From the NCBI GenBank assembly GCA_024644125.1, contig JAHELQ010000002.1:1-40508 (forward strand): a stretch of DNA of 40,508 bases, in the 5' to 3' direction. This DNA comes from Candidatus Aminicenantes bacterium. GTDB lineage: Bacteria; Acidobacteriota; Aminicenantia; UBA2199. This document shows positions 1 through 40,508 of this stretch, piece by piece. The translations under genes and the position numbers were made by a program. The notes beneath the pieces are model-generated. The model was not told the DNA's origin and did no database searches. It was given only the letters and a program-made list of their open reading frames with translations. Each line of letters opens with the position of its first letter. The stretch's first letter is position 1.

Positions 1-13
1 ACTGGGAGTCCGC

Positions 14-871
14 CTAAAATAACAGCTTCGCCCCCAACCTGGCGGCGATGGGCGCCTGGAAATCGCGCCCCATGCCAAACCTGGGGTCCCGGAAAGAAGA
101 CGTTTTCATAACCATATCGATGGCGTCGAATCCATCGAAGATTATCCGCTGATCTAACACCATTCTAAATTGGTTGAAAAGCTGGTGAATCCATCGAGCT
201 GTGGAATTGTCGGTCACATTGTCTATATTGAGACTCAATTGTAGCAAGAGGCGAGCGTTCAACTTGAGGTTGAATTCCAAATAGGCATTCAACTGCCAGA
301 GCCAGTGAGAGCGACCAAGATCGCCGCGACCAAGTGGAAACCAGGCTGGTGCTTCATAGACATAGACATCGGTTTGCACCGGCGTACCGCTCATGGCGAA
401 CCCGTTGAATCCCACCGTGAGGCCGAAATCGAAGGCGTAGGCGCCGTAGGCCTTGATTTGATGGGTACGGTCCGTAGGCAACAATCCGAGGGTCGCTTCG
501 CCATTATGGTCAAAAGTCTTGAACCAAACGTCGAAAGAGCCAGTCATATTAGGCTTAAACACATTCTTTTCAATAGAGCGCGGGATATAGTGGAAATTCC
601 ACACTTGCGGTTCAGGCCGTCCATACTCTTCGGAACTCGTCAAGCCGGAATAATTGCCGAACAACCTACTCCAGGTATAGGAGATACCACCGAGCCAACG
701 CCGACTGAAGCGTCTGTCGAGGCTAACCGTCAAAGAGGTGTAGCGGCGCACAGCTTCGACAGACTCTACGCCTTCAGTCATCAGCCCCAAAAGCTGCATC
801 TCGTCGAATTTATCTTGCACCCAATCCGAACCCGGATTGCCGATGACATATTCGCCCCCCCCGTACTCCAA
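14..871 (-). pseudogene. Outer-membrane beta-barrel, TonB-dependent-receptor-like, C-terminal fragment only (5'-truncated)
   Basis: The 285-aa ORF ends in ...ARLGAKLLF, with the terminal aromatic residue typical of OM barrels. It shows alternating beta-strand patterns and a YTWSRLFGNYSG-type motif. There is no signal peptide or plug domain, and the listed start is an internal TTG. The frame stays open only to nt 922 (stop at 923-925). GC content is visibly higher than in the adjacent phage DNA. Confidence 0.6.
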
Positions 872-1302
872 ACCGATATCTTCAATCGGATGCCGAATTG
901 TGGGGCCGCTTGCGGTTTGCGACTAACCGAGGTCACGCGAAATGCGACCAAATAGCGGGGTTCTGGTGAAGCATACTCCTTAAGTTGCCGGCAGCAATAT
1001 TTTATCATTCGTGTTGGCAAACACCCGTTTTTCTCTATCAACTGAAACATCGATAGAGGTGGTGATAATATTGAGACATCTGGATAGTAGTCCTGGATAA
1101 ACTGTAGCACTTCTGGAGGATCGACAGAAGTGCGACAAAAAAATGCATTAAATCTTACGTTCGCCATTATTGACAGGAGTAATAAAACCTGGCTATCTTT
1201 GCCTCCAGAAAATGCGAGTTGATAACCTTCAGGAGGCTCGTAACTCTTTAAAAGAGCGATTGCAACTGCAATTTTTTTTTCTAGAAGATCGGCTATTAGC
1301 AT
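781..1302 (-). CDS. PP-loop ATP pyrophosphatase / PAPS-reductase-like protein; 3' part doubtful (probably truncated or read-through beyond ~nt 920)
   Basis: PP-loop motif LAFSGGKDSQVLLL, followed by YCCRQLKE and a degenerate xxRxxSxSRK stretch that aligns with the CysH LKE...GLRREQSGSR region. The preferred start, ATG 1302 (MLIADLL), overlaps the upstream stop (ATGCTAA). The last ~45 codons overlap the OMP fragment ORF (781-871) and lie in GC-richer DNA. Confidence 0.5.
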   Translation of the reverse strand: MLIADLLEKKIAVAIALLKSYEPPEGYQLAFSGGKDSQVLLLLSIMANVRFNAFFCRTSVDPPEVLQFIQDYYPDVSILSPPLSMFQLIEKNGCLPTRMIKYCCRQLKEYASPEPRYLVAFRVTSVSRKPQAAPQFGIRLKISVWSTGGANMSSAIRVRIGCKINSTRCSFWG

Positions 1303-2120
1303 GATCGATATTTTGCATAGATAATTGCTGGTCGGGACCATTCCCTTTGAAATTGTTTCCACTCTTTGGTGGTAATGCCATCTATGTTTCTAAACAACAT
1401 CGCGGCTGGGAAAAAGCCTAAATTAAGAACATCAACCAAACGTATTTCAGCTTTTTCTATTGTGTCTTTTGGATACCCAATCAAGCAATAACACCTGAGT
1501 TTATGCCTATCAAATCCCGCATCTCGGAGTTTCCGACTTGCTAAAACAAGCGGTTCGTAGTCATCGGGAGTATCATAGGCAAAAAAGATTTGTGCTGGCT
1601 TCAGTTTTACAAGCAGATCAATATGCCAATCTCGTAGACGGGCGGCCTCAAGGCCGCCTGTAAATTGCGCTTTCTTTTTCTGGCCTTGCAACATTGCGAA
1701 AACCGCTCTTATATGATTTTCGCTACAAGCAAGGATATTGTCATCAAGCACGTTCCAGCCTGGTTGTATTTTCAATTCGCGGACAGTTTCGCCTTCACGT
1801 TGAGGTACAGAACAAAACCAACATCGGTTTGGACAGCCTCTTGATGTTATTGTATAACCTTCGCGCAGATATCGCCCAGGAATAAAATCGCTGCCCGCCA
1901 TTCCCGTCGCGGGACCTCCCATCTTGACCTTATTGGGGTAATATTTTCCCCACTGTTTAGCCAAACGCTCCGCTTTTGGCAAATCATATGAAAAAGTACA
2001 TGAGATATGGATCTCATCAAGGTGTGGTGGAAACATAGAGGGGGGCTCATCAAAAAAACAAAGATTGTCTGTAGGAGTGGCTTTTGTTTTACGAGGGAAT
2101 ACTCTTGCGATGGATGTCAT
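1296..2120 (-). CDS. Radical SAM enzyme with a short B12-binding-like N-terminal region
   Basis: CxxxCxxC cluster motif TSRGCPNRCWFCSV, which has the SRGCPxxCxFC flavour of class-B radical SAM enzymes. It is preceded by KMGGPATGMAG. The preferred start, ATG 2120, overlaps the upstream stop by one nt (TAATG). Confidence 0.75.
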   Translation of the reverse strand: MTSIARVFPRKTKATPTDNLCFFDEPPSMFPPHLDEIHISCTFSYDLPKAERLAKQWGKYYPNKVKMGGPATGMAGSDFIPGRYLREGYTITSRGCPNRCWFCSVPQREGETVRELKIQPGWNVLDDNILACSENHIRAVFAMLQGQKKKAQFTGGLEAARLRDWHIDLLVKLKPAQIFFAYDTPDDYEPLVLASRKLRDAGFDRHKLRCYCLIGYPKDTIEKAEIRLVDVLNLGFFPAAMLFRNIDGITTKEWKQFQREWSRPAIIYAKYRSC

Positions 2121-3430
2121 TAATGCCCCGCCCATCTTTTATTTTGTAGATAGTTTCTCCCTCTGTTCTGTATCTCGGCAGATTTTTGGAGGGGCTCTGA
2201 ATTGCTATATATAGTCATCGTCAAAAATCCTAGATATTGACTGAAAGTAATTATTTCCTCTCTGGCGTCACCATATATATCTTGGATGTATGGTTTGGGC
2301 GAATCCAATCGAACAATGGGTTTGATGGGTTTGGGATTCCCGCTATTGTATTGGCAAATTGTGGATCGATAGATTATCTCATCAACACCAACTCCGTCCC
2401 AATCGACAACACCATCAAGTTTTATCTCCTTGATTAGTTGCCCCCCTTTCGAATTGTGGAGGTGAGGGCATTTCATACCTCTCCCAGGTAGCTTGTAATA
2501 GACAAACATCTCTTTTCCTGGGTGTTTCTCTGAGATATCGGCGGCAAATCCTGCATGAGCATGAAACGTGGTTTTGCAATTGCAGAAGTGAGTAAGCACA
2601 TTGCCTAAGTTGTCAGTCAAATAACCGCCCCATGGCGGTTGCTCAAAATGCATGAAAACCTCTAAACCTGCAACGTCCGGTCGGATATCAGAGATATAAA
2701 CTCCGTCTGCATGATTCCATTGTTGTTTGCCATGAAGGCCTTGAAATCCTGACTTACCGAACCGATAAACACCAAGAAATGCTTCATCCTTTCCATCTTG
2801 GTTAATATCTGCTATTTCGAAACGGTGCGCACTGGATAAACCAATGCCTGGAGGCTCATGAAAAAAGAAGACAGTATTCCAGGCTTGGTTTTCGTATCGA
2901 TATGCGACAACATATCTGTGTTGGTCCTTTTGGTGCCCACTGCCATAAACAACATAAGGATGCTCATCGAAATAAGCTATTCCAATTGTTTTGTAGCGCA
3001 AGGTCGGAGTTTTGCTATAGGAAGTACTTGGAACTGGGACCTTGGCAAGAACCTTTTTTGCAGTTGGGTCATATGCATAAAGATAATACTGCCCTTTCTT
3101 GGTATTGTAGCGAATCCCGACAAGCTCCTCTTTTCCATCTTCGTTGATATCCCAAAGGGTCGCCGGAATCCGAAGTAAAACTTCGGATTCCTTCATATCG
3201 ATATCAGCAACTGTTGCGCCTGAATGGGAAAGCACACGACAATGGACCGTCGTCTCTCCGGTTAGAATAAGAAAATCAGTCTTACCATCACCGTCAATAT
3301 CACCAGGCTTCACCATTGCATTCCCTGTTTTGGCAATGTAATGATAGCGTTTTAAAATATTCTGGTTGCCCAACAGGCTTACTGTTAAAACTAGGATTAA
3401 CGGAACAATAAACCGCATTTTATTCTCCAT
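2120..3430 (-). CDS. Secreted FG-GAP/VCBS-type beta-propeller repeat protein
   Basis: N-terminal signal peptide MRFIVPLILVLTVSLLG. Repeated Ca-binding DxDxDG motifs are present (GDIDGDGKTD, WDINEDGKEE, ADINQDGKDE). The gene is tightly packed in the late operon. Confidence 0.7.
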   Translation of the reverse strand: MENKMRFIVPLILVLTVSLLGNQNILKRYHYIAKTGNAMVKPGDIDGDGKTDFLILTGETTVHCRVLSHSGATVADIDMKESEVLLRIPATLWDINEDGKEELVGIRYNTKKGQYYLYAYDPTAKKVLAKVPVPSTSYSKTPTLRYKTIGIAYFDEHPYVVYGSGHQKDQHRYVVAYRYENQAWNTVFFFHEPPGIGLSSAHRFEIADINQDGKDEAFLGVYRFGKSGFQGLHGKQQWNHADGVYISDIRPDVAGLEVFMHFEQPPWGGYLTDNLGNVLTHFCNCKTTFHAHAGFAADISEKHPGKEMFVYYKLPGRGMKCPHLHNSKGGQLIKEIKLDGVVDWDGVGVDEIIYRSTICQYNSGNPKPIKPIVRLDSPKPYIQDIYGDAREEIITFSQYLGFLTMTIYSNSEPLQKSAEIQNRGRNYLQNKRWAGH

Positions 3431-3440
3431 TAAAAAACCT

Positions 3441-5558
3441 TTAAAGACCTTTTACAGTGGTTGAGGAGTCGGGTACCGGATGGGTATCAGACAGATCGCT
3501 CTTGGGGGCGAGGCCTCCTAGATTCTTTTTACAAATCACGATTTCATCGACACTTGCATCTAAGAAATTCTGGTTGTCACCCCTCTGTCCGATGTACAAA
3601 TTACCTGAATAAAGCTTTGTATATGTTGGGTAGTCCTGGAAAGCACATTGAATCCCATTTACATAAATGGCTATTTTACCGGAGATTCTGGCGAAAGTGA
3701 CAAAATACCAGGTGTCAGCCGTCAATGTCGTGTTTGATAGTGTCTCAAATTCTAAAATAGAATTCTTCATTAATGCAGCTTTCAACTGCCCGCTGGCATT
3801 TAGTAGTAACCGATAATAGTTGTTATCATCTTTGTAAAGAGTGAGAATGTTTTGTTTGGTTGTCACATTGTCAAAATTCACCCAGGCATAACACACAAAA
3901 TCCTCTGCCCCAGCAAACTCGAAGTAATCCGAGTAGTTTAACACAAGGTATTGGTCTATCCCATCGAATTCAATAGCACTTTCATTGAACTTAACCTTTG
4001 TATTGTTATACGCTATCTGGGAAAATGCATTTACCTTTGTGTTCCATGAGGGAGCGTAATTCAAAAAACGTCTACTCCCAGCCGGTTCATTTGATTTCAG
4101 TAATAGCTTGCAATTTGTTTGAAGTTCCTGGAAATAGTCAATATCTTCAAGCTCAATGTCAGCCATATCCCGTAGAAAATCAAACGAAATGCTTGTAATC
4201 CTGTATAGCTTCTCATCCTTGCTCTGGTCTGGATGTTTTAAAATAACAGTAGAATATGGTCTCAGTGCAAGTATCGCCGGTGTTAGAGTATGTGTTTGAA
4301 TTCGATTACCTGCGGTGGGCTCATACTTTTGTAGAACGGTTTCTTTCGCGCATATTTCTGCCTGATATGAATCTCTTACAAAGCCAAAATCAATTTTTGC
4401 ATTCTGCTGGAATTCTCCGGTAGCGGCAACAGAATCTCGGTCAACATAAATCAATTCCTTAGATTCATCATCATCTATTGCATATTTTGCATAAACATAA
4501 TTTTGCGCGAGTTGTGGTAAGAACATGAAGGATTGAGAGATACTTACCTCACATTCAATAAAGTAGATATCGGCTGTGTTGATAGTGTCTAAATCTGAGT
4601 ATACAATATGGATTTCCCAGTTCCCAGTTGTCTCATTGACGCTCATATAATATCCAACAGAAAACGACTCACAGAATGCCGCAACTACATCCGAAAGGCT
4701 CTCATTATTGAGCAGTCCAAAATTCGGTTTGAAATCTTTTTTATCAAAAAACTTCTTGGTATCTGCATCGTAGGCAATCCTGTACTCCGAAGCAAAATTG
4801 TCAAAAAACGTATTTAGACGCTCGTATGCATTTTGGTTGTATGTGGCTGCTTCTACTTCGCAAATTAAATATTCCTCCTCAGTCGCGGAATACTCAATAT
4901 ATGTCAGTGATGTTGCATCATTCTTGGTGCAAGAGGAAGTAACGTCCGTAAGTTCAGGTGTCAACACTTTCGTCAACGTTATATTCGTTGAATTCGGCAT
5001 ACAATACAACGCATATTTGTTTTGGTCAAATCGATATGCTTTGACCTTTTTGAATTCACCTTCAAAATATGGAATTGTCTTCCCAATGTTGTCTTGTGGT
5101 GCGTTGGGGAATGTACTTTCATCAATTTTTACAGTGCAGTCTTCTGTAAACTTACCGTGGTTGTTGCTGCATTCGAGATGAAATGTATCATCACCGGTTC
5201 CCCAACTTGTAATTTTTTGAATATCTACTACCGATAAGTCTTCTGCTCTGAAAACAACCAAACAGTTTTCAAGATATTCATTCCCATATTGCTTGTACTT
5301 CTGAACGCCATTAATTCGTGGGTCTGACAAAACTATTTCTCTTGTTGATCCCCGGAAACGCTGCGAAAAATCAAAATGAATGGGGCTTACGTTTTCAATT
5401 GCCCCATCATATGTAGTCCCATCTACATATGTTGCAGATGCTCCGGTCTTTACATATTCAATTTTATTTGGGAAATGAATATCAATTAGCAACTCCGCTG
5501 GCATTGCATACCTCCAAATAGTTAAAGTCAATAGCAAACAAAAAAATACTCTTTTCAT
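3441..5558 (-). CDS. Tail-tip / receptor-binding protein candidate with C-terminal LamG (concanavalin-A-like) domain
   Basis: The 705-aa ORF is the second gene after the tape measure. Its C-terminal ~170 aa read like Laminin_G_3 (FDGIDQYLVL...DTWYFVTFARISGKIAIYVNG...LYIGQRG). Two in-frame starts each have a Shine-Dalgarno (SD) sequence: AGGAGG-4-ATG at 5558 and GGAGG-6-ATG at 5504. Confidence 0.6.
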   Translation of the reverse strand: MKRVFFCLLLTLTIWRYAMPAELLIDIHFPNKIEYVKTGASATYVDGTTYDGAIENVSPIHFDFSQRFRGSTREIVLSDPRINGVQKYKQYGNEYLENCLVVFRAEDLSVVDIQKITSWGTGDDTFHLECSNNHGKFTEDCTVKIDESTFPNAPQDNIGKTIPYFEGEFKKVKAYRFDQNKYALYCMPNSTNITLTKVLTPELTDVTSSCTKNDATSLTYIEYSATEEEYLICEVEAATYNQNAYERLNTFFDNFASEYRIAYDADTKKFFDKKDFKPNFGLLNNESLSDVVAAFCESFSVGYYMSVNETTGNWEIHIVYSDLDTINTADIYFIECEVSISQSFMFLPQLAQNYVYAKYAIDDDESKELIYVDRDSVAATGEFQQNAKIDFGFVRDSYQAEICAKETVLQKYEPTAGNRIQTHTLTPAILALRPYSTVILKHPDQSKDEKLYRITSISFDFLRDMADIELEDIDYFQELQTNCKLLLKSNEPAGSRRFLNYAPSWNTKVNAFSQIAYNNTKVKFNESAIEFDGIDQYLVLNYSDYFEFAGAEDFVCYAWVNFDNVTTKQNILTLYKDDNNYYRLLLNASGQLKAALMKNSILEFETLSNTTLTADTWYFVTFARISGKIAIYVNGIQCAFQDYPTYTKLYSGNLYIGQRGDNQNFLDASVDEIVICKKNLGGLAPKSDLSDTHPVPDSSTTVKGL

Positions 5559-5566
5559 AGTTCCTC

Positions 5567-6322
5567 CTATACGTTTTCTTCGAACGAAACAACAACTTCG
5601 TTTTGATCTAGATTCTGGTTTAATGGTACTTGCACATCAAGCATCCCCAACAAAGCTTCCTCACCATCCGGCAAAAACACAACCGAATCATCAAGAGCGA
5701 TTTGGTGGCACAATTCAATTTTTTGGGCATCTTCTACTTGGCTAAATGTACAGTCATATATTTTACAGCTATAATCGACACGTCCCCTTAGTGCTCCTCT
5801 CGGAGTCCTTTTTTTAGTTTTCGACGTCAGTGGCCCTCCACGGAAATTCCAATTATAGTTTGTTGGTGCAATATATATTTTTTGTCCAATGTATATTTGC
5901 CCGAAACGCGCCGCTACAGTGAACTTCACTCGATAGTATCTATAATTAAATTGCTGAATTAAAACTGCATATCTCCTGTAGTACTTCTCCCTGGTATATG
6001 GATCGATAGTAGGTAACGTTTCTGACTTGATTTCGAATGCGACTGTTTCAGCTATTGTGGCAAAATTGTCATTGGAGGCTTCTATAAATAGTTGATCCGT
6101 CTCCTGTAGGCTGACATTCTTAATGATTACCCCCTCAATATTTGTCGAGGTTGGGAACTCAATGTTGATATACTTGGCCCCAGCAGATTCATCACTCCAA
6201 AGCTCTGTCCCAATGTATCCATCTACAAGGCGATCAACATCATGGTGATCGATACTTGCCCACGATGTTGTGATTGAGGCTAAGTTTGCACAACTACTGT
6301 ACAAAAATGTTGCGTTCCCCAT
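5567..6322 (-). CDS. Distal tail protein candidate (Dit position and size)
   Basis: This 251-aa ORF lies immediately after the tape measure, and its start overlaps the TMP stop (TAATG). The assignment rests on position and size only. Confidence 0.5.
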   Translation of the reverse strand: MGNATFLYSSCANLASITTSWASIDHHDVDRLVDGYIGTELWSDESAGAKYINIEFPTSTNIEGVIIKNVSLQETDQLFIEASNDNFATIAETVAFEIKSETLPTIDPYTREKYYRRYAVLIQQFNYRYYRVKFTVAARFGQIYIGQKIYIAPTNYNWNFRGGPLTSKTKKRTPRGALRGRVDYSCKIYDCTFSQVEDAQKIELCHQIALDDSVVFLPDGEEALLGMLDVQVPLNQNLDQNEVVVSFEENV

Positions 6323-9300
6323 TAGTTCCCCCTATCTCTGAGTCTTTCGATGATTGTCCTGGAACCTCCGATATTATGCCGCATGATGTGACCGAAATCC
6401 CTTGCCAGATCGTTAATGGAATATTCTTTTTGGATTACGATTTGCCCAAGAAAGTTATTCTCAATACGCATTGAGCTTGTCTTGTTTTCTTCTGTTTGGT
6501 CCATAAGCGGGTGATTAATGGTAGGTCGCGCGATTTTTTTCTTGGGTATCAAGGCGAGCTTTTCCGGCCCGGACTCTCCCGCAAGTATGGTCTTTCCATT
6601 GAAATGTATCAAGGTAGGCTTAGTGAGGTCCTCCTCGTAGCCATCGGCGGCGGCGAAATCGGGATCATTTCCACCAATGTTTCCACCCGTTCCAGTTCCA
6701 GGAGATGGAGTATCTGGAAAGTCGGCAACGTCCCACCCTACTTTCACTGTCAATGCCGGCGGACGTAAACCCAGGAGTTTGTCCTCAAAATCCGCGACAC
6801 CTTGCTTAGCTTTTTTCATTGAACTTTCAACCGTTTCGCCAAGCTCATCAAAAATATTCAACCCATCAGAGCTGATTCCTGTAAATTGCTCCATTATGTA
6901 TACAAGGCGTTCCAGGGAGTCATTCATCTGCTGTTGGTATTCACCTTGTGTTTTCATTGCATCAAGGTTGTAACCTTGCTCCTCAGCCTTCTTGATGAGG
7001 AGAGCAACGTCATCTTCCAGGACAAGATTCTGCTGTTCTGCGAACCATTTCTGTTTCGCGAGTAGCGGGAGTATTGCTTCCATTGCCTGTTGCTCTGTAG
7101 CACTGTTCGCTATTAGTTGGTTGTAGAATTTGACCGCATCCGCTTGCGAATTTTTCCATTGAGCCTCATTAGCTTTGAGGTAACCAGTATTACCAAGACC
7201 GGAAATTATTTCTTTCACAAGAGTTATTTGCTGGAGCACTTCGGAGTTTTCTTCTGCAAATTGTCGCATATCTAGAAGCTCAGCAACCCCGGATGATGTA
7301 TATCCTTTTTCAAGGATTTTATCGATGGCCGGTCCAAGTTTCTCGGTGACTTCTAGGAGATTTTTCCCCTCCGAAATATACGATGACATATATCCCTGGA
7401 TGTAGGATACAGCATTGGCATATTGGTCTTCTGATAGATCAAGACTTAGATATTCTTCGAGTGCAGGGGTTCTTTCATCAAGCTGTGCCATGACATATTC
7501 CGAAACCTTTGTAATCTCCGAAAAGCTCCCTTTAAGCTCTCTCGATTTTTCAATGATTGATATCATCGCCGCCGATCCGTGAGCCCCTAACTCATCGGCT
7601 TTTTTTACAAGAATTTCGAAGCTGTCGTTTATTGCCTGGAGGCTCTCTGTACTACCTCCGAACACTGAAATATTTTCGAATTGTTCAAGGACCTTTTCCG
7701 TCCATTCCTGGAAACTCTGAAAGTTCGTCACGCCCTCATCGATATTATCAGCTAACAACTTGGTGAACGCCCGGTCTACTGAACCTATTTCCTCGGACAA
7801 TTGCGCGAGCTCATCACGCATTTCCGAGGACACAACCGAAATTCCATGGAAAGCCCTTCTTGCTTTTCCGTCCCAGTCTTCACCAAATAGTTCTTCTATA
7901 ACCGCTCCCAAGCCCGCTAGTGCACCAGTAATGCCGGCGACGATTCCGGCAATGTTGCCGGACTTGATTGATATTACCGTCTGGAGTATCCCAGAACTGA
8001 AATCTAATAGACCTCCGCCAGCCCCATCAAGATTTACACCAAGCCCTTCTAAAAGTTTTCCGAGATTGTCTACTTGTGCACTTGCAAACTCCATGATTTC
8101 ATTGGAGTCTCTCCAATCAATGTTCCATTCTTTTGTCCGGTCGCGATTATCCATTATCCCGTTAGTGAATTTCAGAAATTCATAATTCATGGTTGGGATC
8201 GTCCCGGACATACTATACAAAGCTTGAATGAACTTAGCGGCTTCAATAACCGTGTATGCAATTTCCTGGCGGTAATTCATCATATGAGCGGTTGCAGTAC
8301 CCCATGCCGGTGATGATGCCTCGAGAATCCTTTCTGTTAACTCAAGACGTGTGTCAAGATCAAGATATGCAACGCTTGCGTTTGTTATCGATGTATTATG
8401 CTTTTGCACTGAATCTATTACAATTTTGAGAGAGTTAGATACCTTATCTCCAAGCTGGATTGAAAGCTCTTTCAATTCTTTTTGGAATTTTTCATAACCT
8501 TCAGTATTTTTTGTAATCACGTCTCTATGATTTTTCCACAGGTAAATGAGATGTTCTTGCTTCTTAAGTGATTCGGATAATTTTTCTCCTACAAGAACAC
8601 CATAAGACTCGGCGAGGGATTCAAATGCCTTCCCGAGCTCCTTGGTACTTGCGCTTAGAGTGTAAGTTTCTTCTATTATTTTTTTGAGCGATTCCGGTAC
8701 CTTCTCGTTTGCACGTTCGTATTTTTCTACAAGTTCGGTTGTTTCCCTATAATAATTCGCCTTCAATTGTTTGTTATTCTTGATCTGATAATATTCACGA
8801 GTATAACTTTCGACAAGCAAATCTGTTTTGCGATACATCTGTTCGATCTGTGAGACTGTTACAACTCCGAGTTCTTTCGATATCTTCGCGACCTCTTCCT
8901 TCCACGCAAGCTCTTCTTTCAATTTGTTGATATAACCTTCCATAATGCGAGAAACAGCTTGTGCCCGTTCGCCTGTCTCGAGGGAACTGATATTCTCTTT
9001 ATGGAGTAACTCATCAAGTAATTCTATCGCCTGGGTAGTTCCATGCTTGCGCACAAGTTGCACATCACGCAAGGCTTGTATTTCTTTTCGCGACGCATCT
9101 TGAATAAGACCAATAATACTGTCCTGTATTTCAAATCCTTTTTTCATGAGCGAATCGAAATGATTCATTACCATCTCAACGCCTACAAGAGCGATTGACA
9201 TCTTTAGCTCTGTCGGCATCGCTTTCATAGCATTTTGAAGGTTACCTAAAGAGGACATCACTCCCTTATTCGTGTTGATGAACGTCTTCCCGAAGGCCCT

Positions 9301-10629
9301 AACAACGTTGGGTTCAAATGCTTTATCGACAGCTTTTTTCATCGCATTAGACCATGCGGTTATTTTCGTAATTCCCCAATAAGAAAGATATAATTTCCCG
9401 GCTGTAGCAAACGCTCCACGCATTTCAAACACGGTCGCCGTTACATCTGACAGCCCGGCCACAGCTACTTTTGCGAATTCTGCTATTTCTTCCGAGTTTT
9501 CGTTGATCCATTGGGCGGATTGTTTCAAAGCAGGAAGCATTTCACGAACAACAACCGCTCGGATTTTGTTCCCGGCTCCAGTCCACTGTGCCTCAAAAGA
9601 CTGGAGATATTTCTGATACGCTTTTTCTGTATTGCCGGTACTGTCCTCCATCGCTTTGAGAGCCTCATTAAAATTGCGAATCCCTGTCTCGGTTGTAATT
9701 GACGCAATCACATTGAAAGCCTCTATCGATCCGAATAGATCAGCTTGCGCTTGTGCGTTCCCTTTGGCTGCATGAGTAAGTTCATTAAGAAACCGCGCAA
9801 AACCCTTGCTTTTTATCGCTGCAAGGGAAAAATCAATTCCTAATTTATCCGCCCGCTCACTAGCTTCTTTTGTCGGTTGGGCTATATTGGAAATGGTACT
9901 TTTAAGTGCGGACATAACACTTCCGGTTTTGTTGCCAGATTTGGTTGCCGCTACGATAAATGCGTTGAGCTCCTCAAAGCTTACGCCTGCGGTGTGGGCT
10001 GAACCAACGACATTACCTAAAGTCCTGGACAACAAATCAATATTTGTTTTTGCTCGCTCGTTTGTTTCGAGCAATACATCATATATGTGGATGAGTTTCT
10101 CAGTCTCATATTCATAAGCCCCAAGAACATCTGTCCCAACCTGTACAGCAATATTTACATCAGTGTAGCCTCCCTTTGCGAACTTTGCTGCCTCAGTTAT
10201 TGCCTGTAAACTTTTTTCTGCACCAATGGATGCGCTCAGGGATTCAAAGCTTGAACGTGCTAACTCTGGTAAATCGCCAAGAGTTCCGGCCATATTGAGC
10301 ACTTCATCAGTAAGTTTTCCAATATTTTCGGTTCCCTCGTCCATCAAAGTCCAGGTTTGCGTCATAAGACTATCAAACTCAATTGCGGATGATATGTAAT
10401 CCGAAACTGAATTACGGGCAGTATTCATAATGGCAGAAATTCCCTGAAACCCGATACTGAACTTCATTGTATTCTGCCAGAAATTGTTCATAGCGGAATC
10501 TACTTTGGTAAAGCTTGACGCCATTTTGGTAGTGTCACGCGAAATCAACTGTTGAAGGTTGGTGATGACGGCAGAACCGTCATCACGTACCTCAATATGC
10601 AATTGTAATTTGTCTGTCGTGTTAGTCAT
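6322..10629 (-). CDS. Tail tape measure protein (1435 aa)
   Basis: A very long, helix-rich, low-complexity ORF directly downstream of the G/GT chaperone pair. It contains a Gly-rich hydrophobic block (GGGLLDFSSGILQTVISIKSGNIAGIVAGITGALAGLGAVI) typical of TMPs. Confidence 0.85.
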   Translation of the reverse strand: MTNTTDKLQLHIEVRDDGSAVITNLQQLISRDTTKMASSFTKVDSAMNNFWQNTMKFSIGFQGISAIMNTARNSVSDYISSAIEFDSLMTQTWTLMDEGTENIGKLTDEVLNMAGTLGDLPELARSSFESLSASIGAEKSLQAITEAAKFAKGGYTDVNIAVQVGTDVLGAYEYETEKLIHIYDVLLETNERAKTNIDLLSRTLGNVVGSAHTAGVSFEELNAFIVAATKSGNKTGSVMSALKSTISNIAQPTKEASERADKLGIDFSLAAIKSKGFARFLNELTHAAKGNAQAQADLFGSIEAFNVIASITTETGIRNFNEALKAMEDSTGNTEKAYQKYLQSFEAQWTGAGNKIRAVVVREMLPALKQSAQWINENSEEIAEFAKVAVAGLSDVTATVFEMRGAFATAGKLYLSYWGITKITAWSNAMKKAVDKAFEPNVVRAFGKTFINTNKGVMSSLGNLQNAMKAMPTELKMSIALVGVEMVMNHFDSLMKKGFEIQDSIIGLIQDASRKEIQALRDVQLVRKHGTTQAIELLDELLHKENISSLETGERAQAVSRIMEGYINKLKEELAWKEEVAKISKELGVVTVSQIEQMYRKTDLLVESYTREYYQIKNNKQLKANYYRETTELVEKYERANEKVPESLKKIIEETYTLSASTKELGKAFESLAESYGVLVGEKLSESLKKQEHLIYLWKNHRDVITKNTEGYEKFQKELKELSIQLGDKVSNSLKIVIDSVQKHNTSITNASVAYLDLDTRLELTERILEASSPAWGTATAHMMNYRQEIAYTVIEAAKFIQALYSMSGTIPTMNYEFLKFTNGIMDNRDRTKEWNIDWRDSNEIMEFASAQVDNLGKLLEGLGVNLDGAGGGLLDFSSGILQTVISIKSGNIAGIVAGITGALAGLGAVIEELFGEDWDGKARRAFHGISVVSSEMRDELAQLSEEIGSVDRAFTKLLADNIDEGVTNFQSFQEWTEKVLEQFENISVFGGSTESLQAINDSFEILVKKADELGAHGSAAMISIIEKSRELKGSFSEITKVSEYVMAQLDERTPALEEYLSLDLSEDQYANAVSYIQGYMSSYISEGKNLLEVTEKLGPAIDKILEKGYTSSGVAELLDMRQFAEENSEVLQQITLVKEIISGLGNTGYLKANEAQWKNSQADAVKFYNQLIANSATEQQAMEAILPLLAKQKWFAEQQNLVLEDDVALLIKKAEEQGYNLDAMKTQGEYQQQMNDSLERLVYIMEQFTGISSDGLNIFDELGETVESSMKKAKQGVADFEDKLLGLRPPALTVKVGWDVADFPDTPSPGTGTGGNIGGNDPDFAAADGYEEDLTKPTLIHFNGKTILAGESGPEKLALIPKKKIARPTINHPLMDQTEENKTSSMRIENNFLGQIVIQKEYSINDLARDFGHIMRHNIGGSRTIIERLRDRGN

Positions 10630-10924
10630 TCCTCAAGTATTCTTCCTCAAAGCACAATTTAAGTTTTCTTAATTCGCTTTCTATATCATATATTTCTAGA
10701 GCTGAAAGCACTTGAACAACTGCGGAAAGGTCAAGAGCATAAGCTTTGCCCCAGCTCACTCGCACCTGGTCACCGACCAGGTTGTAAATTTCTATTGTGC
10801 GGCGATTTTCCTCTAATAGCTCAACTGGTTTTAAATGATCTGGGATTTCTCCCCATTTTTCCTTTAAATGCCTCAATCTTTTTTCGCCGACATTGTTGGG
10901 CGATCTCTGCCACCTGAGCCACAT
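10622..10924 (-). CDS. T-part of the tail assembly chaperone, expressed as a G-T fusion by -1 frameshift
   Basis: The ORF is in the -1 frame relative to 10873..11352 and overlaps its 3' end. It has no independent SD sequence. Its stop overlaps the TMP start (AATGACTAA). Confidence 0.55.
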   Translation of the reverse strand: MWLRWQRSPNNVGEKRLRHLKEKWGEIPDHLKPVELLEENRRTIEIYNLVGDQVRVSWGKAYALDLSAVVQVLSALEIYDIESELRKLKLCFEEEYLRND

Positions 10925-11352
10925 TCTAAATTTTCAATTTCTTTAGCTTGCTTTGCAGAATTGAAAACGTTTACACTTCTGACTGATATGAAAATAAATG
11001 ATGCGAAATGAGCATGCATATTTTCTGCAAGCAATCGCTTGTTGTCAGCAGAAAATGCAAATTCATCATCCGGTTTTTCTGCTTCCGTCTGAACCTTAAA
11101 ATCGGGATCAAGCAACGCATTCAACTTTGACACAGGAAAATTTCTCCAGTTTATTACAGCCTCTTTAAATATTTCCTTCATGACTTTAGGGTCACTGACA
11201 AATTCTTTTTTTTGCCCGCCTACGTACTTTTTTTCCTTGCAACGCTCTCTCACATCATCAAGAAGTTGATCGGGAACATATTTGATTTGGAATTCTACAT
11301 CATCATAAGTAACATATGGTCTTTCTTCGTCTGTAACTCTAACAATTTTCAT
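10873..11352 (-). CDS. Tail assembly chaperone (G-like)
   Basis: A 159-aa acidic protein between the tube gene and the TMP. An AGGAGG SD sequence precedes the ATG. The ORF ends ...SAKKD just after an A6 run. Confidence 0.6.
   Translation of the reverse strand: MKIVRVTDEERPYVTYDDVEFQIKYVPDQLLDDVRERCKEKKYVGGQKKEFVSDPKVMKEIFKEAVINWRNFPVSKLNALLDPDFKVQTEAEKPDDEFAFSADNKRLLAENMHAHFASFIFISVRSVNVFNSAKQAKEIENLECGSGGRDRPTMSAKKD
10879..10884 (-). promoter_or_regulatory. Candidate -1 programmed frameshift slippery run (AAAAAA on the coding strand)
   Basis: The coding strand reads GCG AAA AAA GAT TGA. A slip back by one nt gives ...SAKK-RLRHLKEKW..., which continues into ORF 10622..10924. Confidence 0.5.
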
Positions 11353-11361
11353 CGCTTCCTC

Positions 11362-12543
11362 CTATTTCAATATCAAAACGGATTCATCATCCCCAGCATT
11401 GGGGTAACATTGACATTTAATGTCAGTTGTTTTTTCTTCGGAACCTGAAATGCTATTCCCTTCTACCCGGACGTTTTCCGCCACAATTTGGATGATTTTG
11501 CCCGGTTCATTTCCGATGTTGACTTCGAACTCAAGTTGTTTGTAATTTTTCAAAAGCATCTTCACGTTCGTGTCTTCTTTAGTCAAATACTTCTGGACGG
11601 AAAGGGTAACCTTTCGTTTTCCTGCACAAATCCTGCCAGGATATAGGGAATTCTTTTTTTCCTTTTCGAGAGCTTTAAAACCATTATCTAACTCATAGGT
11701 GGTATCGAGAGTTTCCACATTTACAAGAGAATTACCGGATAATGCTTTTTTTACCCACCCCAACTCGCCAACTACCTCTTCTCCTGCGGCAACAATTGTA
11801 GGTGTCCATCCAGTGATTAAAACTCCGGCAGCCTGTGAGGTAGTAATTCCCGGCTCGGCAATTGTGATTTCTTTGGTAGCTTCATTGACATTTTCAATCG
11901 GATGACCGGTTCCACTGTTGGAATCTGTGCCAACGACAATTCGTGCTCCAACCTCGAACCGTTCCTCAGAAGATGTATACTTTATAACTGTAACCGGTGT
12001 AGTTGTACCGTCAACCGCTTCGGCCAAGTCATCAGTGCCGGCAACCACACTTTTTAGATATAAACCCGCAAATTCACATTTTTGTATTTGATCCGCCTGT
12101 ACCTGCATTTTGAGTTTTGATAAGGCGGCCCCGGTAATAAAATTTGTTTCGAATCCCATCTGGTGGACAATTGAAAGATGCTTAATTTCATCAGAACGCC
12201 GATAGTGTTCATAACGTACATCGGTTTCAAAATTAACGGTTTCTCGGCCAAACACTGCCTTAAGCAATTTTGCTAAAGGCGATGCTGTTCCTGCGGTTCC
12301 AGAAAGTTTTGCATTCACTGGGAAACTACAAGTTCCCACTTTGTAGTAGGCTATTTTTTTGGGTTGTTCTGAGTAGCTGTCTTGCTTCTCATTGTTGGTA
12401 GCAAGAACAGGTTCCTGTTGAAAATTTCCATCACCAGCTAGAAAAACTGAATCAGTCGCCACCGGTGAAACCCAAGTGAAAGCATCGGCCTGCTCGGCAA
12501 CCCACATAATTTCAGACATTCCAACGGCTATCTGGTCACTCAT
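11362..12543 (-). CDS. Major tail (tube) protein candidate
   Basis: A 393-aa ORF directly upstream of the chaperone/TMP genes. No sheath or baseplate genes are present in the window. The assignment rests on position. Confidence 0.55.
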   Translation of the reverse strand: MSDQIAVGMSEIMWVAEQADAFTWVSPVATDSVFLAGDGNFQQEPVLATNNEKQDSYSEQPKKIAYYKVGTCSFPVNAKLSGTAGTASPLAKLLKAVFGRETVNFETDVRYEHYRRSDEIKHLSIVHQMGFETNFITGAALSKLKMQVQADQIQKCEFAGLYLKSVVAGTDDLAEAVDGTTTPVTVIKYTSSEERFEVGARIVVGTDSNSGTGHPIENVNEATKEITIAEPGITTSQAAGVLITGWTPTIVAAGEEVVGELGWVKKALSGNSLVNVETLDTTYELDNGFKALEKEKKNSLYPGRICAGKRKVTLSVQKYLTKEDTNVKMLLKNYKQLEFEVNIGNEPGKIIQIVAENVRVEGNSISGSEEKTTDIKCQCYPNAGDDESVLILK

Positions 12544-12755
12544 TTCTTCTTACCTCCATTTGTTTTTATTTCTTTTTTCTTGGGCGGGGGAACAATCTCA
12601 TTTTTGTCTTCTTTTGGTGCTCTTATAAAACTTTTATCTACAAGTAGATTTTGTGCCGCATCATCAGACACATCAAACGAATCTCCGCGCTTAATTTTTT
12701 TAGGGATATTTTTTATTTTTATTGGTATATCCCCTATGTACTTTAATTTAACCAT
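12540..12755 (-). CDS. Hypothetical small lysine-rich protein
   Basis: 71 aa with a strong SD sequence (AAGGAGGTAAGGAG) upstream. Its stop overlaps the next start (ATGA). Confidence 0.45.
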   Translation of the reverse strand: MVKLKYIGDIPIKIKNIPKKIKRGDSFDVSDDAAQNLLVDKSFIRAPKEDKNEIVPPPKKKEIKTNGGKKK

Positions 12756-12757
12756 TT

Positions 12758-13183
12758 TTAACTCCTTACCTCCTTAAATTCTAACTCCATTACTCGGAAT
12801 CTAATAAATTGTTTCTCATCGATAACCATCATTTTAGTGTCTGTGCTGGAGCGATAATAGCAATTTAAAAACCTTTTAAATTCCCCTGTCTCTTGGAAGT
12901 TTTTTGGGTCTGTCAAACGCTCTCTAATCTCGGAGCAAATATCAAGAATTTCGAATACACCCTCGCGCTGATCTAGATTATCCGAATAAACTGGGATATT
13001 TACAGTGTAATGCTCAACTGACTGTTGTTTTCCCAGGATTGGTGCATCTCCGCCATCGCATATTCCAACCGCCGGAAATCCGGCATCAAGTGTGTTTTCT
13101 GTAATGCCGGCAATTATTTCGACCAGCTTTACATTGAGGTTTGCTTTCAAATATGCTTCTATTGTTTCGAGTAGATTTCTCAT
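12758..13183 (-). CDS. Neck / tail-terminator-like structural protein (by position)
   Basis: 141 aa, ATGA-coupled to the gpG-like gene and located between the head-completion genes and the tube gene. Confidence 0.45.
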   Translation of the reverse strand: MRNLLETIEAYLKANLNVKLVEIIAGITENTLDAGFPAVGICDGGDAPILGKQQSVEHYTVNIPVYSDNLDQREGVFEILDICSEIRERLTDPKNFQETGEFKRFLNCYYRSSTDTKMMVIDEKQFIRFRVMELEFKEVRS

Positions 13184-13668
13184 GTCAAAAACACCTTTTC
13201 CCTCACGGTCTCATGTATGTATAGAGCGTCCTCCTTCTGGATCATCATAAATTTTCTACTTGGAATCCTGACCTTTCGACCTCTACCGGCTGCACCTCCA
13301 AAATGTTGAATTGCTCCATAGGCTTTCGCAACCGACGCCACAGAGATAATCAACCGATTTAGGTTGACAAGGAATGGGAATGCTTTCGACAACATCCCGG
13401 AATCAACCAGAATTCGAAAGCCCGCGCCCGAGTGTCCGGTATTCAGATTGTGAAAGCGCATTCCTTTTTTTGTGAGCCGGGAAATGATTGTCGCGTGGGC
13501 AAGCGGTGCCCACGCGACTGGTCGTCCTCCTTCCTCGAAGTTTTTCTTGATGGAAGCCTGCATCCACAATCCAATTTGATGAAGAACTTTTGACAATTTT
13601 TCTTTTAGGTTCTTTTTTATTTTGGGAAGTCTTTTGATATCTTCAATTGTCACACATCGGATGTACAT
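13180..13668 (-). CDS. Mu gpG-like virion morphogenesis protein
   Basis: Pattern IGLWMQASIKKNFEEGGRP..W.PL...T...ILVDSGML...YGAIQHFGG...IPSRKFM matches the Phage_tail_S/Mu G family signature. An AAGGAGG SD sequence lies 4 nt before the ATG. Confidence 0.65.
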   Translation of the reverse strand: MYIRCVTIEDIKRLPKIKKNLKEKLSKVLHQIGLWMQASIKKNFEEGGRPVAWAPLAHATIISRLTKKGMRFHNLNTGHSGAGFRILVDSGMLSKAFPFLVNLNRLIISVASVAKAYGAIQHFGGAAGRGRKVRIPSRKFMMIQKEDALYIHETVREKVFLT

Positions 13669-13855
13669 AGGACCTCCTTTTGTTTATCAAGCGAGGGCGG
13701 AGCGGTTTCCAAATGGAACCGCTACCCATATTTTCTAATAAAGTCTTCATTGTGCTTTGGATGCTTTCGGGATTATCTCTTAGAATCTCTATCATTTTTC
13801 TAGCTCTCCAAGTAAGATACTTGACTATTTTGTTTGCTATATTAGCAATCATCAA
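13643..13855 (-). CDS. Hypothetical protein (weak call)
   Basis: 70 aa and ATGA-coupled to the upstream gene, but it overlaps the next gene by 26 nt. Confidence 0.3.
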   Translation of the reverse strand: MMIANIANKIVKYLTWRARKMIEILRDNPESIQSTMKTLLENMGSGSIWKPLRPRLINKRRSYVHPMCDN

Positions 13856-14286
13856 TAACCCTCAAGTTTAAAAAAAACACGATCTGCGTTTGTCTTTTTT
13901 GAGAAAATAACTGGATTGGAACTTACCGGTTGAGATTCTGAAAATAGCCTTGTTTTTCCCTCTCGAATATCCTGGAGAATTTTCATGTTCATTTCAAAGG
14001 TTTTCTGCCGATCTTCTGTCAATGATTGTTTCCCTTCATAGAGGTAGTGTAGAGTCAGCGATAGTGCTAAATCGCGAATAATTCCAGGAACAGGATTAAA
14101 AGGCATGCTATTCGAATATTGTGCGTAGCAATACGGATCGATCATGGAGGTAGCCCTTTCTCCAGCTTTGGAAATTGTCTCCCAATTTATCTCTCCTTCT
14201 GGTGTTTTGCCAGCAAGTTGTTTGAGTTTTTCTTCATCGATTCCATGCGATTTGAATGCATTGGCAGAAAGTTCGAAATACAACAT
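13852..14286 (-). CDS. Mu gp36-like head-tail connector (DUF1320-like)
   Basis: IDPYCYAQYSNSMPFNPVPGIIRDLALSLTLHYLY...DIREGKTRL resembles the DUF1320 pattern. It sits after the capsid and decoration genes. Confidence 0.6.
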   Translation of the reverse strand: MLYFELSANAFKSHGIDEEKLKQLAGKTPEGEINWETISKAGERATSMIDPYCYAQYSNSMPFNPVPGIIRDLALSLTLHYLYEGKQSLTEDRQKTFEMNMKILQDIREGKTRLFSESQPVSSNPVIFSKKTNADRVFFKLEGY

Positions 14287-14288
14287 CG

Positions 14289-14702
14289 TTACACCAGCTT
14301 GATGTATACGTAGTCACCAGCACCGGCGGCTTTCATGGCATAGCCATTTATTGCTTCGGGTGTTGCGGAACCGGTTATGGAAAGTGTGGGCTGCGCTGCG
14401 TCGGATGTCACGCCGGTGGCTCCGGCGGGAACGGTGACCGCGAGGTCCGAACATGCAATCGCTTTCCCCTCACTGTTAGAGGTTACGGGAGAGTTCGCGG
14501 TGATTGTTCCTCCGGCAATAACTCTATAGATTCCTACTGTTACAACAGGCAATGCTTTCCCAGAGGCGGCGGCATCACGTGAGACACCAACACTTTTTTC
14601 ACCGGTACCGCAAATACTCCCATCCGGGGCAATAAACAAACCCTCGGTTGTATCTGCGGTCGCTGATAACGTAATAGTCTGTAGTGGATGTATGACTTCC
14701 AT
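14289..14702 (-). CDS. DUF2190-like head decoration protein
   Basis: A Gly/Ala/Thr-rich 137-aa protein (GKALPVVTVGIYRVIAGGTITANSPVTSNSEGKA) downstream of the capsid gene. Its start is coupled to the upstream stop (TAAATG). Confidence 0.55.
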   Translation of the reverse strand: MEVIHPLQTITLSATADTTEGLFIAPDGSICGTGEKSVGVSRDAAASGKALPVVTVGIYRVIAGGTITANSPVTSNSEGKAIACSDLAVTVPAGATGVTSDAAQPTLSITGSATPEAINGYAMKAAGAGDYVYIKLV

Positions 14703-14924
14703 TTAATCCTCCCTTTTAATGGTTTTCATTTCCAAGAGCGTTGTCGCACTCACAAGGTTCAGTGAGATCGTCTCACCCGGATTGTACGTTTTCCCATCAT
14801 GCTTAATTGGGCAAAGAACCTTAAACTCAAGTTGAGGTTCTTCAGTGCTTTTCGTTTCCTCAATTTCTGTCATGACCGGAACATCCTTTTTAGATTCTTT
14901 TTTTGGTGTATTCTTCTTGTCCAT
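14703..14924 (-). CDS. Hypothetical small head-module protein
   Basis: The preferred start is ATG 14924 (MDKKNTP), which has an AAGGAGG SD sequence 6 nt upstream. The longer ORF start at 14954 lacks one. Confidence 0.45.
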   Translation of the reverse strand: MDKKNTPKKESKKDVPVMTEIEETKSTEEPQLEFKVLCPIKHDGKTYNPGETISLNLVSATTLLEMKTIKRED

Positions 14925-14934
14925 CCTGTCCTCC

Positions 14935-15843
14935 TTATGCAGTACAATTTGCAATCAGGTATCCCGCATTATTGGCAGTGAGAAAGGCTTCGCGGAACAT
15001 GGTATTTCTGACACCCTGAACTTTTCCTTCGTTGAGCTCGCGAATATCTACTTTCGGGTACCCCTTGACAGAGAAAGTATATCCAAAAGAGAGTTCCTTT
15101 CCCTGAGAGATAGTCGTGTCCTTTTCGCTGCAATAAAACACGACCATATTGTTTCCCCAGATATCAACCGATGTTCCATCATCATCAATATAGATTGCCT
15201 CTCCGATCAAAATTTCACTTACTCCGAAATCTAATGTAACGGACTCCAGGGTTGCGGGAATAACTCGATTTCGAATTGGATCAACACCGGACAATTCGGG
15301 ATGCTTTCTAAGGTATTTCCAAACCTGCGAGCCCATGACGATTTTGTTTCCTTTTTTTCCAACTTTTTGCCGGATCAATTCTTTTCCGGCCTCAACGTCA
15401 TCGACAGGTGTTGAGTTATCATAATCGGAATACTGGGATGTTCCAGAAAGTGTAACGCTATTGCCAGCCGGATATGAATTTGTATCCTGGACAATATCGG
15501 CGACGGCCTTCTCGAATCCAAGTTCGAGTCCTTCCTGAGCAAGTATCGTCAACCGGCGTTGTTCATCAGTCTTTTTTTGCCCCTCGTAGTTTAGATCAAG
15601 GGGAAAAGTGAGATCGTCTTCATCGAGCTCGTACAACGTTTCGGTGTGAGGCGATGTCATTGCAAGGTTCGAGTCGGCGTATTTAGCCCTCTTCGTTCTG
15701 TGTATTCTGAACGCATCCTTCGAGAATGTCGTCACCCGGATTTCGCGAGTATCCGAAGGAACAACCGGAAATACTCGGGTCGCAATTAGTTCTGAATTGC
15801 TGTATTCTTGTGCTAAAGCACTGAGTGTTGCTACTACTTTCAT
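14935..15843 (-). CDS. Major capsid protein
   Basis: A 302-aa ORF immediately after the protease/scaffold gene, with an AAGGAGG SD sequence. Size and position match the Mu gpT / lambda-E-like capsid proteins. Confidence 0.7.
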   Translation of the reverse strand: MKVVATLSALAQEYSNSELIATRVFPVVPSDTREIRVTTFSKDAFRIHRTKRAKYADSNLAMTSPHTETLYELDEDDLTFPLDLNYEGQKKTDEQRRLTILAQEGLELGFEKAVADIVQDTNSYPAGNSVTLSGTSQYSDYDNSTPVDDVEAGKELIRQKVGKKGNKIVMGSQVWKYLRKHPELSGVDPIRNRVIPATLESVTLDFGVSEILIGEAIYIDDDGTSVDIWGNNMVVFYCSEKDTTISQGKELSFGYTFSVKGYPKVDIRELNEGKVQGVRNTMFREAFLTANNAGYLIANCTA

Positions 15844-15852
15844 GATTCCTCC

Positions 15853-16926
15853 TTATCTTTTTTCGGCGATTTGCAATGCTTCATGGAAGCTGCATTTCTG
15901 TTCCGCCTGGATTTTTCGCGCCCTATCATAGAGCTTCATATCTTCGGGCTCAACATTATCGCTTTCTGAGAACATAGAATCACCGTTCTCAGTATTTCGT
16001 TTCGGATTGAGTGACTCAAGTGGGATAATACTATTCTCCGGGACTTCGGAAAAAAGCATTTCAAGAAAATTTTTCGGTGCAAAGGTCGATTCCGAAAACT
16101 CAAGGGAAGATGTTTTCACAAGAAACTGAATAATGCCGTTCCTCATATTGGGCGTTACCTTTCCTTTCCGAAGCAATCCATCTGCGAATGCCTTTGCTTC
16201 ATCCAGGTTTTTTTCGTTCAATAGTTCCTTGAGTTTTTCCTCTGCGGCATTGAGTTTGTTTTGAACTTCATCGGGCTCGGTCGGCGGTACAGGCTGTAAC
16301 TGTGTTTTGGTTTCGGGCTCTGGTTCATGTTCCTTTTCTTCCTTGGTTTCCACTGTCTGTTCAGGTTTACGCAATTTATTTAGTAAATCCAATACTTTCT
16401 GAAGAATTCCGGGTTCTTTCTCTGTTTCGGTTTCTGTTCCGTTGTTTTCCCCTGAGGTCTTTTCGCCACTTTCCATTTCCGAAAATTCAATAGAAAATAC
16501 GTGGTCTTCTTTCGTACCTTCAGAAAAAGCCGCTTCCGGGACCTCAAGGCCTTTGATAGACGGGAACGGCGTAAAGCCGATGTGCCGCAATGACCAGTTT
16601 GCGCGGAATGCCGGGCTGACATAGCGATATTCACCCCGTCTTACAGATTCTGCGAATTCCGGTTGGGGATTCCTTGCTTTTGCCCAGAGTACTTCTCCGA
16701 CTCGTTTTACTTCTTCCACCCAAGCTTTCGCCGGGCTGTCATTTGCGGGGTGGCCAAGCACACAAGGGGCTTCTCGACCGTCCTTTTCTTTTTGATAGGT
16801 CGCTTCGATCCGATCCAAATCACTCGTAGAAACGACATGTTCTTTACCATTTGAGTCGGTATGAATTCCTGTCTTAAAAAACGGGAGCCACCCTTTCTCT
16901 TTGAGTTTGTTCACAATTTCTTTCAT
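15853..16926 (-). CDS. Mu gpI-like head maturation protease with C-terminal scaffold
   Basis: The N-terminal half has VLGHP...AWVEEVKRVGEVLWAKA...GEYRYVSPAF, as in the Mu-like prophage I protein family. The C-terminal half is acidic and coiled-coil (ETETEKEP...KLKELLNEKNLDEAK), which is scaffold-like. Confidence 0.75.
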   Translation of the reverse strand: MKEIVNKLKEKGWLPFFKTGIHTDSNGKEHVVSTSDLDRIEATYQKEKDGREAPCVLGHPANDSPAKAWVEEVKRVGEVLWAKARNPQPEFAESVRRGEYRYVSPAFRANWSLRHIGFTPFPSIKGLEVPEAAFSEGTKEDHVFSIEFSEMESGEKTSGENNGTETETEKEPGILQKVLDLLNKLRKPEQTVETKEEKEHEPEPETKTQLQPVPPTEPDEVQNKLNAAEEKLKELLNEKNLDEAKAFADGLLRKGKVTPNMRNGIIQFLVKTSSLEFSESTFAPKNFLEMLFSEVPENSIIPLESLNPKRNTENGDSMFSESDNVEPEDMKLYDRARKIQAEQKCSFHEALQIAEKR

Positions 16927-17231
16927 CCTTTCCTCCTGACAATCTTATCGATGAATGGAAAAATTCCGTGGATTATATGATAAATTGCAGCTTTGAGATT
17001 AAAAAACAGATGAGAAAAGTATTCTGTTTTTACCGTTTCGATATAACCCTCGGTTCCCTCTGGTTTCTTCCTTATTTTTTTTTGTTTGACTTTCCGGTGA
17101 TCATAGTCTGGTGTTGCGACCATCCTTTCTATTTTTTCCCATGCTGGAAAAAGTCCGTGTAGAGTATGGAGAATCGCTCCCCAGAAACCACCGAATACAT
17201 GCTTGATATAGCTACCGATCAAAACTAGCAT
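16923..17231 (-). CDS. Hypothetical protein with an internal duplicated H-x-x-HG-x-FP motif
   Basis: 102 aa. It contains two copies of one motif: ILHTLHGLFPAWEKIERM and IYHIIHGIFPFIDKIVRR. Confidence 0.45.
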   Translation of the reverse strand: MLVLIGSYIKHVFGGFWGAILHTLHGLFPAWEKIERMVATPDYDHRKVKQKKIRKKPEGTEGYIETVKTEYFSHLFFNLKAAIYHIIHGIFPFIDKIVRRKG

Positions 17232-17272
17232 CGTTCCTCCATCAAAATCCGGGTTTGAGAAAAAGTGTTATT

Positions 17273-17509
17273 TTAGGAAATTTTCCGCAAAATGTTTAAG
17301 TGCCATTTACACCCAGTTTCAACCCGCTTTAATCCCTGTTTTAATTGTTTTTTTACTCTTTTTGTCATTTGCCTATATATCAGTGTTTTTTCTTTCGCCC
17401 CATTTAACAGGCTCAAGAAACGTTTAAATCTAACTCCGGGCATACTTTGGTATGCCTCCGCCGCGGTTCGCCCTTCCTCGTCAATTCTCGCAACTTTTAG
17501 GTTTCTCAT
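17273..17509 (-). CDS. Hypothetical basic protein
   Basis: 78 aa. Its start overlaps the portal stop (ATGA). Confidence 0.35.
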   Translation of the reverse strand: MRNLKVARIDEEGRTAAEAYQSMPGVRFKRFLSLLNGAKEKTLIYRQMTKRVKKQLKQGLKRVETGCKWHLNILRKIS

Positions 17510-19746
17510 TTTTCACCCCAAAAATCGCGCTCCTCAATCATGAATTCTGAGGTAACTTTTCCATTCAAATATTTGTGGTATTTCTCTTTTTTTGAAAGCA
17601 AATCTTTTAGGCGGTCCTGGTCAAAATCAAGTGGATCACCGGTCCAATCTGGATCATCTGCGCTTGGTTTTATCTTTCCCAGGAATTCGTCAACATCATT
17701 TGGCGTCGCGATAATCTTAGTACACCTACAGTTGTGTCCGTTTGGCGGGGACCATTTGGCCCATACTGGGTCATCATACCTAGCAACAAAGTTGTGCATG
17801 GCGGCATGATCCGCCCGTGTTGAAAGATCGATCACGGCGGAGTATCTCCAGTAGGGGAATTCATCAACCGACCTTCTGAGAGCAATCTCCTGTTGCGCTG
17901 CGTATGCGGAAGAAATGTTGTTCCGCCAAACGGTTTCTTGGTATGGGAAACAGTTTTTTACTCCATACAGTTCAAACATCTGCTTTTGGAACGCCTTGTA
18001 ATTGACTCCTTTCTGTAATGATTCTGTCAATTTTTCAAGGAGGTAATTCATTAAGTCTACATTCTGAATACCAGCGGAAGTAAATGCCGCTCTTCTTGCT
18101 TTTTCCTCAAGCAATTTGAAGTCCTCTCCCAGAACAGGTATCTTCTCACGTAACCATTTAATAGCGTCTTTGGGTTCCAGGACTTCCCAGTCACCCTCAA
18201 ATTCGGCGAAGCTGTTTGAAAAGGATTCGATTTGTTTGGAAACAGAGTATTCGCCAAGAAGCCTTGCGAGAATTATATATTTCTCCCAGGAACTTGCGGC
18301 CTTATTTTGATATTTTTGAAGCTCTTTGTAAAAACCTTTATAGTCCTTTGATTCGATTATTTTTTTGAGTGCCTTTTCGTTGACGGTCTCAAAATATATC
18401 TTTTGCTTATTGTAATTATAAATTCTTGTGATGTAATCATCGATCTTTTTTGCCAGTTCGTCCATTTCATTCTTTGGATCGACATTTTCAGAAAAACTTT
18501 TTTCATTTGGTACGGCCGCTAATTCTCCGAATAACTTAATTTTCCCATTATAACTCACCCGGTCGTTGTCTGTTGGATAGGGGATATTGTATTTTTCATA
18601 AATGTACGGGAGAGGTAATGGCAAGAATTGCTGAATTGTGGCATCACGCTGCGCGGCTTCGAGTGATGTATCTTCACTTGAAAGAGAAAGCACATATTCT
18701 GGTAACACTGTAAAAGAATAGTTCCATTGCGCTAAACGTTGGACGACCTGAATTGTAATATCATAAGCAAAGAATTTTGCATCCCTTTCAGTTCTTTGTT
18801 CTGTAATGCCTTCATGAACTACGGATTGTGCGCGAGTTCCAAATTGTGCTTCGTTTGTTGTTAACGGAGCTCCTAAAATAACTTTTGAGATATACTTGTC
18901 GCAAAAGGTGATAAACTTTTCGTATGAATCAATGCTTCCAGAACGTGATGCTTCTAAAAATTCAATCGTAAAATTGTTGGGGATAGCAATTGCGTAGTCA
19001 TTTTGAATCGCCTCAAGCGATGCAAGCAGGTTTTCCTGCCCTTCTTCAGTCGTTCCTGGAGGATACAAACCCGTCGGGGTTGGTTGTACATACTTCTCAA
19101 TATATACAGACCAGAACAACCAGGAGTGCTTTTTCATAAACCAGGGCCAGAAAAGACTAGTAAACAGTGAACGACCATACCTATTACCTTTTCTCGAATC
19201 GAATGAAAATACAGCAACCCGGTTTTCGTTAACTTCTATTCCATCCTGGTCTGAATCAGAGTACATCATTAATTTCCAGTCTGGTGAGAAAAAGAAATTC
19301 TCTTGATCATGCCCCTTCACTTTTTCAATAATGACTTTACCTTTCTTGATTGCATAGAACAATTCTATAATGGCATAGCCCTTTGCGATTGAATCTTGCG
19401 CTTCTGCTAGAATGTCATCTATTATTCCAGCTATATCGTTCTTCAACTCTCGCGCTTGTTCTAGATCGGCCTTCTCTTGTGAATCTACAACAATATCCCA
19501 ATCACATCCTAAAACTTTAGATTTTCTGGTTTCGAGATCGGAATACACCTGGCTATCCTGTTCGATTTCTTCGAATACAGCGAGCCCCTCTTGTATGCCC
19601 TCGGTGGTCTTTGAAAGAATTAGACTTGGATTGTCAATCTTTTGTTGGTATGCTCCAAATTTCTGTGCGCTTCGAACCTTCAAGACCTTTAGTGTTTTCG
19701 GATCGATCTTTTTTTTATCTGTTTTTTTATTTCTCTTTTTTTCCAT
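17506..19746 (-). CDS. Portal protein (Mu gp29 / DUF935-like) fused to a Mu F-like head morphogenesis domain
   Basis: The N-terminal ~450 aa are DUF935-like (DSQVYSDLETRKSKVLGCDWDIV). The C-terminal ~250 aa carry the MuF/SPP1-gp7 hallmark YWRYSAVIDLSTRADHAAMHNFV...WSPPNGHNCRCT. The start overlaps the TerL stop (TAATG). Confidence 0.85.
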   Translation of the reverse strand: MEKKRNKKTDKKKIDPKTLKVLKVRSAQKFGAYQQKIDNPSLILSKTTEGIQEGLAVFEEIEQDSQVYSDLETRKSKVLGCDWDIVVDSQEKADLEQARELKNDIAGIIDDILAEAQDSIAKGYAIIELFYAIKKGKVIIEKVKGHDQENFFFSPDWKLMMYSDSDQDGIEVNENRVAVFSFDSRKGNRYGRSLFTSLFWPWFMKKHSWLFWSVYIEKYVQPTPTGLYPPGTTEEGQENLLASLEAIQNDYAIAIPNNFTIEFLEASRSGSIDSYEKFITFCDKYISKVILGAPLTTNEAQFGTRAQSVVHEGITEQRTERDAKFFAYDITIQVVQRLAQWNYSFTVLPEYVLSLSSEDTSLEAAQRDATIQQFLPLPLPYIYEKYNIPYPTDNDRVSYNGKIKLFGELAAVPNEKSFSENVDPKNEMDELAKKIDDYITRIYNYNKQKIYFETVNEKALKKIIESKDYKGFYKELQKYQNKAASSWEKYIILARLLGEYSVSKQIESFSNSFAEFEGDWEVLEPKDAIKWLREKIPVLGEDFKLLEEKARRAAFTSAGIQNVDLMNYLLEKLTESLQKGVNYKAFQKQMFELYGVKNCFPYQETVWRNNISSAYAAQQEIALRRSVDEFPYWRYSAVIDLSTRADHAAMHNFVARYDDPVWAKWSPPNGHNCRCTKIIATPNDVDEFLGKIKPSADDPDWTGDPLDFDQDRLKDLLSKKEKYHKYLNGKVTSEFMIEERDFWGEK

Positions 19747-21359
19747 TATGCCGCCAACATTCCTTTGTATTCGCGTCTGAGTTTCCGGGTGAAACTATGG
19801 CGTCGAATTACTATCATTTGCCTTTTGGTTCGTCCTCGTTTGAATGGGGCCGTTGTTTTGCAATTGAATGTTCCGCCCCAATTCTCTGCACACCAGGCTG
19901 CCATTTCCCATGCGTCCGCGCCGTCGTCACACGCATTACTCCCGATTGCGTGTATTTGCTCGATAAGCAATTCTTGGTCACTATCAGATTGATCAAACAA
20001 AATACGTTTCTTCTGAACCGCTGCCGCCAATCGCGATATCCTGAGCACTTTATCTTGTGTGTGAGTTATCTCCTGGATGTTTGGAAATAGGCCTTGACCA
20101 AACATCATTTCTTCAAGGTCCTCCTTGATCTGCATTTGAAAACCATTAACTTCGTATCCAGACGCAACCATGCGGTATTCCCTATACAACTCCAAGAAGG
20201 CTTGATTCATCTCATGGATCGATGCATGTTTTATCCAAGCGTGAACTGTGTAGAGAAGCTTGGTGTCCATATCTTTCGCAAGCACCACATGAGCTTTGAA
20301 GTCTCGATTTTCCCCACTTCGCGCGCTCGGATCGGAGCCTGAGAAATACGCCCAGGCACGGGGGATTTGAAAAACTATGTCTCTTTTATAGTCCTGGAAC
20401 CAATCGAGCTTATAAATACCTGTGTCGAGGGGTTGGTTCATATACTCCGACGCCCACACCATTGGACCGACGGTTTCTTTAATTACAAGTAATTTTTGGA
20501 GGCTTTTTCCCTCGGGCCATACTGGTTGTCCTTGGTCGTCGAGAGCGCCATAAACAACAGCTTTGAGCCGGCCCGTTATTCCAAACTTCTTTTCGATAGC
20601 TTCCGCCTTCTCATTGATATGGTCAACGAGGAGGGCTAAAACACTTATCTTTTCCAACATCGTTCCAATGATGATCATTACACCATCGTCGGAAAGCGAA
20701 TTGTAAACCGCACCGATGATCCAATTGAGTTTTCGGCGGACAAGTTTTTTGTTCCGAACATTGATATTGTTCTCAATGTCATCGCCGAGAATCAAGGTTG
20801 GCCGCCACTGTCGGAACTTCGTTCCACGGATTTTCATTCCCGAGCCGAGACCACGGATACGGGCTCTATTGCCAATTATAATGTCTGTATCACTCCACGC
20901 TCCTTTTGTCACAAGGTCGCCAAAATCCTGTCTTATTCGCGGATTTGTTTCAAACTCAAGTTTAATGAAGCGTATGAATTCCGAAGCTAGATCAATGGTA
21001 TCGGAAATAATAATTGTATATGGGGAAATCTGAAAACATGCTTGATGGATTGCAGTGGCAAAAGTGAGGTGAGTTGATTTCCCGTGTTCGCGCGGAAACG
21101 CTACCGCAAACAGGGATTTCTTGCCGGCATTTGCCATTTCATCAAGCTCTTTATGTATTTTCCCGGAGGGCTTATAGAAATAGTGCGGCAAGTAGGTTGT
21201 TTTAAAATATTCCGGGTCTTTCTTGGCACGGTTTAGACGTTTGTTTTTCGCCTCTTCTGAACTATCAGAAAAAGGCTTAGTCTCGCTTTCCATATATGCA
21301 ACAATCTGTTTGACCTTCTCTTCAAATTGTTTTTTGGAAAGCTTTTTGGTTCGCGCCAT
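19746..21359 (-). CDS. Terminase large subunit (Mu gp28-like)
   Basis: Walker A-like FPREHGKST and Walker B-like TLILGDDIEN are present. The C-terminal nuclease-like half contains acidic motifs (FSGSDPS, ACDDGADAWEMA). The gene lies between TerS and the portal. Confidence 0.85.
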   Translation of the reverse strand: MARTKKLSKKQFEEKVKQIVAYMESETKPFSDSSEEAKNKRLNRAKKDPEYFKTTYLPHYFYKPSGKIHKELDEMANAGKKSLFAVAFPREHGKSTHLTFATAIHQACFQISPYTIIISDTIDLASEFIRFIKLEFETNPRIRQDFGDLVTKGAWSDTDIIIGNRARIRGLGSGMKIRGTKFRQWRPTLILGDDIENNINVRNKKLVRRKLNWIIGAVYNSLSDDGVMIIIGTMLEKISVLALLVDHINEKAEAIEKKFGITGRLKAVVYGALDDQGQPVWPEGKSLQKLLVIKETVGPMVWASEYMNQPLDTGIYKLDWFQDYKRDIVFQIPRAWAYFSGSDPSARSGENRDFKAHVVLAKDMDTKLLYTVHAWIKHASIHEMNQAFLELYREYRMVASGYEVNGFQMQIKEDLEEMMFGQGLFPNIQEITHTQDKVLRISRLAAAVQKKRILFDQSDSDQELLIEQIHAIGSNACDDGADAWEMAAWCAENWGGTFNCKTTAPFKRGRTKRQMIVIRRHSFTRKLRREYKGMLAA

Positions 21360-21360
21360 T

Positions 21361-21807
21361 TTAATACTCTTTACTTTTCAACTCTTTAAAATAGTTCTGG
21401 GTGTGCTCGGAGAGTTTCCCGACGAAGTTTTCATCCTGTTCTTTTTCTCGAATGTATCTAAGGAAATCATCGAGTACCATGATCGTCTGTCCTGCGACAT
21501 CCTGTAGAGCTCTTATATTTCCTTGGATTTTCATCAACTTGTAAATGGAGTCAGCCATCCCCGGTGCTGCGTTGATATCCGCTGATTCCATCTGTTCCAT
21601 GTATTTGTTGATGATGCTGTCAAGCTTTTCGGCACGTTCGGCTGGTTGGGCATCCTTTTTTTTCTTTTTTTCTTCCCATTTATAAGCGTCTTTCCACCTA
21701 TAGAGCGTGTTTTCATGCACGTCAATTCGTTTTGCAATCTCTGTGATTGCAACGCCCTCCAAAAAAAGCCTTTCGGCATCCTGCCTATACATTGCCTCTT
21801 TAGACAT
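21361..21807 (-). CDS. Terminase small subunit candidate (Mu gp27 / DUF1804-like)
   Basis: N-terminal HTH (EGVAITEIAKRIDVHENTLYRWKDAYKWEE) followed by a helical tail. It lies immediately upstream of TerL. Confidence 0.6.
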   Translation of the reverse strand: MSKEAMYRQDAERLFLEGVAITEIAKRIDVHENTLYRWKDAYKWEEKKKKKDAQPAERAEKLDSIINKYMEQMESADINAAPGMADSIYKLMKIQGNIRALQDVAGQTIMVLDDFLRYIREKEQDENFVGKLSEHTQNYFKELKSKEY

Positions 21808-21813
21808 ATTTCC

Positions 21814-22047
21814 TCACTTCACAAAAAAGTCCTTTACAAGCGCGCCAATAAAGGAGGCTGCGAAAGTCACAACCGCATAAACGGCGACAACCTTCATGTT
21901 GATTGAGTTGATCCGCTCAAGCGTTTTCTCATTCCATGACTCTTGCTTTTCCCATCGGCGGGTTTGCGTGTCTTTTACTTCTTGAATTTCTGTGGCGTTG
22001 TTTTTGATTCTCTCTTTGATTGCGCCACAGTCGTTACAGTTTTCCAT
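21814..22047 (-). CDS. Small tail-anchored membrane protein (lysis accessory / spanin-like candidate)
   Basis: 77 aa with a coiled N-terminal part and a single C-terminal TM helix (VVAVYAVVTFAASFIGALV). Confidence 0.45.
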   Translation of the reverse strand: MENCNDCGAIKERIKNNATEIQEVKDTQTRRWEKQESWNEKTLERINSINMKVVAVYAVVTFAASFIGALVKDFFVK

Positions 22048-22073
22048 TTTTCTTCACCTCTTTTCGAAAGGTC

Positions 22074-22089
22074 GGGGGCATTCGCCCCC
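22074..22089 (-). other. Perfect 6-bp GC stem with a 4-nt loop (GGGGGC-ATTC-GCCCCC)
   Basis: Seen directly in the 75-nt gap between the holin-like gene and the 77-aa gene. No clear U-tract follows on the minus-strand transcript, so it is at best a weak terminator or RNA stabiliser. Confidence 0.3.
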
Positions 22090-22122
22090 TAACCTTAATG
22101 ATCCTCAATCCATAGGGGCCGG

Positions 22123-22491
22123 TTATCTGGATGCTTCTTTAGAGCGTTTTCGGAAAATGAGCCCGAGCAAAAATGTCAACGCAGTGTTGACGATTGCTAC
22201 CGGAATGTCAAGATCAAATGCTGTATTCACAACCGGGATGAGACCACCAGTAAGACCAATCCAAAACGCCGGGTCCCGGAACTTGCCGATCTGGCTTTTC
22301 ATTCGTTTCAGATCGTTCTGGCCTTCTCCGAAAATATATACAAGGACGACAGCAACACTCATGACTACCGCATTGGCGTCAAGTGTAAGCCCAAATGACT
22401 CCTGTAGCTGGTTGAGAGCAACAAGCACGATTCCCAAAACCAGGAACAATACTTTTCTACTGCCTAACATATTGCGTAGTTTTTCTAACAT
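22123..22491 (-). CDS. Holin-like membrane protein (3-4 TM helices, charged C-terminus)
   Basis: The preferred start, ATG 22491 (MLEKLRN), has an AAGGAGG SD sequence 5 nt upstream. Hydrophobic segments are VLFLVLGIVLVAL, AVVMSVAVVLVYIF, AFWIGLTGGLIPVV and VAIVNTALTFLLGLIF, followed by RKRSKEASR. Confidence 0.55.
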   Translation of the reverse strand: MLEKLRNMLGSRKVLFLVLGIVLVALNQLQESFGLTLDANAVVMSVAVVLVYIFGEGQNDLKRMKSQIGKFRDPAFWIGLTGGLIPVVNTAFDLDIPVAIVNTALTFLLGLIFRKRSKEASR

Positions 22492-22501
22492 GTATCCTCC
22501 T

Positions 22502-23017
22502 TTATTCAATTCCTAACGATAGACGTTTCATTTCTTCGGTTTTTAACTTTCGGTATTCTTCAAGAATTCTCGCGGTTAGTATTACCGCCTTAAAGCCTTC
22601 TTCTCTAAGCTCAGTATGTTGTAAGGCTGAGGCAATCATTCCGGTGTCTATAAAGTCTCGCTCACTGCCGCAAAACATCTGATAGGCCTCACGCACTATT
22701 TCTTCACCAAGGATGTATGAGAGAAGGCACACCCATCGACGATCTACATCTTTTCGGATTACGTACAATCGATCCCATAGGGCGCGCATGTAGCGCGTAA
22801 AAGCCGCGACGTTTCTTCGGTCTTCTTTTATTTCATGTTCTTCAAGACCTAATTCCTCACAGTGTTTTTTCTGTAGCCTCATCGCCCCAATACCTGGAAT
22901 TCCCTCCCATTTCAACACATTGTATAGAGCTTTAAACAACAAATAGTCAATGAAGGGAATATATTTAAAATCATTTTTAGTTGCACCCTGTAAGGTTTCG
23001 TGATTTAGACTATGCAT
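22502..23017 (-). CDS. Hypothetical soluble protein inside the lysis cassette
   Basis: The preferred start, ATG 23017 (MHSLNHE), overlaps the endolysin stop (ATGCATAG). 171 aa with no TM segment and no motif I recognise. Confidence 0.5.
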   Translation of the reverse strand: MHSLNHETLQGATKNDFKYIPFIDYLLFKALYNVLKWEGIPGIGAMRLQKKHCEELGLEEHEIKEDRRNVAAFTRYMRALWDRLYVIRKDVDRRWVCLLSYILGEEIVREAYQMFCGSERDFIDTGMIASALQHTELREEGFKAVILTARILEEYRKLKTEEMKRLSLGIE

Positions 23018-23630
23018 TGTTTTCACCCTCGGGGTTCTCGGCGAATTGATTGTTTTTGGTCGGCGGGTACCGGCATACACCTGAGAATCTGCCCGATTCC
23101 TCGATGAGCTCGCGGCGGATCGCTTTCACTCTCGCGACATAGCGCAGGGTTTCTTTCGAATGATTCCCGGTGACGAGGTGGAGACGTTCAGCCACCATCG
23201 CCCAATCAGCATATTCTCTTTCTTTTTCCGAAAGTGTTTCGAAAGCTCTCCTCACATTCCCCAGGCCGGCATTGTAGGAGGCTAGCGAAATCTCGAAACG
23301 TTCCTCCGGTACATTGATATCTTTCCAATATTCCCAAATTTTCTTCATGTAGTGTGTGCCATACCAGATTGAGGTTTCAGCATTAAACAATTGGTCGGTG
23401 TCTTTCATTCCGAAATCGCCGCGCGCAGTCTCGGGCATTATTTGCATAATGCCTATCGCTCCCGCTGGTGATACTGCTTTAGGTTTCAGATTTGATTCGG
23501 CGATGGCTTGGGCTTTAAAAAATTCAGGATAGCATACGAGTTCCGGGACATTTGCCCAATATGCTTCCGTCGCTTCGTAAAAATATTTATCGTATTTGTC
23601 TGTGTGTTTCATACCTGAATGATAATTCAT
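23010..23630 (-). CDS. Lytic transglycosylase (SLT domain) endolysin
   Basis: SLT catalytic motif AQAIAESNLKPKAVSPAGAIGIMQIMPETA, followed by SYNAGLGNV. Confidence 0.8.
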   Translation of the reverse strand: MNYHSGMKHTDKYDKYFYEATEAYWANVPELVCYPEFFKAQAIAESNLKPKAVSPAGAIGIMQIMPETARGDFGMKDTDQLFNAETSIWYGTHYMKKIWEYWKDINVPEERFEISLASYNAGLGNVRRAFETLSEKEREYADWAMVAERLHLVTGNHSKETLRYVARVKAIRRELIEESGRFSGVCRYPPTKNNQFAENPEGENNA

Positions 23631-23691
23631 TGGGGTATTGAAATCGGGTTTAATGGATTAGGTAGGAGAAAAGTGTGAAAAAGATTGATAA

Positions 23692-24081
23692 TTAATTGTA
23701 TTCGGGGAATAGACTTCTTTGAGTGGGGGTGTCTTCCTCGAATTTATTTATGTATCTGTGGACTTCGTTTTTTGGGAATTCAATAGCGCATTTTGTGCCG
23801 GCAGGACCTTTTCTTGTAAAACCCTGGAGGCGATTGGCATCAATATCCTTCTGAACTTTTGAGATTGATGCTTGGATACAATACGCGATTTGCTTTATTG
23901 AGAGCGTGTCGCCGGAGCACTTTTCAACCCTTTCGTGGTATTGTTGTTTGGGTGTTTTAATCGCCTTCTGAATTTCTTCTGGAGGAATGGAACAAATTCG
24001 CCCGATTTCCTCTAGGGTTACATATCCTCGCCCCTTTGAGGTCTTCTTGAATTCGTTCCACAGCTTTGCCGATTCAGTCAT
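23692..24081 (-). CDS. Mor/C-like middle or late transcription activator candidate (HTH)
   Basis: 129 aa, the same size as Mu Mor. It has an HTH-like segment LSIKQIAYCIQASISKVQKDI and is the last gene before the lysis/late block. Confidence 0.4.
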   Translation of the reverse strand: MTESAKLWNEFKKTSKGRGYVTLEEIGRICSIPPEEIQKAIKTPKQQYHERVEKCSGDTLSIKQIAYCIQASISKVQKDIDANRLQGFTRKGPAGTKCAIEFPKNEVHRYINKFEEDTPTQRSLFPEYN

Positions 24082-24559
24082 TGAGCTTTCCGTATTTCGC
24101 CAAATACGTCGCTTCTTGCTCCGCTTCCCCGCCTTGCCAGCCGCGCGTGTACATCGCCTTGAGAGCTTCTATCAATGCCGATGCGGCAATGCTTGTCAAT
24201 AGCTCGCTTTGACAAAACTTCTTCAACAATCTAAAAGTCTGCATTATTGACATATTACACTTATCAGCGAGTGTGTCTATTTTATCTATCTGTTCGGGTG
24301 TTGCGAGGTAGACTGGAGCAACTCTATTTGATTTCCTCGAAGTCTTACTTGCTTTTCTTATCTCAATTCCCGTCAATTCTTTAAGAATATCGATAAATTT
24401 TGTCAGGTCTTGGACTGTCAGAGTTTTGAGAGACTTAGTTCTGTAGTTTTGATATAGCGCCTCATATACAACTTCCTTTCCCTCTGCCCCCTGTTCATCT
24501 AGGGAGCGTACAATAAACCACACTGTACGGATTAATCTATTTCTCACGTCATTAGACAT
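24074..24559 (-). CDS. GemA / Mu gp16-like protein (DUF1018-like)
   Basis: RLIRTVWFIVRSL...YEALYQNYRTKSLKTLTVQDLTKFIDILKELTG and the C-terminal AASALIEALKAMY fit the DUF1018 pattern. Confidence 0.5.
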   Translation of the reverse strand: MSNDVRNRLIRTVWFIVRSLDEQGAEGKEVVYEALYQNYRTKSLKTLTVQDLTKFIDILKELTGIEIRKASKTSRKSNRVAPVYLATPEQIDKIDTLADKCNMSIMQTFRLLKKFCQSELLTSIAASALIEALKAMYTRGWQGGEAEQEATYLAKYGKLND

Positions 24560-25134
24560 TATTTCACCTTCAAAACATTCATATCTTCATAGATACTTTT
24601 CTCATATTCGGAAACAAATTCTAGCCCATACCATGGGTCAAATCGATACTCCCTTTTAGCATTTCGTAGCTTTCCTTTTATGATCGCTTCATAGCAGAGA
24701 TAAAACCACAGCGTCTCATTTTCAAAGTATCGATACCCTGTCTCATCCATTCGTTCTATTACAATCGCGCTATGTTCCGTCGTAATTTGCTTCATGAAGT
24801 AATTTATAGAATTTATTGTACGCATATTGGCTCTAGCCCACGGTAGCACTTTATTTATTGCTCGCTTAATCTCTGTTGGGGAAACACGTTTCATGAAAAG
24901 TTTTTTTATTATTGTATATTCCCAACTTTTTAGATTCTTTTTGCCCAGAATTGTCGAGCGCGTATCCCGGACCATTTTCGCCACCTGGTCTCGGTAGCCC
25001 CCGGACTTAAAATATTCCCGCTCCTGGAACCGGCAAAACATTTGCTCGATCTCTCCCAGGTCTTTATATTCCTTGTGGAATATTTCTTTTGCCAGGTCGT
25101 TGACCATCTTCGTATCGATCTTTTTTTTACCCAT
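24559..25134 (-). CDS. Hypothetical early protein
   Basis: 191-aa ORF, coupled to the next gene (TAATG). No motif I recognise. Confidence 0.5.
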   Translation of the reverse strand: MGKKKIDTKMVNDLAKEIFHKEYKDLGEIEQMFCRFQEREYFKSGGYRDQVAKMVRDTRSTILGKKNLKSWEYTIIKKLFMKRVSPTEIKRAINKVLPWARANMRTINSINYFMKQITTEHSAIVIERMDETGYRYFENETLWFYLCYEAIIKGKLRNAKREYRFDPWYGLEFVSEYEKSIYEDMNVLKVK

Positions 25135-25141
25135 TTAAACC

Positions 25142-26005
25142 TCAATTAAATATGCTCTGTTCGACTTTTAATATGTATTTAAACAACAAGTACGAAATCA
25201 TTGGAGAGCAACTATTCCCTAACGCTTTAATCCTGTCCATCCTCGCGGGAATCCCATTAGAGCTTCCACGAATGCAGGATTCAATTTCTTCTCTCCATAA
25301 TTCAATTGGACGTACTCGGTCAAGTTCGCCAAGTTTTTTCCTTGCCATTTCTCGATCCGCCGTTTCAACCCAGTTTCCGAAAATCCCCCCCGCGAATCTC
25401 GCGCCATTGGGGTCGGGAATACTCTTTTGTTCTTCCGCATCGTCTCCCAAAAAGGCGATAACAAATACTCTCCGTCTGATTTGCGGTGCCCCGACGGCTG
25501 CAATCGGTATAACCGGAACGATATATTCCCCCGCCCTGTCTGTTGGGAAATTATATCCGATGCTTTCCAGGTCAGAAAGAACTGATCCGAGTGCCAGATT
25601 GACGAATCCAATAACGTTCTCAATAATAAGCCAACGGGGCCGCAATCTTTCAATGAGCCTGAAAGCCGCCGGCCAGACGTGGCGGTTATCTTCCGCGCCT
25701 CTCCGCTGCCCGGCAGTACTATATGGTTGGCAAGGTAGACCAGCGGCAAACACATCTGGTCTTTCAATTTTTTTTTCATTGATCATTTCCTCTATGTCAT
25801 TATACAATCTTGTTCCAGGAAAATTTTTCTTTAATATTTTCTGGCAAAACACATCTTTCTCGCATTGCCAGACAATGCGAAATCCCGCCGACACTGCACC
25901 AAGATCAATCCCTCCAATACCCGAACAGAGGGAGCCAAGCAGAGGCGGCACCTGGGCTTTACGCCCAGGGCCTTTATTTGTATGGGGAGACTTATGGGTG
26001 CTCAT
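25142..26005 (-). CDS. DNA (cytosine-5) methyltransferase, compact (287 aa)
   Basis: Motif I LCSGIGGIDLG, motif IV GLPCQPYSTAG, motif VI LIIENV, motif VIII QIRRRVFVIAF and motif X ALGNS are all present, in canonical order. Confidence 0.9.
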   Translation of the reverse strand: MSTHKSPHTNKGPGRKAQVPPLLGSLCSGIGGIDLGAVSAGFRIVWQCEKDVFCQKILKKNFPGTRLYNDIEEMINEKKIERPDVFAAGLPCQPYSTAGQRRGAEDNRHVWPAAFRLIERLRPRWLIIENVIGFVNLALGSVLSDLESIGYNFPTDRAGEYIVPVIPIAAVGAPQIRRRVFVIAFLGDDAEEQKSIPDPNGARFAGGIFGNWVETADREMARKKLGELDRVRPIELWREEIESCIRGSSNGIPARMDRIKALGNSCSPMISYLLFKYILKVEQSIFN

Positions 26006-26463
26006 ATTTTTATGGTTACACTGGTGACATCTGCCTGTTCTATTCCAAGCTCTTTCGCCAGGCTAGGATGGTGGCTCATTGCTACGCGAAGACCAGCCTT
26101 GTCTACAGACCTTTCTTGCTTCACATATTGGAAATAGTTACTTTCAAGCAATCGCGTAATGAGTAATTCTTCCTCTGGATATTCGTATGTCGTGTAATCA
26201 CGAAACTTTATCGTCCCGGTCCGTAGCTTTTCGGTTTTATTTTTCCCTCGCAACTCTAGAGCCATCATTTTTATTTCCTTCTCAAGCGTTGTGATCGATT
26301 TGTCAAGGTCGTCTGTGGCAACGTCAAGTTCCGATTCAATTACGGATATCTTTCTCTTTGCGGTCTGCTCTAACATTGTTCGCTCCGCTTCATGCTTTGC
26401 CAGTTCCCCCATCTTTTGCTCAATGAGATTCCAGCCTTTTTTTCTTTTTTTGAAAATATTCAT
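26002..26463 (-). CDS. Mu Gam-like host-nuclease inhibitor candidate
   Basis: 153 aa. An N-terminal coiled coil is followed by KTEKLRTGTIKFRDY, resembling the Mu Gam family. It occupies the Mu-like position downstream of B. Confidence 0.5.
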   Translation of the reverse strand: MNIFKKRKKGWNLIEQKMGELAKHEAERTMLEQTAKRKISVIESELDVATDDLDKSITTLEKEIKMMALELRGKNKTEKLRTGTIKFRDYTTYEYPEEELLITRLLESNYFQYVKQERSVDKAGLRVAMSHHPSLAKELGIEQADVTSVTIKI

Positions 26464-26470
26464 AATTCCC

Positions 26471-26710
26471 TCATACCGGTTTCAATCGATCTACACGAAC
26501 CGGTCTATCAATGCGCTCGCAATATATATATGCGCGATCCGCGCTATCTCCTGGAAAAGCGTTGCTTTCCGTCTTGGTCCTCATCTTCCCCACATAGACC
26601 ATCTGTCCTATGGAATACCGGCGGTTCCAAGTCGAAGCCTCCCTTTTTGCGTTCTTCCCAATATCTCTCCGCTTCTCCACCCTTTCAGGTCCAATTTGGA
26701 TTAACATCAT
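26471..26710 (-). CDS. Hypothetical basic protein
   Basis: 79 aa, with an AGGAGG SD sequence directly upstream of the ATGATG start. Confidence 0.45.
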   Translation of the reverse strand: MMLIQIGPERVEKRRDIGKNAKREASTWNRRYSIGQMVYVGKMRTKTESNAFPGDSADRAYIYCERIDRPVRVDRLKPV

Positions 26711-26715
26711 ACCTC

Positions 26716-26847
26716 CTAAAATACCCTGATAATATCAATGAATGCCAGCAGAAACAGAATCACAACCCCCAAAGCACACAGTATTTTAATGTGCCAGGGA
26801 TCACCATTATGGGGATTGTAAGAATAGATTTCCACCGGCCTTCTCAT
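26716..26847 (-). CDS. Unlisted 43-aa single-TM ORF directly after the MuB-like gene
   Basis: Hand translation gives MRRPVEIYSYNPHNGDPWHIKILCALGVVILFLLAFIDIIRVF*. Its ATG abuts the B stop (TAAATG). Its stop lies inside the SD sequence of the next gene (TAGGAGG). It is too short for the ORF track. Confidence 0.4.
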   Translation of the reverse strand: MRRPVEIYSYNPHNGDPWHIKILCALGVVILFLLAFIDIIRVF

Positions 26848-27822
26848 TTACGCCACCATTAAAGTCCTTTCAGCGGCAACAAGATCATCAAGTGTAAGGT
26901 CTCTCCCTTCCTGCTGGACCATATTTATTGCGGTCCGCAAGATCGCCGCCATTGTGCGATAATGCCCTTCACCCTCGGCTTTCTTTTTGAGGAAAGCTAC
27001 TACATCCTTTTGAGCGGTTGTTTTTATTGACTCCAACATCATGTTGATATCCATAGCCTCGACCTCATTTTTTAGCACACACCGCATCAGTTCGCGACTC
27101 CTAATTTGTTGGTAACGGCTCGCGTATTTCCCCGATGTCTGGTTAAGCAATTCCTCTGATCCACAGAAAACACATGGAACGTTGCATTCATCCGAAAGTT
27201 CACGGCAGGCTTCAAGCCCCTGATAACGCAGTTTGTGTGCTTCGTCTACCAAGATCATCGCATCAGTACCAGCGAGCATTTTATGGAGGAGGCGTTCCAT
27301 TTTTTTCTTGCCCCCCTGAATCCCTTTGTGCTCCTTGTATTCGTCCCAATCTTTTTCTGTAATTTCGGTAAAGATATCCTCCAAAATGTCATATTTTCCA
27401 TACCCAGTCTTGGCGGTCACAAGAAAAACTGATTCATTGCTGTCTCTAAAGTGCCGTAGAGTAGTAGTTTTTCCAAGTCCGGCACCTCCAATTATTTTCC
27501 CGAGACTCCGGTGGACTCGCGCATAGGTTAATACGGCGAGAGCTTGCCGGCTTTGATGTGTCTTTAGATATTCAAAATTGAGAAAAGCTGTTTCCTGGGC
27601 AAACCTCAACTGCAGGAATTTCCCAACTTTTTTCCCCAATGTTTCAGAATCTCCATTATATTTTCCCAAAAGCCATTGACTTAAGGCTGCTGGGGATACA
27701 CTCATCGCCTGAGCAATTTTCGATTGTGACCAGTTCTTATTTCTTTTTTGGAAGTTTTTTAAAGCTTCCTTTGCCGTGTTGTCATTGAGAGAATTATTCA
27801 ACATCATTTCGAAATCCTCCAT
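26848..27822 (-). CDS. MuB-like AAA+ transposition ATPase
   Basis: N-terminal HTH (WSQSKIAQAMSVSPAALSQWLLGKYNGD), Walker A GGAGLGKTT and Walker B MILVDEAH. It lies immediately downstream of the transposase. Confidence 0.85.
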   Translation of the reverse strand: MEDFEMMLNNSLNDNTAKEALKNFQKRNKNWSQSKIAQAMSVSPAALSQWLLGKYNGDSETLGKKVGKFLQLRFAQETAFLNFEYLKTHQSRQALAVLTYARVHRSLGKIIGGAGLGKTTTLRHFRDSNESVFLVTAKTGYGKYDILEDIFTEITEKDWDEYKEHKGIQGGKKKMERLLHKMLAGTDAMILVDEAHKLRYQGLEACRELSDECNVPCVFCGSEELLNQTSGKYASRYQQIRSRELMRCVLKNEVEAMDINMMLESIKTTAQKDVVAFLKKKAEGEGHYRTMAAILRTAINMVQQEGRDLTLDDLVAAERTLMVA

Positions 27823-27825
27823 TAT

Positions 27826-29763
27826 TTAAAATTCCGAGAGATGGTTGATCCACCGCTCATATATATCATCTGCTTTAGAATTCTTTTCTGTTTGTGTTTC
27901 TGCATCTGCAAGAGCATCAATAACCTGTGCCGCTCTTGCATCGGCTTTCTTTTGCTGTTCAACCCGCTTTTGTTCTTCGGCTACTATCGCCGCATACTTT
28001 GTACCCACAACTTTTTCGATCATACCCGGCTCCTGGAAATCAGGAATTCCCCGGGAGAATATCAATGCTTCCCTCTGCTCATTGGTCAACTTTTTCGCGT
28101 CATCCAACCAGGGCCTTACCGAATCCTTGAGTACCTTTTTGAGTCTCATCTGCCGTTTATACTCATCAGGATTTGCGCGCCAATGGGCGATTTGACGTTG
28201 TTCCGCAACACCTATATATTTGCCCTTCAGATCAAACAGAAATATTTTCGAAAGATCGTCTTCCGAATATCGTATGAAAACTTTTTCCCCAAGAAGTTTG
28301 AACTGAACTTGATCATTCCAATAGCGCGTGTCAAAGGCTTTGATTCCGTCCCTCTCCACTGTTAGTGGTTTCATATATTTCGAAGTAAGAAGGACAAGTT
28401 CTTCCTCTTTGACAGCTCGCTTTTCTTTCATGAGAGAAAAAAACACCTGGTTGGGAGTCCGTTTTTCCATGCCTTTTCCACGATGCTCCCTTTTTTCGTT
28501 ATAGTAATGATCTACCCAAACATGGATAGCTTCTTTAATATATTCATATGAATGCACCTTTTTCTTTCTGATTTTCTTCTCAAGACCATCGGGGCGTTCC
28601 AGGTAGTTTTTTCCCCGATAACCTGAAAAATAACACGCGAATTCTGTCCGAAATGTCTTGAAAAACCTCTCCACGGTCTTACTTTTGGCATTGTAGGGGA
28701 TTGCCCATGAAGTTTCAATTCCTAGCGTTTCGTATAGGCCTTGGACCTTGATCGCCTCTTTTTTCCCGAGGATTTGTATTTTCTCCTCTCCACCGCGAAA
28801 ATGCTTACATCGATAGTCCTTCCCATTATCCAAGTGCACCATCTCAGGTACACCATATTGAAGGATTGCTTGGCGGAGAGAAATATTAATGGTGTCGCTG
28901 TTAGGCTTCTCCGAAAGAACCCAGGAAATTACTTTGCGACTCCTGACATCATACCAGACGGTTAGCCAGGGAAAACAAACCCGTTCTTCCCCTGTATCGA
29001 GATCACGTATCCGGCAAGCCACATCCACTTGATGATGGTCGGATTCAATAATCTCCATTACATTTACGCTCGTTACATCCCGTTCTATTGATGGGACGCA
29101 AGTATCTTCAAAAACTTTTTTCCCTTCCCTGGCGGCTACTTTCACCGGTTTGGGGATTGCCCGGATGTACCGCCGCCACGTCTCAAATGATCCAACCTTC
29201 CACCCTTTGATTTCGGCGGCTCGGAGGATTTCATTATAAGCAAGCTTCAGCGTCCATCTGTTGCCGTGCAGATACAACCTTCTACCATATTCCAGAGCTT
29301 CTTCCGAAAACACTTCAAACGATGGCCGATTACTTTTCCATCCCGGAAGTAACCCTTTCATCCCATAATCCCGATAGGCTTTTTGCCAGCGAAACAGCGT
29401 AGCCCGGTTTGCGTCAATCCCGGATTCCTGGAGAAATTCGGAAATAACAACGCTTTTCCCTGCCCCTTTCTCCTCGGCGTACCTCGCCCACTCTTGGAGA
29501 ACACTGAACCGGTATTCCGCGATCTTGCGTTTTTTCTCTGTCACATGTGCCGCTTCCTGGACTTCTTTCCGCTGTGTTTCTTCGTATTTTTTTTTTAGTT
29601 CACCACTTAAAGAGGATAGGGCTATTATAAATCTTTCTTTCCCCTTCCTTTGTCTTTTGTCTACTTGTGCTATATACTTATTTGCCTTTATCTTTTTATG
29701 TACAGCTTTTTTCGAAATTCCTTCAAGTTCTGCAACTTCCCGAACAGGGATCCAGATTTCCAT
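27826..29763 (-). CDS. MuA-like DDE transposase
   Basis: N-terminal winged-HTH (VREVAELEGISKKAVHKKI). The DDE triad is IIESDHHQVD (D242), VHLDNGKDY (D312) and TVERFFKTF (E365). The spacings of 70 and 53 aa compare with 67 and 56 in MuA. There is a Mu-transposase C-terminal-like region (ERDGIKAFDTRYWND). Confidence 0.9.
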   Translation of the reverse strand: MEIWIPVREVAELEGISKKAVHKKIKANKYIAQVDKRQRKGKERFIIALSSLSGELKKKYEETQRKEVQEAAHVTEKKRKIAEYRFSVLQEWARYAEEKGAGKSVVISEFLQESGIDANRATLFRWQKAYRDYGMKGLLPGWKSNRPSFEVFSEEALEYGRRLYLHGNRWTLKLAYNEILRAAEIKGWKVGSFETWRRYIRAIPKPVKVAAREGKKVFEDTCVPSIERDVTSVNVMEIIESDHHQVDVACRIRDLDTGEERVCFPWLTVWYDVRSRKVISWVLSEKPNSDTINISLRQAILQYGVPEMVHLDNGKDYRCKHFRGGEEKIQILGKKEAIKVQGLYETLGIETSWAIPYNAKSKTVERFFKTFRTEFACYFSGYRGKNYLERPDGLEKKIRKKKVHSYEYIKEAIHVWVDHYYNEKREHRGKGMEKRTPNQVFFSLMKEKRAVKEEELVLLTSKYMKPLTVERDGIKAFDTRYWNDQVQFKLLGEKVFIRYSEDDLSKIFLFDLKGKYIGVAEQRQIAHWRANPDEYKRQMRLKKVLKDSVRPWLDDAKKLTNEQREALIFSRGIPDFQEPGMIEKVVGTKYAAIVAEEQKRVEQQKKADARAAQVIDALADAETQTEKNSKADDIYERWINHLSEF

Positions 29764-30320
29764 TATTTGCTCCTCGGGATCGATAAGATTTCTATTTTTC
29801 CGCCGACATAACAGTCATACTTTATTGCACATTCGATTGCCTTTTTTATTCTGTCTGTTGTAATAATTTTGCTGTCTCTTAGAGCTTCCAATGCTCCATA
29901 AGCATATTCAGACCCTGAGCCTATGCACACCCAATCAGCATACTCAACTAGATTACAATTTCGTTCAATGTGCCACAAGCTCTTGCGAAATGCTAATACC
30001 ATTGAGTTTATCTCCCACTCACCCTCAATGCCCATTCCATTTTGTTTGAATACATCAATCATGCGTGGAATAAATATTCTAACTAAATATTCACGAGTAC
30101 TATATCCAAATGGCATTTTCGGTAAAACAAAATTACTTTCAACAATAGTTTTTTGCCTTGTACTACCTACGCAACCAATAACCATCTCTTTTCCGCATAT
30201 TGTTTTCTTTTTAAATATTTTTTTATGGTCTGTGGTCGAGATAAAAGAGCCGGCAGTCAGTTGAGAATCTGCCCCAACATATATATTTCCTTCATCTATA
30301 TATCCAACTACAACACTCAT
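29763..30320 (-). CDS. HslV / proteasome-beta-like Ntn hydrolase with an N-terminal Ser in place of Thr
   Basis: Aligns by eye along its whole length to E. coli HslV. MSVVVGYIDEGNIYVGADSQLTAG matches [23 protein letters not shown]; HKKIF matches VKKV; VIGCVGS matches IAGFAGG; IGSGSEYAYGALEAL matches IGSGGPYAQAAARAL. Confidence 0.8.
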   Translation of the reverse strand: MSVVVGYIDEGNIYVGADSQLTAGSFISTTDHKKIFKKKTICGKEMVIGCVGSTRQKTIVESNFVLPKMPFGYSTREYLVRIFIPRMIDVFKQNGMGIEGEWEINSMVLAFRKSLWHIERNCNLVEYADWVCIGSGSEYAYGALEALRDSKIITTDRIKKAIECAIKYDCYVGGKIEILSIPRSK

Positions 30321-30535
30321 GATTTCTCCTCTAAATATTTCTCAACAAGCCTTTCTTCTAGGTATTTTATGAAGGTGATCAATTCATCGAGAGACGTTTT
30401 CTCTTTGACATCCTTTGATGAAATAGCAAGTGCCAGCAAAGCTTCTGTTGAAACCTCTACTTTTTTTGCCAAGAGCTTTGCCTTGATCGCTTTTTTTTGT
30501 CTAGCATCTATTTCAAAATGGGTAATCGTTTTCAT
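30317..30535 (-). CDS. Hypothetical small helical protein
   Basis: 72 aa, ATGA-coupled to the HslV-like gene. Confidence 0.4.
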   Translation of the reverse strand: MKTITHFEIDARQKKAIKAKLLAKKVEVSTEALLALAISSKDVKEKTSLDELITFIKYLEERLVEKYLEEKS

Positions 30536-30869
30536 CTAGCCGTCCTTCGTCCTTACAAATATTTCTATTTGATACCCAGCGAACGCGCTCTTCACCAAAG
30601 TAGTCAAATCGTATTTTGCTTCTCCCAAAAGGTTTTCCCTCAAGAAGTTCTCCGTGTAGTATCCACCACGGACCATGATTCTCTACACGCCAATATTCAA
30701 TTTGCACTCCATCTTGGAGGTTGGGGCGAAGGGGGTGCAACATGCACAACCCTTCGCCCCTTTTATGTCGTTTGCCCACAACAGGCGTTGGTGAGTTAGG
30801 CGAGGGGAGTCGGCCATTCTCCCCCGCCCATATATTTTTTGAATCACAATAAAAGACACTTTTTTTCAT
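30513..30869 (-). CDS. Hypothetical protein
   Basis: 118-aa ORF. Its start overlaps the stop of the upstream gene (ATGA). Confidence 0.4.
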   Translation of the reverse strand: MKKSVFYCDSKNIWAGENGRLPSPNSPTPVVGKRHKRGEGLCMLHPLRPNLQDGVQIEYWRVENHGPWWILHGELLEGKPFGRSKIRFDYFGEERVRWVSNRNICKDEGRLDENDYPF

Positions 30870-31063
30870 TGGATAACCTCAACGCTTTCTACACTTACAC
30901 GTGAAAGTTTTACCTTGATCCCACAGTTGCAGGTATGTTCAAGCCAAAGACCACCAAATTTCCGCACTACTGTTGCCAAGGTTCCAGCCGGTAATGTCAC
31001 CCAGCCATTCGTAATTTCCCGCAACGTCATCACTCGTTTCCCTTCCCATTCGCTTGCTTTCAT
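30866..31063 (-). CDS. Hypothetical small protein
   Basis: 65 aa, ATGA-coupled on both sides. Confidence 0.4.
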   Translation of the reverse strand: MKASEWEGKRVMTLREITNGWVTLPAGTLATVVRKFGGLWLEHTCNCGIKVKLSRVSVESVEVIQ

Positions 31064-31962
31064 TGTTTCCCCCGTAATCTTTTCATTACCTCTGAGAGCC
31101 TATCTTTTATCCCTTTACTTGAAAAGATAACGATTGCTCCAATGTCTTCCCGGTCTACCTCAATCACTCTCCCATCCTCTTCCAACTCGATTTCTAATAT
31201 TTCCCTCGTAATTTTCGTTATCGTTCCATACGCCCAAGTTTTTTTCAACTTATCGGTCCGACATATTACACGATCATGGACTAATAATCCTGAGATCAAC
31301 TGCCGATCAAAAGTGATCGACTTGGGGAAGACTCTACTTTTATTTACGAAAGCATCATTTTTGCGGCCCTCAACTCTAACACATGCATAGGGGCCCGCAA
31401 ACTCTTTGAAAACTGCATTATATACACAGTAACCTGTAAAATACTTTACTTCAATTCCCTGCGAAAACGTGTTGTGATACCTTGCAATGATTGCTCGCAC
31501 GGACCGAACTATATCATCATCATATGAATATATCAGAGTATTTCCTTCGTTTATTATAGAATTGAGCTCTCTAACCCGACAATCAACTCTCACTTTTGCC
31601 TTAGAAAGTCTCTCATCTTCCACAGCCTCTAGCTTCACAATTTTTTCCAGCTCACTTATATTTTTACGTCTATTGCCCTTCTTATTCTTATACAACTGAA
31701 GTGAAAGCCATGTTTTAAATGTTTCGCAATCATGCAAAGCGGAAAGCGCAAGGACTATTTCTTTCGATTTCCCCAGTTCCTTAAAAACAAAGCCAGTTGC
31801 GAATATTTGCCCGCACCAATCAAACGTTTCAGATTTATAGTCGGGGAATATTTCTTCGGCTATCTTGTCTCCCGTTTTAACATCTACTGCAATGAGGCAG
31901 CGCAATTCTCCGCCGTTTAATTCTACGGCATCGACATAGATTGTTTCAATTTGCGCAGACAT
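31060..31962 (-). CDS. Hypothetical 300-aa early protein
   Basis: The preferred start, ATG 31962 (MSAQIETIY), has GGAGG 7 nt upstream. The longer ORF start at 32022 lies inside the upstream gene. No motif I recognise. Confidence 0.55.
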   Translation of the reverse strand: MSAQIETIYVDAVELNGGELRCLIAVDVKTGDKIAEEIFPDYKSETFDWCGQIFATGFVFKELGKSKEIVLALSALHDCETFKTWLSLQLYKNKKGNRRKNISELEKIVKLEAVEDERLSKAKVRVDCRVRELNSIINEGNTLIYSYDDDIVRSVRAIIARYHNTFSQGIEVKYFTGYCVYNAVFKEFAGPYACVRVEGRKNDAFVNKSRVFPKSITFDRQLISGLLVHDRVICRTDKLKKTWAYGTITKITREILEIELEEDGRVIEVDREDIGAIVIFSSKGIKDRLSEVMKRLRGKQ

Positions 31963-32410
31963 CGATCCCCTCCGCTCCTTCGAGCTCCGCCACCTCTGCC
32001 TGCATTTCTTGTATTTTCTCACGAAGGGCTAGAACCCTTCTTTCCTTCGCCTCATCTGATAATGCAACCTTGATCTCGCGCAGGGGCTCGGCAACGAGCA
32101 AAAGTGGATAATAGTTCCCAGTAACCTGACAGAGTGCCGCGATCAATGACGCACGTATGCGGTGCTTCGGCTCTTCCGGTGAGTTATATTTATATAATTG
32201 TCGAGCTGTCACCTCGGTACCTATTAGCTGCGACATTTCCGCAGCTATGGTATAGTTGTCTTTCGGGCAATTTTTCACAGCGAGCTGGCAGGCTTGAGCC
32301 ATTTGACGATCATGGTCAAACCCAACCTGCGGAAAATATCTATCAAATTCCATCCGTTGCTCCCACTCTTTCCCCACCATGCGTGGGAAAGTTTTTCTTA
32401 GATTTCCCAT
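31946..32410 (-). CDS. Early regulatory protein candidate (CII/CP76-like segment plus C-terminal coiled coil)
   Basis: 154 aa. IAAEMSQLIGTEVTARQLYKYNSPEEPKHRIRASLIAALCQVTGNYYPLLLV resembles phage CII-type regulators. A GGGAGA SD sequence lies upstream. Confidence 0.4.
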   Translation of the reverse strand: MGNLRKTFPRMVGKEWEQRMEFDRYFPQVGFDHDRQMAQACQLAVKNCPKDNYTIAAEMSQLIGTEVTARQLYKYNSPEEPKHRIRASLIAALCQVTGNYYPLLLVAEPLREIKVALSDEAKERRVLALREKIQEMQAEVAELEGAEGIDVCAN

Positions 32411-32464
32411 TGCTTTCTCCCTTGAAGCATTTTATAATTACATATAATGTCAAGCGCAATTTGT

Positions 32465-32671
32465 TTAACTCGCATTTACGGCCACCGCAAGAATCGCAAT
32501 CTCTCGGTCAACATATTCCGAATCTCGATGGCCATTTATTACCCTCGACACCCATTCGGGCCTTCGATTGATCCGCGCAGCGAAGTCCCTTTGGCTTATG
32601 CCATTTCGCAACAATACATATTTACTAAATGCTGCTTTTTGTTTTCTAAGGTCAATTTGTTGAACTTTCAT
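32465..32671 (-). CDS. Cro/Ner-like small HTH regulator, first gene of the early operon
   Basis: 68 aa with HTH ISQRDFAARINRRPEWVSRVINGH. It is divergent from the repressor gene, and its ATG lies 6 nt after a -10 box. Confidence 0.6.
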   Translation of the reverse strand: MKVQQIDLRKQKAAFSKYVLLRNGISQRDFAARINRRPEWVSRVINGHRDSEYVDREIAILAVAVNAS

Positions 32672-32685
32672 GTTACAATAGTAAC
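32672..32685. promoter_or_regulatory. Operator candidate 1: perfect palindrome GTTAC-AATA-GTAAC
   Basis: Read directly from the sequence. It covers the -10 box and predicted start site of the early promoter. Confidence 0.5.
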
Positions 32686-32706
32686 ATCGTTGCCTTGTTT
32701 TGTCAA
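32678..32706 (-). promoter_or_regulatory. Early promoter (sigma70-like): TTGACA-17 nt-TACTAT, then 6 nt to the ATG
   Basis: The reverse complement of 32669-32706 reads TTGACAaaacaaggcaacgatgtTACTATtgtaacATG. The -35 is a consensus match, the spacing is ideal, and no room is left for an SD sequence. The transcript is therefore probably leaderless. Confidence 0.6.
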
Positions 32707-32711
32707 CAAAA
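32698..32711. promoter_or_regulatory. Operator candidate 2: palindrome TTTTGT-CA-ACAAAA
   Basis: Read directly from the sequence. It overlaps the -35 hexamer of the early promoter. Confidence 0.4.
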
Positions 32712-32738
32712 AAATAATAATATTTACAAGAGTAGCCT

Positions 32739-33158
32739 GTGAATAAAGAAGATCAAATTAATGTTGGCCTTAGATTTAAAGAAATAAGAAAGACGCTTAA
32801 TCTTGGGCAAAGTGAACTTGCAAATATAGCCGGTGTTTCGCGCTCCCTCCTGTCTTTATGCGAGAATGGTACAAAAACCCCGAGTTACCAACTATTGGTG
32901 GCTCTGGCAACAAAGTTAAACATAGATATCAACTGGCTTATTTCTGGCAACGGTGACATGTTTACGGGGCCAAAGATAGATTATGGTGCACTTACCGATG
33001 AGATGCAAGATATGTTTTTTCATATTGAACACATCCCCGAACTTCGGCTACATATTCTTGAAGAATTTCTACATTTCAAAATAAGAAATAAGGAGAAAAT
33101 AGAGAAACAGCTAAGCAAGGAACGTAAAGGAAAAGAAAAAGGGAGAATTGCCAGATGA
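32739..33158 (+). CDS. XRE/CI-type HTH repressor (prophage immunity repressor candidate)
   Basis: LRFKEIRKTLNLGQSELANIAGVSRSLLSLCENGTKTPSYQLLVALATKLNIDINWLISGNG is a classic HTH_3 / phage CI N-terminal domain. The start is GTG with no obvious SD sequence. The gene is divergent from the early operon, and it has no S24 peptidase domain. Confidence 0.8.
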   Translation: MNKEDQINVGLRFKEIRKTLNLGQSELANIAGVSRSLLSLCENGTKTPSYQLLVALATKLNIDINWLISGNGDMFTGPKIDYGALTDEMQDMFFHIEHIPELRLHILEEFLHFKIRNKEKIEKQLSKERKGKEKGRIAR

Positions 33159-33781
33159 ATGAAAGGGAAAGCTTTAAGGAAGAACTTCTAGATTTACTAA
33201 ATATTCCTGAAGTAGAAAAAATAATAATGATTTCGCTTGAACGCGCGAAATTTTCTTGCGCAACCGAAATTCAGACATACGTTGATTTAAAAAATCATTT
33301 TGTCCCAACAGCGGGTAAACGCTTAATGATACTCGAAAATGCAAAGGAAATTGTATATCGTTTTGAAATAGAATTTCATGAGAATTGTTCTTCTGTTTCT
33401 AAGTTTGAGCCAGCACCACCACCAGGACAATCAATAACCGATATCATTGACAAAGACATCTTGAAAAGCATTACTGAGAAAGTCTCGGATCGTCAAAAAA
33501 TTCATAGCTTAAAAAATAAGAATAAGCACATTGAATTTGTTCGGTTCCCTAGTACTGCCTTTGGATCTATTCGTGATAGTATAGCGAAAAAGAGCAATCC
33601 AAACGATTGCATTACATTATCAATTGATCCACAAGCTGGAGAGTTTGAAGAAATGTTCTATTATATGAAGAAATTTCCACAATTGAAAGCAAGCTTATTT
33701 ACTCAATTCTACTACATGCTCCCTCACTTTGAGATTTCGCAAAGCGACAATACAGAAGATGTCAATGTCGAAATTATCTAA
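33155..33781 (+). CDS. Hypothetical 208-aa protein translationally coupled to the repressor
   Basis: Its ATG overlaps the repressor stop (ATGA at 33155-33158). The DNA is AT-rich. No motif I recognise. Confidence 0.6.
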   Translation: MNERESFKEELLDLLNIPEVEKIIMISLERAKFSCATEIQTYVDLKNHFVPTAGKRLMILENAKEIVYRFEIEFHENCSSVSKFEPAPPPGQSITDIIDKDILKSITEKVSDRQKIHSLKNKNKHIEFVRFPSTAFGSIRDSIAKKSNPNDCITLSIDPQAGEFEEMFYYMKKFPQLKASLFTQFYYMLPHFEISQSDNTEDVNVEII

Positions 33782-35615
33782 CACTCACGAATCTTGGATC
33801 AACTAAAAGCTTTTTATCCAAACGCTTAGCCTCATCAAATTGCGTTTTTGGGGAAGGAAAATCTTGACTGATATAATAGATTGTTTTGCCCTCCTTAGCG
33901 AGAGTGTGCAAGAATTCCATTAGGTTTTTTTCTAATTCCCTCGAAGTACCTTTGGCAAAATCGTCAATTATATACACGCGCTTTTCTTCGCTGAGTACTA
34001 ACGCGCCTATTGCTTTATCTAATAGTTCAGAATCTTTTTCCCGCAGAGACGCCCCAAAATAGCGCTCAAGATTAGACGTAAATGTCTTGAACTCTACCCC
34101 ACGGAGCTCTGATAGAAACTCAAAGAGAGTCTTAATATTTATCTCTTCAAGAATTTCTTTAACCCTATATTTTTTCAATAATGCGATCGAAGTTGACCAG
34201 ACTATTTGTGAGCTTTGTTTTTTCCACTTATCGCTAATGGCAAGAAAAAATATATACCCTTCTTTCCCATTGCTTTCATTTTCGAGAAAGCCTAATTTAG
34301 AATCAAAGCCAGTTAACTTATTGATTAATCTCCAGATTAAAGACATACTGATAACAAAATAGAACAAGCAAAAGGTCACGCCATATATCAAAAGCCCTGA
34401 AAGTTTACTTTTTGATCGATAAATATATTCATTGGTTTTTTGAAATAAGGCCTGTACGGGTTCATTTCTCCTAAAACGTTTTTCAATGTAGTATTCATGG
34501 AATTTAGTGCGAATTTCAAACACATAATCTAAATATGATAAGTATGAAGAATAACCCGTTCCTGATAATTCTGTCGCCATTTTAGATGCAAAAACCCAGG
34601 GAAATACACCTGCGTAAGAACGATGATATTTTACTATCCCTCTGAGAGATGCTACAAATTTTTCTTCAAGAATATCATTTCTTTTTTTTGTTTTTTTAAT
34701 ATAGCGGTCGGCCATTTCGCCCATTTTTTCCTGTATACCACTTTCACCTTTTTCCTTCATCTTCCGCAAAACTTCAAGCGCTTCGCGCTCAAATTTCATT
34801 GAATTGCTTATTTTTTGAATATTGATCGATTCTATATTTGGAAGTCCCCTAGCTTTAATTCGTACCAGATTTTTTGCAACACCCGGAATAATAATTACAC
34901 AAAAAAGAAATAACGCAAGTGATACATAGTAAGCATTCTTTTTCCAGCGAAAGATAAGCATCAGTAGAAATCCCAAAACATACATGAGGTTTACGACCAA
35001 GATAAATATCAGTATTACGATTAAATAATGTAAATATTCATTCCCAGTAAAACTTATTTTCTGAATTAATGGAACAATTATTGGTATAAAAGAAATTACT
35101 AAAAAAATAATATCCAATAAAACTAATCTGAAAAAAACTAGCAGTAGAATTGCGCTTTTCTTGCGTAGTAGCTCACAGAGATCGTTACTACCAATTGCCG
35201 TCAAGCCCATATACAACATTATAATACCGCCAAAAAACAAAAAGATTTCTGTGATATCTAGTCCAGAATTGAAAAGGTTTTTGCCTCGCGTCGCTTGAAA
35301 TACATCTACAGTTTCCTTTGTATTTATTTCAGACATCATTTGTTTATTTAGAATTGATTGTGAAAAGAACATTGCCAGGGGGGAGGGGCGCGACATAACA
35401 CGAAAACCATACGCCCCATATTGCTCATATGTAAAATATTTTTTGATCTTCAGCTCTTCAAACTGACAGAAATTTTTCTCCTTCTGAAGATAATCTTTCC
35501 AACTTTCCACCCCTGACCATGCGGAAAAAACTAGCATTATTGTGAATATAATAAATAGAATTCTATTTCTATAATTTACGAGCCTCCTTAATTCAAATTT
35601 AATAACGATTTTCAT
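33774..35615 (-). CDS. Multi-pass membrane protein: ABC-2-like permease region, seventh TM helix, then a C-terminal degenerate ABC-ATPase-like domain
   Basis: Topology is TM1, a ~90-aa loop, five closely spaced TM helices, a ~150-aa helical region, TM7, and a ~185-aa tail. The tail has a Walker-B/D-loop/H-loop-like string KRVYIIDDFAKGTSRELEKNLMEFLHTLAKEGKTIYYISQD. The Walker A position reads GYIFFLAISDKWKKQSS, with no glycine-rich loop. There is no LSGGQ signature. Confidence 0.7.
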   Translation of the reverse strand: MKIVIKFELRRLVNYRNRILFIIFTIMLVFSAWSGVESWKDYLQKEKNFCQFEELKIKKYFTYEQYGAYGFRVMSRPSPLAMFFSQSILNKQMMSEINTKETVDVFQATRGKNLFNSGLDITEIFLFFGGIIMLYMGLTAIGSNDLCELLRKKSAILLLVFFRLVLLDIIFLVISFIPIIVPLIQKISFTGNEYLHYLIVILIFILVVNLMYVLGFLLMLIFRWKKNAYYVSLALFLFCVIIIPGVAKNLVRIKARGLPNIESINIQKISNSMKFEREALEVLRKMKEKGESGIQEKMGEMADRYIKKTKKRNDILEEKFVASLRGIVKYHRSYAGVFPWVFASKMATELSGTGYSSYLSYLDYVFEIRTKFHEYYIEKRFRRNEPVQALFQKTNEYIYRSKSKLSGLLIYGVTFCLFYFVISMSLIWRLINKLTGFDSKLGFLENESNGKEGYIFFLAISDKWKKQSSQIVWSTSIALLKKYRVKEILEEINIKTLFEFLSELRGVEFKTFTSNLERYFGASLREKDSELLDKAIGALVLSEEKRVYIIDDFAKGTSRELEKNLMEFLHTLAKEGKTIYYISQDFPSPKTQFDEAKRLDKKLLVDPRFVSVR

Positions 35616-35624
35616 TTATTTATT

Positions 35625-36287
35625 CTAGTCCTGGCAGTTTTCTTCCGTTGAGATTTCAAGTATTTCTCTCCCAATGCGGGTAGCATAGTTGCCATACATT
35701 GTCGCATGAGACATTAACTCAACCAATTCCCACATTTTTGCTTTATCTGGTTTTTCATTTCTATTTAATGCGGCCTCAATTGCAGCGAGACACACAATAA
35801 TACTGTCTACATTTGCTATATTTTTGGCGTGGATCGCAATTATATCGCCTTGTACAAGTTTATTCTTCAATTCTGTCGCAATAACTGTATTCATGTTTTT
35901 CGCGCTTATAAAACCTTCATAGTCAAAGGCCAAAAACTTTTGGAGTCGCATTTCATTATATCCTATCTTTTCTCCAATTTGCTTCGCAGTTGAGTATAAT
36001 TCTCTTGCTTTTTTCATTTCAGTAATTGCAAGTAAGATATAATTTTTCATTGTTTGCTGGTCAAGCATTCTTAGTTCTGCTCGCTCATATTCGGCACATG
36101 CCAACATAATATATCCTTGTGATGAAAGAAAACGGGCTGCACCCTCGACTATGCTTTCATTCATGTCAACTTTTTCTGCCCCCGTCCGAAAGGGGCATAT
36201 AATATCATTCATTACCATTACTCCAGGCATTTGGAGTGCAAATATCAATATGCTAATTAAGACTATCGCGTTTTTTCGCGTATTCAT
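35625..36287 (-). CDS. Secreted or N-terminally anchored all-helical protein (220 aa), first gene of the cargo operon
   Basis: The preferred start is ATG 36287 (MNTRKNAIVLISILIFALQMPGVMV, a signal-like peptide), with a perfect AAGGAGG SD sequence 8 nt upstream. The longer ORF start at 36359 would overlap the predicted promoter. Confidence 0.65.
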   Translation of the reverse strand: MNTRKNAIVLISILIFALQMPGVMVMNDIICPFRTGAEKVDMNESIVEGAARFLSSQGYIMLACAEYERAELRMLDQQTMKNYILLAITEMKKARELYSTAKQIGEKIGYNEMRLQKFLAFDYEGFISAKNMNTVIATELKNKLVQGDIIAIHAKNIANVDSIIVCLAAIEAALNRNEKPDKAKMWELVELMSHATMYGNYATRIGREILEISTEENCQD

Positions 36288-36330
36288 TTTAATATCCTCC
36301 TTAGTAATTATCTTTATTCTACCTTTTGTT

Positions 36331-36359
36331 ATTTTAAGTAAATTCTCTTTTTCTTTCAA
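36331..36359 (-). promoter_or_regulatory. Sigma70-like promoter of the cargo operon: TTGAAA-17 nt-TAAAAT
   Basis: The reverse complement reads TTGAAAgaaaaagagaatttactTAAAAT, about 45 nt upstream of the SD sequence and ATG at 36287. Confidence 0.45.
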
Positions 36360-36804
36360 TGGGAAATTCTATTTTTTTTTTCCCACTTATTTGGGATATT
36401 ACATACAAGCGTGGGAACCATTCTAATGTTTATTTTTATCTCTATTTTTATTCTATTTTCTTTCTTAATGGGCTTTTTCGTTGGTTCCCATGCTACCCGC
36501 TTCCTAAAGACGTTCGATTTTAACATTACGGCTCCTTTTTCTTTCTCTGCCCTTTTTTCCGCGTTTTGTTTGTTTTTAACTTAGTTCCGCACCCCAAGAA
36601 GCCCCTTTCCTTTTTATTCCCCGATTTACCTTTTTATAGCTTGCGTTTGAACGGTTTTTAAAAGAGTTTTAATAGTCGCAATTCCTTTGACCTCCCGTCC
36701 ACCATTTTTCCACTATTCCCACACCCCGCAAATCCGCTTTATACCAATTGTTCCCCCAGATCACAAGCCCATTTTCAACCAATTTTATAAAGTATCATTC
36801 TATA

Positions 36805-39800
36805 TTACCCCCTATATGAAGACTGCCGGTAGAATTCCTGTTGGGGCGCCGGGGGGATCGTGTCGTGGATTTCCGTGACCTGCGCCGCGATATACCTGCT
36901 CAACGCCCGGAGGGTTTGGGTCTCGAAAATTTCCGCCAGAGGTATTTTTACCGAAAGCTCTTTATGTACCATGGCAAGCATGATTGTGGCCTTCAACGAA
37001 TGGCCGCCCAGGTGGAAAAAATTGCTGTCCATACCGATGCTCTCCGGCGAGACGGCCAATACTTCGGACCACATGGCCGCGAGCCTGCATTCCAGCTCGC
37101 TGCGGGGGGGGTCCGCCGGGCTGTCTAAAATATCGATGCGAGGTTCTGGTAACGCTTTCCGATCCACTTTGTTACTGGTATTGAGCGGGAGACTCTCCAA
37201 TTGCATAAAATAGGCGGGAATCATGCAATCGGGTAATTTCATTCCCAGATACTCCCGCAATTCCTGAGCCGGAACCGTAACCGCCGAGACAAAATAGGCG
37301 CAGAGATAACAATCGCCGTCATCCCGTTTCCGGTCCACAACCACCACTGCGGATATATCCTCACGGTTCAGGAGCAAGGACTCGATCTCCTGCAACTCGA
37401 TTCTGAAGCCGCGAATCTTGACCTGGGAATCCACCCTGCCCAGGAATTCCACATCGCCCTCTTCCAGGAACCGGGCCAGATCCCCGGTTTTGTAAACGAT
37501 GTCCCCCCCGGCAAACGGATGGGGGATAAATTTTTCCGCGGTCAGGTCCGGATTGTTCAGATACCCTCTCCCCAATCCCTTGCCTCCGATATACACTTCT
37601 CCAAAAACTCCAACGGGCGCCGGCCGTAACCGCCGGTCCAGAATATACACCGTGGTGTTGGAGATGGGTTTGCCGATGGGAATGGTGCCCGAGCGCCCAT
37701 CGACCTCATCCACCGGATAATAGGTCGCATACACCGCGCTTTCGGTAGGGCCGTACATATGAATGAGCCGTCCCTTGCCCAACCGTCCCAGCACCTTGCG
37801 GACATGAGTCGCCGATACCTTCTCGCCGCCGAATAAAATCTTGCGCACACAATCCAGACAGTCAATTTCATAATCGGCCAATACATTGAATAACGCTGTA
37901 GTGACTAAAAAGACAGACACGGCCTCTTTTTTCAAGGCGGCGGCGATATGACTCGCCGACTGGGCCTCGCTCTGCTTCGCCAGCACCAGCGCCGCGCCGT
38001 TGAGAAATGCTGCGAAAATGTCGAACACCGACCCGTCAAAGGCATAGTTGGACAATTGCAAGAGCCTGTCCCCCTCTCCAATATCAATATAATTGGTATT
38101 CCGGGCAATCCGGATGACATTGGCGTGAGTGATGAGAGTCCCTTTGGGCTTGCCTGTGGTGCCGGAAGTGTAAATCACATAGGCTAGATCCCCTGCGTCA
38201 CCGTGCGTCATGGAATTTCTGACGCGAAATACATCCGAGCATTCATCGAGATTGAAAACCTCAGCGGGAATATCGCCGTGAAGTTCGAAGGGGCGGCTAC
38301 TATGACCCAGTACCAGCGACACTCCACTGTCCCGCAACATAAAACCGGTCCGTTCCACCGGGAAATCCGGGTCCAGAGGCAAATAGGCGCCGCCGGCCCG
38401 CAAAATCGCCAGAATCGCGATCATCATGTCTATAGACCGGGGCAAACACACCGCCACTAACGAATCACTGCGCACGCCTTTGTTTCCCAGCACAACCGCC
38501 AATAATTCCACCCGCAGGAAGAGTTCGCTGTAGGTTAGTTGTATCCAGTCGCCGCGATCCCCCGCATCCAATGCGACACCGCTTATGGCCGCGCGGTCGG
38601 GAAACCGCGCCACAGTTTCGCCGAACAATTGTGAAATGGTCTTGTGGGCTGGGTAATCTGTCCGGGTTTGGTTGAACTCCTGGATGACACGAAACGTTTC
38701 CTCCTCGTCCATGAGTTCAGTCTCGTCCAGAAGAAGCAAATCAGATTCCGCTACCTGCCGGATGACATTCCGCAGATGACGGGCGAAGCGCAGGATAGTT
38801 CCGCGCTTGAACAGCCGGGTGCAATATTCCAATTGGAAGTGCACCCGCCCATCGGATTCTTCGACAAATATCGTGAGGTCGAATTTGGCGCTGACGCTTT
38901 CGCAATCAACCGGTTGCAGCCGGAGGCCTCGCATGGCGATATCCGGCCGCCTGTAATTTTGCACCACCATCACCACGTCGAACAATGGATTGCGGGAGGG
39001 ATCCCTCTCCAGTTTCAGTTGATCTACCAGAGCTTCGAATTGCACATCCTGGTTTTCGAAGGCCTTGATGCAACGGCCCTTCACCTCCGATAAAAACTCG
39101 TTGAACGGTAAATCTCCACGCGGAGAATTCCGCATCGCCAGCATATTGATGAACATTCCGATGATATGGTGCAAATCCGCGTGGGGCCGCCCCATAACAC
39201 CCGTCCCCAGCACGATATCCTCCTGCCCCGTATACTTGAAAAACACAAGATTCAGGACCGCCAGTAAGTTCATATACAGGGTTATACCGTACCTGTCCCC
39301 CAGCCGGCTGAAATGGTTTGCCAGCTCCGGTTCCAGACTGAAGCGGTAACTCTCCCCGTCGTGCCCCTGGATGTCCGGCCTGGGGAAATCCAGCGGCAAG
39401 TCGAGCTTTGGTATAACTCCGTCAAATTGCCCCAACCAATAATCCACCTGCCGGCGGATCCGCGGCGTGATGGAGTTTTGCCAGAGGGAAAAATCCCTGT
39501 ATTGGACCTTGAGGGGATCCAGGTCATCGCCATTGTAGAGGCGGGCCAATTCCTCGATAAAAACTGCCAGCGAGGTTCCGTCGCTGACAATATGATGAAT
39601 ATCGTAAATAAAAAGCCACCGTTCATTGGGCAAAAGAGCGAAGCCAGCCCTCAGGAGCGGGGCCTTCGCGAGGTCGAAGGGACGGACAAACCGGTCGATC
39701 ATTATCTGGATGTCCTCATCGCCAGCAGGCGGGGGCATCTGCCCCTCCGGCGATTGCCGCTCGTCGATCCATGTCCCGGGATTCGGGTGGTACCATTCGA

Positions 39801-40508
39801 TGGAGATGTCCACGTGCGGAGCCACCTTTTGAACAGGTTCTTGCCCAACGAATGCGAACGAGGTTCGCAGGGTTTCATGACGGGCGGTCAACGCTCGCAA
39901 GGCGTGCTTCCAACGGGGAAGATCGAGCTCCCCCTCACCTCTGTACACCACGGGAATGTTGTAACTCTGGCTAATGTTTTCGAATTGATCCAATATGAAC
40001 ATCCGCTTTTGGGCGGACGTTTGCGGGTAATATTCCCTTTTCTCCAGAGGCTGGATCCCCTGGTAGATATCCCGGCCGGAGGCGGCGATAAAACCGGACA
40101 ATCGGCGGATGGTGGGTTCCTTGAAGATCGCGGCCAACGGTACCTTGACATCGAATTCTTTATGAATGCGGGAAACCAGGACAGTCGCCTTCAACGAATG
40201 CCCCCCCAAATCGAAGAAGCTGTCGTCGATACCGATTACACGCTTCTCCAACTTCAGCACCTCTCCCCAGATCTCCTGCAATTTGCGGTCCGTCCAATGA
40301 CGGGGAGGCGCATAGGAAGCCTCCGATGTCACTTGCGGCTCAGGCAGCCGGCCGCGGTCGATTTTGCCATTGGCATTCAGAGGGAACTTTTCCAATTGGA
40401 CAAAAAAAGCGGGAATCATAAAATCGTGCAGATGGAAAGAGAGAAACTCCTTCAACGCCACAGTGTCCAATTGCGTCCGCGCCACAAAATAGGCGCACAA
40501 CGTCTTGT
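36805..40508 (-). CDS. Non-ribosomal peptide synthetase fragment: (A C-terminal end)-T-C-A-T, then the first ~10 residues of a further C domain followed by a stop
   Basis: Two T-domain motifs are present: FFDLGGHSLKAT and FFHLGGHSLKAT. C-domain motifs are YPQTSAQKRMF and HHIVSDGTS. A-domain motifs are LAYVIYTSGTTGKPKG, FDGSVFDIF, MYGPTES, GEVYIGGKGLGRGY, YKTGDLAR, KIRGFRIELQEIE and NKVDRKALP. The frame continues past the window edge (KTLCAYFV). The region is GC-rich. Confidence 0.9.
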   Translation of the reverse strand, partial: KTLCAYFVARTQLDTVALKEFLSFHLHDFMIPAFFVQLEKFPLNANGKIDRGRLPEPQVTSEASYAPPRHWTDRKLQEIWGEVLKLEKRVIGIDDSFFDLGGHSLKATVLVSRIHKEFDVKVPLAAIFKEPTIRRLSGFIAASGRDIYQGIQPLEKREYYPQTSAQKRMFILDQFENISQSYNIPVVYRGEGELDLPRWKHALRALTARHETLRTSFAFVGQEPVQKVAPHVDISIEWYHPNPGTWIDERQSPEGQMPPPAGDEDIQIMIDRFVRPFDLAKAPLLRAGFALLPNERWLFIYDIHHIVSDGTSLAVFIEELARLYNGDDLDPLKVQYRDFSLWQNSITPRIRRQVDYWLGQFDGVIPKLDLPLDFPRPDIQGHDGESYRFSLEPELANHFSRLGDRYGITLYMNLLAVLNLVFFKYTGQEDIVLGTGVMGRPHADLHHIIGMFINMLAMRNSPRGDLPFNEFLSEVKGRCIKAFENQDVQFEALVDQLKLERDPSRNPLFDVVMVVQNYRRPDIAMRGLRLQPVDCESVSAKFDLTIFVEESDGRVHFQLEYCTRLFKRGTILRFARHLRNVIRQVAESDLLLLDETELMDEEETFRVIQEFNQTRTDYPAHKTISQLFGETVARFPDRAAISGVALDAGDRGDWIQLTYSELFLRVELLAVVLGNKGVRSDSLVAVCLPRSIDMMIAILAILRAGGAYLPLDPDFPVERTGFMLRDSGVSLVLGHSSRPFELHGDIPAEVFNLDECSDVFRVRNSMTHGDAGDLAYVIYTSGTTGKPKGTLITHANVIRIARNTNYIDIGEGDRLLQLSNYAFDGSVFDIFAAFLNGAALVLAKQSEAQSASHIAAALKKEAVSVFLVTTALFNVLADYEIDCLDCVRKILFGGEKVSATHVRKVLGRLGKGRLIHMYGPTESAVYATYYPVDEVDGRSGTIPIGKPISNTTVYILDRRLRPAPVGVFGEVYIGGKGLGRGYLNNPDLTAEKFIPHPFAGGDIVYKTGDLARFLEEGDVEFLGRVDSQVKIRGFRIELQEIESLLLNREDISAVVVVDRKRDDGDCYLCAYFVSAVTVPAQELREYLGMKLPDCMIPAYFMQLESLPLNTSNKVDRKALPEPRIDILDSPADPPRSELECRLAAMWSEVLAVSPESIGMDSNFFHLGGHSLKATIMLAMVHKELSVKIPLAEIFETQTLRALSRYIAAQVTEIHDTIPPAPQQEFYRQSSYRG

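Follow-up and report, generated by a model that had tools for sequence, protein, structure and literature searches.

A divergent proteasome-like hydrolase gene directly upstream of the transposase gene in a Mu-like prophage

The 40.5-kb window (that is, the whole stretch of DNA that was analysed) holds a Mu-like prophage in which a 185-aa open reading frame (29763..30320, minus strand) encodes an N-terminal-nucleophile (Ntn) hydrolase of the proteasome-beta/HslV fold. Its stop codon TAA (29765..29763, minus strand) shares one base with the ATG of the adjoining transposase gene (29763..29761), giving TAATG; an earlier sequence-only reading had described both this frame and this overlap, and the letters confirm them. 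At the other end, the ATG of the hydrolase gene (30320..30318, minus strand) shares bases with the TGA that ends orf72, the next gene upstream, in an ATGA, and is preceded, at a distance of 5 nt, by a Shine-Dalgarno sequence, AGAGGAG (30326..30332, minus strand). The GAGGAG ribosome-binding site of the transposase (29770..29775, minus strand) lies within the 3' end of the hydrolase frame. The 645-aa product of the transposase gene, A (27826..29763, minus strand), is a MuA-like DDE transposase (Pfam DDE_2, Mu-transpos_C and HTH_Tnp_Mu_2; phrog_310, E 6e-105), and gene B (26848..27822, minus strand) encodes a 324-aa MuB-like AAA+ transposition ATPase (Pfam AAA_22 and TniB; phrog_296; Walker A GGAGLGKT).

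The early leftward operon opens with a gene for a small Ner/Cro-like helix-turn-helix (HTH) protein (32465..32671, minus strand; phrog_1468, transcriptional repressor, E 1.1e-6; weak HTH Pfam matches), and a 139-aa CI/XRE-type repressor gene is divergent from it (32739..33158, plus strand; Pfam HTH_19, HTH_3 and Phage_CI_repr; repressor-type PHROGs). A consensus scan places a candidate sigma-70-like early promoter (TTGACA, 17 nt, TACTAT, with TG) at 32678..32706 on the minus strand (reading 32706..32678), upstream of the Ner-like gene whose operon includes the hydrolase gene, in a region where promoter-like sites are no more numerous than in shuffled controls. From the Ner-like gene through B the operon has zero gaps; the hydrolase gene sits inside this early operon and is translationally coupled to A. 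The previously proposed co-expression with A and B is argued for by gene packing and the promoter-like site, and the hydrolase may well be made together with both proteins; RNA evidence for it was not found, given that a sequencing-run look-up located the window in one sediment metagenome (the source of the prophage) at a depth of ~2–4x and the matching metatranscriptome gave no signal on the window.

Several lines of evidence place the protein among proteasome homologues, an identity and family assignment in which we have high confidence. Its score of 35 bits for Pfam PF00227 (Proteasome) exceeds the gathering score of 22.4 (E 1.5e-8), with the match confined to C-terminal residues 114–179, and the full length is covered by PDB beta5 sequences and PHROG 1040, the 'peptidase HslV family' (E 1.6e-23, 84.7 bits, residues 7–184). 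An AF2 monomer model (pLDDT 95.7, pTM 0.91) has the alpha-beta-beta-alpha sandwich seen in proteasome beta subunits, flanked by helices (H1–H4 at 54–63, 75–93, 137–146 and 154–168), and extra C-terminal elements are absent from it. Foldseek relates this model with probability 1.0 to the Betaproteobacteria proteasome homologue (BPH; TM 0.83), HslV (TM 0.67–0.73) and 20S beta subunits (TM 0.65–0.70), in that order, and to 34 viral structures at E<=1e-3 (TM up to 0.91), so that the Ntn-hydrolase fold anticipated from the letters was indeed returned.

The catalytic residues are likewise in place. The canonical set of N-terminal Thr/Ser, Asp17, Lys33, Gly47 and Ser129 is present as Ser2 (which would become Ser1 after removal of Met1), Asp18, Lys34, Gly49 and the Ser135 of a Gly134-Ser135-Gly136 box, together with Asp169. 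Across 113 homologues, position 2 is Thr in 99 and Ser in 14, Lys34 is invariant (113/113), and Asp18 (111/113), Gly49 (108/113), Gly134 (113/113) and Gly136 (111/113) are nearly so, with Ser135 kept in 78/113. Conservation of this set, which the sequence-only reading had named as a check alongside its correct call of Ser at residue 2, therefore holds across the family. In the second shell, the Ser169 equivalent is Val in this hydrolase and the Asp166 equivalent varies among the 113 homologues (D in 35, S in 28, N in 24). As homologues align from residue 1, there is presumably no propeptide. The protein is a very divergent singleton (its nearest match in the searched databases is at most 36% identical, and the IMG/VR scan yielded no close relative of the single protein), and, as far as sequence and model can tell, it is apparently a catalytically intact proteasome/HslV-type enzyme.

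The kinship to HslV is real and distant. HslV and the hydrolase have the same fold and catalytic residues, neither has a long propeptide, and the family profile aligns with HslV from end to end. The full-length alignment reported earlier was recovered: weakly in a single pairwise comparison with E. coli HslV (20% identity, E 1e-4) and significantly with the family profile (hhalign probability 97.9%, E 3.4e-13, columns 1–182 against 1–174). However, it fails the HslV equivalog models of NCBIfam, scoring 29.1 bits against a cut-off of 157.75 for TIGR03692 and 28.6 against 137 for NF003964, and unlike HslV it has no adjacent hslU. We therefore reject orthology with HslV, and the former label of an orphan HslV was an overstatement for a protein structurally nearer to BPH.

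BPH (PDB 5ovs, 5ovt and 5ovu) is the best structural match, and the family profile matches it over its full length (E 2.5e-17). BPH forms a heptameric double ring with an elongated acidic pore loop and a 3–4-residue insertion before its catalytic lysine (Lys-37); the hydrolase lacks this insertion, its Lys having the canonical spacing (residue 34, or 33 once Met is removed), and the family profile has a 3-residue gap against 5ovu immediately before the Lys. BPH genes are cellular and occur in stress-regulated operons, whereas the hydrolase gene is phage-borne. Ser1 and a missing ATPase partner, both pointed out in the sequence-only reading, are known BPH traits: BPH has no partner unfoldase, many BPH proteins carry Ser1, and Bacillus subtilis CodW, a Ser1 HslV, is a further precedent for a Ser nucleophile (PMC5777263 and citation therein). 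As for 20S beta subunits, beta5 was the first match in single-sequence searches (E 2.8e-5), and S135 and D169 align with Ser129 and Asp166, yet the propeptide and alpha-subunit partner of that system are absent from the hydrolase, as is the Ser at position 169.

The closest company is found among phages. Although the sequence-only reading knew of no described role for such a protein in transposable phages, Fuchs, Alva and Lupas described the phage-borne proteasome homologues PPH, AAH and CPH in 2021 (PMC8665760), and the phage branch of this 'group I' radiation (that is, HslV, BPH, AAH, CPH and PPH) is routinely annotated as PHROG 1040. The hydrolase resembles these proteins in its compact subunit of ~180 aa without propeptide or insertions, its Thr/Ser1-Asp17-Lys33-Gly47 set, its phage or prophage carriage and its lack of a partner ATPase; it differs in having Ser where the majority have Thr, and in a Mu-like early-operon setting seen only once more. 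PPH is rejected, as it has ~140 residues and lacks helix H2 (PMC8665760), whereas the hydrolase has 185 aa with H2 predicted at 75–93. Either AAH (reference WP_035979212) or CPH (reference WP_008185288) would fit a compact protein of group I build that is carried by a phage. That the hydrolase belongs, as a divergent member with Ser1, to the large branch of group I proteasome homologues found in phages is near certain.

An HslU-type partner had been reported missing from the window, and this held: Pfam and PHROG scans of the frames tested found no HslU- or ClpX-like gene in the 40.5 kb, and the MuB-like protein, the sole recognised AAA+ protein of the prophage, is not an unfoldase of either type. 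A strict Walker-A pattern run over window frames of at least 100 aa matched three proteins, namely the MuB-like ATPase, a 436-aa frame (2120..3430) that lies outside the Pfam/PHROG scans, and a 114-aa frame nested in an NRPS gene. The same pattern missed the large terminase identified by PHROG. PADLOC-DB gave no match for the hydrolase or its neighbours, and the hints at anti-defence are loose neighbourhood ones. An assignment as the prohead protease is rejected, since the phage carries its own head maturation protease (15853..16926; phrog_976).

Relatives of the hydrolase occur in 210 GenBank phage records and in at least 559 IMG/VR contigs, mostly in phages that are not transposable and are in many cases large (roughly 90–440 kb). 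Their settings vary but are as a rule those expected of phage genes, from upstream of portal, protease, capsid or terminase genes to early regions. Family members often adjoin head-module genes, which are the only recurring neighbours; neither a recurrent ATPase or unfoldase neighbour nor a conserved small frame up- or downstream of family members was found. The survey of Mu-like phages that the sequence-only reading had called for covered 160 loci related through MuA, of which 134 include over 600 nt of sequence on the upstream side of A; a family member was present in none. In one other Mu-like contig (L021), the family gene lies downstream of B. A MuA search of the genome contigs returned a 1.6-kb MAG fragment only. 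A Mu-like context for the hydrolase family is therefore rare, and what is new here is only the position in a transposable phage, the kind of protein being already common in phages. As the 160 Mu-like loci are without the gene and its positions vary elsewhere, the family may be expected to have a general accessory role rather than one tied to transposition.

Base composition points the same way. The hydrolase gene has 36% GC (30% GC3) and orf72 (30317..30535, minus strand), which encodes a small K/E-rich helical protein, has 35.6%, against 44% for A and B; as both genes are low in GC, this suggests an acquired accessory cassette, and the two probably entered together as a single two-gene unit. 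Considered as a possible partner of the hydrolase, the orf72 protein has no Pfam, PHROG or PADLOC match and no homologue in 5.8 billion proteins, and its model is three-helix and of low confidence (pLDDT 66.5).

On the basis of these observations, we propose that the hydrolase is the product of an early accessory gene of the 'moron' type, gained by horizontal transfer, and would serve host takeover or counter-defence. Expressed from the early promoter alongside A and B as soon as repression is lifted, the protein would lose Met1 to methionine aminopeptidase, exposing Ser1 as nucleophile with no propeptide to remove, and may assemble into a double ring of the BPH/HslV type that handles a narrow range of unfolded or peptide substrates with no dedicated unfoldase from the phage. 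Such a protein would be no part of the transposition or repressor circuitry, which is how we read the data. As a whole, we give this explanation (that is, a proteasome-like Ser1 hydrolase encoded by an acquired, host-directed accessory early gene) a probability of roughly 0.55, and its component of an accessory, host-directed role, taken separately, is tentative. A bolder and rather speculative version holds that the captured cassette of orf72 and the hydrolase gene is an early effector wired to the transposase, in which a partner-less Ser1 ring protease would destroy a host defence or proteostasis protein, or the phage repressor, and so lock in lytic commitment.

The proposal of a ring protease has to be weighed against an activity other than degradation, such as connectase-like ligation or the specific cleavage of a peptide, an isopeptide or a small-molecule amide. 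BPH binds epoxomicin and yet is inert in vitro on standard peptide substrates and casein (PMC5777263), and given that BPH is the closest solved structure, protein hydrolysis by the hydrolase is not guaranteed; moreover, connectase shows that a proteasome-type fold allows ligase chemistry (PMC8665760), and one distant Ser-type subfamily lies in VWA-PP2C-sigma factor neighbourhoods that resemble signalling. However, the compact model lacks the helical insertion that connectase has over its active site, no substrate candidate emerged, and we regard this alternative as unlikely.

Improbable, too, is the idea that the protein is an HslV mimic that hijacks host HslU, or another AAA+ unfoldase of the host, into a phage-directed ATP-dependent protease. 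HslV is essentially inactive without HslU, and the absence of a phage-encoded unfoldase, the end-to-end profile alignment with HslV and the presence of family members in phages whose hosts have HslUV (for example, the E. coli jumbo phages) would all suit such a borrowing; yet the scores of ~29 bits against equivalog cut-offs of 137 and 158, the 20% identity to E. coli HslV and a predicted fold nearer to the partner-less BPH than to HslV argue against it.

The Mu repressor is a substrate of ClpXP, and the MuA transpososome is a target of ClpX. A protease linked to transposition or lysogeny, which would degrade the CI-type repressor, as a feed-forward step towards commitment once repression is lifted, or remodel or destroy the transpososome, and thereby replace or supplement host ClpXP, was the role first suggested by the position of the gene, and its coupled place directly upstream of A in the early operon is what such a role would lead one to expect, as is a 139-aa HTH repressor without a Pfam match to a self-cleaving peptidase domain. 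The comparative data lend it no support: the gene is missing from all 160 MuA-related loci and lies downstream of B in the one other Mu-like example, most members of the family occur in non-transposable phages, and a GC content this low suggests that the gene was acquired recently. Rarity in Mu-like loci and low GC thus make a transposition-specific role very unlikely. We give least credence of all to a scaffold that has lost catalysis, or a passenger gene decaying in a defective prophage, which the isolation of the sequence and the silent metatranscriptome might suggest, since the intact frame has a strong ribosome-binding site and begins where its homologues begin, no first-shell catalytic residue has been lost and the AF2 model is very confident.

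The preferred reading of an accessory, host-directed hydrolase bears on a family that turned up by the hundred when we searched phage genomes and viral contigs. No phage-borne proteasome homologue has an assigned function or substrate in the searchable literature; searches for functional studies of phage HslV-like or proteasome-like proteins, or for Mu-like phages with HslV, returned none and yielded PMC8665760 and genome announcements as their only relevant results. The locus adds a divergent Ser1 member and shows that the family can insert in a Mu-like early operon, with its translation coupled to that of the transposase, and the captured-effector version, if true, would provide the first assigned function for this large family of phage proteasome homologues. 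Given that the phage was recovered from a sediment metagenome and has no identified host, its own experimental use is limited; cultivable carriers of the family, among them the E. coli jumbo phages, the Vibrio phages and Geobacillus E3, offer a better start.

The 185-aa protein encoded at 29763..30320 on the minus strand is a genuine, well-supported and divergent new member of a known phage-associated family. It passed the Pfam Proteasome model (35 bits against a threshold of 22.4) and matched PHROG 1040 ('peptidase HslV family'; E = 1.6e-23). When 1.84 billion representatives were searched exhaustively with HMMER, 2585 matched at E ≤ 1e-3 (247 at E ≤ 1e-10), the closest with 37% identity over the matched stretches and 36% in global alignments. 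Among 113 aligned homologues, position 2 is Thr in 99 and Ser in 14; Lys34 is invariant, Asp18 is kept in 111 and Gly49 in 108, and Gly134, Ser135 and Gly136 in 113, 78 and 111, respectively. Alignment with yeast beta5 equates S135 with Ser129 and D169 with Asp166, the equivalent of Ser169 (second shell) being Val. As the sequence-only reading had proposed, fold prediction returned an Ntn hydrolase: the AlphaFold2 model, built with the 113-sequence alignment (pLDDT 95.7), has a compact core with helices H1–H4, and Foldseek ranked BPH (TM 0.83) ahead of HslV (0.67–0.73) and 20S beta (0.65–0.70). The family profile also matched PDB sequences over their full length (T. maritima HslV, 6.7e-18; BPH, 2.5e-17).

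The sequence-only reading described the gene accurately: the TAA stop (29765..29763) shares one base with the transposase ATG (29763..29761). The transposase's GAGGAG lies within the 3′ end of the proteasome-like ORF. The proteasome-like ATG (30320..30318) overlaps the TGA of an upstream 72-aa ORF (orf72; 30317..30535, minus strand) and is preceded at 5 nt by a Shine–Dalgarno AGAGGAG. The N terminus (MSVVVG) matches homologues starting MT(C/V)IVG or MS(V/C)VVG; given that they align from residue 1, both start codon and nucleophile position are secure.

The gene lies in a Mu-like prophage. The 645-aa product of A (27826..29763, minus strand) carries DDE_2, Mu-transpos_C and HTH_Tnp_Mu_2 domains and matches phrog_310 ('transposase', E = 6e-105), and downstream of A, Pfam and PHROG identify a MuB-like AAA+ protein (B; 26848..27822, minus strand), DNA methyltransferase, endolysin, small and large terminase, a portal–MuF fusion, head maturation protease and major head protein. 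Upstream of the proteasome-like gene, orf72, orf118, orf65, orf320, a CII-like regulator (phrog_2345) and a Ner/Cro-like HTH gene form a gapless minus-strand run with a promoter-like TTGACA-17-TACTAT directly upstream of the Ner-like gene, and a CI/XRE repressor gene diverges on the plus strand. Early co-expression of the proteasome-like gene with A and B is thus a reasonable prediction from gene layout; the window comes from a sediment metagenome, and its metatranscriptome showed no signal on this region.

In the most likely mechanism, the early promoter would fire on derepression and, as the overlaps suggest, the protein would be translated in coupling with orf72 and A. MetAP accepts Ser in second position, according to its established specificity, so Met1 would presumably be removed, allowing Ser1, Lys33 and Asp17 to form a proteasome-type active site, as conservation and the model support. 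By homology, the subunits may then assemble into a BPH/HslV-like double ring, which might handle a narrow substrate set without an unfoldase of its own. The noted lack of an HslU-type AAA+ partner was borne out, as Pfam and a Walker-A scan found no HslU- or ClpX-like unfoldase gene in the 40.5-kb window; hijack of host HslU is a rival explanation.

The protein is not an HslV orthologue (29 bits with equivalog models whose cut-offs are 137 and 158), and it is 20% identical to E. coli HslV in pairwise alignment; the profile alignment nevertheless runs end to end. BPH was rejected because the insertion before its catalytic Lys is missing here (PMC5777263), and PPH because its members are about 140 residues long with no H2, whereas this protein has 185 and H2 is present in the AlphaFold2 model (PMC8665760). 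A prohead protease was also rejected, as the phage has its own head maturation protease.

Group I proteasome homologues include HslV, BPH, AAH, CPH, PPH and others (Fuchs, Alva and Lupas 2021, PMC8665760); PPH (termed 'the first true viral member') and AAH are stated to be phage-spread and to occur in numerous genomes of phages, and CPH is also marked as phage-present (Table 1 of PMC8665760). BPH has no partner unfoldase, many BPH proteins have Ser1, and BPH binds epoxomicin yet is inert on standard substrates (PMC5777263); for the phage protein, non-degradative Ntn chemistry is a further rival explanation. Our database searches agree with the published picture: a consensus-like family member used as tblastn query matched 210 GenBank phage records (many labelled 'peptidase HslV family'), relatives are encoded on at least 559 IMG/VR contigs, and 34 viral structures in BFVD match at E ≤ 1e-3. 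Given these relatives, orphan status, a Ser nucleophile and phage carriage are all precedented, and the novelty first claimed for the gene was overstated, phage-carried proteasome homologues having already been described (PMC8665760). The searchable literature yielded no functional work on a phage member of this family.

The host phage type is unusual, not unique. One of 80 IMG/VR loci carrying a family member is Mu-like (L021, 118..4189: MuA and MuB, next four small ORFs and finally a proteasome-like gene of the MTCIVG type), the only other such contig found; there the gene lies downstream of B, whereas here it lies upstream of A. None of 160 MuA-related loci (the best 80 from IMG/VR and best 80 from metagenomes; identity of at most 42%, flanks reaching 7 kb) carries the family, with more than 600 nt upstream of A available in 134 and more than 2 kb in 97. 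The proteasome-like gene and orf72 (29763..30535) share a GC content of 36% (GC3 30–36%), versus 44% in A and B and 44–49% in the flanking early genes, which suggests, from composition, a two-gene cassette that may have been acquired together recently. No homologue of orf72 was found among 5.8 billion proteins, and its model is a low-confidence arrangement of three helices.

Because the family ranges over non-transposable phages, among them many large ones, and related Mu-like phages lack it, we favour a general accessory role (that is, host takeover or counter-defence). On the same grounds, turnover of the repressor or transpososome is less favoured, and the transposition-linked interpretation of the sequence-only reading went too far. 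A dead passenger gene is the remaining rival; the catalytic residues are kept in the 113-sequence alignment, which argues against a dead scaffold.

Neighbours were surveyed in 80 IMG/VR loci and several metagenome contigs by crude ORF calling, so the counts are indicative, not exact. Recurring same-strand neighbours are head-module genes (18 loci have portal directly downstream, 19 have prohead protease and 12 capsid, and terminase also recurs), named via the Phage_portal, Peptidase_S78 and Phage_capsid matches of one locus, L007; no recurrent ATPase or small ORF adjoins the family gene in this set. Early-region placement is exemplified by a temperate phage (L006, 4445..11462), in which a ParB_N/HTH protein gene overlaps the proteasome-like start and HTH_17 and integrase genes follow. 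A SEC-C and Acb2/Tad1-hairpin protein (anti-CBASS/Thoeris-type fold) is encoded some 4.4 kb downstream and hints loosely at anti-defence surroundings. On another phage contig (L175, 306..11999), the family gene is directly preceded by a pair of RtcB ligase genes and an eRF1-like gene of full length (eRF1_1/2/3), and after it comes a terminase that a LAGLIDADG/Hint intein interrupts.

A Ser-type subfamily (P0002–P0019; N terminus MSVVVAIKENGK; L011 570..2959, L012, L013 55..2730) has a conserved order of VWA, PP2C-type phosphatase, a 146–157-aa ORF, the proteasome-like gene and a sigma-70 region 2 protein, and resembles a signalling or conflict module more than a phage context. At L001 (8001..12210), the gene for the Ser-type homologue P0020 precedes ORFs of 55 aa and 212 aa, a 696-aa protein carrying two AAA domains, and a protein that faintly resembles Band_7; this may be a proteasome-like and unfoldase operon in a cellular genome.

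Elsewhere in the window, the portal and Mu F-like minor head domain are fused in one 746-aa ORF (17506..19746; phrog_113 over residues 10–504, phrog_220 over 255–698). A 208-aa ORF (33155..33781, plus strand), empty in NCBIfam and PADLOC and with no Pfam-type annotation, overlaps the repressor stop and is therefore probably expressed in the lysogen, making it a candidate lysogeny-expressed accessory gene. A 34%-GC block (33774..36359) encodes a multi-pass membrane protein of 613 aa along with an ORF of 244 aa, neither with a PADLOC match or informative NCBIfam match. It is flanked by the prophage repressor side (43% GC) and by an NRPS gene with a GC content of about 50–55% (36805..40500).

What the first reader, a model, noticed from the sequence alone, without database searches (positions are those of the whole stretch)
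33774..36359. AT-rich two-gene cargo operon between the repressor and the phage end: candidate lysogen-expressed membrane system
This block is noticeably more AT-rich than the rest of the phage. It has its own sigma70-like promoter (TTGAAA-17-TAAAAT) and a perfect SD sequence, so it need not depend on the phage early or late programme. It encodes a 220-aa signal-peptide-bearing helical protein and a 613-aa seven-TM protein. The permease-like core of the latter is followed by an ABC-ATPase-like domain. That domain keeps Walker B, D-loop and H-loop-like residues but has lost the glycine-rich Walker A and the LSGGQ signature, so it is probably non-hydrolytic. The position next to the immunity repressor at the c-end is where lambda keeps rexAB and where many prophages keep superinfection-exclusion or defence morons. 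I do not recognise this gene pair as a named system.
Basis: partly seen in the sequence, partly recalled or inferred. Interest (0 to 1): 0.75.

Follow-up and report, generated by a model that had tools for sequence, protein, structure and literature searches.

The report
Dead ABC half-transporter module in prophage
Next to the repressor of a Mu-like prophage lies an unnamed gene module, widespread in environmental bacteria, that encodes an ABC-type membrane protein with a permanently inactivated ATPase domain and an exported partner protein, so it probably changes the cell envelope rather than transporting anything.

Summary
Window 33774..36359 (minus strand) is a two-gene operon. Its GC is 0.343, against 0.426±0.015 for the phage body. 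It has a TTGAAA-17-TAAAAT promoter-like site and an AAGGAGG ribosome-binding site.

- **gA** (220 aa) carries a Sec-type signal peptide.
- **gB** (613 aa) is a type V (ABC-2/ABCA-like) half-transporter. The AlphaFold model has pLDDT 92 and its best PDB fold matches are ABCA1/3/4/7. It has six TM helices, not seven.
- **gB C-terminal domain** is homologous to ABC ATPase domains. It lacks Walker A, LSGGQ and the H-loop histidine, and so do all relatives examined.

The pair is not an orphan. An exhaustive search found 710 representative clusters, every name retrieved being "hypothetical" or generic. gA lies directly upstream of gB in 27 of the 28 other loci readable on that side.

The conserved unit is larger than reported. 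In most loci with a fused gB, the pair converges on an Xre repressor of one family plus a partner, gC, that shares the repressor's C-terminal helical domain (SinR/SinI-like). In the window this repressor sits at the phage c position.

Related Mu-like phages lack the pair, so it is cargo. Its function is not shown. My best guess is a regulated, non-transporting envelope complex used for exclusion or defence. Lysogen expression was not tested.

The parts
36331..36359 (-). Sigma70-like promoter candidate TTGAAA-17-TAAAAT in front of gA
   Evidence: 10 of 12 positions match. Promoter-like sites in this region are no more frequent than in shuffles.
36296..36302 (-). AAGGAGG ribosome-binding site, 8 nt before the gA ATG
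   Evidence: Read directly.
35625..36287 (-). gA: a 220-aa exported protein. It has a Sec-type signal peptide (about residues 1-24), a conserved LND-type mature N-terminus and a conserved FGNYAT motif near the C-terminus. It matches no known family.
   Evidence: Pfam, PHROGs, PADLOC and PDB give no significant hits. A gA homologue lies directly upstream of gB in 27 of the 28 other loci readable on that side.
34311..35615 (-). gB transmembrane part (residues 1-435). It begins with an N-terminal elbow helix and has six TM helices of the type V / ABC-2 fold. Two extracytoplasmic regions are predicted: residues 38-120, and a long helical region at about 251-405.
   Evidence: Pfam ABC2_membrane_2 scores 30 bits against a cut-off of 27.2. 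The AlphaFold model has pLDDT 92. Foldseek best matches are ABCA1/3/4/7 halves. Topology is inferred from the positive-inside rule.
33777..34274 (-). gB C-terminal pseudo-nucleotide-binding domain (residues about 448-613). It has the ABC ATPase fold but lacks Walker A, the LSGGQ signature and the H-loop His.
   Evidence: Profile searches against the PDB are led by ABC NBDs (nearly all the matches), with best E-values of 7.8e-5 and 2.5e-4. Motifs were read. Of 125 long family members, none has LSGGQ.
33155..33781 (+). gC: a 208-aa protein co-transcribed with the repressor (ATGA start/stop overlap). It carries the repressor's C-terminal helix-Pro-helix motif at its N-terminus, and again near its C-terminus. 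Its 3' end overlaps the 3' end of gB by 8 bp.
   Evidence: hhalign gives 93.8% probability, E 1.7e-7. Homologues occupy the same position in at least 12 loci.
32739..33158 (+). Xre/434-cI-type HTH repressor (139 aa) with a C-terminal helical extension. It sits at the c position of the Mu-like phage, and its family accompanies gA-gB outside phages.
   Evidence: Family members lie within about 1 kb of gB in most fused-type loci.
32670..32687 (.). Perfect palindrome ATGTTACAATAGTAACAT in the 68-bp gap between the repressor gene and the ner-like gene. It is a candidate operator.
   Evidence: It is not repeated near the gA promoter.
33594..33610 (-). Terminator-like hairpin plus T-run downstream of gB, lying antisense inside gC
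   Evidence: Terminator-like sites are no more frequent than in shuffles.
36673..36681 (-). TTGCGACTA, present in inverted orientation at 917..925 near the other phage end. It may be a transposase-binding site and would place gA-gB inside the phage ends.
   Evidence: It is a single 9-mer, so the evidence is weak.

Best explanation
**What it is (shown).** The block is an accessory two-gene operon inside the repressor end of a Mu-like transposable prophage.
- gB is a six-TM half-transporter of the type V (ABC-2/ABCA-like) fold. Its fused C-terminal ATPase domain is catalytically dead in the window protein and in all relatives examined.
- gA is a Sec-exported partner of about 195 aa that is almost always encoded directly upstream.
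- Together with the convergent operon, which encodes an Xre repressor plus gC, the pair forms a four-gene module that moves between genomes as an AT-rich unit.

**How it most likely works (inferred).**
- gB dimerises as half-transporters do. One relative locus has two tandem gB genes.
- gB presents about 240 residues of mostly helical extracytoplasmic structure, on which gA docks.
- Because it cannot hydrolyse ATP, the complex does not pump. It acts as a static or conformationally gated envelope device.
- In the prophage it is a moron. Its most probable benefit is to alter the envelope of the carrier cell so that superinfecting phages, or other agents that attack the envelope, are excluded.
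- Expression is set by the module's own regulators. The repressor and gC share an oligomerisation motif, as SinR and SinI do. The two operons converge with overlapping 3' ends, so each transcript can interfere with the other.
For: **Fold and domains.** Pfam ABC2_membrane_2 scores above its cut-off. The AlphaFold model built on 146 homologues has pLDDT 92 and pTM 0.91. Foldseek's best matches are ABCA1/7/4/3 halves, E 5e-6, TMq 0.37-0.44.

**Dead ATPase domain.**
- Two independent profiles lead with ABC NBDs, which make up nearly all their PDB matches. These include the ATPases of ABC-2 systems: Wzt, TagH/TarH, NosF and Rv1218c.
- Walker A, LSGGQ and the H-loop His are absent.
- Of 125 long homologues, none has LSGGQ.
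- The split-gene forms are dead as well.
- Only one distinct locus has an intact ABC ATPase within 5 kb.

**Conservation.** There are 710 representative clusters with E<=1e-3. gA lies directly upstream of gB in 27 of the 28 other loci readable on that side. All gA homologues have signal peptides.

**Module.** The HTH family and gC recur next to the fused forms. The shared motif gives hhalign 93.8% probability. The HTH domain resembles 434 cI, ImmR and SinR.

**Cargo status.**
- The block's GC lies 5.5 sd below the phage body, and the module is more AT-rich than its flanks in 7 of 7 other loci.
- Related Mu-like phages L117 and L118 lack the pair.
- Two further phage contexts carry it: L002, a Mu-like element, and L021, an IMG/VR contig.

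**Regulated output.** In split-type loci, sigma54-type promoters precede the operon, and a kinase plus an NtrC-type regulator lie adjacent.

**Dimer.** L031 carries tandem gB paralogues.
Against: - There is no functional or expression data of any kind.
- gA, gB and gC hit no PADLOC model and no PHROG at a meaningful E-value.
- Most loci are not in recognisable phages.
- Association with two-component systems, BacA and an M48 peptidase fits a housekeeping envelope-stress role as well as it fits defence.
- The promoter match is not above chance for this AT-rich DNA.
- The host is unknown, so sigma70 rules may not apply.
- Convergent transcription from the repressor operon could dampen gB-gA in the lysogen rather than allow it.
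- The gA-gB interaction and gB dimerisation were not modelled.
Confidence: 0.4

Rival explanations
1. General envelope-stress or antimicrobial-immunity device. On this view the gA-gB complex protects or remodels the envelope against peptides, bacteriocins or lipid stress, and the prophage merely carries it as a lysogenic-conversion trait unrelated to phages.
For: - ABC-2 systems are the classic bacteriocin and lantibiotic immunity transporters (established knowledge).
- Split-type loci sit beside a histidine kinase and an NtrC-type regulator, with sigma54-type promoters on the operon. BacA and an M48 peptidase are neighbours.
- Most loci are chromosomal.
Against: - Immunity by ABC-2 systems works by ATP-driven export, and this family has no working ATPase.
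- The module is more AT-rich than its flanks and has a patchy distribution across phyla, which fits a mobile accessory trait.
Confidence: 0.25
2. Membrane sensor that feeds the lysogeny switch. On this view gA and gB sense an extracytoplasmic cue, and the pseudo-NBD passes it to the repressor/gC pair by sequestration or release. Prophage maintenance or induction would then respond to the envelope state.
For: - The repressor at the phage c position belongs to the family that always travels with fused-type gB.
- gC shares its oligomerisation motif.
- Among loci with enough flank, fused-type ones nearly always carry HTH and/or gC (18 of 20 by my hand tally), and split-type ones never do.
- In the dead NBD, the best conserved parts are the Walker B/D-loop region, which forms the NBD-NBD contact in canonical ABC transporters (established knowledge), and the signature helix.
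- There is precedent for ABC transporters acting as co-sensors, in the Bce-type systems and MalK-MalT (established knowledge).
Against: - The shared motif is absent from gA and gB.
- There is no evidence of contact between the pseudo-NBD and HTH or gC.
- In split-type loci the operon looks like an output of the regulators, because it has sigma54 promoters.
- The fused-form/HTH association may only reflect shared ancestry.
Confidence: 0.15
3. Ordinary ABC-2 transporter that borrows an intact ATPase encoded elsewhere in the host, or pairs with a host half-transporter.
For: - The fold is that of a transporter.
- One distinct locus has an intact ABC ATPase 2.4 kb away (L011 and its near-duplicate L024).
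Against: - The position where an ATPase would dock is already occupied by a fused dead NBD, or by one encoded as an adjacent gene.
- No intact ATPase is conserved nearby in about 27 loci.
- Both tandem paralogues in L031 are dead.
Confidence: 0.05
4. Decaying remnant of an ABC transporter with no current function.
For: The catalytic motifs are lost.
Against: - The ORFs are full-length.
- The window protein retains every near-invariant family residue.
- The model is confident.
- The family has 710 clusters that share the same degenerate motifs and the same partner gene, which indicates purifying selection on a non-catalytic role.
Confidence: 0.03

Closest known systems
Type V ABC exporters (ABC-2 family): ABCA half-transporters, and Wzm/Wzt, TarGH, NosFY and PmtCD-type systems
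   Same: - Six-TM fold with an N-terminal elbow helix and the TMD-then-NBD order, as in ABCA halves. These are the best Foldseek matches.
- A Pfam ABC2_membrane_2 hit.
- The C-terminal domain is most similar to the ATPases of ABC-2 systems.
   Different: - Walker A, LSGGQ and the H-loop His are lost across the family, so ATP-driven transport is not expected.
- There is an obligatory exported helical partner, gA.
- A long helical extracytoplasmic insertion lies between TM5 and TM6.
- Dedicated Xre/gC regulators, or a kinase plus a sigma54 regulator, accompany the genes.
Lambda rexAB and other prophage exclusion morons encoded beside the repressor (sieA/sieB, Sie2009, Ltp)
   Same: - The position next to the immunity repressor at a prophage end.
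- Membrane or exported products.
- AT-rich cargo with its own promoter candidate.
   Different: - There is no sequence or fold relationship. PADLOC gives no hit, and no bacteriophage protein in the viral structure library resembles gB: the matches are giant-virus ABC transporters and weak, low-TM hits to phage ATPases.
- rexAB is co-transcribed with cI, whereas gA-gB converges on the repressor operon.
- The module is mostly found outside phages.
SinR/SinI (and SlrR/SlrA) repressor-antagonist pairs
   Same: - An Xre-type HTH with a C-terminal helical oligomerisation domain.
- An adjacent gene whose product shares that domain but has no recognisable DNA-binding domain.
- A weak NCBIfam SlrR hit.
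   Different: - gC is much larger, at 208 aa, and carries the motif twice around an unknown central domain.
- gC lies downstream of the repressor gene and is translationally coupled to it.
- Heteromer formation was not tested.
Bce-type sensory ABC transporters with their two-component systems
   Same: An ABC-type membrane complex encoded beside the regulators that control it. This raises the possibility that the complex is both sensor and output.
   Different: - BceAB has the FtsX/MacB-type fold with an active ATPase, and signals to an intramembrane-sensing kinase.
- Here the ATPase is dead, and the neighbouring kinases appear cytoplasmic.

Membership tests
ABC-2 / type V ABC transporter permease (Pfam PF12679 ABC2_membrane_2) | Sequence match to the family model above its curated cut-off | tested here: met
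   The score is 30 bits against a cut-off of 27.2, E 4e-7. In addition, 25 of 61 homologues match at E<=0.1.
ABC-2 / type V ABC transporter permease (Pfam PF12679 ABC2_membrane_2) | Six-TM type V fold with the N- and C-termini in the cytoplasm | tested here: met
   The AlphaFold model has pLDDT 92. The best PDB fold matches are ABCA1/7/4/3.
Functional ABC transporter (any type) | NBD with Walker A GxxGxGK[ST], the LSGGQ signature, a Walker B Asp-Glu pair and the H-loop His | tested here: not met
   - The domain is homologous to NBDs.
- The Walker A region is replaced, LSGGQ is replaced, and the H-loop His is Gln or variable.
- Of 125 homologues, none has LSGGQ.
Functional ABC transporter (any type) | An intact ATPase partner encoded with the permease | tested here: not met
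   There is none in the window. Only L011 and L024 have an intact ABC ATPase within 5 kb.
DUF3526 (PF12040) ABC-2-associated domain | Match above the gathering score | tested here: inconclusive
   The score is 22 bits against a cut-off of 25, E 2.9e-4, over residues 325-399. Only 3 of 61 homologues match.
Known anti-phage defence systems (PADLOC-DB v2.0.0) | A match of any component to a defence-system model | tested here: not met
   gA, gB and gC give no hit at E<=1. Only the HTH protein matches, and only generic regulator models.
Prophage moron / accessory cargo | Deviant composition, absence from related phages, and presence in unrelated contexts | tested here: met
   - The GC lies 5.5 sd below the phage body.
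- The pair is absent from the related Mu-like phages L117 and L118.
- It is present in non-phage loci.
Prophage moron / accessory cargo | Expression from its own promoter in the lysogen | not testable with these tools
   Only a consensus promoter match is available.
Mu-like transposable prophage (context) | MuA DDE transposase, a MuB-like AAA+ protein, a divergent repressor/ner arrangement, and Mu-type head genes | tested here: met
   The ner-like ORF is at 32465..32671, 68 bp from the repressor gene start.
SinR/SinI-type repressor-antagonist pair | An Xre HTH plus a helical oligomerisation domain that is shared with an adjacent protein lacking an HTH | tested here: met
   See (the HTH resembles SinR, 434 cI and ImmR; shared motif, probability 93.8%, E 1.7e-7).
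SinR/SinI-type repressor-antagonist pair | Heteromer formation that antagonises DNA binding | not testable with these tools
   No multimer modelling or experiment was available.

The most novel reading that the evidence does not exclude
The four genes form a new kind of membrane-to-repressor switch. A catalytically dead ABC half-transporter and its exported partner would sense the state of the envelope. Through the pseudo-ATPase domain, they would control a SinR/SinI-like repressor/antagonist pair that doubles as the immunity repressor of a transposable phage. This would give the prophage an extracytoplasmic input to the decision between lysogeny and induction.
Probability: 0.12. Interest if true: 0.85.

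Novelty: new variant of a known kind. Interest (0 to 1): 0.62.

Why it matters
ABC transporters are defined by ATP hydrolysis. Here at least 710 sequence clusters keep the whole transporter architecture after losing every catalytic motif, and nearly always keep an exported partner. That points to a conserved job for this fold that is not transport.

The family is unannotated, and in this study it was seen only in metagenomes and metagenome-assembled genomes (Aminicenantes, Acidobacteriota, Omnitrophota and others). Phages pick it up, and in this window it sits in the immunity region.

- **If it excludes phages**, it is a new envelope-level defence family that current defence catalogues miss.
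- **If it signals to its repressor**, it is a new input to a lysogeny switch.

Either way the module is compact, at four genes and 3.6 kb, and could be cloned directly.

Tried and rejected
- **Word-indexed homologue searches.** With gB alone and with a 61-sequence profile, these returned only the window protein. The exhaustive search was needed.
- **Single-sequence AlphaFold of gB.** The model was useless, at pLDDT 37.6.
- **Alignment A3 as a locus query.** It was too divergent. A1 found nothing in viral contigs.
- **phmmer of gB against the PDB.** It gave only noise.
- **gA and gC.** Neither has a Pfam, PHROG, PADLOC or PDB relative. The gC/DUF7809 hit is sub-threshold and does not recur in homologues.
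- **A repressor operator shared between the c/ner region and the gA promoter.** None was found, so direct control of gA by the repressor is not shown.
- **The HTH/gC motif in gA or gB.** It is absent.
- **Host identification through the flanking NRPS.** The best hits reach only 50% identity, in unrelated phyla.
- **BLAST of the region against GenBank phages.** There was no match.
- **Rfam and tRNA scans.** Both were empty.
- **Literature searches.** Searches for DUF3526, for ABC-2 with prophage exclusion or anti-phage defence, and for fully degenerate bacterial NBDs found nothing relevant.
- **'Ordinary ABC transporter with a separate ATPase'.** Rejected.
- **'Seven-TM protein'.** Rejected.


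Full report
**1. The observation**

The window holds a Mu-like transposable prophage on the minus strand. It encodes a MuA-type DDE transposase at 27826..29763 and a MuB-like AAA+ protein at 26848..27822. It also encodes terminase, portal, major head, tape-measure and baseplate proteins.

An Xre-type repressor gene (32739..33158, +) diverges from a ner-like ORF (32465..32671, -), with 68 bp between their starts. Between this repressor and the GC-rich flank lie three genes:
- a 208-aa gene, here called gC (33155..33781, +);
- gB, 613 aa (33774..35615, -), convergent with gC;
- gA (35625..36287, -), 220 aa from the ATG.

The flank is a non-ribosomal peptide synthetase (NRPS) ORF ending at 36805 (GC 0.55).

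Equal-sized windows in the phage body have GC 0.426±0.015, with a minimum of 0.386. The TTGAAA-17-TAAAAT site and the AAGGAGG ribosome-binding site are present. In DNA this AT-rich, however, promoter-like matches are as common as in shuffled sequence.

The 9-mer TTGCGACTA occurs in inverted orientation at 917 and 36681. This weakly suggests that the phage ends lie outside the block.

**2. What gB is**

Pfam places gB in ABC2_membrane_2 above its cut-off, and it gives a sub-threshold DUF3526 hit. A word-indexed search of 5.8 billion proteins found nothing. An exhaustive HMMER search found 710 representative clusters with E<=1e-3, of which 130 had E<=1e-30. Most are 600-680 aa; a minority are about 445 aa.

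An AlphaFold model built with 146 of these sequences is confident, at pLDDT 92 and pTM 0.91. The single-sequence model had been useless.

The model shows:
- an N-terminal elbow helix;
- six TM helices, because the two hydropathy peaks at 149-187 form one helix;
- an extracytoplasmic region at residues 38-120;
- a long helical extracytoplasmic region at about 251-405;
- a C-terminal alpha/beta domain.

The best PDB fold matches are ABCA1, ABCA7, ABCA4 and ABCA3, with E down to 5e-6 and TMq 0.37-0.44. These are type V exporters with the same TMD-then-NBD order. No bacteriophage protein in the viral structure library resembles gB: the best matches are giant-virus ABC transporters, and the phage proteins listed are low-TM hits to other ATPases.

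**3. The C-terminal domain**

Two independent profiles were searched against the PDB. One was built from 17 locus-derived sequences and the other from 61 database proteins. Both lead with ABC ATPase domains, which make up nearly all their matches, including the ATPases that serve ABC-2 permeases:
- MJ0796, Wzt, PsaB and HisP;
- a putative ABC transporter ATPase (PDB 1sgw), Wzt, TagH/TarH, NosF and Rv1218c.

The alignments place each family motif against its canonical counterpart:

| Canonical NBD element | Family consensus |
|---|---|
| Walker A strand and P-loop | G..YF.LC.DE..RDK |
| LSGGQ..R | E..KK.Y.A |
| Walker B / D-loop | V.NDF.KG.SR.FE |
| H-loop | YLS.EM |

The window protein has IIDD at the Walker B position and Gln at the H-loop position. 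The longer subfamily (P0030, P0044) still shows GENGLIGQ where GPNGAGKST would be.

Of 125 homologues of at least 560 aa, none has an LSGGQ-type signature, and one has a chance Walker-A-like string. In the split-gene relatives the domain is a separate protein of about 230 aa, and it is equally degenerate.

Only one distinct locus, L011 with its near-duplicate L024, has an intact ABC ATPase within 5 kb. That ATPase is paired with another large gene. It applies to every relative examined, not just this protein.

**4. gA and the pair**

The word-indexed search gave gA one homologue. Its contig showed the same four-gene arrangement.

Thirty-three further loci carrying gB relatives were gathered by exact look-up and pattern scans. 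A gA homologue lies directly upstream of gB in 27 of the 28 of them that are readable on that side. That makes about 24 distinct sequences including the window. The exceptions are L026, which has no detectable gA, and L029, L023, L025 and L035, which are cut at or near a contig end.

All 17 aligned gA proteins have a basic and hydrophobic N-terminus ending in an AXA-like site. A conserved LND motif follows three or four residues later, and an FGNYAT motif lies near the C-terminus.

gA has no relative in Pfam, PHROGs, PADLOC or the PDB. Every source name retrieved for the family is "hypothetical protein", apart from one automatic "NatA ATPase" label.

**5. The unit is larger than the finding**

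In most fused-type loci, gA-gB converges on an operon that encodes two proteins:
- an Xre HTH protein of the same family as the window's repressor;
- gC, or in some clades a short form of gC or an unrelated 108-aa protein.

Extra HTH paralogues often lie on the other side.

Only L002, a Mu-like element in a Clostridia MAG, shares further phage early genes with the window. The four genes therefore travel together independently of the phage.

The HTH domain is of the 434-cI, ImmR and SinR type. Its C-terminal helix-Pro-helix extension recurs at the N-terminus of gC (hhalign probability 93.8%, E 1.7e-7). It recurs again near the C-terminus of gC. It is absent from gA and gB. This is the SinR/SinI logic: a repressor and a neighbour that share an oligomerisation element.

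The convergent genes abut or overlap at their 3' ends in roughly half of these loci, by 8 bp in the window (coordinates). A terminator-like hairpin for gA-gB lies antisense inside gC. Each operon can therefore interfere with the other. This last point is inference.

**6. Other contexts**

- Split-type loci (permease of about 445 aa plus a dead NBD of about 230 aa) lack HTH and gC. Instead they sit beside a HisKA kinase, and in three of the four distinct loci checked also an NtrC-type sigma54 regulator.
- A TGGCAC-N5-TTGCT-type promoter precedes the operon in L030, L026 and L011/L024. In those loci the operon looks like a regulated output.
- L031 has two tandem gB paralogues around one gA, both dead. 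This fits dimeric assembly.
- L021 is an IMG/VR phage contig with gA-gB next to lysis and terminase genes.
- Two Mu-like phages whose MuA is 38% identical to the window's lack the pair.
- The module is more AT-rich than its flanks in 7 of 7 other loci.
- Named hosts are Aminicenantes, Acidobacteriota, Omnitrophota, Deferrimicrobium and a Clostridia MAG.

Together these points show a horizontally mobile accessory module that phages sometimes carry.

**7. Mechanism**

*Shown:* the fold, the dead ATPase domain, the exported partner, the conserved synteny, the shared repressor/gC motif, and the cargo status.

*Inferred:*
- gB dimerises, and gA binds its extracytoplasmic helices.
- The complex cannot pump.
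- The complex serves as a regulated envelope device.

I rank the possible functions as follows:

| Reading | Confidence |
|---|---|
| Exclusion or defence | 0.40 |
| General envelope protection | 0.25 |
| Sensor feeding the repressor | 0.15 |
| Transporter using a borrowed ATPase | 0.05 |
| Decaying remnant | 0.03 |

Exclusion ranks first because of the module's position in the phage immunity region, its mobility and its patchy distribution. Nothing here tests expression or phenotype. PADLOC does not know the genes, and no paper was found.

**8. Verdict**

It is a new variant within the ABC-2 superfamily: a half-transporter that is catalytically dead in every relative examined, with an obligatory exported partner and dedicated regulators. 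Its function is unknown. It merits experiments.

Noticed in passing
window 1..925 and 36805..40500: The two host flanks do not match each other. On the right, an NRPS ORF stops exactly where its next condensation domain should begin (…EFYRQSS then YRG*). On the left is the C-terminal part of a TonB-dependent-receptor-like outer-membrane barrel. tblastn finds no continuation of the NRPS on the left. The cause could be a transposition-linked rearrangement, or an assembly that joins different insertion sites of an actively transposing phage.
   Followed up: partly
window 29763..30320 (-): A 185-aa ORF immediately upstream of the MuA transposase gene matches the Pfam Proteasome subunit family (E 1.5e-8, above the cut-off). 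That is unusual in a phage early region.
   Followed up: no
window 781..2135 (-): At the opposite end of the prophage lie a PAPS-reductase-like ORF and a radical-SAM ORF (phrog_424 and phrog_9298). They form a second likely cargo block.
   Followed up: no
window 36356..36526 (-): A 56-aa, very basic ORF with a good AAGGAG site lies just upstream of the gA promoter. Several split-type relatives also have an unrelated-looking 56-66-aa ORF in front of gA (L007, L011, L015).
   Followed up: no
L030 6174; L026 6844; L011 5853; L024 5751: Sigma54-type promoter motifs (TGGCAC-N5-TTGCT and near variants) precede the gA-gB operon in split-type loci. These loci sit next to a HisKA kinase and an NtrC-type regulator. 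The kinases appear to lack TM segments.
   Followed up: partly
L031 4206..8980: Two tandem gB paralogues (665 and 677 aa) flank a single gA, with HTH genes on both sides. Both C-terminal domains are degenerate. This suggests heterodimeric versions of the complex.
   Followed up: partly
L033 2580..7257; L034 9020..13697; L036 9035..12011: In these loci gC is followed not by the HTH gene but by large P-loop proteins (349 aa and 977 aa, or 654 aa) of unknown family.
   Followed up: no
window 33774..33781 and equivalent positions in L004, L005, L012, L022: The stop-proximal ends of gB and of the convergent gC or HTH gene overlap by 8-35 bp. In several other loci they abut within 3 bp. No room is left for a terminator between the two operons.
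   Followed up: partly
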